Source of the DNA: Desulfomonilia bacterium
Lineage (GTDB): Bacteria > Desulfobacterota > Desulfomonilia > UBA1062
Length of the DNA stretch: 64,000 nt
Direction: 5' to 3'
Assembly (NCBI GenBank): GCA_963664325.2
Contig: CAXXDQ010000007.1
Coordinates: forward strand, 800,001-864,000
Part shown: positions 1-64,000 of the stretch, in pieces
Layout: the number at the start of each line of letters is the position of its first letter
How positions within the stretch are numbered: the first letter of the stretch is position 1
Position numbers and translations under genes: made by a program
Notes under the pieces: generated by a model
What the model was told of the DNA's origin: nothing
The model's input: the letters and a program-made list of their open reading frames with translations, nothing else
The model's database searches: none

Positions 1-1346
1 AGTATACAGAGCGCGGTATTAAGGATAAAGCACAGGCGTGCGGCATGGATAAAGCTTTTGTAATATGACGGCAATATTTCCACATGCCCTATTGCAACTG
101 AAAATATCACCATCACGACAGCCATGCTTATGGTCTGGCCAGTAAGCCTCATGGTGGCGAGCATGCCTGAAGCAATGCCATAGGCGCTTCTGTCAACAGA
201 ACCCATGACCGCATTTGTATTTGGAGAAGAGAATATCCCGAATCCGGTACCCAGTATCAAAAGCGATACAACGATATAAAACGTGCCTGATTCGGCAGTC
301 AGGAAAATAAGACATGCAAGCCCCAGGGCGGTTATGGCCATGCCTGCCGAGGATAGAACTCTGGCATTTACCTTATCCGACAGCCTTCCTGAAAGAGGTG
401 CTGCAACAGCCATCACGACAGGCGAAGAGACCAGGATCAGACCGGCCTCTTCTGGCGTCATTCCCTTTATGTACTGGAGGTAAAGGCTCAGGATGAATCC
501 CGATGCGAAGGTGGCGGCATAGTTTATCAGTGCAGCAAGGTTCGAAAACAGGAAAAGCCTGTTCGAGGTGAAAAGCTTCAGGTCAATAAGAGGGTTGAGA
601 GACTTCTTCTCCCACATTACAAAAGCCGCCAGCATGCAAAAACCAGCTGTGACCAGTAAATACCCCCTGCCGGGCAGGAGGGAAAAACCATATATCATTA
701 AAAACAATCCCAGAGCATATGCCATGGAACCGGTATAATCCATACGGCAATTCTGAACGCATTTACCTTCGGCGGATGCCGTTTTCAGCGTCAGTAAAAA
801 AGCGGCAGTCGAAAGCGGAATAACAGCAAGAAAAATCATCCTCCATGAATAGTGCTGCGTCAGCCAGCCACCGAAAAAAGGCCCTGCAGTCAGCCCTGTA
901 TAAACTGTGGCAATAGAGTAGCCTATCATTTTACCGCGCACTTCGGGCCCGTATGCGGCCGAGAGCATCGCTATACCCGTACTGAAGATAAAGGCGCTTC
1001 CTATCCCCTGCAGCACACGGGCAATAATAAGCATGGCAATCGAGTATGAAAGTCCTGCGGCAAGAGTCGAGACTGTAAATACCGCCATGCCCGAAGCGAA
1101 AACCCTGGCCCTGCCGTAAATGTCTGAAATCCTGCCCATAGGCAGTAGGAAAACAGCTGTTGAAAGCAGGTATGAAGTGGCCACCCAGTTGAGAGTAACG
1201 GCATCCAGACTGAACCTCTTTGCAATGGCGGGAAGCGCGATGTTAACTGATGAGGACATGAACGGCGTAATGAACGATGACAGGAGCACGACAAATAAAA
1301 CCATACCCCTTCCTGCCAAGGCCTCTTCAATCTGGTGTCTGTCCAT
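1..1346 (-). CDS. MFS transporter (EmrB/QacA-like, DHA2), 3' end runs off the window
   Basis: Read by hand on the minus strand from ATG at 1346: MDRHQIEEALAGRGMVLFVVLLSSFITPFMSSSVNIALPAIAKRF...MGRISDIYGRARVF, which includes MFS motif A. Absent from the ORF track because its stop lies outside the window. Confidence 0.85.
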   Translation of the reverse strand, partial: MDRHQIEEALAGRGMVLFVVLLSSFITPFMSSSVNIALPAIAKRFSLDAVTLNWVATSYLLSTAVFLLPMGRISDIYGRARVFASGMAVFTVSTLAAGLSYSIAMLIIARVLQGIGSAFIFSTGIAMLSAAYGPEVRGKMIGYSIATVYTGLTAGPFFGGWLTQHYSWRMIFLAVIPLSTAAFLLTLKTASAEGKCVQNCRMDYTGSMAYALGLFLMIYGFSLLPGRGYLLVTAGFCMLAAFVMWEKKSLNPLIDLKLFTSNRLFLFSNLAALINYAATFASGFILSLYLQYIKGMTPEEAGLILVSSPVVMAVAAPLSGRLSDKVNARVLSSAGMAITALGLACLIFLTAESGTFYIVVSLLILGTGFGIFSSPNTNAVMGSVDRSAYGIASGMLATMRLTGQTISMAVVMVIFSVAIGHVEILPSYYKSFIHAARLCFILNTALCI

Positions 1347-1517
1347 AATCATCTTATGTGTCCGGAATTGCCCATTATCAAGTAAACACGGTTTTTGCCA
1401 TAAAAACAAACAGCTCGATGTTGAATCAAATTGACATTTACCTTTCTAGGATGGATTATAATCATTATTTGAACTGGGTTCCCATAAAATCAAAAATCAT
1501 ATTGCGGGACGGTTACT

Positions 1518-2447
1518 ATGGTTGAAAAAACAAAATATATTTCAATAATGTCAGTTATTCTCCTCATCTTGACTGCGTCACCTTTGTGCATGGCGGGAGA
1601 GGTGATAACAGATGCGGCAAGGCAATGGGCCAAAGAAGCCGTCAACAAGGAAAAGTCCCTTTCATCCGAGACTGCAGGAAATACCGTGGCCGTACTCAAC
1701 TTCAAGAACTCCTCCGATGACGCAATACTGAATCCTTTGCAGAAGGGTTTTGCCTTCATGCTGATGACGGACCTGGCGTCTGTGCCCGACATACAACTGG
1801 TTGAAAGGGTGAAGCTTCAGGCCCTGGTCGAAGAGCTCGACATGGGAGCGTCAGGCATCGTCGAAAGCGATTCCGCCCCAAGGATGGGCAGGCTGTTGAG
1901 GGCTAATTACCTCATAGGCGGTGAACTGAAGCCGTCAGGCGCCGGGGGTATAGACGTGGGTTCATTCCTCCTGGGCGTGTCAAAGAACAGCATATTGGGC
2001 CAGCCGAATGCGAACGGCAGCTTGGATGAGATATTCGACCTGGAGAAAAAAATTCTTTTTGCCATGATCGACCAGCTGAAAATCAGTCTTACCGAAGATC
2101 AGAAGACTGCTTTGAAAAAGCCCCTTACAACGAATTTCAAAGCCTTATACTACTTTTCAAAAGGCATTGACAGCAGCGACCGGGGAAATTACCAGCTGGC
2201 CCAGATCTATTATAACCAGGCTGTTGCTGCAGATCCTCAATTAAAAGCGGCATCTTCGGCAAGGAATGAACTTATCAGGATGAAGCTTGCGCCGGCAAAG
2301 CCCCGAGAAGCAGCCGTCGTAGGACAGATGGAAGCCCAGAACTCAGGCTCGGCGAGCCTGAAACAGAACAACTCCACATTCAGGGAGCTGAATCCGTACC
2401 AGATTGAAAAAGGTCACGGCTCAGGACAGGTGAAGGTGTCATGGTAG
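1518..2447 (+). CDS. Secreted CsgG/FlgO-like domain protein with C-terminal TPR
   Basis: N-terminal signal peptide; VAVLNF...VERVKLQALVEELDMGASG...MGRLLRANYLIGG is a CsgG/TolB-N-like pattern; TPR-like ALYYFSKG...AQIYYNQAVAADP. Confidence 0.75.
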   Translation: MVEKTKYISIMSVILLILTASPLCMAGEVITDAARQWAKEAVNKEKSLSSETAGNTVAVLNFKNSSDDAILNPLQKGFAFMLMTDLASVPDIQLVERVKLQALVEELDMGASGIVESDSAPRMGRLLRANYLIGGELKPSGAGGIDVGSFLLGVSKNSILGQPNANGSLDEIFDLEKKILFAMIDQLKISLTEDQKTALKKPLTTNFKALYYFSKGIDSSDRGNYQLAQIYYNQAVAADPQLKAASSARNELIRMKLAPAKPREAAVVGQMEAQNSGSASLKQNNSTFRELNPYQIEKGHGSGQVKVSW

Positions 2448-2470
2448 GCAATCTGAAAGGAGGTTATTTT

Positions 2471-3841
2471 ATGGCGCACTATTGCAGAATTGCCATGCTG
2501 ATGCTTATCGTTCCGATATTCTTCTTCTGCTCATGCAGCAGCTCTTCCAAAGGCGATACCCGAAATGACGCCACAGGCTCAGTCAGTTTTTCAATTGATG
2601 TCGAAGAGAGCAGCCCGGCGGCCGGATCAATAAATATGGCTGCCGTTGATTGCAGCAGGATGAGAATCGATACGGTTGTAGCGGAACTGAGAGACAACCG
2701 GAACAACCTTATAGCGACTGGCGGGCCTTGGGCTTGCAGTACAAGACAGGGAACCTTGAGCGCCATTCCTGCCGGCGAGGGATATACTCTGATAATCATG
2801 ATGAATGATTCAGACAATGACGTCCGTTATCAGGGATTCGTGTACGGCATTATAGTTCCCGCAGCCGGGACTGCCGACGCAGGCACAGTTACAGTGATTC
2901 CGAAGAACAACCCTCCCTTGATAACAGAGATCAGAGGGAATAACCGTGTTACAGGCGGATCGGGGACAATGCAGCTTGAAGTCATAGCAAACGACCCTGA
3001 CGGCAACAACCTGACATATTACATGACCGACCTCCCCAAAAGCCAGGAGACCGGTTACTTTTCCGGCGCCTCATTCGATCCTGATACGCATGTATTCACA
3101 TGGAACACCTCGGATTATTATTATGAAACCGGAGAATATTTCGTCTGGTTCATCGTAACGGATGACGGTGTGCCCAGAAGAAGCGCATGGAAAAGGTGCA
3201 AGATATTTGTCGACCCTGTCGGCTCGGCAACCCCTGACACGCAGCTTGTCTTAAATACCGACAGCGATACAAACGAGGCGGCCGGAAGAAAGTACGCCAC
3301 TGCTGGTGAACAGTTCAGCATGCAGCTGAAAGACACTTCCTCAACTTTGCATTCAGGGCTCAAGTTCTCTATGGAGCCTCTGATAGGTGTTCTGAATGAA
3401 ACATCGGGACTCTTTACATGGACGCCAGGCACAAGCGATATCGGGAACCAGCTGCTGATTTTCTATATTGAAGGCGGAGTTGCATCCGCATACAGAAGTG
3501 ACTGGAAAAAAATCCTTGTGACTGTCGGAACGGGCAATGTCTGCCCCCTTGCAGAACCTATCGGAATCAGAAGGGTGATGGAGATAAATCAGTCATATGA
3601 ATTCTATGTCACCGCTGAAGACCCGGACAGCGAAAACCTGACATTTTACGCTGCCGGCGGATACGACAAATATTACAACCCCTTCGAATATGGCGCGCAA
3701 TTTGATGCGGATACGCATAAATTCTCCTGGACACCGCCTGCTTCGGCACTAGAGTACGGCACCTTCGGTGTCTTGTTTACTGTTACGGACAGCTCAGGGG
3801 CGAGTGACTTCTGGCCGACCTATATCGATGTGATAGAGTGA
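2471..3841 (+). CDS. Lipoprotein with tandem Ig-like/cadherin-like (He_PIG-type) repeats
   Basis: GGAGG RBS before ATG 2471; lipobox-like FFCSC followed by a Ser run; repeated NxPP...AxDPD.xLT.Y...GAxFDxDTHxFxWxP modules. Confidence 0.7.
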   Translation: MAHYCRIAMLMLIVPIFFFCSCSSSSKGDTRNDATGSVSFSIDVEESSPAAGSINMAAVDCSRMRIDTVVAELRDNRNNLIATGGPWACSTRQGTLSAIPAGEGYTLIIMMNDSDNDVRYQGFVYGIIVPAAGTADAGTVTVIPKNNPPLITEIRGNNRVTGGSGTMQLEVIANDPDGNNLTYYMTDLPKSQETGYFSGASFDPDTHVFTWNTSDYYYETGEYFVWFIVTDDGVPRRSAWKRCKIFVDPVGSATPDTQLVLNTDSDTNEAAGRKYATAGEQFSMQLKDTSSTLHSGLKFSMEPLIGVLNETSGLFTWTPGTSDIGNQLLIFYIEGGVASAYRSDWKKILVTVGTGNVCPLAEPIGIRRVMEINQSYEFYVTAEDPDSENLTFYAAGGYDKYYNPFEYGAQFDADTHKFSWTPPASALEYGTFGVLFTVTDSSGASDFWPTYIDVIE

Positions 3842-3842
3842 G

Positions 3843-4979
3843 ATGAGAATGAAGATAAAAATTATAATCTTAACGTTGATTCTGACTGGTCTTGCTTCGG
3901 CAGTGCTCCCTCTATATGCTTCTGAAACCGGCTTCAATAGCGGCCTGATGTTCAATACATGGAAAGACGACGATTCGGACAAAGGCTTCCAGACCGCAAT
4001 GCCCATTGAACTGTCCACCGACTTTCATGGTGTCAACCTTGATCTCCTGAATGCCTTCGTCTATACATGGGTGAATCAGAAAGATACGCCGAACGCCAAC
4101 CTCGGCAATTTCCTTGATACCAAAATTAATGCCTCCTACCAGCTTCAGGACGTTATTCCGGTCAATATTCTTTTCGGGCTCGGACTCAATCTTCCTACGG
4201 GAACAACCGACCTGTCTCAAAGACAGCTGATACTTGTTGCGGACCCGGACCTTATGCCGTTCACGACATTCGGGGAAGGCTTTAATGTCAATCCGTATAT
4301 CACCCTGTCAAAACAATGGGAAAAGCTCGTTGTCGGTATAGGCGCAGGTTATTCATACCGGGGGAAATATGACTATTCAGTCTCAACCCAGGATTTCAAG
4401 CCCGGTAACCTTTTAACCGCTTCAGCCGAGGCCTCCTACGATTTCACAGACAGCATCCATGCAGGCCTTTTCGGCGAATATGCAAACTACGGCACCGATA
4501 CCGTGGACGGTGACGACTATTACAAGGAAGGCGACCTGTTTGTAATAGGACTTGGAGCAGGGTATTCCCGGCCCTCATGGAAGCTGGACATCAATCTTGC
4601 AGGGCTCAAAAGGAATAAAAGCGAGTTTCTGACCAGCACACAGATACTTGAGCCTGAGGCGAAGAACAGCCACGGTATCGAGTATGATGCTGGTGTTGCA
4701 TACAAATACTTTCTGAACGAACTGACAGCATTCGGTGCTGATATCGATCTTGCCTATCTCGGCAAGAACGGCTACCCGAGCGATTCCCCTTACTATATCG
4801 GCAACCGCACCAAGGTTGCAATCGGCGGCGGAGTCGACAGGAAGTTCATGGATAACCTGAAGGGCAATGCGTCATTGAGCCTCTTCACGATCAAGGAAGA
4901 ACAGGACTGGGAGCATCCTGACGGTTCCAGGACATATTACGGCGGAACTTTAACCGCATCGATCAGCTACACGTTCTGA
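3843..4979 (+). CDS. Outer-membrane beta-barrel protein (MetA-pathway/SphA transporter-like)
   Basis: Signal peptide; alternating amphipathic strands rich in G/Y/F; GLGLNLPTG motif; ends in ISYTF with the terminal Phe beta-signal. Confidence 0.7.
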   Translation: MRMKIKIIILTLILTGLASAVLPLYASETGFNSGLMFNTWKDDDSDKGFQTAMPIELSTDFHGVNLDLLNAFVYTWVNQKDTPNANLGNFLDTKINASYQLQDVIPVNILFGLGLNLPTGTTDLSQRQLILVADPDLMPFTTFGEGFNVNPYITLSKQWEKLVVGIGAGYSYRGKYDYSVSTQDFKPGNLLTASAEASYDFTDSIHAGLFGEYANYGTDTVDGDDYYKEGDLFVIGLGAGYSRPSWKLDINLAGLKRNKSEFLTSTQILEPEAKNSHGIEYDAGVAYKYFLNELTAFGADIDLAYLGKNGYPSDSPYYIGNRTKVAIGGGVDRKFMDNLKGNASLSLFTIKEEQDWEHPDGSRTYYGGTLTASISYTF

Positions 4980-4988
4980 GAAAGGTAT

Positions 4989-5016
4989 AAGGCGGGAGAA
5001 CCTGATTGCCCGCCTT
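4989..5016. terminator. Hairpin between convergent operons (possible bidirectional terminator)
   Basis: AAGGCGGG (4989-4996) pairs with CCCGCCTT (5009-5016), just after the beta-barrel stop and facing the convergent operon. Confidence 0.45.
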
Positions 5017-5068
5017 CCTGAGATGTTTTCTACAATGAACGAATTCCATTATGGGCGGCTTTAATTCT

Positions 5069-5581
5069 TTACATCAGCCCATCGGCGGCTTCAGCTGCCG
5101 CTTTTACCCATGAATTTACATCCCCGGCCTTGACTGTCTTTTTGGCGGTTTTCAATACCCTGCCCGTCTCGACATCAACAAGCCTTAAATCAAGCCTCAT
5201 GCTGCCTCCTGATACAAGGTAACCGCCGAACACCATCCGCCTCGCGCCAAGCATTCTGCCGACCTTGAGCCGTACGGACTCATCCGTCAATTCCGAACTG
5301 CCCAGTTTTAATTCCTGAAGCACGCTGAGCAGTTTCTGCCTTTCAATGACCTGAACTCCCGGTTTTGTTGAAAGCCTGCTTACTATCTCAGATGAAAGAA
5401 GCCCTCCAAGATCGTCTCCGGACGAATCATCGGGGCTTAAGTTTTCGATGTCGAGAACAGCTATTGTTAACGGAACAGCCTGTTTTGCTGTCGTTGCGCA
5501 ACCGGGAAGGCCTGTTGTCAGCAGGCATGCAACCGACAACAGGCATACAGCCCATAAATTATTTATTTTTCCTGTCCGCAT
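5069..5581 (-). CDS. CsgG/HfaB-like lipoprotein
   Basis: Probable start ATG 5581 (MRTGKINNLW...GLPGC lipobox); IAVLDIEN...VIERQKLLSVLQELKLGSS...VGRMLGARRMVFG...LRLVDVETG. ORF track start is 5614. Confidence 0.75.
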   Translation of the reverse strand: MRTGKINNLWAVCLLSVACLLTTGLPGCATTAKQAVPLTIAVLDIENLSPDDSSGDDLGGLLSSEIVSRLSTKPGVQVIERQKLLSVLQELKLGSSELTDESVRLKVGRMLGARRMVFGGYLVSGGSMRLDLRLVDVETGRVLKTAKKTVKAGDVNSWVKAAAEAADGLM

Positions 5582-7508
5582 CGATCGTCTCAATAATCTT
5601 GTCATCCGTGACAACCGGCCGTTCCTGCCTTGTTATCCTTGCATTTGAGAAATCGAGTTCCGTGCCGGTAACCTCTATTTGACCCACTATTTTAGGGGAG
5701 GCCTTAAGGATTTTACCCTTGTATTCAGTAGTGGGCTGCTCCTCAATGATATTGAATTTGGTGCCCGTAACCACACCCTGGTTTGAGCCTACGTTTATCG
5801 TCAGGTCGCCGTCCTTATTGGCGACAACAAAACCTTTTACAGGATATTCCTTGATTACGGCGGCCAGGAGTTCCCGGTTAAGGCTGTTTAAATTGTCCTT
5901 GAACCTCTCATCGGTGTCTATATCCTGATTAATGACCTTTGCAATTCCTGTGGTTTCGGTATCGACAAGCCTCATTCTGAGCAGCGATACATCGGGCAGG
6001 TTGAACACTATCCCGGTGCCGATAACACGTGCCGCCAGTATCTTGCCGAGCTTCAGCTGCGTTTCCTGATCAGCCAGCCCCGATGAACCAATTTTGAGCT
6101 CTTCAAGCAGCCTGTCCATGATAATGCGGTCCACGACCTTTACCCGGCCCGAACTGTTCAGCTTATCAGCCAGATCGGTTGCCAGTACCGTCGAGATGCC
6201 GTCTCTCTCTCCGAGCACACCCTTTTCCTCAAAATCCACGAAGGCCAGAGTTGTAATCGGTGTTGTCCATTCATCCTTAAGCGTTTTCTTGTCCGCCTTT
6301 TTCTGCTCCTTGAACTGCTTTACAAGGTCATCTACATACTTGTTTATACGCTCCCTGCGTTCCACATCCTTCTGGAGTTTGACCATTTCGGTTGCACTGG
6401 CCGCCAGAATCTTTGTATAGGCATCCCCTTTTATCGCCGCCTCCCCTTCTTTGTAGGATTCAATCGCTTTGTCCAGATCACCCTCTTTTTCATAGGTGAC
6501 ACCCTTGTTTGCCATGGCCTCGACATAATAGGGATCAAGTTCTACGGCCTTGTTATACAGTTCACGGGAACCCTTGTAATCTTTGGCCCCGGCATAGAGA
6601 CGTCCCAGCTTGTTATAGGCAAGAGCCTTCTGGAACGACTCCCCTTCCTTCTTCTGCGCTGCCTTTGCATATTCGGCCTGAGCCTCTGTCTTCTTGTTTT
6701 TTGCATAAAGGATATCAGCCTTGACCACGCTCGCATAAGATCTTTCCGGGGCAATTTTTTCAACTTCTTCAGCCAGTTTATAGGCCCCGCCGGAATTTCC
6801 CTTTCTAATATAAACAGCAGCCAGACCCTCTTTCCCATAAACAGCAGAGATGCCGTTTCTCTTTGAAAGACCTGTAAAAATCTTTTCCGCATCGTCGATT
6901 CTGCCCGCTTTCAGCGCTGCATAGCCTTTTGTCATGAGGGCTTTTGCGTCATCCGGTGTCTTTTTTATGGCCGCATCACTCAAGGCCACGGCCAGAAACG
7001 TCTGCCTCTGCTGAAGTTTTCTTTCCGCCAGCCTGTCCAGAATAGCGCTTGCTGTCTTGCCGCCTCCCTGAATGCTGTCAATGACCTTCTGGCCGGGACC
7101 GATCACACATACTGTCGGAAGTATGTTTTTTGCATCATAGGCCTCGCTGACCTTCGCATTATCGATAAGAACGGGAAACGAGAGCCTGCTGCTTTTCGCA
7201 AAGGCGGCCGCCTTGTCCTTATGCGATGCGGTTACGGCCAGGACATTAAGGTCAGCGTCCTTGTATTTTTTTGCAATCTCGTCAAGGCTAATGAGTCCCT
7301 CTACAGATGACTGGGATGAAGGATTGAAGAAATAGACAATGGTCATTGAACTTGCCTTCATGGCTGCCAGGTCATATTTTTTGCCTTGGACATCGGAAAG
7401 CGTGAATCCCGGGGCAATACTGCCTTCGATCTGCTTAGCCAGGATAGTGCCTGTTAACATGAACGCCAGGATCAGAACCAACCAAGTTATTCTTGTAATC
7501 GTTTTCAT
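5559..7508 (-). CDS. Secreted fusion: redoxin/AhpC-TSA-like fold (no CxxC) + TPR array + CsgG-like domain + FlgT-C-like domain
   Basis: GGAGGG RBS before ATG 7508; signal peptide; APGFTLSDVQGK redoxin start; TPRs such as AYNKLGRLY and AMANKGVTY; CsgG-like VVDRIIMDRLLEELKIGSSG...MRLVDTET; C-terminal LTINVGSNQGVVTG. Confidence 0.75.
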   Translation of the reverse strand: MKTITRITWLVLILAFMLTGTILAKQIEGSIAPGFTLSDVQGKKYDLAAMKASSMTIVYFFNPSSQSSVEGLISLDEIAKKYKDADLNVLAVTASHKDKAAAFAKSSRLSFPVLIDNAKVSEAYDAKNILPTVCVIGPGQKVIDSIQGGGKTASAILDRLAERKLQQRQTFLAVALSDAAIKKTPDDAKALMTKGYAALKAGRIDDAEKIFTGLSKRNGISAVYGKEGLAAVYIRKGNSGGAYKLAEEVEKIAPERSYASVVKADILYAKNKKTEAQAEYAKAAQKKEGESFQKALAYNKLGRLYAGAKDYKGSRELYNKAVELDPYYVEAMANKGVTYEKEGDLDKAIESYKEGEAAIKGDAYTKILAASATEMVKLQKDVERRERINKYVDDLVKQFKEQKKADKKTLKDEWTTPITTLAFVDFEEKGVLGERDGISTVLATDLADKLNSSGRVKVVDRIIMDRLLEELKIGSSGLADQETQLKLGKILAARVIGTGIVFNLPDVSLLRMRLVDTETTGIAKVINQDIDTDERFKDNLNSLNRELLAAVIKEYPVKGFVVANKDGDLTINVGSNQGVVTGTKFNIIEEQPTTEYKGKILKASPKIVGQIEVTGTELDFSNARITRQERPVVTDDKIIETIDADRKNK

Positions 7509-7552
7509 CTTTCTCCCTCCTGTAAGGGTGGATTGTGACATCAATTTCTTGC

Positions 7553-8761
7553 TTACTTTAAATTAGGTTTATTCACCTCGGGTTCCAGTGTTATTTTAAG
7601 GGGCTGTTCACCCTTTTTGTCAAGGTTTACCTGCGCCTCCCACTCCAGATAACCCGGCATGCTTATCTTCACCTCATGCTCACCGAGGCTCAGCGGTATC
7701 TTAAGCGGAGATGCCCCTTTTGATTTGCCGTCGATAAACACCTGTGCGCCGACCGGTTCGCTGTCCAGATTTAAAACAGCTTCAGCCGAAGGATTCTGCT
7801 TAACGGGCCCAAGGGCAGGCCTGTCTTTTTTGCCCGACATGACTAAAATTGCCGCTGCCGCCACCAGTACAGCCATGGCGATAATTACTGCCGCCGCGAT
7901 TCGTCTGCCGGGTTTTCCCTTACGGGGAATCATCCCGGCCTCAAGGAGCTGATTTCCCCTTGTTGCTGCAAGCGCTTCAGCCATATCCCTGCCTGTCTGG
8001 TATCTCAGTGCAGGGTCCTTGGAGAGGCTCTTCATGATGACATCTGAAAGGGCCCTGGGCATATCCGGTTTCAAATCCGCCAGGTCGACGGGGACGGCTG
8101 TTGTAATTGAATTGAAGATCGACCCCAGGTTCTCACCCTTGAAGGGTTTAACCCCCGATACAAGCTCATACAGGATAACCCCAAGGGAAAAGAGGTCTGA
8201 CCTGCCGTCCACTTTTTTGCCCAGGACCTGTTCTGGCGACATGTAGTTCGGTGTCCCGAGTATCTCGCCCGCCTGTGTCTGCTGTGTCGCTTCGGTATCG
8301 TCTATATGCGCAATCCCGAAATCGGTTATCTTCACGTGGCCATCTTCCGTAATCATTATATTGGGCGGTTTGATGTCCCTGTGGACTATCCCCTTCCCGT
8401 GCGCATAATCAAGGCTTGAGGCAATTTCAATACCCAGCTCCGTTATTTCATCATATGAAGGTGTCTTGTCCCTTGCATGAACATTGAGCGGCGAACCCTT
8501 CAGCAATTCCATCGCTATGAAAACAGTATTCTGGTCCTCACCAACGTCATAGACAGTAACTATATTGTTGTGGGCGAGCCTGCCTATGGCCCGTGCCTCC
8601 TTGAGAAACCGCTGGACGAAATCCGCGCTTTCGACCCTGTCGGGACGCAATATCTTGAGGGCAACTTCCCTGTTTATGTTCGGATCATGGGCGAGATAGA
8701 CCATGCCCATCGAGCCCCTGCCGAGTTCCCTGATGATTTCGTAACGTCCGTATTTCATCAC
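7553..8761 (-). CDS. Hanks-type Ser/Thr protein kinase with one TM helix and an extracytoplasmic PEGA domain
   Basis: GRGSMGMV glycine loop, VALK, HRDIKPPN, DFG and GTPNYMSPE; hydrophobic IAAAVIIAMAVLVAAAAILV; PEGA-like LDSEPVGAQVFIDGK...GEHEVKISMPGY. Confidence 0.93.
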   Translation of the reverse strand: MMKYGRYEIIRELGRGSMGMVYLAHDPNINREVALKILRPDRVESADFVQRFLKEARAIGRLAHNNIVTVYDVGEDQNTVFIAMELLKGSPLNVHARDKTPSYDEITELGIEIASSLDYAHGKGIVHRDIKPPNIMITEDGHVKITDFGIAHIDDTEATQQTQAGEILGTPNYMSPEQVLGKKVDGRSDLFSLGVILYELVSGVKPFKGENLGSIFNSITTAVPVDLADLKPDMPRALSDVIMKSLSKDPALRYQTGRDMAEALAATRGNQLLEAGMIPRKGKPGRRIAAAVIIAMAVLVAAAAILVMSGKKDRPALGPVKQNPSAEAVLNLDSEPVGAQVFIDGKSKGASPLKIPLSLGEHEVKISMPGYLEWEAQVNLDKKGEQPLKITLEPEVNKPNLK

Positions 8762-9732
8762 TCCTGCCTTTCCTTGATAAAAAGCAAAACCGTATCAAGG
8801 GGTGTGATATAGGAATAATCAAGCCTTCCCCTGAGTCTACCCTTGATGATCCCTGCAAAGACACCGTTTTCCGTGAAAACCGGACCGCCGCTGTCCCCGG
8901 GCCTGACTTCCATCTGCGCCTGCCAATAAACCTGTCCGTCCACTTTCCTGGAGTTGCCGCTTATTACACCGCTGATTATCTGGCGGCTGTTTTTTTCCGC
9001 ACATCCGAAAGCGATCACCTTCTGAGAATCATAAAGATTCGATGCGCCCTTCAGGATATTGACTTCCGTCTTGAAGCCGTATCTGCAGTCAATGAATGCA
9101 AGGTCTTTTTTCCTGTCAATTTTTATCAGCCTGCCGCTCAGGACCTGCCCGTTTTTTGTAAATACACGTATTGCAGCCCGGTTGCTGAGATAATGGGCGG
9201 TGCACAATATCAGCCCCTTTTTGTCTGCTACAAAGCCTGTGAGATTGACTGTCTCTCCCTGCAGGACAGCTTCTATGCATACGACGCTTTCCGAGTTGCC
9301 CGGGTTTGCCGCCCCGATATCAGTCCCGGCCGGATCATCATATTCCCTAGAAATCTTTTTCACCTTGAGTTTGTCGACATAGCCTGCAAGATAATCCGTC
9401 AGTTCAGATGTATCGTTATTGCCTTGCTTGAGCGGCACGACGGCTACAAAGGAAGCCATCGGCGAATCTGTGGTTATTCTTACCTGAATATCCCCATTCT
9501 TTCCGGACGCCTTTATGAGCGAGATATCACGGCTTTCCTCTATTGTGATTTCATAACCCTTTTGTCTCATCCAGGCTTCAATAATGTCTGACGTCTCAGA
9601 CCTCGGCAGGGCGATATGATAGGGTTTTGCATTATCCAGGGCAGAAATAACCGTCGGGAACACAGGTAAAGATAAAAATATCAGAATTGCAACTATAAGA
9701 TCTTTTTTCAGGCCTGAAGCCGGATCACTCAT
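8758..9732 (-). CDS. Exported trypsin-like (S1) serine protease with N-terminal extension
   Basis: Catalytic triad motifs CTAH, DLA and GDSGGP; hydrophobic N-terminus; start at 9732 gives an ATGA overlap with the upstream gene. Confidence 0.85.
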   Translation of the reverse strand: MSDPASGLKKDLIVAILIFLSLPVFPTVISALDNAKPYHIALPRSETSDIIEAWMRQKGYEITIEESRDISLIKASGKNGDIQVRITTDSPMASFVAVVPLKQGNNDTSELTDYLAGYVDKLKVKKISREYDDPAGTDIGAANPGNSESVVCIEAVLQGETVNLTGFVADKKGLILCTAHYLSNRAAIRVFTKNGQVLSGRLIKIDRKKDLAFIDCRYGFKTEVNILKGASNLYDSQKVIAFGCAEKNSRQIISGVISGNSRKVDGQVYWQAQMEVRPGDSGGPVFTENGVFAGIIKGRLRGRLDYSYITPLDTVLLFIKERQE

Positions 9733-10097
9733 GACCTCAACCTTGCACCGCATTTGGGGCAATCTTTTATGAAATCTTTTCCGCCTCTCTGTGAATTTGA
9801 CGCACCATCCTTCAGTTGCTCGCCGCAGGCAGGGCATCTCCAGAACTTTTCCCTGGCAACGCGCTCGAACACACCCAGAAGGATTAAAAGTATTACGCCT
9901 CCTGAAAGGATTATACCCTTTACATTCAGGGCGCCGGTCCCGCTGCCATAGTATTTGTAAACAAATATGGATATGAGGACATATGCCGCGACAAGCACCA
10001 GCATTCCCAGATGCGAAACGTTAAGCAGTATCTTTTGAGAAGCAAACTTTTCAATCACCTGTTCTTCCTGCGGGGTTTTCTTGGGGTTTTCGTTCAT
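9729..10097 (-). CDS. Small two-TM membrane protein with C-terminal zinc ribbon
   Basis: Two hydrophobic segments, then CPACG...CPKCG; overlaps both neighbours by 4 bp. Confidence 0.7.
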   Translation of the reverse strand: MNENPKKTPQEEQVIEKFASQKILLNVSHLGMLVLVAAYVLISIFVYKYYGSGTGALNVKGIILSGGVILLILLGVFERVAREKFWRCPACGEQLKDGASNSQRGGKDFIKDCPKCGARLRS

Positions 10098-10933
10098 AAA
10101 CCTGATACCGTCCTTTCTATTAATTCCTTTCCATTCTCAAAAAAGACTCTCTCATAAAATTCATCTGACAGATCATAGCTCAAGAGTGTTTCAATTTCAG
10201 ATTCCCTGGGCATTATGAGATTGGGAAAATCGGAACCGTACAGTATTCTCTTCCTGTTGCGCTCCAGGGCCGGTTTTCCAAGATCATAGCTGCCTTTACC
10301 TTCAAATTCCTTGAAAAACGCAAAGGCCGTGTCAAGGTACATGTTTGGATTTTCATCAAGGGCCTTCATAAAACCATTATATTCATATGCGCCCATGTGT
10401 GCAACAATTGCAGGCAGTTCAGGATATCGTTTCATAAGCTTTCTGAAATGATCGAGTCCCACATACTCGTTTCCGACCGGCCCGTTTCCCGCATGCAGAA
10501 GCAGGTATTTCCCCTTGTCCATAACCATCTCATACATGGGGAAAAGCCTTTCATCATGGGGATAGAACTTCTGCACCAGCAGTTGAAGCTTTATGCCGAG
10601 AACCCTGGGATGCGAAAGCGCCCTTTCGGCAATCTTAACGGCATTTTTATCCCCGGGATGATAGGCCGCGAAACAGTAAAGCCCTTCGAACTCATCGAGA
10701 ATGCCCAGGTTCCATTCGTTAAGTCCCTCTGCAACACCTTCTCTGTGAGCATAGTTGGAGTATACAATTTCTCCGACACCCCTTTCATGAAGGTACTCGA
10801 TGCACCGGGCATGGTACATCCTGTAAAGAACATCCCACTTGTAATCGCTTATGAACGCCTTCCATATTGCATCGAACATCCGGTCCGGAAAAAGGTGGAC
10901 ATGAAAATCTATAATCTTCCCAGGAATGGCCAT
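10094..10933 (-). CDS. Amidohydrolase family protein (Amidohydro_2)
   Basis: IDFHVH, GIKL, LHAG, AHMG and LYGSDFP metal-binding TIM-barrel motifs. Confidence 0.88.
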   Translation of the reverse strand: MAIPGKIIDFHVHLFPDRMFDAIWKAFISDYKWDVLYRMYHARCIEYLHERGVGEIVYSNYAHREGVAEGLNEWNLGILDEFEGLYCFAAYHPGDKNAVKIAERALSHPRVLGIKLQLLVQKFYPHDERLFPMYEMVMDKGKYLLLHAGNGPVGNEYVGLDHFRKLMKRYPELPAIVAHMGAYEYNGFMKALDENPNMYLDTAFAFFKEFEGKGSYDLGKPALERNRKRILYGSDFPNLIMPRESEIETLLSYDLSDEFYERVFFENGKELIERTVSGL

Positions 10934-10939
10934 ATTCCC

Positions 10940-11674
10940 TTACATATCTCCCGATATCCGGACCAGCACGACGGTAATATTATCTTTCCCGCCCCCCGCC
11001 TTCGCCAGGTCGATCAGGCCCGATGCCATCTCCTCAAGAACGGAATAATTATTCATGCATTTTTCAATGGCCGCATCATCGGCCATGTCGGTCAGACCGT
11101 CGGAACACAGGAGATAAACATCACCCTTGACCGCCTTTGATTTGATTATATCAAGGCTGAAATTCTCCTCGACTCCGACCGCACGCAAGATCACATGCCG
11201 CATCTTGTGCTTCTTCGCCTCCTGGGCAGTAATTGCCCCCTGGTCTATCTGCTCCTGGATCAGTGAATGGTCTCTGGTTACCTGTTTCAGCATGCCGCTC
11301 CTTAACCTGTAGGTCCTGCTGTCGCCGACATGGCCTATTACAATAAGATCGTCCGACAGGCTGAGAAGCTCTGCCGTCGTACCCATTCCCCTGTGATCAG
11401 GGAAAAGCATGATATGTTCGCGTATATTGCCGTTAGCCGTTATGTAAGTCTGCTGGACAGGAAATACGGGGTCACCCTTATCACCCTGCACCCACTCTTC
11501 ATAGATATCAACCGCTGCATCCACGAAGATCCTGCTGGCAATCTCTCCTGCCGCAGCACCTCCCATGCCGTCGGCCACAACGCATAAGTTAAGGTCTTCC
11601 CTTATGAGATATGAATCTTCGTTATTGGCTCTTTTCAGTCCGGGATCGGTTTTTCCGAATGTGATTATCTTCAT
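10940..11674 (-). CDS. PP2C-family Ser/Thr phosphatase (Stp1/PppA-like)
   Basis: RANNEDS, VADGMGG, HVGDSR, LCSDGL and GGKDNIT motifs. Confidence 0.95.
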   Translation of the reverse strand: MKIITFGKTDPGLKRANNEDSYLIREDLNLCVVADGMGGAAAGEIASRIFVDAAVDIYEEWVQGDKGDPVFPVQQTYITANGNIREHIMLFPDHRGMGTTAELLSLSDDLIVIGHVGDSRTYRLRSGMLKQVTRDHSLIQEQIDQGAITAQEAKKHKMRHVILRAVGVEENFSLDIIKSKAVKGDVYLLCSDGLTDMADDAAIEKCMNNYSVLEEMASGLIDLAKAGGGKDNITVVLVRISGDM

Positions 11675-11735
11675 ATATTACACGACTCATACCACTTGAC
11701 AGGCTGCTGATTCAAGTTGTACTTGAGGCAATATT

Positions 11736-12683
11736 ATGAAAATGCCCCCTATAATCACGGTTCAGCTGATCCACCTTCAGGGGCCGATGAAAGGCCAGAT
11801 CCAGGAATTCTCTGAAAACACCATATCCATAGGCCGCCAGGCCGACTGCAGCGTGCAGTTCCCAAAGGATATGACAACGATATCCCGCCTGCATGCCGAA
11901 ATTGAGCGAGACGGCAACCGCTTTAAGCTCACCGACAAAAGCGCGAACGGCACTTTCGTCAATGGCAAGAAAATAACTGAAACCTACCTTAAAGACGGTG
12001 ACGTCATAATGTTTACGGAAGGCGGACCGAAAGTCAGCTTTATTGCCGCAATTTCCGAAGCGCCTGCTGAAACCGCACCGATTATTGCTCCTCTACAACC
12101 AAAGCATGAGCCGGTGATTACATCGCCGATACCCGCGCCTGTACCACCGGTCTTGACACAGGAGCCTAAGGCGCAAAAACAGGCTTTTGTTCCACCGGTT
12201 CCGGAACCGCCCAGACCGGTTCCCGAAACGCCAGTGCGGGCAGCCTTTGACGGTGCTCAGGAAAAAGTTCAGGTTCCGCTGATGATACAGTTCGGCCCGG
12301 CACTGCGCTCATACAAAGAGCTGCCGGTCACAATCGGGAAAAGCCCTTCAAGCGGATTTGTCATGGCGCATCCGGACATTTTGGAAAATCACGCGCAGAT
12401 ACTTTTCAGCCAGGGCGCATACAGAATAAGAGACCTTACAGGGAAAAACCTGATAAAGTTAAACGGCAGAACAATTGAGTTCGAGACGGCATTATCCACT
12501 AATGACGTTATACACCTGAGCCCGAACGGTCCTGCGCTGCGTTTCCTCGGCGAAGGAAGGCTCGCAGAGCACGAAGAAGCCACTGCTGAAGATGAAATAG
12601 CAGGGCCTTCAGTAACTCCCGCGCCCCATAAAGAAGAAAAATCAAAAGGCCTGAAAGGTTTCATGGATTTGTTCAAGAAATAG
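11736..12683 (+). CDS. Dual-FHA-domain protein with Pro-rich linker
   Basis: FHA1 is canonical (IGRQ...ISRLHA...SANGTFVNG); Pro-rich linker; FHA2 is degenerate (IGKS...LENHAQI...KNLIKLNG). Confidence 0.9.
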   Translation: MKMPPIITVQLIHLQGPMKGQIQEFSENTISIGRQADCSVQFPKDMTTISRLHAEIERDGNRFKLTDKSANGTFVNGKKITETYLKDGDVIMFTEGGPKVSFIAAISEAPAETAPIIAPLQPKHEPVITSPIPAPVPPVLTQEPKAQKQAFVPPVPEPPRPVPETPVRAAFDGAQEKVQVPLMIQFGPALRSYKELPVTIGKSPSSGFVMAHPDILENHAQILFSQGAYRIRDLTGKNLIKLNGRTIEFETALSTNDVIHLSPNGPALRFLGEGRLAEHEEATAEDEIAGPSVTPAPHKEEKSKGLKGFMDLFKK

Positions 12684-12839
12684 AATCTTCGCTTGTATTA
12701 AATACAACATAAAGCAGGCTCAGCTGATATACGATAATCAGGATGCCTTTTCATATCAATTAGAACATAAGGTAGTGGGTCAGTTTGAATTTAGGAGATT
12801 TATAATTTCCTCGATTGACCATTTAATAATGAAAAATAA

Positions 12840-13442
12840 TTATTTTTTATTTTTAGCCGGATCATGCTTATCCACATCATTTATCGGTAAACCCTTTTGC
12901 TTCAAAATATAATCACGCAACAGAACACCAAAGACAGACATAATATCTTCTACTAAAAGACCGCGATTATAGGCTTCCTGTTTTACCACTAATAATTCAT
13001 TATCGTTAAGACATGATATCATTTTTTCTTTTGCGACACGCATTGATATCATTTGTATATCATAGGCATTGTTAGGCTTATCGGTCTCCACCTCCCTAAC
13101 AAGGTCATAAATACACCTATTCAAGATATCATTGCCGTTTATCTTTTTTACTATTTCTTTTCCAACTTCAGTCAACATTATTGGACTCATAGACGCCACC
13201 GGTCTTTTTGAACCCAAGGTATGATCATATATCAGATCAATCTTGGTTTCTATTTTAATAACCTTTTCGGCAAGATTTTCATTATGCTTAATTTTTTCAT
13301 CAAGAAATTTGAATGTCGTTTTCCATTTACCTGTCCATTTACCTGTTTTATATAGACCAGAACATACAATAATCACAAAGATTATTAATACGAAAACACT
13401 ACTATTTAGTTGTTTAATAAGTTCTAATAATATCGGCCACAT
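12840..13442 (-). CDS. Hypothetical AT-rich protein with N-terminal TM helix (cassette passenger)
   Basis: 200-aa ORF; hydrophobic VFVLIIFVIIVCSGL followed by a coiled-coil-like segment; lies inside the inverted repeats. Confidence 0.7.
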   Translation of the reverse strand: MWPILLELIKQLNSSVFVLIIFVIIVCSGLYKTGKWTGKWKTTFKFLDEKIKHNENLAEKVIKIETKIDLIYDHTLGSKRPVASMSPIMLTEVGKEIVKKINGNDILNRCIYDLVREVETDKPNNAYDIQMISMRVAKEKMISCLNDNELLVVKQEAYNRGLLVEDIMSVFGVLLRDYILKQKGLPINDVDKHDPAKNKK

Positions 13443-13593
13443 ATAGTCCTGTTCAAATCAAAAGAAGGATGTAAATACAAATTATTTTGTTAAAAATAAA
13501 TATATTAGTAATCTCCTAATCCCATGGTCTGAAAATTTTGTCAACTACCCACCTGTCAGATTTGTTGGAACTAATACACTTCAAAATTACAGA

Positions 13594-13824
13594 TTAAGTT
13601 TTTATCCAACGCGCCTTAGCCGCCTTCTCTGCTATCTCCTTGCGCCTTTCAGGAGATAGCTTATCCTTTCTGGCCTTGCCACCCTTAAGCCCCCCAAGTC
13701 TCCCCAGCGCAACAGCAGCAGGGTTCTTTTCTGTTTTGGTCTCTGTTGGTACTTGTCCTGTAGCTTCTGCTACGATCTGGAAGGCAAGACTATTAATGTC
13801 GATGAGTCTTTTCTTTTTAGTCAT
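13594..13824 (-). CDS. Small basic KGG-motif protein of the type associated with IS1-like elements
   Basis: KNPAAVALGRLGGLKGGKARKDKLSPERRKEIAEKAAKARW; starts about 50 bp inside the right inverted repeat. Confidence 0.75.
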   Translation of the reverse strand: MTKKKRLIDINSLAFQIVAEATGQVPTETKTEKNPAAVALGRLGGLKGGKARKDKLSPERRKEIAEKAAKARWIKT

Positions 13825-14288
13825 GCCATGATATTAGCATGACCGGTTAAGCATTACAAGGTGGGGTTATTTCAAACTGACTCACTACCGAACATAATGA
13901 TATGAGAATATGCCAGTCGGGCTCAATCCCTGTTTAAGTCATGTAGGTTTTGCCTGGACAGCCATTTATTCAAAATCGATTAGTTATCCAAGCTGTCATC
14001 AATTCCATAACCGCTTAACCCGCTTATAAGCATGCTGAGCCCTCGTTCAAGTAGAGTAAGATATCCTGCTACCGCGTGAATACAAACAAGGCCTGCGGTT
14101 GCCATTATGCCGTTCTTTTCCGTTTGATCCTTCATAAATTCACCTGCTGATATTTTTCTTAAAATCTGGGATCGATCATACAATATCAGGCTTACCTGAA
14201 GATTGCCTGGATGTTACCCTTTGGTAATCAGAACAAATCCTTATCTTATAAAACATCCAGGCTTGTTTTATCATTAACTGCCTTTATT

Positions 14289-15854
14289 TCACTTCCCGGA
14301 ACCATTTGCCGGGGTAATGTACGCCAGCCTGGCGAACTTCTTTTTGTTATAGTCCTTCCTGCTTTCGATCAGCATATCTATTTTTGCATTCTGTTTTTTG
14401 ACCTCGTTCAGAATGGCATCCTTTCGGTCGTACCAGGCATAGAGACCTGACTGTTTGATATCCGCAGGCGATTCCACCATCCTGTAATTTTTTCCGCTTA
14501 CAAATGGAAAGACCCCGTCCATGGTCTCTTCCGGAGAGAGCAGGATTATCTCGCGGCCGTTGGCAGCCGCCACTGCCTGCCTGGTAAAGCTCAGGAAATC
14601 CATTATCGGCTTGTCATACTGGTAATACACGGTCATGCACGTGCTCAGGCCTATGCAGATAAGCAGCACCAGCGAGATGGGTTGATACTGCTTCCTGTCA
14701 ACCTTCAATATGAAGACAAGGGCCGCGACGCTGATCAGACCCATGACAGCCCCGAGGACAGGATGGCCGAGAAAAATGCCTGCAAACGGTACGAAGCTTC
14801 CGGCAAAAGCGGCACCCCATGTGATTTTATATAGAATGTTCTCCCACTTTGCCCTGCTTGTATTGGTCAGCCATACGGCTATCATGCAGGCCATTGCCGG
14901 GTACAGGGGCGCAAGGTATATGCCGCGCTTTGTCGAGGCAATCGAAAGCATGACAAAAGGCACTATGAACCAGCTGATGTAGGGGTCGTCCTTGAACTTC
15001 CTTATCGAAGCGATAATGGCCGGGATAAAGAGCAGCGTCCAGGGCAGGATGTCACCCGGCAGCCCCTGCAGATAATACAGAGGCCCGTGCTGATGCCCGA
15101 GGGCTGCGGCCTCGGCTGCACCCGTGAAGCGCATCAGGTTGTTCACGATAAGAACCTCGCGCACAAACGGCCATCCCCCGCGGCTGTACAGGGCCGCTAT
15201 CCACGCGGCGACCGGAAGGGCCGCAAAGAATATTATCAGATGAGGTTTTGTCTTCCAGAGAAGTTTTATGTCACGCTGACGGATTATATCGGCCAGGATG
15301 GATACCGCAATGATAGCCGGTCCTATCAGACCTTTGGCCATAAAGGCCACGCCTGCGGCCAGCCCCAGGAGAATTGCATACCGGGCCTTGTATGACTCGA
15401 TCAGCCGCATGTATGCGAACATCGCAAGCGCCACGCCGAAGACAAGGGCGATATCCACCTGAATCCACCTGGCAAGCATGAAGACCTCCCACGTGCTGGC
15501 GAGGATGCCTGCAGCGATGATTCCTGTTATGGTGCCATGCTTTCTGGATGCTATCAGGAATGTGATCAGGACTGCAAGCGCAGCGAAGAGCAGCGAGGCC
15601 AGGCGGTACGAAATGTCCTGGTCCACGCCGAACATGGCCCCGGAAACAGCCGCCACGGCATAGTATAGCGGAGGCTTTTCAAGAAACGGCTTGCCGTTGA
15701 GGTGCGGTACGACATAGTCTCCGGTACGCACCATCTCGGCGCTGGTTCCCGCGACTCTCGGTTCGTCGGGCCGCCAGAGGCCGTGGTTTATTCCCGGGAT
15801 GATTAGAAGCGAAAATGCGACGATTGCCAGTACTATCCAAACTTTTATGTTCAT
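14289..15854 (-). CDS. ArnT-like glycosyltransferase family 39 (lipid-carrier sugar transferase)
   Basis: LWRPDEPRVA, PHLNGKPFLEKPPLYY, AKGLIG and STKRGIYLAP; multiple TM helices; AGGAGG RBS before ATG 15854. Confidence 0.88.
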   Translation of the reverse strand: MNIKVWIVLAIVAFSLLIIPGINHGLWRPDEPRVAGTSAEMVRTGDYVVPHLNGKPFLEKPPLYYAVAAVSGAMFGVDQDISYRLASLLFAALAVLITFLIASRKHGTITGIIAAGILASTWEVFMLARWIQVDIALVFGVALAMFAYMRLIESYKARYAILLGLAAGVAFMAKGLIGPAIIAVSILADIIRQRDIKLLWKTKPHLIIFFAALPVAAWIAALYSRGGWPFVREVLIVNNLMRFTGAAEAAALGHQHGPLYYLQGLPGDILPWTLLFIPAIIASIRKFKDDPYISWFIVPFVMLSIASTKRGIYLAPLYPAMACMIAVWLTNTSRAKWENILYKITWGAAFAGSFVPFAGIFLGHPVLGAVMGLISVAALVFILKVDRKQYQPISLVLLICIGLSTCMTVYYQYDKPIMDFLSFTRQAVAAANGREIILLSPEETMDGVFPFVSGKNYRMVESPADIKQSGLYAWYDRKDAILNEVKKQNAKIDMLIESRKDYNKKKFARLAYITPANGSGK

Positions 15855-16332
15855 AAAATCATACCCTCCTGGGGTTACTTTGAAATGATATGTTAAACGG
15901 TAAGAGTCCAACCGTTTAAAAATATCAGCGCTGAAATCAATCTTTCATATTTCCTGTTGCTCACAATTCAGACTTCCTTTTTATGCAATTTCGCAATCAC
16001 GATTGCATCTCCACTATCATATGAAGATTGCCTGAAGATTGTCTGCTGATTACCCTTAGGTAATGTTTTATGCGGGACGGCAAATCAGAGTGCACCGGAA
16101 TTATGCATTCGACGGGTTCGGCCTCAGATTCCGGCCCGTTGGACTGAATACCTTAATGAATACAGTCCCGCGCGAGTTCAATTTTGATATGCAATGGCTC
16201 CCAATATGGATTACACGTGATGACTTTTATTCTTCGGGCCGGCTTGATCCCGGTGATTTCTCAAAGTAACAAGGGTACGGGTTAACCGTAGCATGCGGCA
16301 CATAATCATCAGTTTTTCGCTTTCCCCTGTTT

Positions 16333-17166
16333 TTAAGGTTCCACATCGCACGCACTGATATGGCTGCGCTCTGCAACGAAGAGAGTGGCGAACTGATGCA
16401 GCATGATGCCGTTGCCTTCTCTGTTCCTGTTGAAGGATTCCGCCAGATCTGTCCGGAGTGATGCCTGGAGATCTTCTGGAACAAGGCTCAGAAAGTTGCC
16501 GAAAGAGCTCGACTCGGCAAAATCTACGACGTCTTCACCGCTCTTAAGGGTTTGCGTGCGTCTCACGAGATGGAGCTCGATGAGTTCAAACCGCTGTTCA
16601 ACCAGCAACGCAACCAGCTCGGTGGTTGTAAGATGCCGATGCATCAATCCGAGCATGGACGGGTCGAGCGATTCAAGGTACGGGGACCGGCTGAACACGG
16701 ACGCACAAACTGTCGGCACGGTGCCAGCCCAATACAGCTCTTTGGGAACAGTGGTACACCCCAGCCGTCCGCCCGGACGCAGCACGCGTCGAATCTCCGC
16801 AAGCGCCCTGGGCTTGTCGTTTATCCAATGAAACACAGCGCTGAGGCACACCGCGTCAAAGCTCCCGTCCGGAAAAGAGCCGAGGTCTTCCGCGCTACCG
16901 ACCTCAAAGTGTATATCGCTGCAGCGGTTGCGCGCTATGGCAATGCGTTCAACCAGAGGATCGATGCCGGCCACGGTACCGCTTGGCCCGACGCACTCGC
17001 GTATCCAGCAGGCGAGCCGGCCCGTACCGCATCCGACATCAAGCACGCGATGGCCAGCCTTGATACCAAGCCTTTCAACTATACGCTTTCCGCCCTCAAA
17101 CTGTGAGTCGCTGATCCTGTCATAGATTTCGGCCAGGTGACGGCTGTCTCGGTCGTAAGACGTCAT
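16333..17166 (-). CDS. Class I SAM-dependent methyltransferase
   Basis: VLDVGCGTG, FDAVCLSAVFHW and RVLRPGGRL; AAGGAG RBS before ATG 17166. Confidence 0.88.
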   Translation of the reverse strand: MTSYDRDSRHLAEIYDRISDSQFEGGKRIVERLGIKAGHRVLDVGCGTGRLACWIRECVGPSGTVAGIDPLVERIAIARNRCSDIHFEVGSAEDLGSFPDGSFDAVCLSAVFHWINDKPRALAEIRRVLRPGGRLGCTTVPKELYWAGTVPTVCASVFSRSPYLESLDPSMLGLMHRHLTTTELVALLVEQRFELIELHLVRRTQTLKSGEDVVDFAESSSFGNFLSLVPEDLQASLRTDLAESFNRNREGNGIMLHQFATLFVAERSHISACDVEP

Positions 17167-17445
17167 AATACGCACTCCTTATGGCACCTGTGTTTTGGTT
17201 GTCCTCTCAGGATACCTCTGTATATATAGCTTATTCCTCATTTAAAGTCACGAAGCGGGACATCGGACTTTGTGAACGGCAAGGGACATGGATCTTATAT
17301 GCCTTTTATCACCCCTGTCATCGACTCATGTCCCGGCGTTTTCACAAAGGTTTCAAGAAGACCAGAAACTTACGGTCCGTGAGATATGATGCACTCTGAT
17401 ATAGAACACCCTGCATCATGTAATTGAAAACTTGAGATTTACAGT

Positions 17446-18291
17446 TCAATTAAGCCTGCGCGCTGTGATAATGGAAGCTGCCGTTACTGCCAGGACAACG
17501 ATCCCGCCTCCTATGATCGTACGGATACCAGGGGCTTCCCCTATCGTGAAGTATACCCATATAGGGTTAAATATAGGTTCTATGACTGCTATGAGGTTCG
17601 CCTGAACCGCTGAAACCCGTTTAATGGCAATGGAAAACAAAACCGCCGAAAGGCCTATCTGAAAAACCCCGAGCACCATGATGGCAACGACCGATTCAAG
17701 CGTTATATGCGGGGCTGGAAGGAAAAGCGATATGATGATACAGATCCCGGCCGTAAGCCAATGGGACATAAGAATCGATTCAAGCGGGGAACCGTCTTTT
17801 TGCATGCGCAAAAACACAAAACTAAAACTGAACGTTACTGCCGACATGATTGCCAGGACATTGCCAAGCAATTTTCCGCCGCCTAGTTCGTCGAAAAACA
17901 TGCAAATCATACCCGCCGCCACAAGAGGAAGCGCCACGAAATGTTCCATATACGTTCGTTCCCTGAGTAAAATGGCGCTGATAAAGACGGTCAACACCGG
18001 CGCACAATACTGAAGCAGTATCGCGTTGGCCGCAGTGGTGGTTTTATTGGCAGAGACAAACAGAATCATGGTTGCGGCATTGGCGATGGACGCAGCAATC
18101 TGGGGAAATGATAGATTAAACCTGGGATGCCTTAAATACAGGAAAATAACGATCGATGCTATGAGGCTGCGAATGCCTGCTATGGCAAAGGGATTCCAGT
18201 CTATAACTTTTATGAACAACCCCGCAACACTCCAGAGAAACGCCGTAGCCGCCATTGCAAGGATGCCGACACCTTTATTCGAATTTTTCAT
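17446..18291 (-). CDS. EamA/DMT family transporter
   Basis: About 10 TM helices in two EamA repeats; LQYCAPV and IEPIFNPIW motifs. Confidence 0.88.
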   Translation of the reverse strand: MKNSNKGVGILAMAATAFLWSVAGLFIKVIDWNPFAIAGIRSLIASIVIFLYLRHPRFNLSFPQIAASIANAATMILFVSANKTTTAANAILLQYCAPVLTVFISAILLRERTYMEHFVALPLVAAGMICMFFDELGGGKLLGNVLAIMSAVTFSFSFVFLRMQKDGSPLESILMSHWLTAGICIIISLFLPAPHITLESVVAIMVLGVFQIGLSAVLFSIAIKRVSAVQANLIAVIEPIFNPIWVYFTIGEAPGIRTIIGGGIVVLAVTAASIITARRLN

Positions 18292-18540
18292 ATAATATCC
18301 GACACTACACTCCATTGCTGCAGAATGTCCAGATATTGAGAGCAGGCAATATGCCGATCAAAGACTTGAACTTGATGGTCTGAAAATTATGATTTAAGCC
18401 GTTTATTATTCAGTCTGGCGGGGCCCATTAAAAGGCTTATCATCAGAGATTTGAGCCGGAATAGACAAGCCTTCTATTATCCATGGGCAGTTTTGCTGCT
18501 GATACTAAAGATTACATCAAGAACAGCCGGTTGCGTCTAT

Positions 18541-18870
18541 TTACAAATACTTCACTCCGATACTGTTGCCTGAGACGTGCATGACCTCGGCCCTGATGAT
18601 TTTACCATCGTCCGGCCTGCCCATCTCAATCAATGCCCCTTTGAATTTGCTGAAGCTGAACCCTTTCAGATTCTCGGTAAGTCCCAGCATGTCGACCAGC
18701 CTCATCATCATCCCATATTCATTTACGTTGATCGTCTGGGCTATCCCCTTTATACACTTGCTGTCGGCACAATAGCTCCGGTTCAAATCCCGTGAAATCA
18801 CATTGAAAAGGACAATTCCTTTGCCATCATTCCTCAAATGGTTTCTTCTTTCGGTTTCGCGCGTATTCAA
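18541..18870 (-). CDS. Small PilZ-like domain protein
   Basis: ERRNHLR (RxxxR), NVNEYG (D/NxSxxG-like) and C-terminal AEVMH...IGVKY; TTG start with GGAGG RBS. Confidence 0.5.
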   Translation of the reverse strand: MNTRETERRNHLRNDGKGIVLFNVISRDLNRSYCADSKCIKGIAQTINVNEYGMMMRLVDMLGLTENLKGFSFSKFKGALIEMGRPDDGKIIRAEVMHVSGNSIGVKYL

Positions 18871-19284
18871 GGCAACCTCCTTTCCATGTCACGCAGATTT
18901 ATGCAAAGCTGCTTTTAAGATTGATTTGAATACTGTAATATTAACCCTGAACACATGAAGGTCAAGGCTGTTTTCTCATTTTTTATTAAATATTCTCCCA
19001 TATGCCATTCATCCAGGCTGTCTGTTACCATTCATGACTGTTTCATGCAACCCTTGATCTCCGGCCTGCTTTCAGGCTCGAAACTATGGCAATGCCATCT
19101 TTTCATTTGATGCCCGGATAGAATGAAACAGGCCTGATTGACCTCTGTATTTTTTTCCGCACAGTCCATTGTTTACATATCCTGTCAATGGCTGTCCTGC
19201 AGAATAATCGCGGGATTTGCAGCCATCGGCCTCAACTGTTAGGGATCAGGATGAGCAGGATAACAGATAGAACTAATTTTGTAT

Positions 19285-20010
19285 TTACGATATTACCTGA
19301 ACCGATTTTCTTTGAATTCTGTCATAATGTTTCTGCAGGATACTCCTTGCTTTCGGCGATCCGTGCACCGGTATAAATAATGAGCATCCTGTATCCAGCA
19401 GCCTTTTCCAGGTTCTTATTATCCCGGGCATATCATCACCGAATGGCGGAAACAATCTGCCTTTGAATACGCCGACCATATTGTCCCCTGTAAAGGCGAT
19501 CTCTCCATCAACTATTATGCTCAACGAACCCCTGGTATGACCGGGAGTATGAAGTATGCAGGCATTGAATCCGAACTGATTCAAATCCAGCCTGTCACTG
19601 ACAATAATGTCGCATTTCACCGGCTGGTATCTGAACATCGGCTGTGCCCTTTTTTTAAAGAATTTCATAAGCAGCCTTGTGAAAAAGACCGTTCCCGCAG
19701 GCAGCGGGCTGTCGCCATTCTCCAGATATCCCGCTTCAAATTCCTGGACAATTATCCTGGTGCGGAATCTTTGCTTTATCCGTGCCGCGTTCTCCGCGTG
19801 GTCGAAATGCGTATGTGTCAGGATGAGGGCCTCCAGGTTTTCTTCGCTAACTCCGATTGCCTCCAGATTTCCACACAACCGCTTCCATGCATATTTCCTG
19901 CCGGCATCGACAAGGAGGTACTTATCGCCGTTATAAATAAGATAGGAATTAAAAAATATCCCTCCCGCATGAATTATCTTAAGCTTGTTTCTTGTTGTCC
20001 AGGTTTTCAT
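19285..20010 (-). CDS. MBL-fold metallo-hydrolase
   Basis: THTHFDHA, HTPGHT, GD and PVHG motifs. Confidence 0.9.
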   Translation of the reverse strand: MKTWTTRNKLKIIHAGGIFFNSYLIYNGDKYLLVDAGRKYAWKRLCGNLEAIGVSEENLEALILTHTHFDHAENAARIKQRFRTRIIVQEFEAGYLENGDSPLPAGTVFFTRLLMKFFKKRAQPMFRYQPVKCDIIVSDRLDLNQFGFNACILHTPGHTRGSLSIIVDGEIAFTGDNMVGVFKGRLFPPFGDDMPGIIRTWKRLLDTGCSLFIPVHGSPKARSILQKHYDRIQRKSVQVIS

Positions 20011-20701
20011 ATGCGTTCTTCTCCCTCAGTTCAAACGGCTTTATCCATATAACCGAATACCTCCATAAAAGATGCCTTTTGATCTTGGCCCCGGGAATAT
20101 ATTCATCACATAACCTTATCAGCTCTGACATCAGAGAATAGATTTCATCTTTCCCATGCTCTTCCCATGCCCTTCGTATATTTTCGGGCTCCCTTAACCT
20201 GCCTTTTTTTATAAGCATCAGCAATCTGCTCAACGGAAAGCTCAAGGCACCAAGCAGATAATCCATAATGCCTTCGGCTCTCAGCATATCCAGGATTAAT
20301 ATTCTTCCGCCCGGTTTTACGGCACATGCCATTTTCTCCAGCATAAAACCAAGGGGCAGGTGGTGAAGCGTTGCAATGGAAACTATGCAATCAAAATGAT
20401 TATCAGGCCAATCATAATCGATAATATTCCGGACGCAATATTCGATATTTCCTGAGGCGTTCAAATTATTTTCTGCAACACGAATCATCTCAGGAGAGAG
20501 ATCAATCGCAAGGACATGCTCGGACTTCAAAGCGATCATGCGTGTAAAATCACCTGTGCCGCAGCCTATCTCAAGTATGTCGCCGCAATGCTCAGGAACA
20601 TGCCTGCTTAATAATTTATAAAAGAAGCTGTTATGCGTCCATCCCTCATCAAGGGAAGCGATTCTGTTGAAGTCCCGTTCTATTTTATCCGAGATTTCCA
20701 T
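19979..20701 (-). CDS. Class I SAM-dependent methyltransferase
   Basis: ILEIGCGTG, FDCIVSIATLHH and KPGGRI. Confidence 0.88.
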   Translation of the reverse strand: MEISDKIERDFNRIASLDEGWTHNSFFYKLLSRHVPEHCGDILEIGCGTGDFTRMIALKSEHVLAIDLSPEMIRVAENNLNASGNIEYCVRNIIDYDWPDNHFDCIVSIATLHHLPLGFMLEKMACAVKPGGRILILDMLRAEGIMDYLLGALSFPLSRLLMLIKKGRLREPENIRRAWEEHGKDEIYSLMSELIRLCDEYIPGAKIKRHLLWRYSVIWIKPFELREKNAYENLDNKKQA

Positions 20702-21551
20702 TCAGACCTGTTAACCTTTCACAAAGGTTCCTGAGCTTCAGGCTCAGGGCTTCATCCCTAGCCTTCCCGGTTATGGGAATCTCTTTGTTCAGCATGAAGA
20801 AACGGCCTGTCCTGTCCTTCACGCCATCGGATGTCGCCAGATATATTACAGGCTCAGCGCCTTTATCGGGTGATTTGAAAAGCAACTTGGAAAGCCTGAG
20901 CAGCTTTCCTTTAAGATCATGCGTTACGCCCAGGCTTGTCCTGATCACCCCCGGATGAAGGGCGTTGACTGTAACGCCAGTCCCATTAAGCCTTCCGGCC
21001 ATTTCGGTCGTTGTGATAACGCCCGCAAACTTGCTGTTACAATATGTGCGGAACATGTTGAAATCTTTTCCATAAGGCGTTTTTTCCATATCGACATGTC
21101 CAAAGACATAAAGCGCGGCATTTACATTCACGACCCTGGCCGGAGCACTCTCTTTAAGCCTGTCCATAAGCAGACTGGTAAGCAGGAACGGCGCAAGACA
21201 GTTAACATGAAATGACTGCTCGATCCCGTCAGCATTGAGTTCGCGTCTTGTCATCCAGATGCCGGCATTGTTGATCAGCGCTGCAATCCGGGGGGCTTCT
21301 TTCAGGAGATTTTCAGCAGCCAGCCTTACGCCCGCATTATCCGAAAGGTCGCCGACTACGAGTTTTATTTCCGCATCCTTTACCTTTGACCTTATTTCTT
21401 CTATCGCCTGTACGGCCTTGGCCCTGTTTCTGCACAACATGATAACGGGCAATCCTTTTCCGGCGAGCCCTTCGGCCACTGCCTTCCCTATTCCGGCGTT
21501 TGCGCCTGTGACAATGTACCAATCCTTGTTCCCGTGAATTTCTTCTGTCAT
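20685..21551 (-). CDS. SDR family oxidoreductase (retinol dehydrogenase-like)
   Basis: TGANAGIG, INNAG, YCNSK and HPGVIRT. Confidence 0.9.
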   Translation of the reverse strand: MTEEIHGNKDWYIVTGANAGIGKAVAEGLAGKGLPVIMLCRNRAKAVQAIEEIRSKVKDAEIKLVVGDLSDNAGVRLAAENLLKEAPRIAALINNAGIWMTRRELNADGIEQSFHVNCLAPFLLTSLLMDRLKESAPARVVNVNAALYVFGHVDMEKTPYGKDFNMFRTYCNSKFAGVITTTEMAGRLNGTGVTVNALHPGVIRTSLGVTHDLKGKLLRLSKLLFKSPDKGAEPVIYLATSDGVKDRTGRFFMLNKEIPITGKARDEALSLKLRNLCERLTGLNGNLG

Positions 21552-21554
21552 TAT

Positions 21555-22034
21555 TCAGCCCTGACCTTTCTCATTCGTAGGGTCGCCTTCCGCAACCATC
21601 TGAGCCAGAAGCTTTTTTTCAGGCGCTCCCGGGATTATTCCCGTCAGGGTGCATTCCATAACGTTGAACCCGTCCTGATTTACGAGTAAGGCCTCGGCCC
21701 TTGCCCTTCCTCCATCACCGGTTTCCACAACCCTGATCGTGCATGTTATCGTATCCCCAATATAAACAGGCAGCCTGAATTTCAGGTTCATACCGGATGC
21801 AAGCCATCCGATCTGGCCGCCGATCTCAGTCACCATGCAGGCTACAAGGAGGCCGTGGCAGACCCGGCCCTTAAACTTTTTTACCGACGCGAACCTTTCA
21901 TCGTAATGAACGGGATTGTAGTCGCCTGAAATTTCACCGAACATCATCACATCCTGCCCGGTGAAGGTGCGGGTCACCGAAAAACAGTCGCCGGGCTTCA
22001 ATCCCTCGATAGCCTTTTTCCGGATATGAGACAC
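21555..22034 (-). CDS. MaoC-family (R)-hydratase/dehydratase
   Basis: SGDYNPVHYD...HGLL hydratase motif; PVYIGDTI. Confidence 0.88.
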   Translation of the reverse strand: MSHIRKKAIEGLKPGDCFSVTRTFTGQDVMMFGEISGDYNPVHYDERFASVKKFKGRVCHGLLVACMVTEIGGQIGWLASGMNLKFRLPVYIGDTITCTIRVVETGDGGRARAEALLVNQDGFNVMECTLTGIIPGAPEKKLLAQMVAEGDPTNEKGQG

Positions 22035-22090
22035 GCCGGTATCACCCTAACCTGAGGTTGCTTTGACCCGAGACTTCATCACCTTATGTT

Positions 22091-22717
22091 TCACCCTCTC
22101 CTTTCAAAGGCAAGCTTTAATCCAAGCGCTATCAGTACAAAGCCGCTGATGCGGTTTATCCATGCCGATACATCGGGGCGGGAACGAAGCCAGTTCGAAA
22201 GAACTCCGGACGCAAATCCGACAGGGCCCTTGACCATGAATGTAAGGCCGGAAAATACAGCCCCGAGCATCAGAAGCCTTGATGCAGGGCTTGTGGAACC
22301 GGCCGGTACAAACTGCGGCAGGTACGCAAAGTAGAATATGGCGATTTTGGGATTCGACAGGTTGGACAGGGCTCCCTGCAGATACAGCTTTCTAAGAGGG
22401 GCAACAGCCATGTTTTGTATGTCTATGCTCAAGGGGTTATGCCTGAAATGCATAATGCCCAGATAAACCAGATACACCGAACCCGCCAGTTTAACCGCCG
22501 TGAAGAGAACCTCGGACGCCATGAGCAGCGCTCCGAGCCCAAGGGAAGCAAGCAGTGTGTGGCCCAGCAGCCCAGTGCTCACCCCGGCGGCTGTCGCAAC
22601 ACCCGCCCTGGGACCCTGCGATATCGAACGCGACATCACCAGGATCATGTCCTGTCCCGGCGTTATGATAAGCACAAGCGAGGCAATGATAAACAAGACC
22701 GGTAATGTTCCGCCCAT
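22091..22717 (-). CDS. LysE/RhtB family translocator
   Basis: ITPGQD and NLSNPKIAIF; about six TM helices. Confidence 0.9.
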   Translation of the reverse strand: MGGTLPVLFIIASLVLIITPGQDMILVMSRSISQGPRAGVATAAGVSTGLLGHTLLASLGLGALLMASEVLFTAVKLAGSVYLVYLGIMHFRHNPLSIDIQNMAVAPLRKLYLQGALSNLSNPKIAIFYFAYLPQFVPAGSTSPASRLLMLGAVFSGLTFMVKGPVGFASGVLSNWLRSRPDVSAWINRISGFVLIALGLKLAFERRG

Positions 22718-22732
22718 AAGCGCTCCCTTAAA

Positions 22733-23266
22733 TTACTTTTTTAATCCCGCAAGCTCATTGATAAAGTCAGCAAAATCCTGCTTCAGCAATTCCCTTTCGG
22801 CCTCGATCCTTCCGACATAGGCACTGAAAACGCCGAATCTCTCAAGAAATAACCTCTCCTGTTCCGTAAGTCCCGGGCCCTGATCCTTTTTTCCGAAAAT
22901 ATCTGTTTTCGGGATTGAGATCTCATTGAGTTCCTCAAGGAGCGGCTTGTCATTATCATCAATTTTTTGAAACCTGCACAGGGAGGTATAGGCCCCGGCA
23001 ATAATTTCCATGGCCTCAATCTGATTTTTTACGGCAAAAGAATGGAACTGTATCTTCAGGGCAGCTTTTATGTCATCCTTTAAAAAAGGGAGCAGCTCTT
23101 CATCGACAATGAAGGCTTTGTTGGCCCGGTATACCCGGCCGTATGCATCGACGACCCTGTCGCTGAACTTGAGCAGCTCAAGCCTGTTAAGGCCGTGTAT
23201 TTCATCAAGAACGCTGATCCCATCCTTATTTATTCTGTCGATGTGTTCTTTGATATCAATATTCAT
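22733..23266 (-). CDS. Hypothetical protein
   Basis: ORF starting MNIDIKEH at 23266 with an ATGA overlap on the dipeptidase stop; no recognised motif. Confidence 0.6.
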   Translation of the reverse strand: MNIDIKEHIDRINKDGISVLDEIHGLNRLELLKFSDRVVDAYGRVYRANKAFIVDEELLPFLKDDIKAALKIQFHSFAVKNQIEAMEIIAGAYTSLCRFQKIDDNDKPLLEELNEISIPKTDIFGKKDQGPGLTEQERLFLERFGVFSAYVGRIEAERELLKQDFADFINELAGLKK

Positions 23267-23955
23267 TGTACGGGAAAGTTGAAATATGAATCCGGGTATG
23301 GTTCGTTTCCAAGAGTGAAATGCCACCATTCCTGGGCATAGGGAATGAAACCGTATTTAATCATCAGTGTCCTCAAAAGAAGGCGGTTGGCGCGTTTGTC
23401 GGCCGGAGCAAGTCTGCTGTCCGGCCATGATACGGGCCCGAAGAAATCGAATGTGCTGCCCATGTCAAGCTCTTTGCCTGTATCCGAAATGATAATGGTC
23501 AGGTCAACCGTACTCCCGCGGGTATGGCTCGATTTTTCGGCGATATATTTTTCCTTGAACAGATCCGCCTTATCGACATCGGGATAATACTGCTTTTTCA
23601 TCTTTACGTCACCAAGGTCGGCAGCCCATCTGACAAAGCTGTCCACGGCCATCTGCGGTCTATAGGCGTCAAATATCTTCAATTCAAGCCCGAAGGCAGC
23701 GAGGTCGTTCTGAACGTTCTTTAGCGCCCCGGCCGCGGGTTCAGATATTATGCACCGCGGTTTCAGGTAACCGTCGACCCTTTTCCCCGTGAAATTATTT
23801 TCGGAATAATACCGCATTTCCAGCTTGATCCCTGGGATGGCTTTATCCAGGTAAACAAACCCGTCCGGCAGGGGCTGCGCGGAATTCAGGGCTGCCGGGT
23901 TAAGCCATGCAATAATAATCAGGGCTAAAAAGATAAATCTTCTTGTCTTAATCAT
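23263..23955 (-). CDS. ddpX: D-Ala-D-Ala dipeptidase (VanX/DdpX, M15D) with signal peptide
   Basis: DAYRP, SSHTRGSTVD, DMGSTFD and EWWHF motifs. Confidence 0.9.
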   Translation of the reverse strand: MIKTRRFIFLALIIIAWLNPAALNSAQPLPDGFVYLDKAIPGIKLEMRYYSENNFTGKRVDGYLKPRCIISEPAAGALKNVQNDLAAFGLELKIFDAYRPQMAVDSFVRWAADLGDVKMKKQYYPDVDKADLFKEKYIAEKSSHTRGSTVDLTIIISDTGKELDMGSTFDFFGPVSWPDSRLAPADKRANRLLLRTLMIKYGFIPYAQEWWHFTLGNEPYPDSYFNFPVQ

Positions 23956-23987
23956 AATCTCTCCAATCGGGCTTCATTTTCCTTTTT

Positions 23988-24770
23988 TTAATCTTTGACC
24001 ATCAGCCCGACGGCATACCACCAGTTGGTATAAGGTGACTTTCTGAAAACAACCCTGCGTTTCCCATGAAAATCATAATCAGCCGTTCCTTCCTCCTTTT
24101 TGAGCATTTCCCTAATGGCCTTCGTCATTGAACTGTTGCCCTGTGCTTCAGGGTCAAGGAACACACGGTCGGGGTTGGAATTTATGGCTGTTATATGCTT
24201 TTTGTTGAGGGCAAAGAAAATCATGTCGTCCTTAAATCCCAGTTCGATTTTTAACTGGGCGCTCAGTTTCCTTGTGAATAAGGAAACACCGAGAATGCCT
24301 GTTACAGGACCCCCTTTCTTTATGGGAACCGCTATTATCGTCGACACCTGTCCGGTTGCCTTGCTGACTACCAGTTCGCCGATTGATGTCTGTCCGGCAA
24401 GGACCTTCGGGAAATACTCACGGTCTTTCAGGTTTTTATCCGTAATACCGTCATCAACCGTATAGTAGGAGCCGTCCGGAAGGGCAAACCAGGCAATGGC
24501 ATCGCCTTTCTCCCGTTTCTGAATATTCTCAAGCAGAGGCCTGATGCGCTGCCAGTCCCCGCTCGCAGCCTCCTCTGTCAGTGACGCCACTTCAAGCTCA
24601 CCGGAAATGGCCTTTATATATGAATCCGTAACCGCCATCAGAGATGAAAGCACGACACCGGCGTCAAACATCATTGCAGCAGGATATCCGACATTTTCCG
24701 CTGCATATGATGCAGGGCAGAATAAAAGTACAGTCACCGCAGATATCAGAATAATGATTCTGTTCTTCAT
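23988..24770 (-). CDS. Secreted stand-alone Cache (dCache-like) domain protein
   Basis: Signal peptide; NLKDREYF...VVSKATGQ...IAVPI...GILGV; no second TM or output domain. Confidence 0.78.
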   Translation of the reverse strand: MKNRIIILISAVTVLLFCPASYAAENVGYPAAMMFDAGVVLSSLMAVTDSYIKAISGELEVASLTEEAASGDWQRIRPLLENIQKREKGDAIAWFALPDGSYYTVDDGITDKNLKDREYFPKVLAGQTSIGELVVSKATGQVSTIIAVPIKKGGPVTGILGVSLFTRKLSAQLKIELGFKDDMIFFALNKKHITAINSNPDRVFLDPEAQGNSSMTKAIREMLKKEEGTADYDFHGKRRVVFRKSPYTNWWYAVGLMVKD

Positions 24771-24819
24771 TTTTTCTCCGTTTTCCGCTTTAAAGGCTGC
24801 GATTTAATCTGAACAGAAA

Positions 24820-25623
24820 CTATTTCTCCTGCTGATATGCGACCAGTATCCAGTTGTTTCCGTAAAAATTGAGAGTCCTCCATGCAGCCTCTTTCCTGAC
24901 CACTTTACTGGTGCCGTTGATCAGGAATGTGTAAGACCCCTGGCCGCTGGCCTCCCTGGTCATTCTTTTGCCGAGTTCGATGAGTTCGGGGTAGTCCTTG
25001 TAAAGAGGGTCGGTAAACAGGTTCAAGCCTATCTGGCTGTGATCGGTTTCATAGATTATCAGCCCGTCCTTCTGCATGACCCATGTTTTGACGCCTCGCC
25101 CGGCCTCTACCTGAACAGCTGCAAACCTGATCATGTCTTCAACCCTTGTGAGCATGCTCAGGGAACCCAAAAATTCCTTTTTGGGGGAAAAAACCGGGAA
25201 TTTGAAATCAATTGATTTTATGCCTTCAACGGAATCAATAAGATTGCCCATTACAGGCTGCTTTGTTTTCAGGATTTCTTTCACAGCATCCTGGGAACTA
25301 ATGTCAGACCCCTCGAAATTCTTATATTTGCCGGGTTCGATAACTTTCATGACACCCTTGTCATCAATAAAGGCGGTGTCGATCACATAGGATCTTCCCA
25401 GGCCGCATTCCCTGAGAACCCTTCTGACTTCCAGGCTGCCGGGCCCGAGCTTGCCGATTATGGTTGCAGACTTTGACAGTGTCATGTCAATGCCCTTTAG
25501 CAGTCCCGTTATACCCGATTCCAGATTCCTGGCGGACTTGTCAAGGTTATCATCCTGAGCCAGAAGGCTGCCTGGACACACTATAAAGACTATTGCCGCA
25601 ATTGTTAGAGCCAAACGTTTCAT
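24820..25623 (-). CDS. Secreted stand-alone Cache (dCache-like) domain protein
   Basis: Start MKRLALTIAA at 25623 (GGGAGG RBS); FIDDKG, FPVFS...FLGSLS, WVMQKDGLIIY and NWILV pattern; no output domain. Confidence 0.75.
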   Translation of the reverse strand: MKRLALTIAAIVFIVCPGSLLAQDDNLDKSARNLESGITGLLKGIDMTLSKSATIIGKLGPGSLEVRRVLRECGLGRSYVIDTAFIDDKGVMKVIEPGKYKNFEGSDISSQDAVKEILKTKQPVMGNLIDSVEGIKSIDFKFPVFSPKKEFLGSLSMLTRVEDMIRFAAVQVEAGRGVKTWVMQKDGLIIYETDHSQIGLNLFTDPLYKDYPELIELGKRMTREASGQGSYTFLINGTSKVVRKEAAWRTLNFYGNNWILVAYQQEK

Positions 25624-25705
25624 CCGGTTTTCCTCCCTGAACTTATTTGAATGTTGCTGCCGGCGATGGGTGACATATAAATCAAACTGCTGTCCCCTGC
25701 AGATT

Positions 25706-26101
25706 CTATGGCGCAAGGAGCAGCACCTTGGTCTGGCTCGGCGCCACACGCACGCCGGGGCAGTTTGTGGAATTCTGCAAAGAAGCGCTTGTAAGCTTTG
25801 TTGCAGGCATGCCTCCCACAAGCACGGTAAATGATGCTGTAAGGTGCTTTGACGGCCCCATAACCATGCCTGATGCAACGCCGGTATTAACCCCTGCATT
25901 GTCTCCGTTGGTAAGCGGGACCTGAGTGCTCATGTTATGGGCCGGTGCGCACATCATGAGGACCTTGTATGCGGCGGGCACGCCCATCGGTCCGTTGGCA
26001 ATATTCGGATAAGGCGTGGGCACCGGGCCCGCAGGTGTCGGTGTCAGACAGACATCGGGAAATCCCGTATCCATTCCGCCCATTTGGGTGTTGGCAAACA
26101 T
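25706..26101 (-). CDS. DUF4150 PAAR-like T6SS spike-tip protein (no toxin extension)
   Basis: FPDVCLTP...PVPTPYPNIA, GDNAG...GVASG and SQTKVLLL; AGGAGG RBS. Confidence 0.9.
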   Translation of the reverse strand: MFANTQMGGMDTGFPDVCLTPTPAGPVPTPYPNIANGPMGVPAAYKVLMMCAPAHNMSTQVPLTNGDNAGVNTGVASGMVMGPSKHLTASFTVLVGGMPATKLTSASLQNSTNCPGVRVAPSQTKVLLLAP

Positions 26102-26117
26102 ATTTTTTCCTCCTAAA

Positions 26118-26300
26118 ACAGGGCGTGATAACCTTGCATGCCCTTGTCGCTCCTCACCTCGTCATTGCGGCATACGCTAAAAGTATGTCTCATTCCTCTG
26201 CTTCGTCGCTTCCCGGCTGCTTTGTTCTGACGCCCTGCATGTTTATTTTTCCAATTCTCCTTGCATCTTCGGCATCATTTTGAATGCAAAATAGAATTGG
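26118..26300. repeat. Palindromic intergenic repeat (MITE/REP-like) with related copies near 40254-40522 and 41061-41121
   Basis: Internal inverted repeats CAGGGCGT...ACGCCCTG and CCAATTCT...AGAATTGG; 26257-26297 matches 40326-40366 in reverse with 6 mismatches over 41 nt. Confidence 0.6.
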
Positions 26301-26422
26301 TAATTTTTAACATCTTCAAAATCTCACTCCAGTTCGCATCGTGGTCTCTTCTGTTCCATTTTTGCTTAACAGCTTAACAGCTTTTTCTCACCACTCACCA
26401 CTTATAACTTATAACTATCTTT

Positions 26423-27076
26423 TCATCCCAAATGAATCTGGTCGCCCTCTATCTTGACCAGTTCATCCGCCGTGACAAGGGCATTATGTCCTTTCAGGCT
26501 CATGTTCTTTTCCGCCCTGTAATCTATCTGATTGCTCCGCACCTGGTCAATTTCTTCAACAACCCTGTAGCTGCGTTTGACCTTCTGGCTGATGCGTTCG
26601 GCAATTGTGTCGAATATCCCGCCTACAAACTTGAAAGCCCCGGCCTGCGCCAGAACCTTGCGGCCGACATATGAAAGCCGGTCAATGAAAACATGCCCCT
26701 TATCTGAGCGGACGGCAAACACGGATGATGTCATCGATATGTCTCTGGCAGACACCAGATCAACCCCCTGTGATGAAACGACGCTGAAGCGGCCTTTCGG
26801 GACCCCCAGATGAAGGTCGCCGTCAACGGTTATTCTTGTGGCCGATGCATTCCCCTGTTCCAGAACTGCTATGATAAAAAGGCCTTCATTGAGATCACCG
26901 GCCACCAGAACCCTGTCTCCTGCGGCAGGCTCGACAAGACAGCTCACCGCACGCCTGACAAAAAGTTCTCCATATTCACAATCGACAGTGACGAAATCTC
27001 TCTCACGACCGGTGACAATACCGTCTGCCTGGATATGATAACTCTGCCTGGCTGCCTGATTCAATGCCTGTTTCAT
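26423..27076 (-). CDS. DUF3540 family T6SS accessory protein
   Basis: RRAVSCLVEPAAGDRVLV, VEEIDQVRS and C-terminal VKIEGDQIHLG. Confidence 0.88.
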   Translation of the reverse strand: MKQALNQAARQSYHIQADGIVTGRERDFVTVDCEYGELFVRRAVSCLVEPAAGDRVLVAGDLNEGLFIIAVLEQGNASATRITVDGDLHLGVPKGRFSVVSSQGVDLVSARDISMTSSVFAVRSDKGHVFIDRLSYVGRKVLAQAGAFKFVGGIFDTIAERISQKVKRSYRVVEEIDQVRSNQIDYRAEKNMSLKGHNALVTADELVKIEGDQIHLG

Positions 27077-27187
27077 AATTAACCCCTTTCTACTATAGCT
27101 AATGAGCCGATAAGCCACAATGCTGTCAAGTAAAACCCTCCTCCTGACAGCCCGACGGCTTACAAGCCTGCCAGCTGATTTTACAGC

Positions 27188-28237
27188 TTAATAGACCGGT
27201 TCCCAGTTTTCCGCTTTTAACAGTTCAGGTTCATTACCCAGTGCCGAAGCCCGATCCGTAATAACCGCTTTTTGATCTGAAATCCCATGCAGCTTCGCCC
27301 TGAACATTTTTGCCCCATAGAGATTCGCCGCTCTCAGGTCTGCATGTGAAAAGTCTGCATAGGTCAGGTCGGCATTTACAAACCTGGTCTGCACGCATTT
27401 TGCTTTTGCAAGAATGCACTGCCGCATGTCAGCACCTGATAAGTCCGCAAGACCAAGATCCGCATCAATGAAAATCGACTGGTAGAGTTCCGCATCACGG
27501 AGAACCGTCTCATTCAGCATGGCTTCAACAAAAAGGGCATTGTTCGCCCTGGCACCCGCCAGGATCGCCTTTTTGAGGTCGGCACCCTTGAAATTGCACT
27601 GGGTGAGGTTGGCCCCTCTCAAGTCACAGCCTGAAAGGTCCGCACCCATGAATTGTGTAAGGGAAAAATCCTGGCCTGCAAGGCTCAGTCCTGCAAGGTT
27701 TGCTTCAATAAGAACCGCCATTCTCAAGCTGCTTCCGGCAAGTCTTGCCGTTCTCAAATCGGCCTTCACCAGTACAGTCTGCGGCAGAACAGTCCCAGAA
27801 AAATCAATCCCAGCCGTTTCGACTTCAACAAATGCGGTGCGTTCAAGGTCAGCACCGCAGAATCTAGCATATTCAAGCCTGCTCTGGGCTATTGCAGCAA
27901 TCCTTAAATCAGCCCCTGTAAAATCCGCAGACGAAAAATCACACTGGCTTATCTGGGCTGCCTTCATATCCGAGCCCATAAGGTTCGCCGATTTGAATGA
28001 ACACATATGCAGGCTCACAAGGTGAAATCCGGCCTTGCTCAGATCGGAATTGTCAAATCCGCACCTTACAAGGATCGACTCCTTGAATGATGCACCGTTC
28101 AGGCTGGTCCTGCTGAAATCACAATCTTCGAAGATACCGCCTGACAGGTCTGCACCCGAGAGGTTGAGCCCGGCAAGACTGGCCTTTGAAATCTGCTCGC
28201 CCCGGCTTATCATGCTGCACAGCGTTTCACGGTCCAT
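27188..28237 (-). CDS. Pentapeptide-repeat protein (T6SS TagB-like)
   Basis: Almost entirely A(D/N)Lxx repeats; located in the vgrG cluster. Confidence 0.9.
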   Translation of the reverse strand: MDRETLCSMISRGEQISKASLAGLNLSGADLSGGIFEDCDFSRTSLNGASFKESILVRCGFDNSDLSKAGFHLVSLHMCSFKSANLMGSDMKAAQISQCDFSSADFTGADLRIAAIAQSRLEYARFCGADLERTAFVEVETAGIDFSGTVLPQTVLVKADLRTARLAGSSLRMAVLIEANLAGLSLAGQDFSLTQFMGADLSGCDLRGANLTQCNFKGADLKKAILAGARANNALFVEAMLNETVLRDAELYQSIFIDADLGLADLSGADMRQCILAKAKCVQTRFVNADLTYADFSHADLRAANLYGAKMFRAKLHGISDQKAVITDRASALGNEPELLKAENWEPVY

Positions 28238-28239
28238 AG

Positions 28240-30891
28240 TCAGTCGCCCTCTTTGTTAAGCTGCTTCCTGCGCGGATAGACCCTGACTTTCGCAGTCAAG
28301 GCCTCACCTAGCTTGGTCTCATTATCGGCATACACTCTTGCAAAATCAGCCTGAAAAAGGTTGGCCCCGCTGAAATTGGCGCCCCTCAGATCAGCCCTTT
28401 GAAATGACGCGTTCATTGCGTTTATGGATATCATAACCGAGCCTTTGAGCTCCGCCTTGATAAATCGCGCGTCCTTTGCGACCGTGCGATAAAACCTCGC
28501 TTCATTCAAGCTGCATTCGCTCAGATCGGCCCCGTTCAACTGCACAGCAGTAAAATTGCACCCGTTAAGGCTGGTGCCCCTGAGGTTCGCATTGTTCAGG
28601 ATCGCCCCGGAAAAGTCGGACTTGTCAAAACTGCATTTCTGAACAAAACGCACATTGGTCATGTCGGCGCTCATGAAATTAACCGCGCCTGCATTAACCT
28701 CGAGAAAAACGGCCGAGACAAGAGAGGCCGCAGTAAAATCCACGCCGTTGAGTTTAACCCTAAGAAAGTTGCATTTATCGAGATTCGCCCCTTTAAGAAT
28801 CAGCCCTGCCAGGTCTGTCTCAAAAAATGTCACCATTTTGGCCTGAACACCGGAAAAATCCGTGTTTCCAAATTTTGCCCCTGAAAAATCAGCCCCTGTT
28901 AGAAGAGCTCCTGAAAAACTGGCGCTTCTCAGGTCGGCCTGTGCCAGGATCGCTTCGCTGAAATCCGCCCTGTTTGCCTTCGCATTGACAAGGAGAGCCC
29001 CTCCGAGGTTTGCACCACCAAAGACAGCATCGTCCAGACGGGCCTCATTCAATGCCGCATGCGCCAGGACCGCATTCCTGAAATTGCAGCCTTCAAGATT
29101 TGCCCCGGTGAAGTTCACGCTTTCAAGGAATGAATCTTCAAAATCTGCGCCCTTAAGATCAAGCCCGGAAAGGTCCGCTCCTGTCAGGTCGGCTCCGGAT
29201 AAGGCATGCTTTTCTGAATGCGCTTTCATGACCGATTCACGGACTGTCTGAGATTTCTCATCAGGCATGGCCGGTGCAGCATCCTGATTGTGGGCATTTA
29301 TCCGGTAGGCCTCTTTAAGTTTTTCCTCACCTTCATAGAGACGTTTACAGAATGCTTCGTCGGCCAGGTATGCATCGATCTCGACAGGCTCGATCCCCTG
29401 GGAACGCAGCTTGTCCGCCAGAACTTTCAGGGCGTCTATCTGGGCCCGGGCGCTGAAATCGGGCGGTCCCTTAGGTCTGCGCTCAACTTCTTCGCGAATC
29501 ACGTTAAAGTCCATGCCCATCTTTTTAAAGAGCCCTTCGGTTTCATTAAGGCTCCTGATCTTTCCTTCCTCGGCAAGTTTTTTCTGCTCTTCTGCCTCGG
29601 CAAAAAGTTTATCCATATATTCCGGCAGGTGCTCAAGGTCGGGCAGAGGCTCTTCTGGCTTAGGTGTCCGGGGTCCATGAAGATCGGGATCAAGGCCGTA
29701 TCCGGCAACAATGGCGCGGGCCTTCTCCGTTTCCAATGCCGCACGTTTGCCGAGATTCCTGCGTATAAGCCCCTCGCCTTCAAACATGGCCTTGTCTTCG
29801 GCGACCTCTGCATTGATGGTTTCAAGCCCATCGGGCAGCAGGTCGGAATCCCTTAGCGCATAGAGAGGCCCTTTTTCCTTGTCCAGCCTTAGCCTCATGA
29901 CATCAAGATAATGCTCTTTGTGTTTCTGTTCGCCTAGATTTTCAGCGCCTATGACTATATGGGAAATATCGGAGGCATCCTCATCGCTGACTTCACACAA
30001 ACCCTGGTAGACAAGTATTGCCCGCTCGGCATGTGGGAAAAACCATACCGTTGTAAGCCTCTGCGGTATTTCATCAAAACTTTCACCGTCACCCTTAATC
30101 CTGTTGATGAAGCATCTGGCCGAAAAGCCGGGCAGGATTCCCGTTATGATGGGTTTCTCAGGGTGCATGTTATGTATCTGAAAGTTTTCGTCGGTCTTAA
30201 GCGGGTGTTCCAGCCACTGGTCCGGCTGGGCGCAGTTGAATATCGTCCAGTCTATGTCGGGCGCAAAACCCGGAAAATCCTCTTTCAGCCATTTATCGTC
30301 ATGCGTTCCGGCCTTTGAAAAGCGCTGGGGCCAGGAAAAATCCACTGGGCTGAATGATGCCGGTTCATGCTGTTTTTCAGGCGAGAGTATCCTTTCATCC
30401 GGATAGAGGACATTGGGAAGCAGCTGTACTGTCATGTCTTTGATGTTTACCGGCCTGAAGCCCCTGCCGAGGGGGTTTTTTTCAAAGCCTTCTCCGCCGT
30501 AGGCATGCTCCCAATCGATCTTCATGCTGTTAAAGCTTACGGGCTCACTGGGTGCGCCCGCATTCCAGAAACGCTCGCCATAGACATAAAGTTCCTTCTC
30601 AATATTTCCCAGACGCACTTTGACCGAGCAGCCTATGCTTTTTTCCCTGCCCGGGACAAAGGCCGAGCCCACGGCAAGGAATTCAGGTTTCTCCTTTGGT
30701 ATGCAGGCATCCAGTGCCGCATCTTTTCCGAGTTCGGCGGCCGCAAATTTCCACATGCCCGCCTCGGAATAGAGCTCCGGCTTGTCTGAAAGCGGGACAT
30801 ACATAAGGACGCTGGCTGCAAAGTAGAATCTGCTCCTGAATTCAAAACACCTTGTAAGTATGCCCAGCTTCTGGGGTTTGATCGTCTTCAA
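28240..30891 (-). CDS. DUF2169 chaperone fused to pentapeptide repeats (TagAB-like)
   Basis: N-terminal MKTIKPQKLG; GERFW, WEHAYGG...NPLGRG, WPQR...GTHD...W and FNCAQPDQW; C-terminal A(D/N)L repeats. Confidence 0.9.
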   Translation of the reverse strand: MKTIKPQKLGILTRCFEFRSRFYFAASVLMYVPLSDKPELYSEAGMWKFAAAELGKDAALDACIPKEKPEFLAVGSAFVPGREKSIGCSVKVRLGNIEKELYVYGERFWNAGAPSEPVSFNSMKIDWEHAYGGEGFEKNPLGRGFRPVNIKDMTVQLLPNVLYPDERILSPEKQHEPASFSPVDFSWPQRFSKAGTHDDKWLKEDFPGFAPDIDWTIFNCAQPDQWLEHPLKTDENFQIHNMHPEKPIITGILPGFSARCFINRIKGDGESFDEIPQRLTTVWFFPHAERAILVYQGLCEVSDEDASDISHIVIGAENLGEQKHKEHYLDVMRLRLDKEKGPLYALRDSDLLPDGLETINAEVAEDKAMFEGEGLIRRNLGKRAALETEKARAIVAGYGLDPDLHGPRTPKPEEPLPDLEHLPEYMDKLFAEAEEQKKLAEEGKIRSLNETEGLFKKMGMDFNVIREEVERRPKGPPDFSARAQIDALKVLADKLRSQGIEPVEIDAYLADEAFCKRLYEGEEKLKEAYRINAHNQDAAPAMPDEKSQTVRESVMKAHSEKHALSGADLTGADLSGLDLKGADFEDSFLESVNFTGANLEGCNFRNAVLAHAALNEARLDDAVFGGANLGGALLVNAKANRADFSEAILAQADLRSASFSGALLTGADFSGAKFGNTDFSGVQAKMVTFFETDLAGLILKGANLDKCNFLRVKLNGVDFTAASLVSAVFLEVNAGAVNFMSADMTNVRFVQKCSFDKSDFSGAILNNANLRGTSLNGCNFTAVQLNGADLSECSLNEARFYRTVAKDARFIKAELKGSVMISINAMNASFQRADLRGANFSGANLFQADFARVYADNETKLGEALTAKVRVYPRRKQLNKEGD

Positions 30892-30894
30892 ATC

Positions 30895-31266
30895 CTATTG
30901 CCCTTTCGTGCCGACATCCACAATTGCCACATTTTCAGGTTTCTTGGAGTCATATTTGACCCTGAGGACTGCCCCTGGTTTGTAGCCGGCAAGCTTAAGA
31001 GGCGAAACAGGCAGGGTTATTTCGGCATTGAAATCCTTTCCGGCCGAATCGGTTACGACGAGCCTGATATTCACAACCGGATTCGTATTGTGACGCCTGC
31101 CGGTATCGGTCACGTCCACAACCCTGGCGTTTGCCTCTATGCCGCTGCTGAGCACCGCTCCCCTCTTGAAATGGTTCCAGATTACTGGACCTACTGTTAC
31201 TGCAAGCACAATGCCCAGAATAATTATAAATATCAGGTTTTCCGTCAGCGTCGTCTTTCCTGCCAT
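30895..31266 (-). CDS. Small membrane-anchored DUF3592-like protein
   Basis: N-terminal TM; GIEANARVVDV.DTG...NTNPVV...PGAVLRVKYD..KP.NVAI; GGAGG RBS. Confidence 0.65.
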   Translation of the reverse strand: MAGKTTLTENLIFIIILGIVLAVTVGPVIWNHFKRGAVLSSGIEANARVVDVTDTGRRHNTNPVVNIRLVVTDSAGKDFNAEITLPVSPLKLAGYKPGAVLRVKYDSKKPENVAIVDVGTKGQ

Positions 31267-31279
31267 GTCCCACCCTCCC

Positions 31280-33493
31280 CTAGTCGATAAGCGTGAGCGT
31301 GTACATATAAAGCCCTATTGCGCCTGATTTGAGCTTGGTGGAAGCCTGCTTGAACGTCAGCGGCTCATTGGCCGATTTCACCCCGCACCTCTCAAGCGCA
31401 ATCCCCGTAACGTCAATCTTTGTGGCCTGCATGGCCGTGGAAAGTCCTGCAATGGTTGTCTGCATGGAAAGGATCGCGGTCTGGACCGCAAAGAGGTCTT
31501 CATCCTTGCCGCCGATCTTTGTAAACCATGAGTCCACCGTCTTGTTCCCTCCCGGGGCCACGACAGTGTAACCTGCCGGGGCATTGATTGTGATACCGGC
31601 AGGCGAGTTGATGGTCATGCCGCCCCCAATGTTCTGCGTAACGGCTCCGCTCACCGCTTCAGTAATGGCCCCTGAAATTGTCCGTGTTTCACCGCCGACG
31701 ACAGTTTCGGTTATCCCACCATTAATGGTCCGTGTTTCACCGCCGTCCACCGTTTCGGTGATACCTCCGCTTATTGTCCTTTTCTCGCCGCCATTGATTA
31801 TCTGCGTCATACCGCCGTTTATTGTCTCCTTGGCTCCGGAATCGACCTGCCGGGTTTCGCCGCTGTCGATGTTCTCAGTGAAATGTCCCTTTACATGAAC
31901 CTTGCGGTCGCCGCCCACATCGAGCGTATCATTGGCCTCAACCGTCGTATCCATATTCTTCTCTGCATGGACCTGTATCTGCTCCGAACCTTTCTTGTCC
32001 TCGAAGCGTATCTCATTGTAGTTCGCGTCCGAGCCCCCCTTGCTGCTGCGCGATTTGATGCCGGACTGGGTTGCGTTAGCGGGCAGCGCATAAGGCGGTG
32101 TCTGGTGGCCGTTGTAGACGCTGCCGGTGATTATGGGCCTGTCGGGGTCGCCTTCAAGGAAATCGACAATAACCTCCTGGCCTATGCGGGGTATCCAGAC
32201 CGCTCCCCAGCCCTGGCCCGCCCATACCTGTCCCACCCGGATCCAGCATGAGCTCTTCTCATCCTTTTTACCTTCCCTGTCCCAGTGGAACTGTACCTTT
32301 ACCCTGCCGTGCTCGTCCGTGTAAATCTCCTCCCCCTTGGGGCCTGTAACAATGGCCGTCTGTGTGCCGTAAACCCTGGGTTTGGGAGTCTCCCTCCTGG
32401 GCCTGTACGTGCCCTCATGCGGAATGCATGAGAAAAAATTCTCATATTTTGCATCGACCGATTCTCCGCCGGCCCCGACATCTTCCCTGGCCTCGTGCCT
32501 GATGGCCGTGATTACGTATTCCTTCTTGTTCATGTCTTCCCTGTAATGGTCCTGCAGCTCGAACCGGTATCCTGAAATGAAGGCCCGGCACCTGCTGCTG
32601 CCCGAGATCACCGTGATCATCGCCTCTTCTTCCTGCATGCGGATGTTAGCAATAGTGTCGCCGTCTTTCCTGTTTTCATAATAGCCCGGGTAATCATAGA
32701 ATTCCCTCCCCGGAGGACCAATGGGGATTTTCGTATCATTTTCAACCTTGAGGTCTGTCGCGGGCATCTTGAAATTAAAATCAGCCATGGAATATTTGTC
32801 CGGCCTTATGTCGACCGTGCGCTCAAGCCCGGTGATATAGTCTTTTTCACGAAGGCTGCCCGAGCTTATCTGGCACTGCGCCTGTTCTTGGCCCGGGCAC
32901 GGCTTATGGGCCGCAGCGGAATCCGCAATGACCATTGTGTGCTTGCCGTTCTGGTGCTCGAAGAAATAGAAGATGCCCTCGTGCTCCATCAGTCTGGATA
33001 TGAAGTTCAGATCCGTTTCGTTGTACTGGACGCAATATTCCCTCTTTATGTACGGCTCCTTCTCGTCGATCCTGTAGTTCATAAGCTTTTTCTCAGTCAG
33101 TATCTTGTCAATAATCTCCAAAGGTTTCATGTTCTGGAAAATCCTTGAATCCGTTGTACGGGACAATATCCAGAAGGAAGGGACCATTATCGCCCTGTAC
33201 TGGGCCAGCTGAAGGTTCTTTTCCGTCCCGCCCGCGCCGCGTGTCTGTCTGAAGCTGGATATGATACCGTTAAAATATCGCCAGTCGCCGTTATGCAGCA
33301 TCAATGAGACCGTTACGGCCTTGCCCATTATGTCTTCGAATTTGATGTCGTTTTTTTCCGAAACCATTTCAAGCTCGTACCTGAACAGGCTCGATATCCC
33401 TTCAGTCCCTGAAAAGCCTGTAAGGATAAGGACATCTTTTCCAAGAGGGGTTTCAATCTTCATTGCCCTGTTATCCTGTGTGAATGTCTGCAT
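31280..33493 (-). CDS. vgrG: Type VI secretion spike protein VgrG
   Basis: GTEGISSLF, REYCVQYNETDLNFISRLMEHEGI, TDEHGRVKVQFHWDR, IPRIGQEVIVDFLEGDPDRP and NEIRFEDKKG; gp5-like beta-helix repeats at the C-terminus. Confidence 0.96.
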   Translation of the reverse strand: MQTFTQDNRAMKIETPLGKDVLILTGFSGTEGISSLFRYELEMVSEKNDIKFEDIMGKAVTVSLMLHNGDWRYFNGIISSFRQTRGAGGTEKNLQLAQYRAIMVPSFWILSRTTDSRIFQNMKPLEIIDKILTEKKLMNYRIDEKEPYIKREYCVQYNETDLNFISRLMEHEGIFYFFEHQNGKHTMVIADSAAAHKPCPGQEQAQCQISSGSLREKDYITGLERTVDIRPDKYSMADFNFKMPATDLKVENDTKIPIGPPGREFYDYPGYYENRKDGDTIANIRMQEEEAMITVISGSSRCRAFISGYRFELQDHYREDMNKKEYVITAIRHEAREDVGAGGESVDAKYENFFSCIPHEGTYRPRRETPKPRVYGTQTAIVTGPKGEEIYTDEHGRVKVQFHWDREGKKDEKSSCWIRVGQVWAGQGWGAVWIPRIGQEVIVDFLEGDPDRPIITGSVYNGHQTPPYALPANATQSGIKSRSSKGGSDANYNEIRFEDKKGSEQIQVHAEKNMDTTVEANDTLDVGGDRKVHVKGHFTENIDSGETRQVDSGAKETINGGMTQIINGGEKRTISGGITETVDGGETRTINGGITETVVGGETRTISGAITEAVSGAVTQNIGGGMTINSPAGITINAPAGYTVVAPGGNKTVDSWFTKIGGKDEDLFAVQTAILSMQTTIAGLSTAMQATKIDVTGIALERCGVKSANEPLTFKQASTKLKSGAIGLYMYTLTLID

Positions 33494-33944
33494 GGCTTTA
33501 CCTCGCTTAAAAATATTGTCCAGTGAACAAGGCTCTGAAGCCGGCAGAAAAGTCGGGCTTCTGCTGCCTGCTCCTGTCGTGTTGATTATGATAACAACAA
33601 TATAAGGATTAAAAACATTACTGTCTACTGACTACTTTGTCCTTTTCTGTTATTCTCGGACAATGCCGAACTTTCCGGGACTGGATAAAGAAAAAGTTCC
33701 GGAATCAGACGATCTCCTTTGACGGACGGCAATTGCTTGCCGGGCTCCTGGCCGGGATTTCATCAGCTGTAAAGGCCCCGGTAGAAAACCTGCAGCAGGG
33801 GTTCTGCAGCCACATAAGAGAGATTGTTTCAAAAGGGTTCCTGTTCAGGGCCGGGTAAAAGGCCGCAAGGAAACCGGCGCCGGGAGACGGCATAAAAAAC
33901 GGGTTACAAACATTAAAAAATTCAATATCCTTGGTAACTAAATC

Positions 33945-35675
33945 ATGAAAGAGAAAACTGTGACAAGGAAAATGCTCAAGGCAAGGATTGACGCCGCACG
34001 GGGCTCGATAAAGCCCGACCTAGTGCTGAAGGAAGGCAATGTCGTAAACGTATTTACCGGCGGCATAAACATCTGCGATGTCGCCGTTCATTCAGACGTC
34101 ATAGTAGGTCTTGGAAGCTATGACGGCAGGGTCAACATCGATGCAAAGAACAAGTTCGTCATACCCGGACTCGTTGAAGGGCATATCCACATTGAAAGCA
34201 CGTTGCTGTCCCCGTCTGAATTCGCCCGCGCCGTGCTTCCCTGCGGGACCACAACAGTCGTGGCTGACCCTCATGAAATAGCAAATGTAATGGGCACCGA
34301 AGGCATCGAATATATGCTCGATGCGTCTCTGAACCTGCCGGTCGATATCTATTACATGGCACCTTCATGCGTGCCGGCCACAACCTTTGAAACGGCCGGG
34401 GCAACCCTGGAGGCAAAGACGCTGAAAAAGTTCATCGGCCACCCGCGCATCCTCGGGCTTGGCGAGGTCATGAACTATCCGGGCGTCATTGCAGGCGACA
34501 GCCCGGTGCTTGAAAAGCTGCTCGCCTTTTCAGGAAGGACGATCGACGGACATGCCCCGCTCGTGACCGGAAACAATCTCAATGCTTACGCCGTAACAGG
34601 CATCAGTTCGGACCATGAATGCTCCATGATGAAAGAGGCCAGAGCGCAGGTTTCGGCAGGCATGCACCTGATGATAAGGGAAGGCACGCAGGCCAAAAAC
34701 ATGAGGGACCTGATAGGCTTTGTCACACCCTTCAACAATCCCAGATGTTCGTTTGTAACAGATGACCTGCATCCCCATGACCTCATGCGGAAAGGGCACT
34801 TGAACAACCTGATCGACCTGGCGGTTGAGCTCGGGCTGGACCCTGTCACTGCCATCAAGATGGCTTCATTCAACACGGCTCAGCATTTCGGGCTGAACGG
34901 CATCGGCGCCATTGCACCCGGTTACCGGGCGGATATTGTCCTCCTTTCATCGATCAAACCGGTAAGGGTTGAAAAGGTCATAAAGCGTGGCGGCATGGTA
35001 TTTGACGGCGGCAAAATCCTTGCGTCTGTTCCGGCTCCCGTTGTTTCGGGACAGCTCAGGCGCATGAATGTTGCGCCATTTGATGAGAACTCGCTGAGGG
35101 TGAAGGATACGGGCCGGAAAATCCGCGTAATCGGCATCATACCCGAACAGGTCATCACCCGCGGCCTGGTCATGGAGCCCAATGTCAGGGACGGCCTGAT
35201 CCTGCCCGACGTGAAAAGCGATATTCTCAAGGTGGTCGTAATTGAGCGGCACAGGGCTACCGGCAATCTCGGTTTAGGCTTTGTACACGGTCTGGGCCTC
35301 GAGTCCGGGGCGATCGCATCGAGTGTGGCCCACGATTCGCACAACATAATCTCGGCAGGAACCAATGATACTGACATCTATATGGCGGCCAAAGCGGTTG
35401 AGAGGATGAAGGGGGGACTGGCGGCGGTCAGGGAGGGAAAAGTCATCGCCAGCCTTGCCCTGCCGGTTGCAGGCCTTATGTCGGACAAGCCGCTCAAGAA
35501 AGTTGCCGCCTCCTGGGAAAAGCTGCGCAGTGTCGCCAAGGACCTGGGCTCGCTGCACAGGGAGCCTTTCATGGAACTCTCGTTCCTGGCCCTTCCCGTC
35601 ATACCTGAACTGAAGCTGACGGATAAGGGGCTGTTTGATGTCAGTGCATTCAAGCCGGTCGATCTTTTTGTCTGA
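33945..35675 (+). CDS. ade: Adenine deaminase
   Basis: GHIHIES, DPHEIANV, SCVPAT, DGHAP, DHE, IREG, TDD and AHDSHN motifs. Confidence 0.95.
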   Translation: MKEKTVTRKMLKARIDAARGSIKPDLVLKEGNVVNVFTGGINICDVAVHSDVIVGLGSYDGRVNIDAKNKFVIPGLVEGHIHIESTLLSPSEFARAVLPCGTTTVVADPHEIANVMGTEGIEYMLDASLNLPVDIYYMAPSCVPATTFETAGATLEAKTLKKFIGHPRILGLGEVMNYPGVIAGDSPVLEKLLAFSGRTIDGHAPLVTGNNLNAYAVTGISSDHECSMMKEARAQVSAGMHLMIREGTQAKNMRDLIGFVTPFNNPRCSFVTDDLHPHDLMRKGHLNNLIDLAVELGLDPVTAIKMASFNTAQHFGLNGIGAIAPGYRADIVLLSSIKPVRVEKVIKRGGMVFDGGKILASVPAPVVSGQLRRMNVAPFDENSLRVKDTGRKIRVIGIIPEQVITRGLVMEPNVRDGLILPDVKSDILKVVVIERHRATGNLGLGFVHGLGLESGAIASSVAHDSHNIISAGTNDTDIYMAAKAVERMKGGLAAVREGKVIASLALPVAGLMSDKPLKKVAASWEKLRSVAKDLGSLHREPFMELSFLALPVIPELKLTDKGLFDVSAFKPVDLFV

Positions 35676-35715
35676 TTATGCTTCGCAGGCGATTTTTTAT
35701 CACGCCCTGCACAGA

Positions 35716-36270
35716 TCACGCGGCGGCCGGCCCTCCCGCGCCCTGCCTTGCAACAAAGCCCTGCGAGTTCAGGCCGGTTGCCGAAGGGGTCCCGGCGATC
35801 TGGGCAAGGTATTTTTCACCGAGCTTTGCAATATGGTCGCTGACATTGTCGAAATAATTGAAGTGGATCTGCTCCTCGTCGGTTATCGCCTCAAAAAGTT
35901 TCGCGCTTATGTTGTCGCCGTTGTCCCTGCATACCTGGAGAAACTGATTATACTGATCGATCGTATCGTCTTCGAGCTTGGCGTCGAACGGGAATATGGC
36001 CTGCATTTTCTGCCCTTTTTCAGCCTTCTTCAAAGGCTCGACGGTAGGCTCTCCGTCAAGCTCCTTTATCCTGTCGGCAAACATCTCGGCATGCCTCATT
36101 TCGTCAATGGCTATGAGCTTGACCTTGGCGGCCAGTTCGCCGTAGTCCATGTCATCGAGATTGTAGTGCTGGTTCATGTACTGGGCAATGGCCTGCAGTT
36201 CCATGCCCCTGGCCTTGTTCAGCACGCCGATAACCTTTGCCCTTTTCTGTTCCTTTGAGTTCTGAGCCAT
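35716..36270 (-). CDS. bfr: Bacterioferritin
   Basis: ELQAIAQYMNQH, IDEMRHAE, LE...Y and DEEQIH ferroxidase ligands; AGGAGG RBS before ATG 36270. Confidence 0.9.
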   Translation of the reverse strand: MAQNSKEQKRAKVIGVLNKARGMELQAIAQYMNQHYNLDDMDYGELAAKVKLIAIDEMRHAEMFADRIKELDGEPTVEPLKKAEKGQKMQAIFPFDAKLEDDTIDQYNQFLQVCRDNGDNISAKLFEAITDEEQIHFNYFDNVSDHIAKLGEKYLAQIAGTPSATGLNSQGFVARQGAGGPAAA

Positions 36271-36394
36271 GAACAACCTCCTTTGTTTGATCTTCAAAAG
36301 TTACTTGATATTGGTTCGCAATATTATATTTATTTGAATATGAAATAAAGAAGGATTCACACTCCAGTCACATTGCCTCAAACGGAGGAAGCTC

Positions 36395-37009
36395 TTGGAA
36401 ACGCTTGAAGAAAAGATAGCCCGCGTGGTGAAAGAGGAAGCGGCCGTTGTTCCGTACGATCCCTGCTGGCCGGAACTGTTTGAGCAGGAGCGGTTCCATC
36501 TGCTGGCCAGCCTGCCCGAGGGTCTCATCAAGAGGATCGAGCATTTCGGCAGCACCGCCGTCCCCGGACTTCCGGCCAAGCCCGTTGTGGATATACTGGT
36601 CGAGGTGGCAAGCCTTGACGAGACCAGGCGGATAATTGCGCCCATCCTCGAAGCTCAGGGCTATGATTACTTCTGGAGGCCGACATCAGGAGACGATACG
36701 CCGCCCTATTATGCGTGGTTTATCAAGCGTGACGGCAGCGGAAACAGGACGCATCACATCCACATGGTCGAGTCCCGGTTCGAACACTGGGACAGGCTCC
36801 TGTTCCGGGACTATCTCATCGAACATCCAGACACCGCCCGGGAATACGGCGATCTCAAGGTGAGACTATCAAGGGTGCACCAAAATGACCGGACAGCCTA
36901 TACCGAGGCCAAGAGCGACTTTATCGGACGGGTTACCGAAACGGCCAAAAAGCACTACGCTAAGACCCTGCAAGTGCATGACGATCAGGGGCCGGACGCA
37001 GGCAACTAG
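36395..37009 (+). CDS. GrpB (UPF0157) nucleotidyltransferase-fold protein
   Basis: YDPCWP, IEHFGSTAVPGLPAKPVVDI, FRDYL and YTEAK. Confidence 0.88.
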   Translation: METLEEKIARVVKEEAAVVPYDPCWPELFEQERFHLLASLPEGLIKRIEHFGSTAVPGLPAKPVVDILVEVASLDETRRIIAPILEAQGYDYFWRPTSGDDTPPYYAWFIKRDGSGNRTHHIHMVESRFEHWDRLLFRDYLIEHPDTAREYGDLKVRLSRVHQNDRTAYTEAKSDFIGRVTETAKKHYAKTLQVHDDQGPDAGN

Positions 37010-37085
37010 CATAAGAATTAGTTTTTTACACAATCAGCTCTTTCCGGTATAAACATTAGTTAAGCCGTCATTGGGAGGGAAGGAA

Positions 37086-37478
37086 ATGGAAAATAAGGAT
37101 CGCTACCAGAGAGGCTGGGAAAAGCTTAAAGAGGTCGATGGAGAAGCCGGAGAACGCGTCATCGAAAGTCTGAAAGATATAGCACCTGATTTTGCCCGCT
37201 ACCTGATTGAGTTCCCGTTCGGAGATATCTACTCCCGCACTGCCCTTGATCTCAAATCCCGCGAAATTGCTGTTGTTGCGGCCCTTACGGCCCTCGGCAA
37301 TGCGGCCCCTCAATTGAAGGTCCACATTCACGGGGCACTGAATGTCGGCTGTAGCCGGCAGGAAGTCGTAGAGGTAATCATGCAGATGGCGGTCTATGCC
37401 GGATTTCCTGCTGCGCTCAACGGACTGTTCGCGGCGAAAGAGGTTTTCAAAGAGCGTGACGAATCGGGAAAAAGTTAG
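37086..37478 (+). CDS. Carboxymuconolactone decarboxylase family protein
   Basis: [27 protein letters not shown] and YAGFPAA. Confidence 0.9.
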
Positions 37479-37583
37479 ACTGTTCGGTGATTGAATAAAC
37501 TCAGGCCGGCAAATCCTTTCACTCTTTTGCCGGAAGGTTATGCGAGGCGTTAGAACAAGGCACCCTACGAAAGGAATATAATC

Positions 37584-37784
37584 ATGAAAGAAGTTTCAAT
37601 AAACAATGACATTATTCCAATTACCGATTTCAAGTCAGGCATATCAAAAGACTATGACGATCTCGTTTATAGAAAATCATTTCTCGATTCTGTAAGCAGA
37701 GGTATTGCTGATGCTGACAGCGGAAGAACATCCAGCACAAAAAGTCTCAGGGCAAAAATGTCTTCAAAAAGGAATGGGATATAA
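37584..37784 (+). pseudogene. Phd/YefM-type antitoxin with an apparent in-frame internal deletion
   Basis: N-terminal DIIPITDFK and C-terminal DYDDLVY...SVSRGIADADSGR resemble Phd antitoxins, but the central P-x-x-ITxxG segment is missing. Confidence 0.5.
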
Positions 37785-37792
37785 AGTTTCTC

Positions 37793-37821
37793 TTGAAATA
37801 TTGTATCCTAAAGGATACTGT
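37793..37821 (+). promoter_or_regulatory. Sigma70-like promoter with palindromic operator for the TA operon
   Basis: TTGAAA (37793-37798), 17-bp spacer, TACTGT (37816-37821); perfect palindrome GTATCCT-AA-AGGATAC (37803-37818) covering the spacer and overlapping the -10. Confidence 0.55.
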
Positions 37822-37829
37822 ACAATATA

Positions 37830-38120
37830 ATGATAAAAGTTCTCCAAACTGTGGAATATTCAAAATGGTTTGATAATCTTCACGACCGTCATGCTCGAAT
37901 GAGGATTGACATCAGGATCAGGCGATTGTCTCTTGGGAATCCAGGTGATGTTAAGCCTGTCGGTGAAGGTGTTTCAGAGCTTAGAATTGATTTTGGTCCA
38001 GGCTACAGGATTTATTTTATTCAGAAAGGTAGCACATTGATAATACTTCTTGCAGGTGGAACAAAAGGCACTCAGAAAAAAGATATCAGGCAAGCTATCG
38101 AACTGGCGAAACAGACATAG
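37830..38120 (+). CDS. RelE/ParE-superfamily toxin (addiction module killer, HI1419-like)
   Basis: RIRRLSLGNPGDVKPVGEGVSELRIDFGPGYRIYF...LLAGGTKGTQKKDI. Confidence 0.92.
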   Translation: MIKVLQTVEYSKWFDNLHDRHARMRIDIRIRRLSLGNPGDVKPVGEGVSELRIDFGPGYRIYFIQKGSTLIILLAGGTKGTQKKDIRQAIELAKQT

Positions 38121-38129
38121 GAGTTGAAT

Positions 38130-38420
38130 ATGAAAAAAACAAAAACTAAACCATGGGATGCAGCAGAGCACCTTGAGACTGAAGAAGATATGGCAGCATA
38201 TTTAGAGGCTGCCCTTGAAGATGGTGATCCTGCGCTTGTTGCAGCCGCCATCGGGGATATAGCCCGAGCGCGGGGAATGGCTCAGATCGCTAGAGATTCA
38301 GGACTCGGAAGAGAAAGCCTTTACAAAGCGCTATCTCCTGAAGGTAATCCCGAATTTGCCACAATTCTAAAAGTTGTTCATGCACTCGGCCTTAAGCTGC
38401 ATGCAACACCTGCGAATTGA
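38130..38420 (+). CDS. HTH antitoxin (addiction module antidote, HI1420-like)
   Basis: WDAAEHL...AYLEAALE...IARARGMAQIARDSGLGRESLYKALSPEGNPEF. Confidence 0.92.
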   Translation: MKKTKTKPWDAAEHLETEEDMAAYLEAALEDGDPALVAAAIGDIARARGMAQIARDSGLGRESLYKALSPEGNPEFATILKVVHALGLKLHATPAN

Positions 38421-38587
38421 AAATTAATGGGAGGCATAATTAACGCTTTACTGTATAATCATTAAATATCAAATCAAGCAAAGCCAAGAAGGGGGAATTC
38501 ATGATAGCTCCCGGGATTTAAAAGGCTGATTTCTGATTTTATTTTATACTGTGGCAGAATAATGAATTGTTAGACTCTAAGGTAAAT

Positions 38588-40123
38588 ATGAAGCAAAATA
38601 CCACACCTGATTTTCATCAAATAATTGAAGAATACACCGATGAGCTTGGTTTGCTACGACAGAACCGTCTGCAAGATGAAGGTGGTTTCATTAGATTCTC
38701 TTCAGAACGAGGTATTTCAGTATGGGGTATTATAACAGGCGATCCCGGTGATTTTTATAGACGAAGGTGGCTTTCTAGTGATGGCACGAATTACAATGGT
38801 GGCCCCTTATTTCACCCTTTCAGGATGTACACACTTTTCAAAATACTTGAAGCCTGTAAACTTAATATTGCAACATCCTCAACTATTAATAGGGATTCTT
38901 TGATTGGACTTATTGAATGTGCACTATCATTAATGCAAAATGTAGAACAAATTGGCGAAATGACAAGTCAATGGGATCAGGTAGTTAACCTCGCAATCCT
39001 GCTGGAGCCAATCTATTGGCCTAAAATTACTGGTCATCTATCAATATCAGGAATAATGAATGAAGAAAATTTCAAGAAACATCGTGAATGTTATCGTGAT
39101 AAAATAAGGCAGTTGGTAGTTTCTTTAAATTCAACAGATTGGCGCAAGATTCACGAGTCTTTACGTTTTGATGCTGCTAATATTGATGATAACGGAAGCT
39201 TATATCTCTTGCTTCGTCTTTCAAGCTGGAGCCAACGTGAGAGGTTGAAAGGACATATTGCAGGGGCTCTCTGGTTTAGACATATGGCAGAAGTAATCAG
39301 ACGAGCTTTTGAAGATTTCACTTCTGAAAAGTGGGAAGAAGAAGACCAAGCCTATGGAATGTGGTCCCATGGTGTTCGAACTAATATATACGGTTCCGAA
39401 AGACCTCTTGATGATGAATTGCATAGCAGGCCTTATATAGCGTTGTACCACAGACTTTTCACTGGCAGTGTTATTCGTTGGTATGTTGAAGGGGATACAG
39501 AATATTATGCGATACTAAAGATTCTTCCCGAGCTATCAAAAATAGGTGTTGAATTGGTGAATCTACATGGAAACATAGCGACCTCAAAGCAAAATGTGGC
39601 ACTGAAACTAAGAGATTGTCTAAAAGAAGATAAAGCATTGAGACGTTTTAGCATGATTTCCTTTGATACTGATGTTGCTGCAAATGTTAAATTGGTTAAG
39701 CGCCAAATTAAGCAGAAAAACATTATAGGTTTCATTGCTGCTCATAAACCCGATTTTGAGTTTTCAAATTTCACAATCTATGAACTTTCAGATATTGCCG
39801 CAAAAATCTATGAAACAGGTGGTTTCTCTGGCAAAGTGATACGCAATGCAAATTGGTCAGGTGTGGATTGCAGTCGTATTTTCGAGGAAAGATATAAGAA
39901 ATTTTCAGCTAAGCATCCCCAGAGCCTCAAAGGCAAAGAATGGGGTGAAGCATTAGCATCGTATGCTCTTGAACATCCACATCGAGAAGACGATGGAAGT
40001 GAGCGCCCCTTTTGGCGAGAGATTCGAGTTGCTTTACAGTCTAGAGTAGCCAATTATGATTTCCAAAAAGACCACTATGAATTCAACCCTGTCACTTTTG
40101 AATTAATTAAGTCTAATACTTAG
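38588..40123 (+). CDS. AT-rich hypothetical protein with an OLD-like TOPRIM motif set in its C-terminal half
   Basis: WYVEGDTEY, then VELVNLHG, then ISFDTD and DFEFSNF; AT-rich codon usage unlike the neighbours. ORF track start is 38567 (TTG). Confidence 0.6.
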   Translation: MKQNTTPDFHQIIEEYTDELGLLRQNRLQDEGGFIRFSSERGISVWGIITGDPGDFYRRRWLSSDGTNYNGGPLFHPFRMYTLFKILEACKLNIATSSTINRDSLIGLIECALSLMQNVEQIGEMTSQWDQVVNLAILLEPIYWPKITGHLSISGIMNEENFKKHRECYRDKIRQLVVSLNSTDWRKIHESLRFDAANIDDNGSLYLLLRLSSWSQRERLKGHIAGALWFRHMAEVIRRAFEDFTSEKWEEEDQAYGMWSHGVRTNIYGSERPLDDELHSRPYIALYHRLFTGSVIRWYVEGDTEYYAILKILPELSKIGVELVNLHGNIATSKQNVALKLRDCLKEDKALRRFSMISFDTDVAANVKLVKRQIKQKNIIGFIAAHKPDFEFSNFTIYELSDIAAKIYETGGFSGKVIRNANWSGVDCSRIFEERYKKFSAKHPQSLKGKEWGEALASYALEHPHREDDGSERPFWREIRVALQSRVANYDFQKDHYEFNPVTFELIKSNT

Positions 40124-40326
40124 TTATAATATTTTGTAGAATACAACTAAATCAGTTATTGATAGTTGAAAAACCTGTAAAGATAAAAAGATAAATAATT
40201 GCCAAAAAATTCAATTCCACAGTTGATTATCTAACCTGTTAACATATAACATACAGGGCGGTAGAATAAGGCAGACCGCGAAGCGACTAAGGTCGGAAGT
40301 TAGGAAAACACATATGACACAAACCA

Positions 40327-40522
40327 TTCCATTTAGCATTCAAGATGATGCCGAGGCGGCAAGGAGGAAGCGACGCAGGTGTACTTTTGACGTACTCCGA
40401 GGAGCATTCCGACGCAGCCAACAAATTTTCGCTTCACGAAAATTGACGCACCAAAGGTACGCCCGGAGGGTGAGGGCCGTCAATGGCCCGAATCAAAGGC
40501 AGGGCTTGAATGATAAATGGAA
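40327..40522. mobile_element. About 200-bp MITE-like element
   Basis: Terminal inverted repeats TTCCATTTAGCATTCAAG (40327-40344) and CTTGAATGATAAATGGAA (40505-40522) match at 17/18; internal hairpin AATTTTCG...CGAAAATT; no convincing coding capacity. Confidence 0.6.
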
Positions 40523-40537
40523 GTAAAGGAGGATATT

Positions 40538-41059
40538 ATGAGCATAGAAGCTAATTTACAGGCCCTCGAAAAGGCCCTGCAGCTGGAAATCGACGGCATG
40601 GCATTCTACAGGAAGGCTTCAAACGCGGCGCAGAACACGGTCACCAAAGAAATGTTCGCCTACCTTGCCGATGCCGAGGTGACCCACATGGACAGGATCA
40701 AGCATATAAGCGAATCGCTCAATATGACCGGCAACTGGTCCAGGACCGAGCATGACAAGGCGCATGCCGGGATAAAAGAGATTTTCAGTAGACTGGCCAG
40801 AGAAAACAAGGACAGCCTTGTGCCCGCAGCCGCAGAAATGCAGGCGCTCGAAACCGGCCTTGACCTTGAAGTGAAGTCCATAGACTTTTACACTATCCAG
40901 CTCGGAAAAGCTGGCGACGCAAATGAAAAGGCCTTTTATTCGAGCCTGATTGAAGAAGAGGAATCGCATTTCAGGACGCTCAAAGACATGAAGTTTTATC
41001 TCGAACAGCCGGACGCCTGGTTTATTGAGCATGAGAGGCATGGGCTGGACGGCGCCTGA
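40538..41059 (+). CDS. Ferritin-like/rubrerythrin-family di-iron protein
   Basis: ALQLEIDGMAFY...LADAEVTH and LEVKSIDFY...LIEEEESH duplicated motifs; AGGAGG RBS. Confidence 0.85.
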   Translation: MSIEANLQALEKALQLEIDGMAFYRKASNAAQNTVTKEMFAYLADAEVTHMDRIKHISESLNMTGNWSRTEHDKAHAGIKEIFSRLARENKDSLVPAAAEMQALETGLDLEVKSIDFYTIQLGKAGDANEKAFYSSLIEEEESHFRTLKDMKFYLEQPDAWFIEHERHGLDGA

Positions 41060-41409
41060 TACAGGGCGTAATAACTTCACATCCCTTTGCCGCTTCTTTG
41101 GCTCAACATTGCGGCATATGAACAAGCTGTTGAGCTTTTAAACAGGACCTTTACAGCCTTTGATCCTGCCTATCAGCTTTTCGGTTCATCATCTTGTCAG
41201 TTAAGAGGCATGCTCGCGTCCCTTCCCTGCCACGGCCTTTGCTGCTTCATCCTGACTGGAAACCTGGATAGAAAAAGAAATGCCGGCGGTAGCAAAAAAA
41301 CGATTTATGTTTTGGGCTTTATGCTTTAAACAGGAATAAGAAATCAGGCTTTTTAAACTCTCAACTCTCCAATGACCGCTCAGCACTTAATACTTTTTAA
41401 GGAGGATAC

Positions 41410-44055
41410 ATGGCGCTTCTTAACCTGAAATCGCTAATCGGAAAATTGAACCCAGCCTGCCGCACTGCCCTTGAAACGGCTGCCGGGCTTTGCATGTCAA
41501 AGACCAACTATGAGATCGAGGTCGAGCATTTCATGCTCAAGCTCATCGACGCCCAGAACACCGACCTGCACAAGATATTGAGATATTTCGAGATCAACGT
41601 CGACCGTTTCTCAACCGATCTTACGCGGACTATAGAAGGCTTCAAAACAGGCAATGCCCGCACGCCGGTTTTTTCCCCGCGCATACCGGCCATGATAGAG
41701 GACGCATGGATGGTTGCATCGATTGATTATGAGGCCGACGCCGTACGCTCCGGCCACATCATTATTGCCATGCTGGGAGACGACCAGAGCGCGCGCATGC
41801 TCTATTCCACATCGGAGGCGCTCAAGAAGATATCCCTTGAAACACTGGAAAAAAGCCTGCTCGACATAGTTGCCGGCTCGGCTGAAGACGCAGGGCCTGC
41901 GGCTTCAAAGGGCGTTCAGCCATCAGGCAGGGACTCGGCAGAGGCCAGGCCCGCCGGAACAAAGGCGCTCGATATGTTCACCATCAACCTTACGGAGCAG
42001 GCCAGGGCCGGAAGGATCGACCCCGTGCTCGGCCGCGATATGGAAGTAAGGCAGATGATAGACATCCTTATCCGCCGCCGCCAGAACAACCCTATCCTTA
42101 CCGGCGAGGCGGGCGTCGGCAAAACAGCCGTCGTCGAGGGCTTTGCTCTCAAAATAGCCGAGGGCGATGTCCCGCCTGCATTAAGGGATGTGGAAATCCG
42201 CACGCTGGACCTGGGGCTGCTTCAGGCCGGGGCCGGCGTCAAGGGCGAGTTCGAGAACAGGCTCAAAGAGGTCATCAAGGAGGTCAAGGCCTCCCCGAAG
42301 CCGGTAATCCTTTTCATCGACGAGGCGCACACGCTGATCGGCGCGGGAGGCTCCGCAGGCTCGGGGGATGCCGCAAACCTGCTCAAGCCTGCGCTGGCGC
42401 GCGGCGAATTGAGGACGATAGCTGCGACGACCTGGGCGGAGTACAAGAAATATTTTGAAAAGGACGCCGCCCTCACGAGGCGCTTCCAGGTGGTGAAGAT
42501 AGAGGAGCCCGACGAGCCCAAGGCCGTTGTCATGATGCGCGGAATAGCGCCCTTCCTTGAGAAGCACCACAAGGTCATGATCACCGACGAGGCGCTGAAG
42601 GATACCGTAAGCCTGACGCACCGCTATCTCTCGGGCCGCCAGCTTCCCGACAAGGCGGTAAGCGTGCTCGATACCGCATGCGCCCGCGTGGCCATCGGCC
42701 TGACAACAAGCCCCGGGCCTGTCGAGGAGGCTTCACGCAGGATAACCCAGATGGATGGTGAACTGAAAATCCTGGAAAAAGAGTCGCTCATGGGAAAGGA
42801 CCACAGCGCCAGGGTCGAATCCCTCATTAAGGAAAAGGAAGAGGTAACGAAGAAGCTCGGGGCCCTGGACAGGAAATGGAAGACCGAGCTTGAGCTTGCA
42901 AATAAAATAATTGAGGTCATGGCCGCGATAAAGGAACTGCACGAGGCCGACCCGAAGAGCAAGGATATCGCAAAAAAGCAGAAGGAGCTCAAAGACCTTG
43001 AAAAGCAGCTGGCCAAAGTGCAGGCCGGGGATGCCCTGATACAGGTGGCGGTCGATTCCCAGACCATATCCGAGGTCATATCGGGCTGGACCGGCATCCC
43101 GGTCGGCAAGATGATGACCGATGAGATCGAGACTGTCCTGAAGATGCCGGCACTGCTCGGTGAGCGCATCATCGGTCAGGACCATGCTCTATCCGCAATC
43201 GGACAGATGATCCAGACCGCCCATGCAGGAATCGAGGACCCGTCGAAGCCGACAGCGGTGTTCATGTTCGTCGGCCCCTCCGGAGTCGGCAAGACCGAGA
43301 CCGCGCTTGCCCTGTCCGAGCTGCTTTACGGCGGCGAGGACAACGTCATCACCATAAACATGAGCGAGTATCAGGAGGCGCATACCGTATCCAGCCTCAA
43401 GGGTTCGCCCCCGGGCTATGTGGGCTACGGCGAGGGAGGCGTGCTGACCGAGGCGGTGAGGCGCAGACCGTACAGCGTTGTGCTGCTCGATGAAGTGGAA
43501 AAGGCGCACCCCGACGTCATGGAGATGTTCTACCAGGTCTTCGACAAGGGGCAGATGGAGGACGGCGAAGGCCGTTTGATAGATTTCAAGAACACGGTCA
43601 TTATCCTGACCTCGAACATCGGGACCGACCTTATAATGAAGGTGAGCCAGGACGAGGAGACCAGGCCCGAACCCCCGGCGCTGGCCGAGATGATAAGGCC
43701 CGAACTGCTCAAGCACTTCAAGCCTGCATTTCTGGGGCGCATGAAGATAGTGCCCTACTACCCGATAACCGACAGGATGATGAAGGCGATAATAAGGCTG
43801 AAGCTGAACAAGGTGGCAAAGCGTCTCAAGGAAAACCGCAAGGTGGATTTCGTGTTCGGCGACGAGATAATCGATGCGATAGCCTCCCGCTGCACCGAGG
43901 TGGACAGCGGCGCGCGCAACGCGGACCATATCCTGACCAATACCCTGCTGCCGGAGATATCCAGGGAGATCCTCGCCCGCATGGCCACCGGCGAGCAGAT
44001 AAAGCAGGTAAAGGTCCTGATAAAGGGCGAAGGATTCGGGTTCGAGATAAAATAG
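41410..44055 (+). CDS. tssH: T6SS AAA+ ATPase ClpV/TssH
   Basis: N-terminal LKSLIGKLN...ALETAAGLC; RRRQNNPILTGEAGVGKT, LLQAGAGVKGEFE, GPSGVGKTET and EAHTVSSLKGSPPGYVGYGEGGVLT, all typical of ClpV. Confidence 0.93.
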   Translation: MALLNLKSLIGKLNPACRTALETAAGLCMSKTNYEIEVEHFMLKLIDAQNTDLHKILRYFEINVDRFSTDLTRTIEGFKTGNARTPVFSPRIPAMIEDAWMVASIDYEADAVRSGHIIIAMLGDDQSARMLYSTSEALKKISLETLEKSLLDIVAGSAEDAGPAASKGVQPSGRDSAEARPAGTKALDMFTINLTEQARAGRIDPVLGRDMEVRQMIDILIRRRQNNPILTGEAGVGKTAVVEGFALKIAEGDVPPALRDVEIRTLDLGLLQAGAGVKGEFENRLKEVIKEVKASPKPVILFIDEAHTLIGAGGSAGSGDAANLLKPALARGELRTIAATTWAEYKKYFEKDAALTRRFQVVKIEEPDEPKAVVMMRGIAPFLEKHHKVMITDEALKDTVSLTHRYLSGRQLPDKAVSVLDTACARVAIGLTTSPGPVEEASRRITQMDGELKILEKESLMGKDHSARVESLIKEKEEVTKKLGALDRKWKTELELANKIIEVMAAIKELHEADPKSKDIAKKQKELKDLEKQLAKVQAGDALIQVAVDSQTISEVISGWTGIPVGKMMTDEIETVLKMPALLGERIIGQDHALSAIGQMIQTAHAGIEDPSKPTAVFMFVGPSGVGKTETALALSELLYGGEDNVITINMSEYQEAHTVSSLKGSPPGYVGYGEGGVLTEAVRRRPYSVVLLDEVEKAHPDVMEMFYQVFDKGQMEDGEGRLIDFKNTVIILTSNIGTDLIMKVSQDEETRPEPPALAEMIRPELLKHFKPAFLGRMKIVPYYPITDRMMKAIIRLKLNKVAKRLKENRKVDFVFGDEIIDAIASRCTEVDSGARNADHILTNTLLPEISREILARMATGEQIKQVKVLIKGEGFGFEIK

Positions 44056-44121
44056 CCGATAAGCCGCCGAACTGTTTAGAACTCCTGCTGTTTCAGGAGC
44101 ATGAGGCTGGTGGTCAACATA

Positions 44122-45318
44122 TTATTCTCCGTCCCATCCGGCCAGTCTGGCGAACATCCACCATGCGGCATAAGCCTTCAGGTTGGCGTTCAGAGGCTGG
44201 GAATGGGCTGAACCGCAGTAATACCAGTCAACACCTTCTGTGTGCGATTTCTGCCAGTCCAGCGCCCAGTTGTGATCTTTACCGGTCGGCAGCGGGGGTT
44301 CATCAGAACTTTGCGATGTTACCCCGTCATTGTCATAATCATAATTGCAGGCACCTGTCACATGTCTGTCGCCATAGTAATTCCAATCGGGATCATAGCT
44401 TTCAATATCTGCAAAATCATATAGTATCTTGGAATTGGCAATGCAGTAATCACGTATCTGTTTGTTTCTTATAAACAGGTTTCCGGAAAGTCCCGTACCG
44501 TCGGTATGCCCTGTCATATAAACAAATTTTACACCCGGAAAATCAGATTCAAGCTGCGACATGAGATTAAGATAAGTGTTTATGTCGGATTCCGTCGAGG
44601 TAGAGACCTGACCGCACCATGCCCACATTATAACATTAACACCGGTATTGTTTCTGAGGTATTCCCTTGTTGCGGCCGCCCAGGATGTCCTGTCAGGATT
44701 CCCGAGGTCATACCCGCTCGCTATCGCCTCGTCCCTCAGGTCCAGTGCGCCACCCGTACCCCCTTCATTATATGAATACAAAGAACCTTTAAACCCCGGA
44801 AGAGAGTACATGCCCGTCACTATCTGGCTCCCGTGCGACGTGTGCCCGTATGCTATGTGCAGACTGCCCTTCGCCTGGCTTATCCATTGTTCCGGAATCA
44901 ATTCTAGCTTCGCACATCTGTGGTCGATGATGAAATCTGAAGAAGCGGGGTTGGCAGCCCACATTGCAAACAGCGCCACATTGGCTTCTCCCATCAGGAA
45001 AACCCGCCCCGGCTCATAGCAATCTCCGTTTCCATCCGCCTTTGTACACCATCGCCTAAAGCTATATCCTGTTTTAACCAGATTGCCAGTATTGCCAAGC
45101 ACAGTTACACTCTGCCCCTGTTCATAGCCCGTCATATCCACAGGTGCACTGCCGCCCGTATTGCCGTTGCCGTCATAGGTCACCGAAAACCCGGCTGAAT
45201 AGGAGATTATTGATTCGCTGCCGCTGCCGCCTCCCCCGCCGCCGCAATTTATGAAAAGCGCAAGAACGGCGAGAAACGTTACCGTCGATATGATCCTCAA
45301 AACATGTACTTTGTTCAT
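44122..45318 (-). CDS. Lipoprotein with InlB B-repeat (Listeria-Bacteroides repeat) and a C-terminal SGNH-like domain
   Basis: Lipobox LFINC followed by a Gly run; VTYDGNGNTGGSAP...LVKTGYSF..W.TKADG...LFAMW; AYGHTSHGSQ and LYDFADIESYDP. Confidence 0.65.
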   Translation of the reverse strand: MNKVHVLRIISTVTFLAVLALFINCGGGGGGSGSESIISYSAGFSVTYDGNGNTGGSAPVDMTGYEQGQSVTVLGNTGNLVKTGYSFRRWCTKADGNGDCYEPGRVFLMGEANVALFAMWAANPASSDFIIDHRCAKLELIPEQWISQAKGSLHIAYGHTSHGSQIVTGMYSLPGFKGSLYSYNEGGTGGALDLRDEAIASGYDLGNPDRTSWAAATREYLRNNTGVNVIMWAWCGQVSTSTESDINTYLNLMSQLESDFPGVKFVYMTGHTDGTGLSGNLFIRNKQIRDYCIANSKILYDFADIESYDPDWNYYGDRHVTGACNYDYDNDGVTSQSSDEPPLPTGKDHNWALDWQKSHTEGVDWYYCGSAHSQPLNANLKAYAAWWMFARLAGWDGE

Positions 45319-45633
45319 GTGCCGCTCCACTTTTATACCAACGGGTTCAAGCATCCAAAGATACTCTAAAGGATGCCCTGCTCTGTTCAATAATTGTGCA
45401 TATCCTGATAATGGTAAAACATATAATAATAAAATTTCAACATTAATGCTATAAGATGTATGATTGACATCATATGATTTACTCCTGTTACAAGCATAAA
45501 AGCTTCCTTGTTCGGCTCAACCTTTTCCGCCGAATTGACGATACGAATCTTGCATAATTGAATGACGATGCAAATGGCTGGAATGTTGAGGACAATTTTA
45601 TGCATCCCGGGAATACAATCAAATTAAGGAAAG

Positions 45634-47607
45634 GTGTTCAGATTGGGCATAGCATCAGATATTGCAATAATAATAGTGGCCGCTTTGATCGGCGGCGTGA
45701 TCGCTCAGAAGCTTAAGCAGCCGCTCATATTGGGCTACATCCTTGCCGGCATTGCCGTCGGGCCTTATACCGGCGGGGTTACGGTGTCAGACGTAGACAA
45801 TATCGAACTGCTTTCTGACATAGGTGTGGCCCTGCTGCTGTTTGCTCTGGGCCTTGAATTCTCCTTCAAGGAACTGAAGCCGGTCAGAAAGGTTGCACTT
45901 CTCGGAACGCCGCTGCAGATGATCCTTACAATCGTCTACGGATTCGGCATGGCAAAGATAATGGGCTGGGACAATGTATCGTCCCTGTGGGCGGGCGCCG
46001 TGCTTTCGCTTTCGAGCACCATGGTGATGCTTAAGACCCTTATGAACAGAGGGCTTTTCGGCACTCTTTCCAGCAGGGTCATGATAGGCATGCTGATAGT
46101 CCAGGACCTGGCGGTAATTCCTCTGATGATAATTCTGCCGCAGCTAAGCGGTGCGTCACTCGATATATCTTCGATCGGCCTTTCCATATTGAAAGCCCTG
46201 GTGTTCCTGGGGCTGATGATATTTGTCGGGACGAAGCTCATTCCGAAGCTGATGTCGTGGATAGTAAAATGGAATTCGCGTGAGCTGTTCCTGCTCTCGG
46301 TAACAGCGACAGGCCTCGGCGTGGGTTACGGAACATACCTTTTCGGACTGTCGTTCTCTTTCGGCGCGTTTGCTGCCGGCCTTGTGCTGAGCGAATCGGA
46401 ATACAGCCACCAGGCCTTGAGTGATATCATACCTCTGAGGGATATATTCGGTCTGATATTCTTCGTATCCGTAGGCATGCTGATAGACCCGAAGATTTTC
46501 ATCAACAACTACAAAGAGATCATCATTGTTATTCTGCTTGTCATCATCGGTAAAGGACTTATATTCGGCTCTGTCGTAAGCCTGTTCGGTTATGGCAATA
46601 TCATCCCGATAGCAGTGGGATTGGGATTATTCCAGATAGGAGAATTTGCATTCGTTCTCGCCGGCGTAGGGCAGGACGCAGGTTTTTTGAGCGACAGGCA
46701 TTATGACACCATGCTTGCCGTGACCGTTGCCACAATGATACTTACCCCTTTCGTCTCAGGGTTTACAGCACCGCTCTACAGGCTGAAAAAGAAATATTTC
46801 AGGCATGAGGTTCTGAGAACAGTCAATATTGAAAATGATAAACTGAAAGACCATGTCGTGATCGCCGGGGCGGGAAGGACCGGGACATATGTTTCACAGG
46901 TGCTGAAGGCGCTGGACATTACTTTCGTTATTATTGAGATAGATTCGAGGCATTACGAGAGCTTCAAGCAGTCAGGCATACAGATGGTCTTCGGTGATGC
47001 AAGCCAGTCAGTCGTGCTGAAGGCGGCAGGGATTGAAAACGCCCGGTTGCTTATTATCACCACACCTCAAATGGCTATAACCAGAATAGTGTCCGAGCAG
47101 GCCAGAAGCCTTAACGCCAATATCCATATTGTCGCAAGGGCCGAAGGCATTGACGATATGAATCTGCTCTGCAACCTCGGCGTAAACGAAATCATCCAGC
47201 CCGAACTCGAGGCCGGCCTTGAGATCACCCGCCAGGCGCTTATTTCACTCAGGATACCACCGGCCAAGATAATGAAATATACGGATGAGGTGAGAAAAGG
47301 CCTTTATTCACCCGTGTGCTATGTGAGTTCTGATCACCAGACCCTCCTTCATCTTAAGAACGCAACCAGCCACCTTGAACTCGAATGGATAGAGATTCCC
47401 GAACACAGCATATTGAACGGCAAGAGCATTTCCGATCTTGACATCAGAAACAGGGCCGGTGTTACGGTGGTCGGCATAGACCGTATGAATGAGGTGATAC
47501 CGAATCCGGGGGGCTATTTCATTTTTCTCCCCGGAGACAGAGTCGGAATCATGGGCGGACCTGAACAGATCGACAAGTTCAAGCAACTGGCCTCGGAGCA
47601 TGCATGA
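45634..47607 (+). CDS. CPA2 cation:proton antiporter with TrkA-N and TrkA-C domains (KefC/YbaL-like)
   Basis: [31 protein letters not shown] and QIGEFAF; GAGRTG Rossmann motif; RCK-C tail. Confidence 0.92.
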
Positions 47608-47692
47608 CTGTGCGGGTTCATGCAGCCAAAGCGTCCTTTGGGCAGGTTAACAGGAGCAATCCAACATGGTTTGCGAAAGGAGATATCCGGAT

Positions 47693-48739
47693 ATGAAAGA
47701 CTTCAGAAAATTCATGATAGTCCTGGTCCTGGTTTTCTCATGCAGGACGGCGGCGGCCATGGAGCCGCCCAAATTCTGGGAAATGGGAGATTTCAAGCTG
47801 GAAAGCGGCGAGGTCATCAAAGACTTCAAGCTGGCCTACCGCACCATGGGTGTCATGAACAAGAGCAAGTCGAATATCATACTCATGACCACATGGTTTT
47901 CAGGCACTTCCCAGGAGCTCGTCGACCTTGGGTATATCGGAGACGGGAAGATGCTGGATACCAGGAAGTATTATGTGATTGCCGTCGATGCGATCGGCAA
48001 CGGCGTGTCGAGTTCCCCATCAAACAGCCTGAAGCAGCCGGACGAGAAGTTCCCTCTTTTCTCAATCAGGGACATGGTGAATTCAGAGTACATGCTCTTG
48101 ACGAAGCATCTGAAGATAAGCCATATCCTTGCAGTTGCGGGCATATCGATGGGGGGCATGCAGGCCTTCCAGTGGATGGTCTCATACCCCGACTTCATGG
48201 ATAAGTCGGTCCCGATTGCCGGTACTCCCAGGCTTTCATCCTATGACATGCTTGCCTGGACAGCAGAGCTCAGGGTGATCGAGGCCGCAAAAAAATGCGG
48301 CACTGCAAACGATGAGATCATGAGAGAGATCACCCCGATACAGAACCTGTTTGTCTGGACGCCGAGTTTCCGTGCCTCGAACACAAAACCCGGGGATTTC
48401 GATACCTTCCTTGCCGATGCCGAAAAATCCCTGATCAAATACAATGCAACGGACTGGTCATGGCAGCTCAAGGCTATCATGACACAGGATATATTCAGAA
48501 ATTTCGGCGGGTCCGCAGACAAGGCAGCCCAGGCCGTGAAGGCCAGGGCTATGATAATAACTTCCGCACAGGACAACGCGGTTTATCCCGGACCGGCCAG
48601 GGCCTTTGCCGTTTTGATAAGCGCGGAGGCGCCGCAGCTTACAGGGGACTGCGGTCACTTCGAGTTCCTGTGCGCGCAGAGCCTGCTGGACAGCCTCGTA
48701 AACGGCTTCCTGGTAAAACCCGAAGAAAAGAAAAAATGA
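47693..48739 (+). CDS. Secreted alpha/beta hydrolase, homoserine O-acetyltransferase-like
   Basis: Signal peptide; FKLESG..I...KLAYRT.G; GISMGGMQA nucleophile elbow; catalytic Asp and GH motifs. Confidence 0.85.
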   Translation: MKDFRKFMIVLVLVFSCRTAAAMEPPKFWEMGDFKLESGEVIKDFKLAYRTMGVMNKSKSNIILMTTWFSGTSQELVDLGYIGDGKMLDTRKYYVIAVDAIGNGVSSSPSNSLKQPDEKFPLFSIRDMVNSEYMLLTKHLKISHILAVAGISMGGMQAFQWMVSYPDFMDKSVPIAGTPRLSSYDMLAWTAELRVIEAAKKCGTANDEIMREITPIQNLFVWTPSFRASNTKPGDFDTFLADAEKSLIKYNATDWSWQLKAIMTQDIFRNFGGSADKAAQAVKARAMIITSAQDNAVYPGPARAFAVLISAEAPQLTGDCGHFEFLCAQSLLDSLVNGFLVKPEEKKK

Positions 48740-48840
48740 ACGTGGTAATCCCAGGCAATGCGGCATGCCTTATGTTGAGCAGACCGCCTTTTCTTTTTGA
48801 GGCTGCGGAAAACTGAAACGGCAGACCTTTTAAAAAATAT

Positions 48841-49755
48841 ATGACCCCGGAGGCGGGTTTGAAAAAATACAGATTCAAGAAACTCGACGCCTTTGCATCG
48901 GGATACTCGTCAGGCAATCCGGCTGCCGCCGTTTATCCTGAAAGCTTCGATGATATCACTCGAGACGAGATGTCGCGGATTGCCAAGGAATTGAAAGGCT
49001 TCGTATCGGAAGTGGGCTATATCTGCAGGTCCGGTAAAACGGGCTTTAAACTGAGATATTTCTCGTCCGAGAAGGAAGTTGAATTCTGCGGCCACGCAAC
49101 GATTGCGATCATGTATGACATGCTGAAGGAAGATCCTGTGCTTTCAAAGCTGCCTTTAGTGACAATAGAGACAAACAAGGGTGTGCTCGATGTCGAGAAC
49201 AGGGTTTCAAGCGAAGACTGCGTTTTCATAACAGCCCCCGCGCCCGAATACACCGATAATTTTATCGCTCCTGATGAGATAGGCGAAGCTCTGGGCATCA
49301 GTCCGGATTCAATACGCCCGGATATTCCCCCAGGAATTGTAAATGCGGGAAACCAGACCCTCTGTGTGCCGATAAAATCCCTTGCTGAAGTTTTAAGAAT
49401 TTCCCCGGATTTTGAAAGGCTGAGGAAATTTTGCGAAGATGGCGGCCTCGATGTGGTGACGGTCTTTACCAATGATGTTTCAGACCCGTTGCGGGCCTAC
49501 AGGACCAGGGTCTTTGCAGCCCCGTTCGGTTATCTTGAAGATCCGGCGACAGGCTCCGGCAACGCCGCCCTCGGCTACCATCTGCTCAAATGCAATCTCT
49601 GGCGGGGTGAAGCCCTTATCCTCGAGCAGAACAACGACATGTCCAACCCGAATATAATCAGGCTCGCTTCAAAGCAGGACCCCCAAGGTCATGAAAGAGT
49701 CATCTTCGGCGGCTCTGCAATCACCAGGATCGACGGTTTCTATCAGATTCCCTGA
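48841..49755 (+). CDS. PhzF-family isomerase
   Basis: DAFA...GNPAA, EVEFCGHAT and EDPATGSGN. Confidence 0.92.
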   Translation: MTPEAGLKKYRFKKLDAFASGYSSGNPAAAVYPESFDDITRDEMSRIAKELKGFVSEVGYICRSGKTGFKLRYFSSEKEVEFCGHATIAIMYDMLKEDPVLSKLPLVTIETNKGVLDVENRVSSEDCVFITAPAPEYTDNFIAPDEIGEALGISPDSIRPDIPPGIVNAGNQTLCVPIKSLAEVLRISPDFERLRKFCEDGGLDVVTVFTNDVSDPLRAYRTRVFAAPFGYLEDPATGSGNAALGYHLLKCNLWRGEALILEQNNDMSNPNIIRLASKQDPQGHERVIFGGSAITRIDGFYQIP

Positions 49756-49844
49756 CGGACGGATCCATGTTACAATTTTTTTGTTTTTAATATTATTGAA
49801 ACGGTGTTTAAGAATTTTTAAATTCACAGGTACGGAGGAAGATC

Positions 49845-50330
49845 ATGAAAAAGATCCTGATGCTGGCATTACTGGTTTTATTTTCGGGCTGCGCTTTCTT
49901 ATCCGGCAATGTCGTGAAAAATTACGACGCGGACAGGATCGTCCATTACAGCAAGATCAGCGGGATAACCGGTGATATCGGGAATTATGCATTTTATATC
50001 GACAAGGGCGACAAAATCCCCGTTTCTCTGAACGTAGAGACAGGCCTTGCCAGTGCCTCCGACAAGATCGAGCTCACTTCCGGCACGAAACTTTATTTCA
50101 CGCTTAACATTCCGGCGGGCATTGAAAAGATGGATGAAAAAGAAAGGAACAGGGCCTTAAAGGACATAAAAATCTATATCAGCAGGGACGCGGTCAACTG
50201 GACTCCTTATACCGACCTGAAAGCCGTCAAGAAGATGCTGGGCATTGAAAAGGGTTCCGTGAGCTACGGGGCATCGATAACAAAGGAAGAAGGCCTCAAG
50301 CTGAACGTCGATGTAAAGGCAGGGAAATAA
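49845..50330 (+). CDS. Hypothetical lipoprotein
   Basis: MKK + hydrophobic stretch + LFSGC lipobox; GGAGG RBS. Confidence 0.75.
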   Translation: MKKILMLALLVLFSGCAFLSGNVVKNYDADRIVHYSKISGITGDIGNYAFYIDKGDKIPVSLNVETGLASASDKIELTSGTKLYFTLNIPAGIEKMDEKERNRALKDIKIYISRDAVNWTPYTDLKAVKKMLGIEKGSVSYGASITKEEGLKLNVDVKAGK

Positions 50331-50338
50331 GGACCATC

Positions 50339-51124
50339 ATGGAATACAGCGAGTATAAAAAGATCTCGGATGATTATCACCTGAGGTTCGCCAGGTATAA
50401 CCGGATAAAAAAGGCGATCCTCATAAAGTATTTCAAGTATTACCACAGGCTTCTTGTGATCGGGCAGGAAAATATCCCTGACGGTCCAGCCATCCTGGCG
50501 CCCAACCATCCGGGGGGCATGGAGCTTGATATTTTCGCGCTTGAATACTGCGGACATAAAACGAGGGAGATAACGACCCTGGTGGTTGAAAGCTGGCATT
50601 TTCTGAATCATGCCTGGGGCCGGTGGTATGTGGGCGGCGGGATACCGCTATGGATGACGGGCGGCTTGAGGTACGACTACACTGACCCGTATCTTAAAGA
50701 GGGCGGTGAAAAATATCCCGGGATTATATGCATATACCCCGAAGGCAATGTCCCGCATTTCAGGGACAGGAACAGCGTGTTCAAGTATTTTCCGGGAGTG
50801 GTGAGGCTCGCACTTCATTACAGAGCCCCGATAATTCCTGTCGCGCTGATCAACTTTTCCGAGGCCTGTCCGGTCGTCAAAATCATTCCGAAGGAAAAAA
50901 TGCCTGACGACATAATCTGCCTGCCGTTTGCGTTTCCTCTTAAGCTCAGGATCGAATACGGCAAACCGGTCTACCTTGATGAATATTACGGCAGGCGGCT
51001 TTCAAAGGCCGAGGAGTTCTGGATTGCGAACGAGATTGTAAAGCCTGCTTATGTCGATCTGAGACAGAAGTACCACAGGATGGACGTGAAACCGGTTGAT
51101 GTCGAAATGAAAAAACCTGATTGA
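50339..51124 (+). CDS. PlsC-like lysophospholipid acyltransferase
   Basis: NHPGGMELD (Hx5D variant), IYPEG and APIIPVA. Confidence 0.82.
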   Translation: MEYSEYKKISDDYHLRFARYNRIKKAILIKYFKYYHRLLVIGQENIPDGPAILAPNHPGGMELDIFALEYCGHKTREITTLVVESWHFLNHAWGRWYVGGGIPLWMTGGLRYDYTDPYLKEGGEKYPGIICIYPEGNVPHFRDRNSVFKYFPGVVRLALHYRAPIIPVALINFSEACPVVKIIPKEKMPDDIICLPFAFPLKLRIEYGKPVYLDEYYGRRLSKAEEFWIANEIVKPAYVDLRQKYHRMDVKPVDVEMKKPD

Positions 51125-51150
51125 ATGACTTGCATGGGAAATGGAGGGAA

Positions 51151-52389
51151 ATGAAAATGGCTGAAGAAGTTAAAAAGAGGAGAACAGGTAAAACAATTTT
51201 AAAGATTCTGGCGGTTATCCTTGTTGTCCTGGTTATTGCCGGGGTCTATAACCACAAGCGCATTGCCAGGCTGTATTATGCCGTTACCCTGTTCGATGCC
51301 GCCAGGGTCGTGGAAAATTTCAGGAGCATCGGGGATAAGTTCGACAGCAGGACCATCCATCACGGGAAAGACGTTTTCAAATTCAAATATGACCTCAAGA
51401 AACTCCCTGAAACATACACCTATAAGGGAGAGGTGAAGAACACAAAGGCCTTCATCGACCACACCTGGACAACAGGGCTTGTTGTCGTGAAAGACGACAC
51501 CATCCTTTTCGAGGACTATTACCTGGGAAATGCGCAGGATTCAAAAACGATCGCATGGTCCGTGACAAAATCCTTCAACTCGGCCCTTTTCGGAATAGCG
51601 ATTTCAGAGGGCAAGATCAAGAGCATCGAGCAGACCGTGACCGATTACCTGCCCGAACTGAAATCGTCCGGTTATAACGGGGTGCGGATCAAGGACGTCC
51701 TTCAGATGTCCTCGGGAGTCAAATTCGACGAGGATTACGGCGACTTCAATTCCGACATAAACAGGATGGGCAGGTATTTTGCGTTGAATATTCCCCTCAG
51801 TAAATTCGTGGCTTCGCTGAAACCGGATATGAAACCCGGGACATTCAACCACTATGTGAGCATGGATACACAGGTACTGGGGATGATTATAGTAGCGGCA
51901 ACGGGCCGGAATCTTTCGGATTATATGGAGGAAAAGCTCTGGAAGCCCCTGGGAATGGAATATGACGCCATCTGGATAATTGACAGCGACGGCATGGAGG
52001 CCGCTTTCGGAGGCCTCTGCGCGGCGCTCAGGGATTATGCTCGCTTCGGCAGGCTTTACCTGCATCAGGGCAACTGGAACGGTGCACAGATTGTGCCTGC
52101 GCAGTGGGTGAAGGATTCGGTCACTCCCGACGCCCCGCACCTGATGCCGGGCAAAAGGAAGAATTCGGATTCCATCATGGGATACGGATATCAATGGTGG
52201 ATTCCGGAAAACTCGGACGGCGATTTCATGGCAATAGGCATTTACGGCCAGGCCATCTACGTATCACCCAGGGACAACATCGTGATCGCGAGATCCGCCG
52301 CATATGCAGGCTATGACAATGACGGGGAGCAGATGGAGATCGAGTCGGCCGAATTCTTCAGGGCCATTGCAAAAAATATCGGAAAATAA
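51151..52389 (+). CDS. Serine hydrolase, beta-lactamase class C/NylB-like, membrane-anchored
   Basis: WSVTKS (SxxK), LQMSSG, YVSMD, LWKPLGM, YGYQWW and AIGIYGQ. Confidence 0.88.
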   Translation: MKMAEEVKKRRTGKTILKILAVILVVLVIAGVYNHKRIARLYYAVTLFDAARVVENFRSIGDKFDSRTIHHGKDVFKFKYDLKKLPETYTYKGEVKNTKAFIDHTWTTGLVVVKDDTILFEDYYLGNAQDSKTIAWSVTKSFNSALFGIAISEGKIKSIEQTVTDYLPELKSSGYNGVRIKDVLQMSSGVKFDEDYGDFNSDINRMGRYFALNIPLSKFVASLKPDMKPGTFNHYVSMDTQVLGMIIVAATGRNLSDYMEEKLWKPLGMEYDAIWIIDSDGMEAAFGGLCAALRDYARFGRLYLHQGNWNGAQIVPAQWVKDSVTPDAPHLMPGKRKNSDSIMGYGYQWWIPENSDGDFMAIGIYGQAIYVSPRDNIVIARSAAYAGYDNDGEQMEIESAEFFRAIAKNIGK

Positions 52390-52558
52390 CAAAAGTGGTG
52401 AGTGAAGATTGGTGAGATAAAAAAATGCTCATGCAACTGACATGATATTTCGAATATATCTTTTGAAATATCATGTCAGATGTATCTGCAAAACCTCTGG
52501 AACAGTCATGTTCAGGAACGATTGAAACCGGATATCTCTTAAAAAAGGGGGCTTTAAT

Positions 52559-52834
52559 ATGGTCAGTGCAATAGTTTTGATCAATACCGAGAGAAAAAGG
52601 ATAAATGAGGTTGCGGAAAAACTGGTGCAGATCGACGGGATAACAGAGGTGTATTCGGTTGCCGGCGAATATGACCTGATTGCAATAGTAAGGGTGGCCG
52701 ACAACCAGTCGATGGCCGATGTCGTGACAGGACAGATGTCAAAGGTGGAAGGAATTGTAAAGACAAGGACCATGATCGCCTTCACGGTGTTATCAAAGCA
52801 TGACCTTGAAAGGATGTTTTCAATCGGGGCGTGA
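52559..52834 (+). CDS. Stand-alone Lrp/AsnC ligand-binding (RAM) domain protein
   Basis: EVYSVAGEYDLIAIVRV and GIVKTRTMI; no HTH. Confidence 0.85.
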   Translation: MVSAIVLINTERKRINEVAEKLVQIDGITEVYSVAGEYDLIAIVRVADNQSMADVVTGQMSKVEGIVKTRTMIAFTVLSKHDLERMFSIGA

Positions 52835-53174
52835 CGGTGACATCATTGTGCACGGCACCGACAGGTCAATTGCTGCTGTCATCATACGACAGGCTGAATT
52901 CAACTGTTTTCATGGCATCGGTCGCCGGGCTCATTATGCAACCTGCACTGCCGGAACCTTCTCCTATCGGGTAGAGGTTTTCATATTCACGGTTTCTTAT
53001 TTTCTGCCGCGCCTGATCCCTATCGGGCATGAGGTCCCTGTCTCCACGCCCGGCAGCATCCTGTGGTCTGAAACAAACAGAGTTTTCGGCTGGCAATATT
53101 TGAGAAGCGGATTAAAATATGCGAACAGATATGAGAAGGGCTGCAGGGCCGGATGATTCGAGGGCGGATAAGAT

Positions 53175-53648
53175 ATGATTGATTATCAGGTAACAGATGA
53201 GAAGGATCTTGAAAAGATAAGGCCCCTCTGGGAAGGGCTGAACGAGCACCATCATGCGAAAGCGCGCCATTTCCGGCGCCATTATGAAACATGGGGCTTC
53301 GATGACAGGAAGGCTTACTTTGATAAAATTGCCGGTGCGGGAACGCTGCGCATAGACCTCGCCTTTGATAATGACAAGAAAAGGTATGTCGGGTACTGCG
53401 TGAGCTTCATTTCAAAAGAAAGGCATGGGGAGATAGAATCGATTTTCATAGAGGAGGCTTACCGCTCGCAGGGCGTTGGAACGGAACTCCTGTCAAGGGC
53501 CCTTTCATGGATGGATGCCAAGGAAGTCCTCAGAAAGAGGGTCGCCGTTGCCGACGGCAATGAAGATGCCTGGGGATTTTACCGGAAGTTCGGATTTTAT
53601 CCGCGCATGATGCTGCTTGAGCAGAAGAATAAACACGACGGCAGTTGA
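53175..53648 (+). CDS. GNAT family N-acetyltransferase
   Basis: IFIEEAYRSQGVG and N..AWGFYRKFGF. Confidence 0.9.
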   Translation: MIDYQVTDEKDLEKIRPLWEGLNEHHHAKARHFRRHYETWGFDDRKAYFDKIAGAGTLRIDLAFDNDKKRYVGYCVSFISKERHGEIESIFIEEAYRSQGVGTELLSRALSWMDAKEVLRKRVAVADGNEDAWGFYRKFGFYPRMMLLEQKNKHDGS

Positions 53649-53733
53649 ACCGATCGGAATAAAAATAAAATGCGCGACGGATAAACGTATGGTAACCGTA
53701 CATAATCATAATTAATATTTCCGGAGGCTGTGG

Positions 53734-54774
53734 ATGCAGAACGAAATCATAAAAAGCATTAACCTTTTGGACGGCAGCGGCCATATCACCGAAGAGGGAT
53801 GGGCCAGGTTTCCTTACTGGAAATATGACAGGCAGGCAATAAAGGCCTCAGCCCTGAGGATCAAGGAATGGGACTATTACGCCGTGCTCTCCGGGGACAA
53901 AAAATACGGACTGACCTTCACGGTCAGCGACCTGGGTTACCTGGGGCTCTCCGCAATATGCTTCCTTGATTTCGAGAAGAGATATTTCAAACAGGTCGAT
54001 ACCATGAGCATCCTGCCCCTGGGCAAAACCGGGTTTCCTGCGGGAAGCGAAGACAGCGGGACCATAAGGTTCGCCGACAAGAAGCTATCTGTCGAATATG
54101 TGATGGCGCCCGGAAAGAGGACCATCAGGTTCGAGTGTCCGGGCATGGTCGATGCGCATGGAAACAAAGGGCTTAAGGGCGAGATCACGCTGATGCAGCC
54201 CGAAGGCATTGAGAGCATGGTGATAGCGACCTCGTGGAAGGAGAACAGGAAGGCCTTCTACTATAACCGCAAGATTAACTGCATGCCCGCTTCGGGATAT
54301 TTCGAAATCGGGGCCAGAAGGTATCCCTTTGAGCCCGGAAAAGACTTCGGCGTGCTGGACTGGGGCCGGGGCAACTGGACCTACAAGAACCGCTGGTACT
54401 GGGGCTCGGCCTCGGGGCTGGCCGAGGGCGTGCCCTTCGGCTGGAACATTGGCTACGGGTTCAGCGACCGCACGCCTGCCACGGAAAACGTCATCTTTTA
54501 TAGCGGCAAGGCGCACAAAATAACGGATGTGACCTTTCATATCGACACCTCGGACTACTTAAAGCCCTGGATATTCACCAGCAGCGACGGCCGGTTCGAG
54601 ATGGCGTTTGAGCCTGCAATAGACAGGGCCAGCGCCGTCAACCTGCTTATTTTGAAATCCGTCCAGCACCAGGTCTTCGGGTACTTTACCGGAAAGGCCG
54701 TCCTGGACGACGGCAGGACAATAAACATCAAAAACTTCCTGGGCTTTGCGGAAGACGTTCTGAATTGGTATTAA
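53734..54774 (+). CDS. DUF2804 family protein
   Basis: GWAR, KEWDYY, LDWGRG.W.Y...WYW and QHQVFG.F.G motifs. Confidence 0.8.
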   Translation: MQNEIIKSINLLDGSGHITEEGWARFPYWKYDRQAIKASALRIKEWDYYAVLSGDKKYGLTFTVSDLGYLGLSAICFLDFEKRYFKQVDTMSILPLGKTGFPAGSEDSGTIRFADKKLSVEYVMAPGKRTIRFECPGMVDAHGNKGLKGEITLMQPEGIESMVIATSWKENRKAFYYNRKINCMPASGYFEIGARRYPFEPGKDFGVLDWGRGNWTYKNRWYWGSASGLAEGVPFGWNIGYGFSDRTPATENVIFYSGKAHKITDVTFHIDTSDYLKPWIFTSSDGRFEMAFEPAIDRASAVNLLILKSVQHQVFGYFTGKAVLDDGRTINIKNFLGFAEDVLNWY

Positions 54775-54866
54775 GTTATTCTGCTTCACAATCAAGGCCT
54801 TCGCGATGTCTGCCCTGCAGGTGGAATATTGAAGGCAGAATGGAATCGGCTGAATTATGAGGGGTT

Positions 54867-56411
54867 ATGAAAAGGAAAAATCTTGACAGGCGTGAGTTCA
54901 TAAAGCTTGGCGCGGCATCAGGTGCGGCGATAATGCTCGGAGGCATTACCGCATGCGGCGCAGGCAGCAATTACGACAGTCCTCAAAGTGAATCTGATGG
55001 ACAGAATACATCAACTCCGAAAGTTGAGAGCAGGGAATTCGATGTCATAATTGCAGGGGCAGGCCCCGGGGGCTGCCTTGCGGCGTTAAGGCTTGCGCAG
55101 CAGGGATTTTCAGTAGGCCTTTTCGATTCCGGAAACGAGGACAGGCTCGGGAAACAAGTCGTTCTAGCAGTGGAAAGGGATATCTTCGGGGCAGTCGGTC
55201 TGGCCTGTCCCGAAGGCGATGTCCTTGCCTATGAAAATGATTGCGAGCGCATTTTCTCACCCGCCGGCAAGGAATGCTTTATGATCGACTGCAGAGAATA
55301 CCCCATGCCTCAAGCCATTCATCTCGACAGATTCACCCGCTCTATCTTTGCCGAAGCCCTTGAAAAAGGCGTGAATTTCTTCGGCGGATACAGGGCTGTG
55401 GCGCCTTTGTGCTCAGGGAGGCGCGTCTACGGCGCCAGGTTTGAAAGCCCTGAAGGAACGGCTGAAGTGAAAGCAGGGCTGGTCATTGACGCAACCGGCT
55501 ACAGCGCCGCGCTCACCCGCAATCTGCCGGCTTCATTTGACATGAGATTCAAGGAATCGAGCTCGGACATTGTAAGCGCCGCAAACAGGTTCTACACGAT
55601 CGATTATGACGCTGCAGACTCGGCAATCGATAAAGGCCTTCAGGGGGCCGAAGAAGGCTGGAACCGCATGGGCAAATTCGGCGTCTATTCAACTTTTTTC
55701 TCGTGCCTGTCGCTCAAGAAAGGCCAGGCCTTTGTCCTTACCGGATGCAAGAAGGATTTTGAAACAGAGGCCCTTTCGGCAAAAACAGCGGCCGACAGCT
55801 TCATGGATGAACTTGGTTGCTTCAATGAAAAAATATCCGCGGCGGAGTCTCTGATAAGGATCAGCAATTCGCTCGATGCGCCTGTTGCAGACGGGTTCAT
55901 GGCGATAGGAGAGGCCGCATGCCAGACGGTCACAATACATGCAAGCGGCGTGGCCTCTTCACTTTATGCCGGGCATCTGGCCGCCAAAGCCGCAACTGAA
56001 GCACTGAAGGCCGGAAGCACGTCCAAAACGGCCCTCTGGCCTTATGCCGCGGCATACCAGAGGACAAGGGGGGCTATTATCGCAGGGCTGGAAGTTACGC
56101 GCAGGACCGTTGACAGGCTGAGAGTGGAAGATTTAAACATATTGATAGAGTCGGGCATAATGCACAAGGAAGATTATATCGGCGGCGTACTGGTTAAAGA
56201 TCCGGCAATCACTGCGGCTAGCATACCGGACCGCATGGACGGCTTTTTAAAACACCCGGCTTACATCCCGGTGCTCCTGAAGATGGGGCTGACGGCACAG
56301 AAGGTTTCAAGGCACTACAAAAAATATCCTGACAGGTATAACGTGCAGGAGTTTACCGGGTGGCGCTCGGAAAAGGACAGGCTTTTCACTTCGATCGAGG
56401 AGCAGGCATAA
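54867..56411 (+). CDS. Tat-exported FAD-dependent oxidoreductase (geranylgeranyl reductase-like), probable lipoprotein
   Basis: DRREFIK twin-arginine signal ending ITAC; DVIIAGAGPGG, VIDATG and AIGEAACQ...GV. Confidence 0.78.
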   Translation: MKRKNLDRREFIKLGAASGAAIMLGGITACGAGSNYDSPQSESDGQNTSTPKVESREFDVIIAGAGPGGCLAALRLAQQGFSVGLFDSGNEDRLGKQVVLAVERDIFGAVGLACPEGDVLAYENDCERIFSPAGKECFMIDCREYPMPQAIHLDRFTRSIFAEALEKGVNFFGGYRAVAPLCSGRRVYGARFESPEGTAEVKAGLVIDATGYSAALTRNLPASFDMRFKESSSDIVSAANRFYTIDYDAADSAIDKGLQGAEEGWNRMGKFGVYSTFFSCLSLKKGQAFVLTGCKKDFETEALSAKTAADSFMDELGCFNEKISAAESLIRISNSLDAPVADGFMAIGEAACQTVTIHASGVASSLYAGHLAAKAATEALKAGSTSKTALWPYAAAYQRTRGAIIAGLEVTRRTVDRLRVEDLNILIESGIMHKEDYIGGVLVKDPAITAASIPDRMDGFLKHPAYIPVLLKMGLTAQKVSRHYKKYPDRYNVQEFTGWRSEKDRLFTSIEEQA

Positions 56412-56972
56412 ATGTTTAAAAAACGCATTTTTACATTAAAGACATTTGCAGAAGGTCTTGCAGGCCTTATCCTGGGCCTGCCCGGCACGGTTGGCGCCCG
56501 CGTGCACAAGGGCATAACCCATGCTTTTGCGGAAAAGCTGAGGCTGTCGACAACATCCGTAAACGGCTGCGTGTACTGCTCGTACACTCACACCATGCTT
56601 GCCATAAGGGCCGGGATATCAGGAGAGGAAATCGGCCTCCTGCTCAAGGGAGACCTCGGATGCGAGGTGGATTCATCCGAAACCCCGGGCCTCATATTCG
56701 CGCAGCATTACGCGGAAACAGGGGGCAACCCGGATACGGTTATGCTTGAAAAACTGGAGTCCGCTTACGGCGGGAGGCTCTCAAGGGATATCCTTGCCCT
56801 GGTCAGGGAAATCGAGTTCGCCAATCTGAACGGCAACACGTTCGAGGCCTTTCTCAGCAGGATGAGGGGAAATGCTGCGCCCGGCAGCAGCCCTTTGTTT
56901 GAAGCCCTCTTCTTTCTTGTAAACCTCCCGATCCTCGGGCCGCTGCACCTTATTATGAAAATGAAGAAATAG
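56412..56972 (+). CDS. AhpD-like/carboxymuconolactone decarboxylase family protein
   Basis: EKL.L..TSVNGCVYCSYTH, the AhpD CxxC motif; starts immediately after the upstream stop. Confidence 0.82.
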   Translation: MFKKRIFTLKTFAEGLAGLILGLPGTVGARVHKGITHAFAEKLRLSTTSVNGCVYCSYTHTMLAIRAGISGEEIGLLLKGDLGCEVDSSETPGLIFAQHYAETGGNPDTVMLEKLESAYGGRLSRDILALVREIEFANLNGNTFEAFLSRMRGNAAPGSSPLFEALFFLVNLPILGPLHLIMKMKK

Positions 56973-57256
56973 GCCAGCCCTTATAAACTCAAATCAGGCA
57001 TGAATGACAGAATAACCGGATATCCTGACCGTCTTTCAGGGGACAGGCGGGCAAACGCATTTTGCGGACATAAAGCAACACATGCAGGGTTGTCTTAAAA
57101 TCAAAAAAATCGTTAAAAAAATTTTCCGTGGTAATTTTTTTATTAAAATTTCCGATATAATATATGATCCGGCCTGAAGGGTGTTTATAACGATTCCGAC
57201 ATGAATGCCTGCGAGCGGACAACCAGTAACGGACAAGAAAAATGACGGGAGGTAGC

Positions 57257-57775
57257 ATGAATACGATTGGAAGATATTGCCTGTTGACAATATGTGCATG
57301 TTTTCTCTTTTCCGGATGTTCGACGATTAATGAAAAGCGCGTGCCTGTCGCGGAAAACGTCGCGGGCAAAGGTTCGGTCATCGTGTCGTGCTACGATGAC
57401 ATGGGCGACAAGGGGGTCGAGCTTTTAACTAGGCGTCTCATGATAATGGCCCTTTACAGCGGAAAACCGGACCGCGACGGTTCAGAGATTATAAAACAGG
57501 TTGAAGCCCCGACATTCAACGTGGGAAACCTTGAGCCCGGTGCATATTATTTGAGGATAAGCGGCTGGAAGGATGAAAACGGAAAGCTCAATTCTTCCAA
57601 ATCAAGGGATTACAAGCTGAAAATCGAACCCGGGAAAGAAACCGAGGTCAGCGTCATCATATCGGATTACATGAAATCAGGCATCCTGGTCGGAGGGGTC
57701 GTTGTTGGAACCGTGGCCGTCGCCAGTGTGATTTTTTCCGTTGTACTGGTCCTGGCACTGATTGCGGCAATATAA
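57257..57775 (+). CDS. Hypothetical lipoprotein with C-terminal TM helix
   Basis: LFSGC lipobox; beta-rich NLEPGAYYLRI; long hydrophobic C-terminus. Confidence 0.7.
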   Translation: MNTIGRYCLLTICACFLFSGCSTINEKRVPVAENVAGKGSVIVSCYDDMGDKGVELLTRRLMIMALYSGKPDRDGSEIIKQVEAPTFNVGNLEPGAYYLRISGWKDENGKLNSSKSRDYKLKIEPGKETEVSVIISDYMKSGILVGGVVVGTVAVASVIFSVVLVLALIAAI

Positions 57776-57801
57776 ACCTGCGGGTTTGGAGGGGTAAAGG
57801 A

Positions 57802-58185
57802 ATGAAAAATATTGATGATATACTGGCCGGAGCCGCGACTGACTATGCGGTCGGCGTCAAAGTCATACCAATGGCAGGGAATGAAAGACTTTCCCTACTT
57901 GCCGCCGAGGTCGGGACCGGAAAGGAACTCAAGCCCCATTACCACAAGAACAGCATAGAGATATATTTCATTGAACAGGGTACGGGCATAATGAAACTCG
58001 GCGACCTGAAGGCAGACGGAGATGTCCAGTGGACGGATATATTTGATGTCAAAAAAGGCGACTGCGTAACGATAAGCCCGAATCAGGTCCATACACTTAG
58101 AAACACAGGGGAGGAAAACCTTATTATAATAGTCGGCTGTCCGATGACTAACATAACGACCGACCGGTTTGTAATAAACAGATAG
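57802..58185 (+). CDS. Cupin domain protein
   Basis: PHYH....EIY.I.QG.G and GD.VTI.PNQVH.LRN. Confidence 0.88.
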   Translation: MKNIDDILAGAATDYAVGVKVIPMAGNERLSLLAAEVGTGKELKPHYHKNSIEIYFIEQGTGIMKLGDLKADGDVQWTDIFDVKKGDCVTISPNQVHTLRNTGEENLIIIVGCPMTNITTDRFVINR

Positions 58186-58332
58186 CCGGGCAGTCGAGCT
58201 GTTGAACCGGTAAGAAGAATCTATACCTTTCTTGCGCTGTGCATCTTTCATGCAGATATATGCCCGGGAAGGATTATCAAAAAGCCCTAACCTTCCGATA
58301 AGACTTTGACAGCCTGTAAAAAGGAGACATCA

Positions 58333-60090
58333 ATGCATCCGTTAAAGCTTATCGTCCTCCTGGGATTTATACTGAGCGTTGCCGCGTGCAGTTCCTCATC
58401 GGGTAATGAACCGACTCCGGTCAGCATTTGCATAATACATCTGAACGACACTCACTCGCATCTTGACCCCCTATCGAACGAAGAGCTGTATTTTGACGGC
58501 GTGAAAACCAGGACCGATCTCGGCGGCGCTTCCAGGATGAAAACCGCTATTGAGGCCCTCGGCGCGGACAAGGAGAATATTTTGGTTCTCCATGCCGGCG
58601 ATGCGGTTCAGGGGACTTTGTATTATACCGCCTTCAACGGGGAAGCCGATTTTGCCCTGCTAAATTATTACGGGTTGGATGCCATGACACTCGGCAATCA
58701 CGAGTTCGACAAGGGGCCTCAAAGCGTTTCAAACTATATTGCCTGGGCTCATTTCCCGATACTGTCCGCCAATATTGATGCGGATAATGAACCCCTGCTG
58801 AAAGGGAAAATACTGCCCTTCACCCTCAAGATTTTCGGCGACAACGTCATCGGAATCATCGGCGCCACCACAAAAGACACGGAAAGCACTTCAAGCCCGG
58901 GCGATAATGTCAAGTTCAATGACGTTGAAGAAAGCGTCAGTAATACGGTCGCTACTCTTCAGCGCTACGGCCTGAATAAAATCATCGTGCTGTCCCATAT
59001 CGGATACGAGGAAGACATTGAACTGGCAGAGTCTGTTCCGGGAATTGACGTCATCGTGGGAGGGCACTCCCATACATTGCTCGGTAACCAGGCTGAGTTT
59101 GCGGATTTCGGCATAACGGTTCCCGCGGGTTATGACTATCCGACGGTGGTGAAAAGCCCTGAAGGGAAAAATGTGCTCGTGGTGCAGGCCTGGTGCTGGG
59201 GCCGCGCGATCGGCGAACTTGATGTGAATTTTGACAGGAACGGAGATATCGCCTCATACGGAGGACATCCCTATCTTTTGAATTCGGAAAGCTTCAAACA
59301 GAATTACGGGGCGGGATGGGTAGTCGTCGGCCCGGATATCAGGGACCGGATCATGGCGCTGATCCTCGGGTCCGAACTGCTGGAAGTCTTTGAAGAAGAT
59401 GCACAGGCCGCGGCTATTCTACAGCCATATACCGACCAGATCGAGGAAAAGAAGAAAACCGTCGTCGCTCTCGCTTCCGATGACATCCTGAGGGGGAGTG
59501 CGGCGAGCAGCTTCAACTCGGGTCCGGGCCCTGTTGCAGCCGACAGCATGGTCTTTAAGACCATCTCCCAGGGCGCGACCATCGCCATCCTGCCCAGGGG
59601 CGGAGTCAAGGCGGATTTCCTTGCCGGAAACATCACAATGGGCGACGTGCTTTCCGTGCTGCCCTATAACTCCCTGCTCTGCACAATAGAAATGACAGGC
59701 ACCGAGGTCAAGAACGCGCTTGAAGACGGCATCGATTACCAGGTGGTGAACAATCCGCGCGGCCCTTCGAACTGCCCCTGGTATCCGTATGTTTCAGGGT
59801 TGAAGTTCGATGTGATTGAAAACGCCGCAAAAGGTTCCCGTGTGACGAACATCCAGTACAGGAGCACCCTGGGCGGCAGCTACACCGATTTCGACCTTGA
59901 TGCAACCTACAGGATTACAGTGACTTCATATGTGGCCGGAGGCGGAGACGGGTATACGACGCTTAAAAACATCCCTGCCGCCAGGAAAACAGATACCGGA
60001 TTCATTGACTCGGATGCCTTCAGCGAGTATCTTGTTTCCCTGGGTACCGTCTCGAATCCCACTGAAGTGAGGGTGACGGTAACATATTAA
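58333..60090 (+). CDS. 5'-nucleotidase lipoprotein (UshA/NadN-like)
   Basis: Lipobox VAAC; NDTHSH, AGDAVQG, GNHEFD, LSHIG and GGHSH; C-terminal YVAGGGDGY. Confidence 0.92.
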   Translation: MHPLKLIVLLGFILSVAACSSSSGNEPTPVSICIIHLNDTHSHLDPLSNEELYFDGVKTRTDLGGASRMKTAIEALGADKENILVLHAGDAVQGTLYYTAFNGEADFALLNYYGLDAMTLGNHEFDKGPQSVSNYIAWAHFPILSANIDADNEPLLKGKILPFTLKIFGDNVIGIIGATTKDTESTSSPGDNVKFNDVEESVSNTVATLQRYGLNKIIVLSHIGYEEDIELAESVPGIDVIVGGHSHTLLGNQAEFADFGITVPAGYDYPTVVKSPEGKNVLVVQAWCWGRAIGELDVNFDRNGDIASYGGHPYLLNSESFKQNYGAGWVVVGPDIRDRIMALILGSELLEVFEEDAQAAAILQPYTDQIEEKKKTVVALASDDILRGSAASSFNSGPGPVAADSMVFKTISQGATIAILPRGGVKADFLAGNITMGDVLSVLPYNSLLCTIEMTGTEVKNALEDGIDYQVVNNPRGPSNCPWYPYVSGLKFDVIENAAKGSRVTNIQYRSTLGGSYTDFDLDATYRITVTSYVAGGGDGYTTLKNIPAARKTDTGFIDSDAFSEYLVSLGTVSNPTEVRVTVTY

Positions 60091-60108
60091 AGGATCAGGG
60101 GGGGGAAC

Positions 60109-60444
60109 ATGATTGCATACTGCGGACTTGACTGCGACAGGTGCGATGCGTTTATTGCAACGGCTACGAATGACGATGCGATGAGAGCACGGGTGGCCGA
60201 AATCTGGGCACGGGAATACAATGTGTCCGTCAGGCCCGAAGACATAAACTGCACAGGCTGCAAGTCCGACGGCCCCAGGGTCCATTACTGCGAGAGCATG
60301 TGCGGGATCAGGAAATGCGCGGTGAAGATGAACCTGTCCACATGCGCGGCATGTGCGGATTATCCCTGCAAACCGCTCGAGGATACCATCTTCGGACATG
60401 CGCCCGATGCCAAAGCAAGACTGGACGCGCTGCGCAGGGCATAA
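60109..60444 (+). CDS. DUF3795 Cys-rich protein
   Basis: AYCGLDCDRC, CTGC, CGIRKC and CAACADYPC. Confidence 0.85.
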   Translation: MIAYCGLDCDRCDAFIATATNDDAMRARVAEIWAREYNVSVRPEDINCTGCKSDGPRVHYCESMCGIRKCAVKMNLSTCAACADYPCKPLEDTIFGHAPDAKARLDALRRA

Positions 60445-60543
60445 TTTAAGCGGCTTATAAATGCGGGACGGCAGAGCTCAACCGGACGCCATAAATAACA
60501 GCCTACATTTTGCACGCCGCCCGCATGTATTTATTAAACCCCG

Positions 60544-60999
60544 ATGAGGCTATGGTCTGTTCATCCGAAATATCTTGATCCCTCAGGGCTTGCCGCCTTG
60601 TGGAGGGAAGCCCTGCTTGCAAAAAAAGTGCTGGAAGGTGGGACAAAGGGATACAGAAACCATCCCCAGCTTGAACGGTTCAAAATGACATTAAATCCTG
60701 TTGCAGCGATTAATGCATACCTTCAGGAAGTTTGCGCAGAGGCCCGGTCAAGAGGATATAAGTTTAACGCTTCAAGGATCGGGAATATATCATCCGACGG
60801 GAAAATCACCGTGACATCTGGTCAGCTGGAATATGAATGGCGGCATCTTTTAGCCAAACTGGAGAAAAGATCCCCGGAATGGCTTATGAAATATTCAGGG
60901 GTTGCCTCACCGGAACCGCACCCTTTATTCAGAGCGGTTAAAGGGGATATTGAAGAATGGGAAAGGTATAAGGATGAAGGTTTATCATCAACAGAGTGA
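60544..60999 (+). CDS. Pyrimidine dimer DNA glycosylase/endonuclease V (T4 DenV-like)
   Basis: MRLWSVHPKYLD..GL.ALWREALLA, GYRNHPQL.RF and EA..RGYKF. Confidence 0.88.
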   Translation: MRLWSVHPKYLDPSGLAALWREALLAKKVLEGGTKGYRNHPQLERFKMTLNPVAAINAYLQEVCAEARSRGYKFNASRIGNISSDGKITVTSGQLEYEWRHLLAKLEKRSPEWLMKYSGVASPEPHPLFRAVKGDIEEWERYKDEGLSSTE

Positions 61000-61207
61000 A
61001 TCATATCTTTGATAATGCGAGGGGAAGATATGAGAAATCTGTCCCCTGTTCTTGCTTTGTAAGACCTGCCGTTTCGATATTTCATCGACATCTGCGAACT
61101 TTATGGATTACGGCCATTTTTCTTGCAAGGCGGGCTTTTTTGAACTAAAAAATGTATTCTTTGGTCTCCTTTGAATCTCAGCCGAATATTAACCAGCGAG
61201 GTGACGT

Positions 61208-61990
61208 ATGGACTACCGGAACAAAGTGATACTCATTACCGGGGCCTCTTCGGGCATCGGCCGGGCCACGGCCCTGGCCCTGAGCCGCCACAGCAATACC
61301 CTGGTTATTACCGCCCGTCGCCAGGCCCTTCTTGACCAGACCGCCGAGCTTATCCGCGGCAACGGGAGCCGATGCCTGGCCATAGCCGGCGATGCACTGG
61401 CCGAGGGACATGCCGATTCGGTGGTCGAGAAGACGATTGAGCTGTACGGGCGCATCGACATCGCTATTCTGAACATCGGCCACGGCCCCTGCTCCAACAC
61501 ACTTACAACCCCCAGGGAAACGCTGCTGTACTGCATGCGGTCCAACTACGACAGCATGATAAATTTCTACTGCCCGCTGATACGGCAGATGAAGAAGCAG
61601 ACAACCCCGTGCATGATCGCTCACATGAACTCTCAAGCCACCTATTTCGGAATCCCAATGCAGGGTGATTACACCGCAGCCAAAGGCGCGGCACGGCTTT
61701 TCCTCGAGACCGCCCGCATGGAACTCAGGCATTTCAGGCACAGACATATCCTCATCCAGACGATCCATCCGGGGTTCGTGGACACCGAAATCTGCCGCAA
61801 CGACGGCCTCCCCAAACCCAACGAGATCAGTGAAGAAAAGGCGGCCGAATATGTACTTAAAGGCATTCGCAGCGAGGTGCGCGAGAACCTTTTCCCGCCC
61901 GGCACCAAATGGGCCACATGGCTGGGGCGGATCGTGCCCCATGGGATACTTACGCGGGTCCTTTTATCAACCATCCCGGATAATTATTGA
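61208..61990 (+). CDS. SDR family oxidoreductase
   Basis: TGASSGIG, YTAAK and HPGFVDT. Confidence 0.9.
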   Translation: MDYRNKVILITGASSGIGRATALALSRHSNTLVITARRQALLDQTAELIRGNGSRCLAIAGDALAEGHADSVVEKTIELYGRIDIAILNIGHGPCSNTLTTPRETLLYCMRSNYDSMINFYCPLIRQMKKQTTPCMIAHMNSQATYFGIPMQGDYTAAKGAARLFLETARMELRHFRHRHILIQTIHPGFVDTEICRNDGLPKPNEISEEKAAEYVLKGIRSEVRENLFPPGTKWATWLGRIVPHGILTRVLLSTIPDNY

Positions 61991-62030
61991 AGAGGGCACC
62001 GAAAGCCATGAGACCCGGATATGTAAAAAT

Positions 62031-62978
62031 ATGAGCAATGCCATAATTGACAGGATTTTAAAAAAGGCGGACCTTCCAGGACTGGTCGATGTGCTGACCG
62101 GCAGGCTCAGCCAGAGCGAGCTTCAGTCCCTGCTCATCGAAGTCTGCAGGCAGAGGGCCGGCGGGATTGACCCGGCCCGCCTGTTAGATTCCTACAAAAC
62201 CAACAGGTTTGTACGGCCCTCGGGGATCGCTCCTGAAAAGATGCTCGAGTTTGACCTGCTCGCATTTTCGCTTTTACCCGAATCGTACGAACCGATCGAG
62301 CTCTCGCCCGTAGGCCCGCTCGGAGCCTGCTCGGCTGTTGCGCCCGTATCGCAGAACAACATCCTGAGCACGACCAGGAACACCGAGGTCTGCTCCGATT
62401 CTACAAACATGATGGCTCTCGAATGTGCAGTCAGGCGGGAGGCCTTGTTGAAGGTTAACAGAAAAGACACAAAAAAAATAAAACTCTGCTCCAGCCATCG
62501 CCTGCTCAGAACGCAGGCCTTCGAGGGGCCCGCGACCATGTCCCATTTCAGGCTTTTCTCACTCTCGGCCGCAGGAAGGGATGAGGGTTCTTATGCATTC
62601 GAAAGAGCGGTGCTCGATGAGCAGGTCAGGTTTTTCATTAAACTGCTGATGAATGCAGGCGCCCTTGACATGAACATTTCCAGGATCAGGCTGGTTGCCA
62701 AAGTTGCCGATGAAGCCTTTACGCCAGGGCTCAAAGAAATGATTGATGCGCTCAGCCGGGATTTTCCCGGGCTAACAGCCGGGATCGAGACTATGGAGAA
62801 AGCTCAGAGCTATTACAGAACGCTGAGGTACAACTTATTCGCGACAAACGTTTCCGGCGCGGAATATTTCATATGCGACGGGGGTTTCACAGACTGGACG
62901 GCCAGGCTTTTGAACAACAGCAAGGAAAGATACCTCATAAGCGGTTTCGGGACAGAGAGGCTGTTAACCGCTTTTTAA
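62031..62978 (+). CDS. Hypothetical protein with class II aminoacyl-tRNA synthetase-like (HisRS/HisZ-like) catalytic-fold motifs
   Basis: Probable start ATG 62031; HRLLRTQ...HFRLF (motif 2-like), YYRTLRY, ICDGG and SGFGTERL (motif 3-like). The upstream part of the ORF-track entry is only overlap with the SDR gene. Confidence 0.6.
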   Translation: MSNAIIDRILKKADLPGLVDVLTGRLSQSELQSLLIEVCRQRAGGIDPARLLDSYKTNRFVRPSGIAPEKMLEFDLLAFSLLPESYEPIELSPVGPLGACSAVAPVSQNNILSTTRNTEVCSDSTNMMALECAVRREALLKVNRKDTKKIKLCSSHRLLRTQAFEGPATMSHFRLFSLSAAGRDEGSYAFERAVLDEQVRFFIKLLMNAGALDMNISRIRLVAKVADEAFTPGLKEMIDALSRDFPGLTAGIETMEKAQSYYRTLRYNLFATNVSGAEYFICDGGFTDWTARLLNNSKERYLISGFGTERLLTAF

Positions 62979-63107
62979 CTCCGGTCCTGACTTTCATTGA
63001 GCCCCTGCATGGCCGGGTTTCTAAGCCGGAGAAGCTGAGAGTTTCATCCTTTTCTCAAGTATTGAGGCCCGGCGCAGGGCGTTCCGGTTCACCGGATGGA
63101 GGGTAAT

Positions 63108-63857
63108 ATGAATTTTATTTCAGTTGAGAGACATGACAATATCGCAACATTGGCTCTCAAAAGAGACAGGGTCAACGCGCTGAACAGTTCTGTTGTCGGC
63201 GAACTGGCCGAAGCGTTCAGATGTCTCGAAGACGATGCAGCAGTTAAGTCGGTTATATTGACCGGGACGGGAGCCTTCTTTTCCTTCGGCTTCGACATAC
63301 CGGAATTCCTGCCGTACCCGAAAGAGCGGTTCACCGAATATCTGAATGGCTTTACGGCCTTCTACACATACCTTTTCATGTATCCCAAACCAGTGATCGC
63401 GGCGCTCAACGGCCACACCATAGCAGGCGGCTGCATGATAGCCCTTGCATGCGACTACCGTGTGATGGTCACGGGCAGGGCCAGGATTTCCTTGAACGAG
63501 ATCGCATTCGGTTCGTCGGTTTTTGCAGGAAGCACCGAAATGCTCAGGTTCTGGTGCGGCGGTTCAAATGCTGCAAAAATACTCTATTCAGGCGGCATGT
63601 TCGGGGCCGAAGAAGCCCTCGAAATGGGATTGATAAACAAGGCGTCCGTTGAATCAGACCTCATGCCGCATGCAACAGCCCAGGCCGTTGACATGGGAGC
63701 CAAAGACCCGAAGGCGTTTGCAAGCATCAAGAAGCTGCTCAGGGGCCCTATCGCAGAAAAGATGAAATCGCGTGAGGCGGCCTCGATAAGGGAATTCGCC
63801 GACATCTGGTACTCGGAAGCATGCCGGGAAAACCTCAAGAATATAAAGATCCGCTGA
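63108..63857 (+). CDS. Enoyl-CoA hydratase/isomerase family protein
   Basis: VNAL, FSFGFDI, PKPVIAALNGHTIAGG and AEEALEMGLI; GGAGG RBS. Confidence 0.92.
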   Translation: MNFISVERHDNIATLALKRDRVNALNSSVVGELAEAFRCLEDDAAVKSVILTGTGAFFSFGFDIPEFLPYPKERFTEYLNGFTAFYTYLFMYPKPVIAALNGHTIAGGCMIALACDYRVMVTGRARISLNEIAFGSSVFAGSTEMLRFWCGGSNAAKILYSGGMFGAEEALEMGLINKASVESDLMPHATAQAVDMGAKDPKAFASIKKLLRGPIAEKMKSREAASIREFADIWYSEACRENLKNIKIR

Positions 63858-64000
63858 TTAACTTCCTGTCCGGGAAGACAATAAGCGCCCGGCCCCGGTC
63901 CCTGATAAGAATTGCCAGGAACAAGGCCGGACGCCTTCGTCCGTTATTTCAGATCAGTTTATCGCCCCGCCGTATGACGTGGCATCATCAAGTATCAATT

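Follow-up and report, generated by a model that had tools for sequence, protein, structure and literature searches.

A conserved envelope-to-cytoplasm kinase locus of Desulfobacterota as a probable control module of type VI secretion

In the genome of a Desulfomonilia bacterium (GCA_963664325.2), eleven genes at positions 1518-12683 of a 64,000-nucleotide stretch of contig CAXXDQ010000007.1 (the window, in what follows) probably constitute a post-translational control module of the bacterium's own type VI secretion system (T6SS), with threonine phosphorylation organised as in PpkA/PppA/Fha (TagE/TagG/TagH) pathways. We observed which domains the proteins contain, catalytic motifs that are intact, a gene order kept across genomes and a tight phyletic and physical linkage to the T6SS; the assignment to this machine is a probable one, drawn from co-occurrence and gene neighbourhood. 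If it is right, the cluster would be a switch timing T6SS firing in a sulfate-reducing bacterium, combining the known trio with a previously undescribed envelope set.

Organization of the locus

The eleven ORFs form two convergent operons, A (1518-4979, +) and B (11674-5069, -), accompanied by a divergent FHA gene (Table 1). Re-checking the translations bore out all coordinates and strands of the preliminary description, as well as the 4-bp overlaps of operon B, of which the coordinates give three (10094-10097, 9729-9732 and 8758-8761). The PP2C and FHA genes diverge from a gap of 61 bp. The protease ORF exists but had been over-extended to 9837: a start at 9732 is the one matched by orthologues and results in an ATGA overlap. 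The true start of B7 is likely the ATG at 5581.

Table 1. Genes of the locus and of the T6SS-related cluster in the same window
Feature	Coordinates	Strand	Description
A1	1518..2447	+	Secreted; N-terminal TolB-N/LpoB/CsgG-N-type domain, helical C-terminal part
A2	2441..3841	+	Probable lipoprotein with Ig-like (He_PIG) domains, 28.2 bits
A3	3843..4979	+	Outer-membrane beta-barrel, 378 aa, C-terminal YTF
B7	5069..5614	-	Small outer-membrane-type lipoprotein, TolB-N/LpoB/FlgO-type domain; lipobox LPGC, Cys39
B6	5559..7544	-	Secreted, 661 aa; thioredoxin fold without CxxC, TPR repeats, coiled coil, FlgT-like C-terminus
B5	7553..8761	-	Hanks-type Ser/Thr kinase, one TM helix, 94-aa periplasmic PEGA domain
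B4	8758..9732	-	Trypsin-like serine protease; Trypsin_2 65.2 bits
B3	9729..10097	-	Small two-TM protein, C-terminal CxxC...CxxC Zn-ribbon; sub-threshold Zn-ribbon matches
B2	10094..10933	-	Amidohydro_2 enzyme, 76.5 bits, inserted in operon
B1	10940..11674	-	Cytoplasmic PP2C phosphatase; PP2C_2 45.6 bits
C	11736..12683	+	FHA protein: canonical N-terminal FHA, Pro-rich linker, degenerate second FHA
T6SS spike/auxiliary cluster	25706..33493	-	13 kb from the FHA gene
vgrG	31280-33493	-	Phage_GPD 316 bits, with Gp5_trimer_C and Phage_base_V
DUF2169-pentapeptide	28240-30891	-	DUF2169 248 bits
pentapeptide	27188-28237	-	Pentapeptide match
DUF3540	26423-27118	-	212 bits
PAAR-like	25706-26101	-	Tox-PAAR-like 127 bits

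Kinase, phosphatase, FHA protein and protease

Pfam confirmed the PEGA kinase (Pkinase 181 bits, PEGA 56.3 bits) and the names protease, amidohydrolase and PP2C given to B4, B2 and B1. B5 is the sole Pkinase match above cut-off in the genome and B1 its sole PP2C_2 match; the kinase motifs Lys36, HRD, DFG and GTPxYMSPE are invariant among 11 B5 orthologues. In FHA protein C, the Pfam FHA match (109 bits) is split over two stretches, as expected from the earlier reading of a dual FHA protein, but in the orthologues the phosphothreonine pocket of the second is missing its conserved Arg and Ser. GR, SxxH and NG are invariant in FHA1 and not in FHA2; the residues for phosphothreonine binding are thus kept in FHA1. 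The best NCBIfam match of C is TagH VI_FHA (72.6 bits, under the cut-off of 120.25). We propose PpkA/TagE-like, PppA/TagG-like and Fha/TagH-like roles for B5, B1 and C, respectively. The genome encodes a second FHA protein, a cyclase-FHA fusion, and the kinase may therefore have other outputs.

The protease B4 is membrane-anchored or secreted, its N-terminal domain matches no known family and it carries no PDZ domain; HtrA and DegS models all scored far under cut-off against it. The catalytic His180, Asp210 and Ser281 are invariant in eight orthologues. B3 and B2, on the other hand, had been listed among the genes of operon B and are better left out of the conserved system. B3 is confined to the window and two congeneric loci (L023 and L024; 3/19 loci) and is a genus-specific addition, whose Zn-ribbon is visible as two CxxC pairs although all profile matches fall below cut-off. 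B2 is complete only in its own genome, reduced to C-terminal remnants of 30-45 aa in the same two congeners and without a match in the remaining 16 loci; it lies outside the conserved system.

Envelope proteins

Three CsgG-like proteins had been described, and A1, B7 and B6 indeed show Pfam CsgG matches above the cut-off of 20.8 bits (32.6, 44 and 25.1 bits, respectively). They are nevertheless TolB-N/LpoB/FlgT-type folds and not channels. Within CsgG, the matches are restricted to the N-terminal half, which is of TolB-N/LpoB type (in A1 profile positions 6-97 of 210, in B7 9-97). They end at about position 98, leaving unmatched the second half of the profile, which holds the membrane-spanning hairpins. 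B7 also matches FlgO (28.3 bits) and its lipobox Cys is invariant in 12/12 orthologues.

In B6, Pfam recognizes AhpC-TSA, TPR and CsgG. The redoxin domain is thus present, but SRPS stands where CxxC would be expected, and the region is devoid of any Cys in 16/17 orthologues. FlgT_C, also claimed for this protein, is too weak in the window copy (17.9 versus a cut-off of 27 bits), yet it is annotated on many orthologues and agrees with the fold search. The C-terminus is FlgT-like, with two domains (model of moderate confidence, pLDDT 72.4); its best matches are FlgT (3w1e, E 1.7e-11) and the LPHT ring (8z5n, E 2.1e-12), then TolB-N, LpoB, CsgG and PelC, with low TM-scores for the top matches (0.36-0.38, at most 0.39). 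This architecture of B6 is common to about 65 clusters, one a Desulfosarcina ovata protein, and a B6-like C-terminal domain also occurs in other architectures (about 1100 aa) with no kinase nearby.

As for operon A, a signal peptide is visible in the A1 translation, whereas the TPR attributed to this 309-aa protein did not hold up: Pfam finds none and a single TPR-like stretch is seen by eye. The Ig domain of A2 was recovered by Pfam, and A2 is a probable lipoprotein, since its signal sequence leads into a Cys and then a tether rich in Ser. The window A3 has no Pfam match, but it is confidently modelled as all-beta (AF2, pLDDT 94.7) and its homologues (n=42) match outer-membrane barrel families (OMP_b-brl in 8, Phenol_MetA_deg in 7, MipA in 6), in accordance with the barrel proposed earlier. 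The Foldseek matches are all generic barrels (FadL, AlgE, porins, BcsC); their TM-scores are at most 0.49 when query-normalised and up to 0.56 when normalised to the shorter CymA target.

Conservation of the core

The gene-neighbourhood comparison suggested in the preliminary description was carried out within the phylum. The core, consisting of the FHA gene divergent from PP2C, protease, PEGA kinase, B6 and B7, keeps its synteny across 9 families of the phylum (19 genomes), which upholds the idea of one coherent, conserved envelope-to-cytoplasm Ser/Thr signalling unit. B7 directly follows B6 in 19/19 loci and the kinase precedes B6 in 17/18 loci with upstream DNA. Where the DNA upstream of the kinase is available, the protease is found there in 15/15 loci and PP2C in 13/15; the FHA gene is present in 13/19 fetched loci. 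The conserved core of the 19 loci contains no cell-wall synthesis gene.

Operon A is linked to the core in most loci. A1 and/or A3 lie inside the fetched stretch in 13/19 loci from several families, but were not found in the other 6/19 within the stretches as fetched. A1 orthologues adjoin the core in L021, L023, L026, L027, L028, L031, L032 and L033, with operon A convergent in L026, L027, L031 and L033 and on the same strand upstream in L028 and L032. A2 is the variable middle gene, missing from L027 and represented by several tandem A2-like matches in L032.

Linkage to type VI secretion

Of 41 relatives, the same 13 carry B6, a full-length kinase orthologue and TssC/VipB, the other 28 have none of the three, and two genera are split for module and T6SS together (G014 versus G022, G024 versus G016). 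In a sample of 401 genomes of the phylum, VipB/TssC is found in 18/18 B6-positive genomes (orthologue at E<1e-95) versus 28/383 others; the sample includes related genomes, so these co-occurrence counts are inflated. In G399, a genome 85% complete, B6 is partial and contains a TAG, and VipB gave no match. The co-variation, together with adjoining T6SS genes in several genomes and the vgrG cluster within 13 kb in the window, contradicts the view that the system stands alone and has no named relative.

G021, G390 and G012 have T6SS core genes at about 14.5, 12.6 and 13.7 kb from the FHA gene, respectively, and a second TssB/C pair is about 11 kb off in G024 and about 8.6 kb off in G020. G014 shows an N-terminal fragment of the kinase gene at the end of a contig on which TssC is 12.8 kb away. 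In G024, kinase and FHA genes adjoin T6SS genes while B6 and B7 are on another contig. Module and T6SS are also both kept where they are distant, at about 290 kb in G368 and at 116 kb in G000, the genome studied here. In the latter, the contig of the module also carries the T6SS core, which is complete, includes TssJ, Hcp and TagF and has no FHA gene inside it. The spike/auxiliary genes of the window (Table 1) have their counterpart in G012, where the FHA gene is directly trailed by the same vgrG/DUF2169/DUF3540/PAAR gene types.

In a quick TssC tree, module-positive genomes fall into two canonical TssC clades, with module-negative ones in between, and therefore the module is not paired with one T6SS lineage. 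The module label requires 14 changes versus a shuffled mean of 19.9, the starred branches forcing at least 4.

Proposed role and alternative explanations

In published systems, tagE, tagG and tagH form the minimal pathway and upstream activators vary by taxon, TagQRST and RtkS (PMC13584744) and TssW (PMC12607579) being examples. The best reading is that the new upstream envelope parts stand in for TagQRST. B7, B6 and, in most genomes, A1/A2/A3 would report an envelope change, such as contact, outer-membrane damage or incoming attack, to the PEGA domain, 94 residues long, that the single-pass kinase exposes to the periplasm, with protease B4 perhaps gating or resetting the signal. By analogy, active B5 would phosphorylate a factor of T6SS assembly: the FHA protein, or else a component of the membrane complex to which the canonical FHA1 then binds. 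T6SS assembly would be nucleated at the phosphorylated site. PP2C B1 would remove the mark, and TagF, which works via Fha (PMC5995506), may provide a parallel brake from the T6SS cluster.

Two alternatives keep the T6SS link or the kinase module but redistribute the envelope parts. Operon A might be a separate outer-membrane cassette, exporting or displaying a variable surface protein, near the kinase module but outside its signalling path. We take this as a serious possibility, though on balance not the expected one. A paralogue on contig C3 (A1 57%, A3 44% identity) has a 1003-aa DUF5122 propeller protein in place of A2, in a genome without a second kinase; the A3 family is broad (110 homologous clusters with names from several orders), the middle gene is variable or missing, and neither A1 nor A3 was found in the six loci mentioned. 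The linkage in 13/19 loci, however, persists across several families in differing arrangements, which argues for selection on it. B6 and B7 could also assemble beneath the outer membrane into a periplasmic ring or brace that anchors and places the kinase and the TssJLM membrane complex, instead of sensing damage or contact, the module remaining T6SS-linked. This would resemble the outer-membrane anchor TssW of Acidovorax and would suit both the constant B7 lipobox and the fold matches to FlgT, the flagellar LPHT ring and then ring-forming PelC and CsgG. We regard it as rather unlikely, given the moderate B6 model and its low TM-scores; moreover, 28/46 T6SS-positive genomes of the phylum sample are without B6, so that B6 answers no general structural need.

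The other two remove the module from secretion. It could be a general envelope or cell-wall homeostasis kinase, like the Gram-positive PASTA kinase with its PP2C, merely sharing a T6SS island. That B5 and B1 are alone of their kind in the genome would fit this, as would the best NCBIfam match of B5 (PknB_PASTA_kin, 313.6 bits versus a cut-off of 450), the LpoB-like folds among the structure matches and the place of PEGA among peptidoglycan-associating domains in Kaur et al. 2020 (PMC7159879). But no Hanks kinase match reaches E<=1e-20 in 10/12 T6SS-negative genomes of the same family, hence this is no housekeeping module; adding its co-retention with the T6SS despite distance or splitting and a core free of cell-wall synthesis genes, we consider homeostasis improbable. 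Least probable is an autonomous, unnamed surface-to-cytoplasm relay with the FHA protein and protease as output and unrelated to secretion machines. The domain set is a complete write/erase/read kit with envelope proteins, and the whole-genome search found neither flagellin nor curlin, in line with the earlier statement that no curli subunit or flagellar gene is in the window, but the exact co-variation with TssC in 41 relatives and the T6SS genes alongside speak against it.

Comparison with known systems

The reading as a T6SS control module finds its model in TagQRST-PpkA-PppA-Fha1 of the Pseudomonas aeruginosa H1-T6SS, which likewise comprises a single-pass Hanks kinase, a PP2C and an FHA protein, with an outer-membrane lipoprotein and a periplasmic protein upstream and TagF in the T6SS cluster. 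The kinase ectodomain here is PEGA, whereas that of PpkA is a vWA-type domain, and protein C, with two FHA domains of which the second is degenerate, differs in architecture from Fha1. Furthermore, the locus here has no ABC-transporter gene of the TagS/T type, its upstream set comprises a serine protease besides B6 and B7 and, in most cases, a cassette with an outer-membrane barrel, and the module frequently lies apart from the T6SS core. The two share the logic leading from envelope event to kinase, Fha and T6SS assembly (PMC13713981, PMC13584744). TssW-PpkA-Fha of Acidovorax citrulli and RtkS-PpkA of Serratia likewise have taxon-specific periplasmic or outer-membrane partners, which initiate or position T6SS assembly via the PpkA ectodomain (PMC13584744, PMC12607579); a single accessory protein is involved there, versus five to seven conserved envelope proteins here.

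Of the structures matched by the C-terminal half of B6, FlgT of the Vibrio flagellar H-ring fits best; it also combines a TolB-N-like domain with a beta domain after it, but B6 has added thioredoxin-fold and TPR parts and belongs to a genome without a flagellin gene found. CsgG, LpoB and PelC have the small alpha/beta periplasmic fold in common with these proteins, and B7 is a lipoprotein as are all three; LpoB profile scores, however, are below cut-off here, and the curli channel setting differs by the curlin not found in this genome. Finally, the spike cluster recalls the Burkholderia-type vgrG-TagAB-TagC-TagD arrangement, in which TagAB is a pentapeptide-repeat protein. The genes concerned fall outside 1518-12683 and their role here is putative; the window's DUF3540 protein fits TagC and its PAAR-like protein TagD (PMC13584744).

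Organisation and conservation of the locus

The ORF list of the window reproduced the gene map of the preliminary description, with operon A (A1, CsgG-like; A2, probable lipoprotein; A3, barrel), operon B (B1, PP2C; B2, amidohydrolase; B3, Zn-ribbon protein; B4, protease; B5, PEGA kinase; B6, 661 aa; B7, lipoprotein) and a divergent FHA gene, the start of the protease gene being corrected from 9837 to 9732. Pfam CsgG was above cut-off in all three proteins announced as CsgG-like, although only about 6-98 of the 210 profile positions are matched. The other domains given by Pfam are He_PIG Ig in A2, Pkinase and PEGA, Trypsin_2, Amidohydro_2, PP2C_2 and two FHA stretches. As to the TPR repeats attributed to A1 (309 aa), no Pfam TPR was found there. 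Concerning the Zn-ribbon membrane protein, two CxxC pairs are visible in B3, but Zn-ribbon matches all remain below cut-off.

Coordinates of the features discussed (positions without prefix, window; L, fetched loci; C, contigs; G, genomes compared, G000 being the window's own)
Feature	Location	Strand	Remark
Operon A genes	1518-2447, 2441-3841, 3843-4979	+	
Operon B	11674 to 5069	-	
4-bp overlaps in operon B	10094-10097, 9729-9732, 8758-8761		three junctions
Amidohydrolase gene B2	10094-10933		intact
B2 C-terminal remnants	L023:11505-11645, L024:11523-11612		30-45 aa, two congeners
Divergent FHA gene	11736-12683		61 bp between its start and the first operon B gene
Low-GC stretch	12840-14000		36.5% GC in 13001-14000, ~49% around; 200-aa ORF without family
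Spike cluster and following genes	21555-33493	-	
M15 D-Ala-D-Ala dipeptidase	23263-23955	-	
260-aa protein without family	23988-24770	-	
359-aa protein	24820-25899	-	Cache-type sensor domain
T6SS spike cluster	25706-33493	-	vgrG, DUF2169-pentapeptide, pentapeptide, DUF3540, PAAR-like
Second A-type operon, G000	L045:7650-12758		contig C3
Fused sheath-like gene	L017:13156-14727, L025:2199-3764, L027:13833-15398, L030:4870-6483		523-538 aa
Divergent TssB/TssC pair	L049:15282-16688, L050:2316-3716, L053:14708-16102, L054:8070-9455		
Three large Pfam-less genes	L018:818-6539, L019:697-6369		~779, 545 and 558 aa
Cupin-GNAT acetyltransferase gene, G000	L046:14330-15262		between tssE and hcp
Cyclase-FHA fusion, G000	L055:6834-7736 (C7:709834-710736)		300 aa
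Kinase orthologue, G008	C2:62277-63443		in-frame TGA
B6 orthologue, G013	C149:272-2227		in-frame TAA

Synteny was compared at the B6 loci of 18 other genomes, nine from the same family and nine from eight other families, onto which all window proteins were mapped. For the wider survey of B6 a genome search was used; a locus search with the single B6 protein gave near relatives only (3 loci). B7 directly follows B6 at all 19 loci, the kinase gene lies upstream of B6 in 17 of the 18 loci with upstream DNA, and the protease gene is upstream of the kinase gene in 15/15. PP2C is found within the locus in 13/15 cases and the FHA gene in 13 of the 19 fetched loci. Outside the genus, identity to the window proteins is about 45-56% for most core proteins; it is lower in the protease, at 26-35%, and falls as low as 40% in the FHA protein and 43% in B7. 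The proposal that all these genes form one conserved system thus holds for the core, whose order is kept across loci, but B2 and B3 are lineage-restricted and operon A is linked in 13/19. B3 is confined to the window's genus. Among the 19 loci B2 is intact in the window genome only, which together with the short remnants in congeners indicates that the genus has recently both acquired the gene and seen it decay.

Association with type VI secretion

The core module (FHA protein, PP2C, protease, PEGA kinase, B6 and B7) is associated with the T6SS. In the window's own genome, a full T6SS core (TssA, B, C, E, F, G, J, K, L, M, Hcp and TagF) lies on the same contig, 116 kb off. Among 41 relatives, which like all genomes counted here are related and not independent, the B6 orthologue, a full-length PEGA-kinase orthologue and TssC/VipB occur in the identical 13 genomes and in 0/28 others, two genera being split for the presence of module and TssC. 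The family includes 12 genomes without T6SS, ten of which gave zero Hanks kinase matches at E<=1e-20. In a 401-genome sample of the phylum, TssC accompanies B6 in 18/18 B6-positive genomes, compared with 28/383 of the remaining ones; in one more genome, G399 (85% complete), B6 is partial and interrupted and TssC gave no match. The module is lacking in 28 of the 46 T6SS-positive genomes of this sample, as is expected for an accessory regulator.

T6SS genes adjoin the module in six genomes (G012, G014, G020, G021, G024 and G390). The FHA gene is about 12.6-14.5 kb from the T6SS core in G021, G390 and G012, the last of which carries the gene types of the spike cluster directly after the FHA gene. 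In line with this linkage, the window too carries a T6SS spike cluster, from vgrG to the PAAR-like gene. In G020 and G024 a second TssB/C pair is found about 8.6-11 kb off; G024 has its kinase and FHA genes beside T6SS genes, and B6 and B7 elsewhere. One contig of G014 ends in a fragment of the kinase gene, its N-terminal part, with TssC 12.8 kb away on the same contig. TagF is present in every T6SS cluster examined.

On a quick TssC tree, module-positive genomes fall into two clades of canonical TssC, where they alternate with genomes lacking the module; 14 changes of the module label are required, compared with a mean of 19.9 after shuffling, and the starred branches force at least 4. The module is thus tied to T6SS possession and not to one T6SS lineage, and we rejected the idea that it is the property of a single one.

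Several loci carry additional sheath-like genes. A gene adjoining the FHA gene encodes a VipA (TssB)-like N-terminus followed by a partial VipB (TssC), which suggests a fusion of sheath-like proteins; the window's genome does not have it. In several genomes, the interval separating the T6SS core from the kinase module holds a strongly divergent second TssB/TssC pair (about 31% identity to canonical TssC), in a clade of which 7/8 rows are module-positive on the quick tree. A second sheath-like gene as the true partner of the module was discarded: 9/28 module-positive genomes, the window's included, have neither a divergent pair nor a fusion-like gene. In two genera, three large genes without Pfam family separate T6SS and FHA genes; those of 545 and 558 aa are paralogues (about 35% identity), and none of the three has a relative in the window's genome.

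The cytoplasmic triad

The kinase, the phosphatase and, less clearly, the FHA protein match the minimal T6SS threonine-phosphorylation pathway, namely tagE/ppkA, tagG/pppA and tagH/fha. B5 scores 181 bits for Pkinase and has one TM helix; Lys36, HRD and DFG do not vary among 11 orthologues. It could not be identified as a PASTA kinase (PknB/Stk1), its ectodomain being a single PEGA and the model reaching 313.6 bits against a cut-off of 450. B1, which shares the operon with the kinase, gives 45.6 bits for PP2C_2. The best NCBIfam match of the divergent protein is TagH (72.6 bits against a cut-off of 120.25). Two FHA stretches are indeed present, as the preliminary description had it, but the Arg, Ser, His and Asn-Gly of the phosphothreonine pocket are kept in the first domain only (FHA1, with canonical GR, SxxH and NG). 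In the own genome, one Hanks kinase and one PP2C are above cut-off, both at the locus, and FHA domains occur in two proteins only.

The other FHA protein of this genome is an adenylate/guanylate cyclase-FHA fusion, whose gene neighbours one for a calcineurin-like phosphoesterase. The B5 kinase could have in it a second reader, with cyclic-nucleotide output.

The envelope components

The C-terminal 242 residues of B6 were modelled with pLDDT 72.4, and the best fold matches are FlgT (3w1e) and the flagellar LPHT ring (8z5n), followed by the TolB N-domain, LpoB, CsgG and PelC. Precomputed Pfam places FlgT_C on many B6 orthologues, the match being sub-threshold in the window protein. This likeness to FlgT and the flagellar H-ring concerns the fold and not membership in the function, no flagellin being found in the own genome. 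The CsgG-like parts are small TolB-N/LpoB-type periplasmic domains, followed in B6 by a beta domain. The CsgG curli channel was rejected: the profile is matched at positions 6-97, 9-97 and 36-98 of 210, and Curlin_rpt has 0 matches in the genome. Searched against PDB sequences, a profile of the B6 C-terminus gave 0 matches at E<=1, and that of B7 retrieved CsgG alone (E 0.1). B7 is a lipoprotein in 12/12 orthologues. A member of the B6 family is also encoded by the cultured relative Desulfosarcina ovata.

The redoxin domain of B6 displays SRPS at the CxxC position and has no Cys in 16/17 orthologues (a single Cys in that of L030), so that it is not a redox enzyme. Accordingly, a thiol-disulfide oxidoreductase (ResA/TlpA, AhpC-TSA) was dismissed, the ResA model reaching 46.3 bits against a cut-off of 170. 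The His, Asp, Ser catalytic triad of B4 is conserved. Its identity as HtrA/DegP/DegS was rejected, with no PDZ match and all HtrA-type models far under cut-off; for its N-terminal domain the ESM Atlas gave no usable match.

A3 (378 aa) has no Pfam family of its own and is modelled as a beta-barrel (pLDDT 94.7). Among 42 scanned homologues, OMP_b-brl was found in 8, Phenol_MetA_deg in 7 and MipA in 6, and the Atlas and Foldseek returned generic barrels alone (Foldseek TM-score <=0.49 query-normalised, up to 0.56 when normalised to the shorter target). A Slam/DUF560 barrel (type XI secretion) was not retained, DUF560 being absent from the families of the 42 homologues and mentioned in a single source name. 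Where operon A is linked to the module, A1 and/or A3 lie within the fetched stretch, convergent in some loci and upstream on the same strand in others; A2 is variable or missing. The own genome has a second operon of this type, without nearby kinase, comprising an A1-like gene (313 aa, CsgG match, 57% identical), a 1003-aa DUF5122 beta-propeller gene and an A3-like barrel gene (377 aa, 44% identical). Together with its linkage in 13/19 loci, this indicates that operon A is a semi-independent outer-membrane cassette, often but not always kinase-linked.

Discussion

The tie between module and T6SS is shown by the data above; which way the signal runs, what the kinase acts on and what each envelope protein does are inferred. 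In our scheme, the upstream envelope module of this lineage would consist of B7, B6, the protease and, as a rule, A1-A3, acting on the 94-residue PEGA ectodomain of B5. The mark set by the kinase would be placed either on the FHA protein or on some membrane-complex protein that FHA1 reads, and T6SS assembly would start; B1 would take the mark off again and TagF would serve as a parallel brake. TagF is described as acting through Fha (PMC5995506). Upstream activators vary with the taxon: Pseudomonas has TagQRST and Serratia RtkS (PMC13584744), and a TagQ/TagR complex acts on PpkA (PMC13713981). The TagQRST sensor module was not recognised at the locus: its TagS/T pair, which accompanies TagQ and TagR beside ppkA, is ABC-transporter-like, and no such domain occurs among the Pfam matches of the locus proteins.

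The preliminary description had seen here an unnamed, stand-alone relay from surface to cytoplasm with three CsgG-like proteins; this reading is disfavoured. A general cell-wall kinase merely hitch-hiking with the T6SS is unlikely, since module and T6SS are co-retained even when far apart and most T6SS-negative relatives lack any kinase match. Operon A, with its kinase-free second copy, may be an independent surface-display cassette. It is also quite possible that B6 and B7 have a structural or positioning role like that of TssW, an upstream activator in Acidovorax (PMC12607579), and this would be compatible with T6SS control by an envelope module.

We consider it possible, though rather doubtful, that the envelope half is a new kind of target- or damage-recognition apparatus of the T6SS, protease-coupled to the PEGA kinase. 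A FlgT-like B6/B7 assembly under the outer membrane, joined to the surface Ig lipoprotein and barrel (A1-A3), would sense contact or outer-membrane injury, and the serine protease would turn this event into kinase activation or resetting. If so, an anaerobic sulfate reducer would fire its T6SS at the touched site only, and the control of secretion would have co-opted the fold of a flagellar ring protein together with a thioredoxin fold that has lost its catalytic function.

On the cytoplasmic side the logic is a known one, and what is new lies in the envelope. In the literature, supplements excepted, we found no PEGA kinase, FlgT-like/TPR/dead-thioredoxin protein or trypsin-like protease described as T6SS accessory factor, and the words TPR, protease and LpoB are absent from a 2026 review of such factors (PMC13584744). 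PMC10553843 mentions for Seep-SRB2 a conserved PEGA cell-surface protein (Table S12), which could be relevant here.

The locus, conserved in at least nine families of the phylum, would represent a fourth, much larger upstream set. To our knowledge, the outside triggering of T6SS firing is understood in few proteobacterial models only, each with its own sensor (TagQRST, RtkS, TssW), and the T6SS biology of the sulfate-reducer phylum is almost unstudied. Our reading provides a function hypothesis for about 65 protein clusters of B6 type, now called 'TPR repeat protein/peroxiredoxin' or 'hypothetical', and extends to their lipoprotein, protease and PEGA-kinase neighbours. As the module is often the sole Hanks kinase system in these genomes, it lends itself to one clean test by genetics.

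Additional observations

In the window, the Cache protein, the 260-aa protein and the M15 dipeptidase come after the spike cluster and are candidates for a role as cargo, effector or immunity protein. The low-GC stretch lies where other genomes have T6SS-related genes after the FHA gene, and is possibly an insertion splitting the module from its T6SS neighbours. A cupin-GNAT acetyltransferase gene is embedded in the T6SS core of the own genome. The in-frame stops in one kinase and one B6 orthologue may reflect sequencing error, decay or recoding. Finally, public records of congeners (L001-L003) are labelled 'uncultured Bacteriovoracaceae bacterium', a label that looks doubtful given that dsrA is above its curated cut-off in the own genome and that homologues bear Desulfobacterota-type names.
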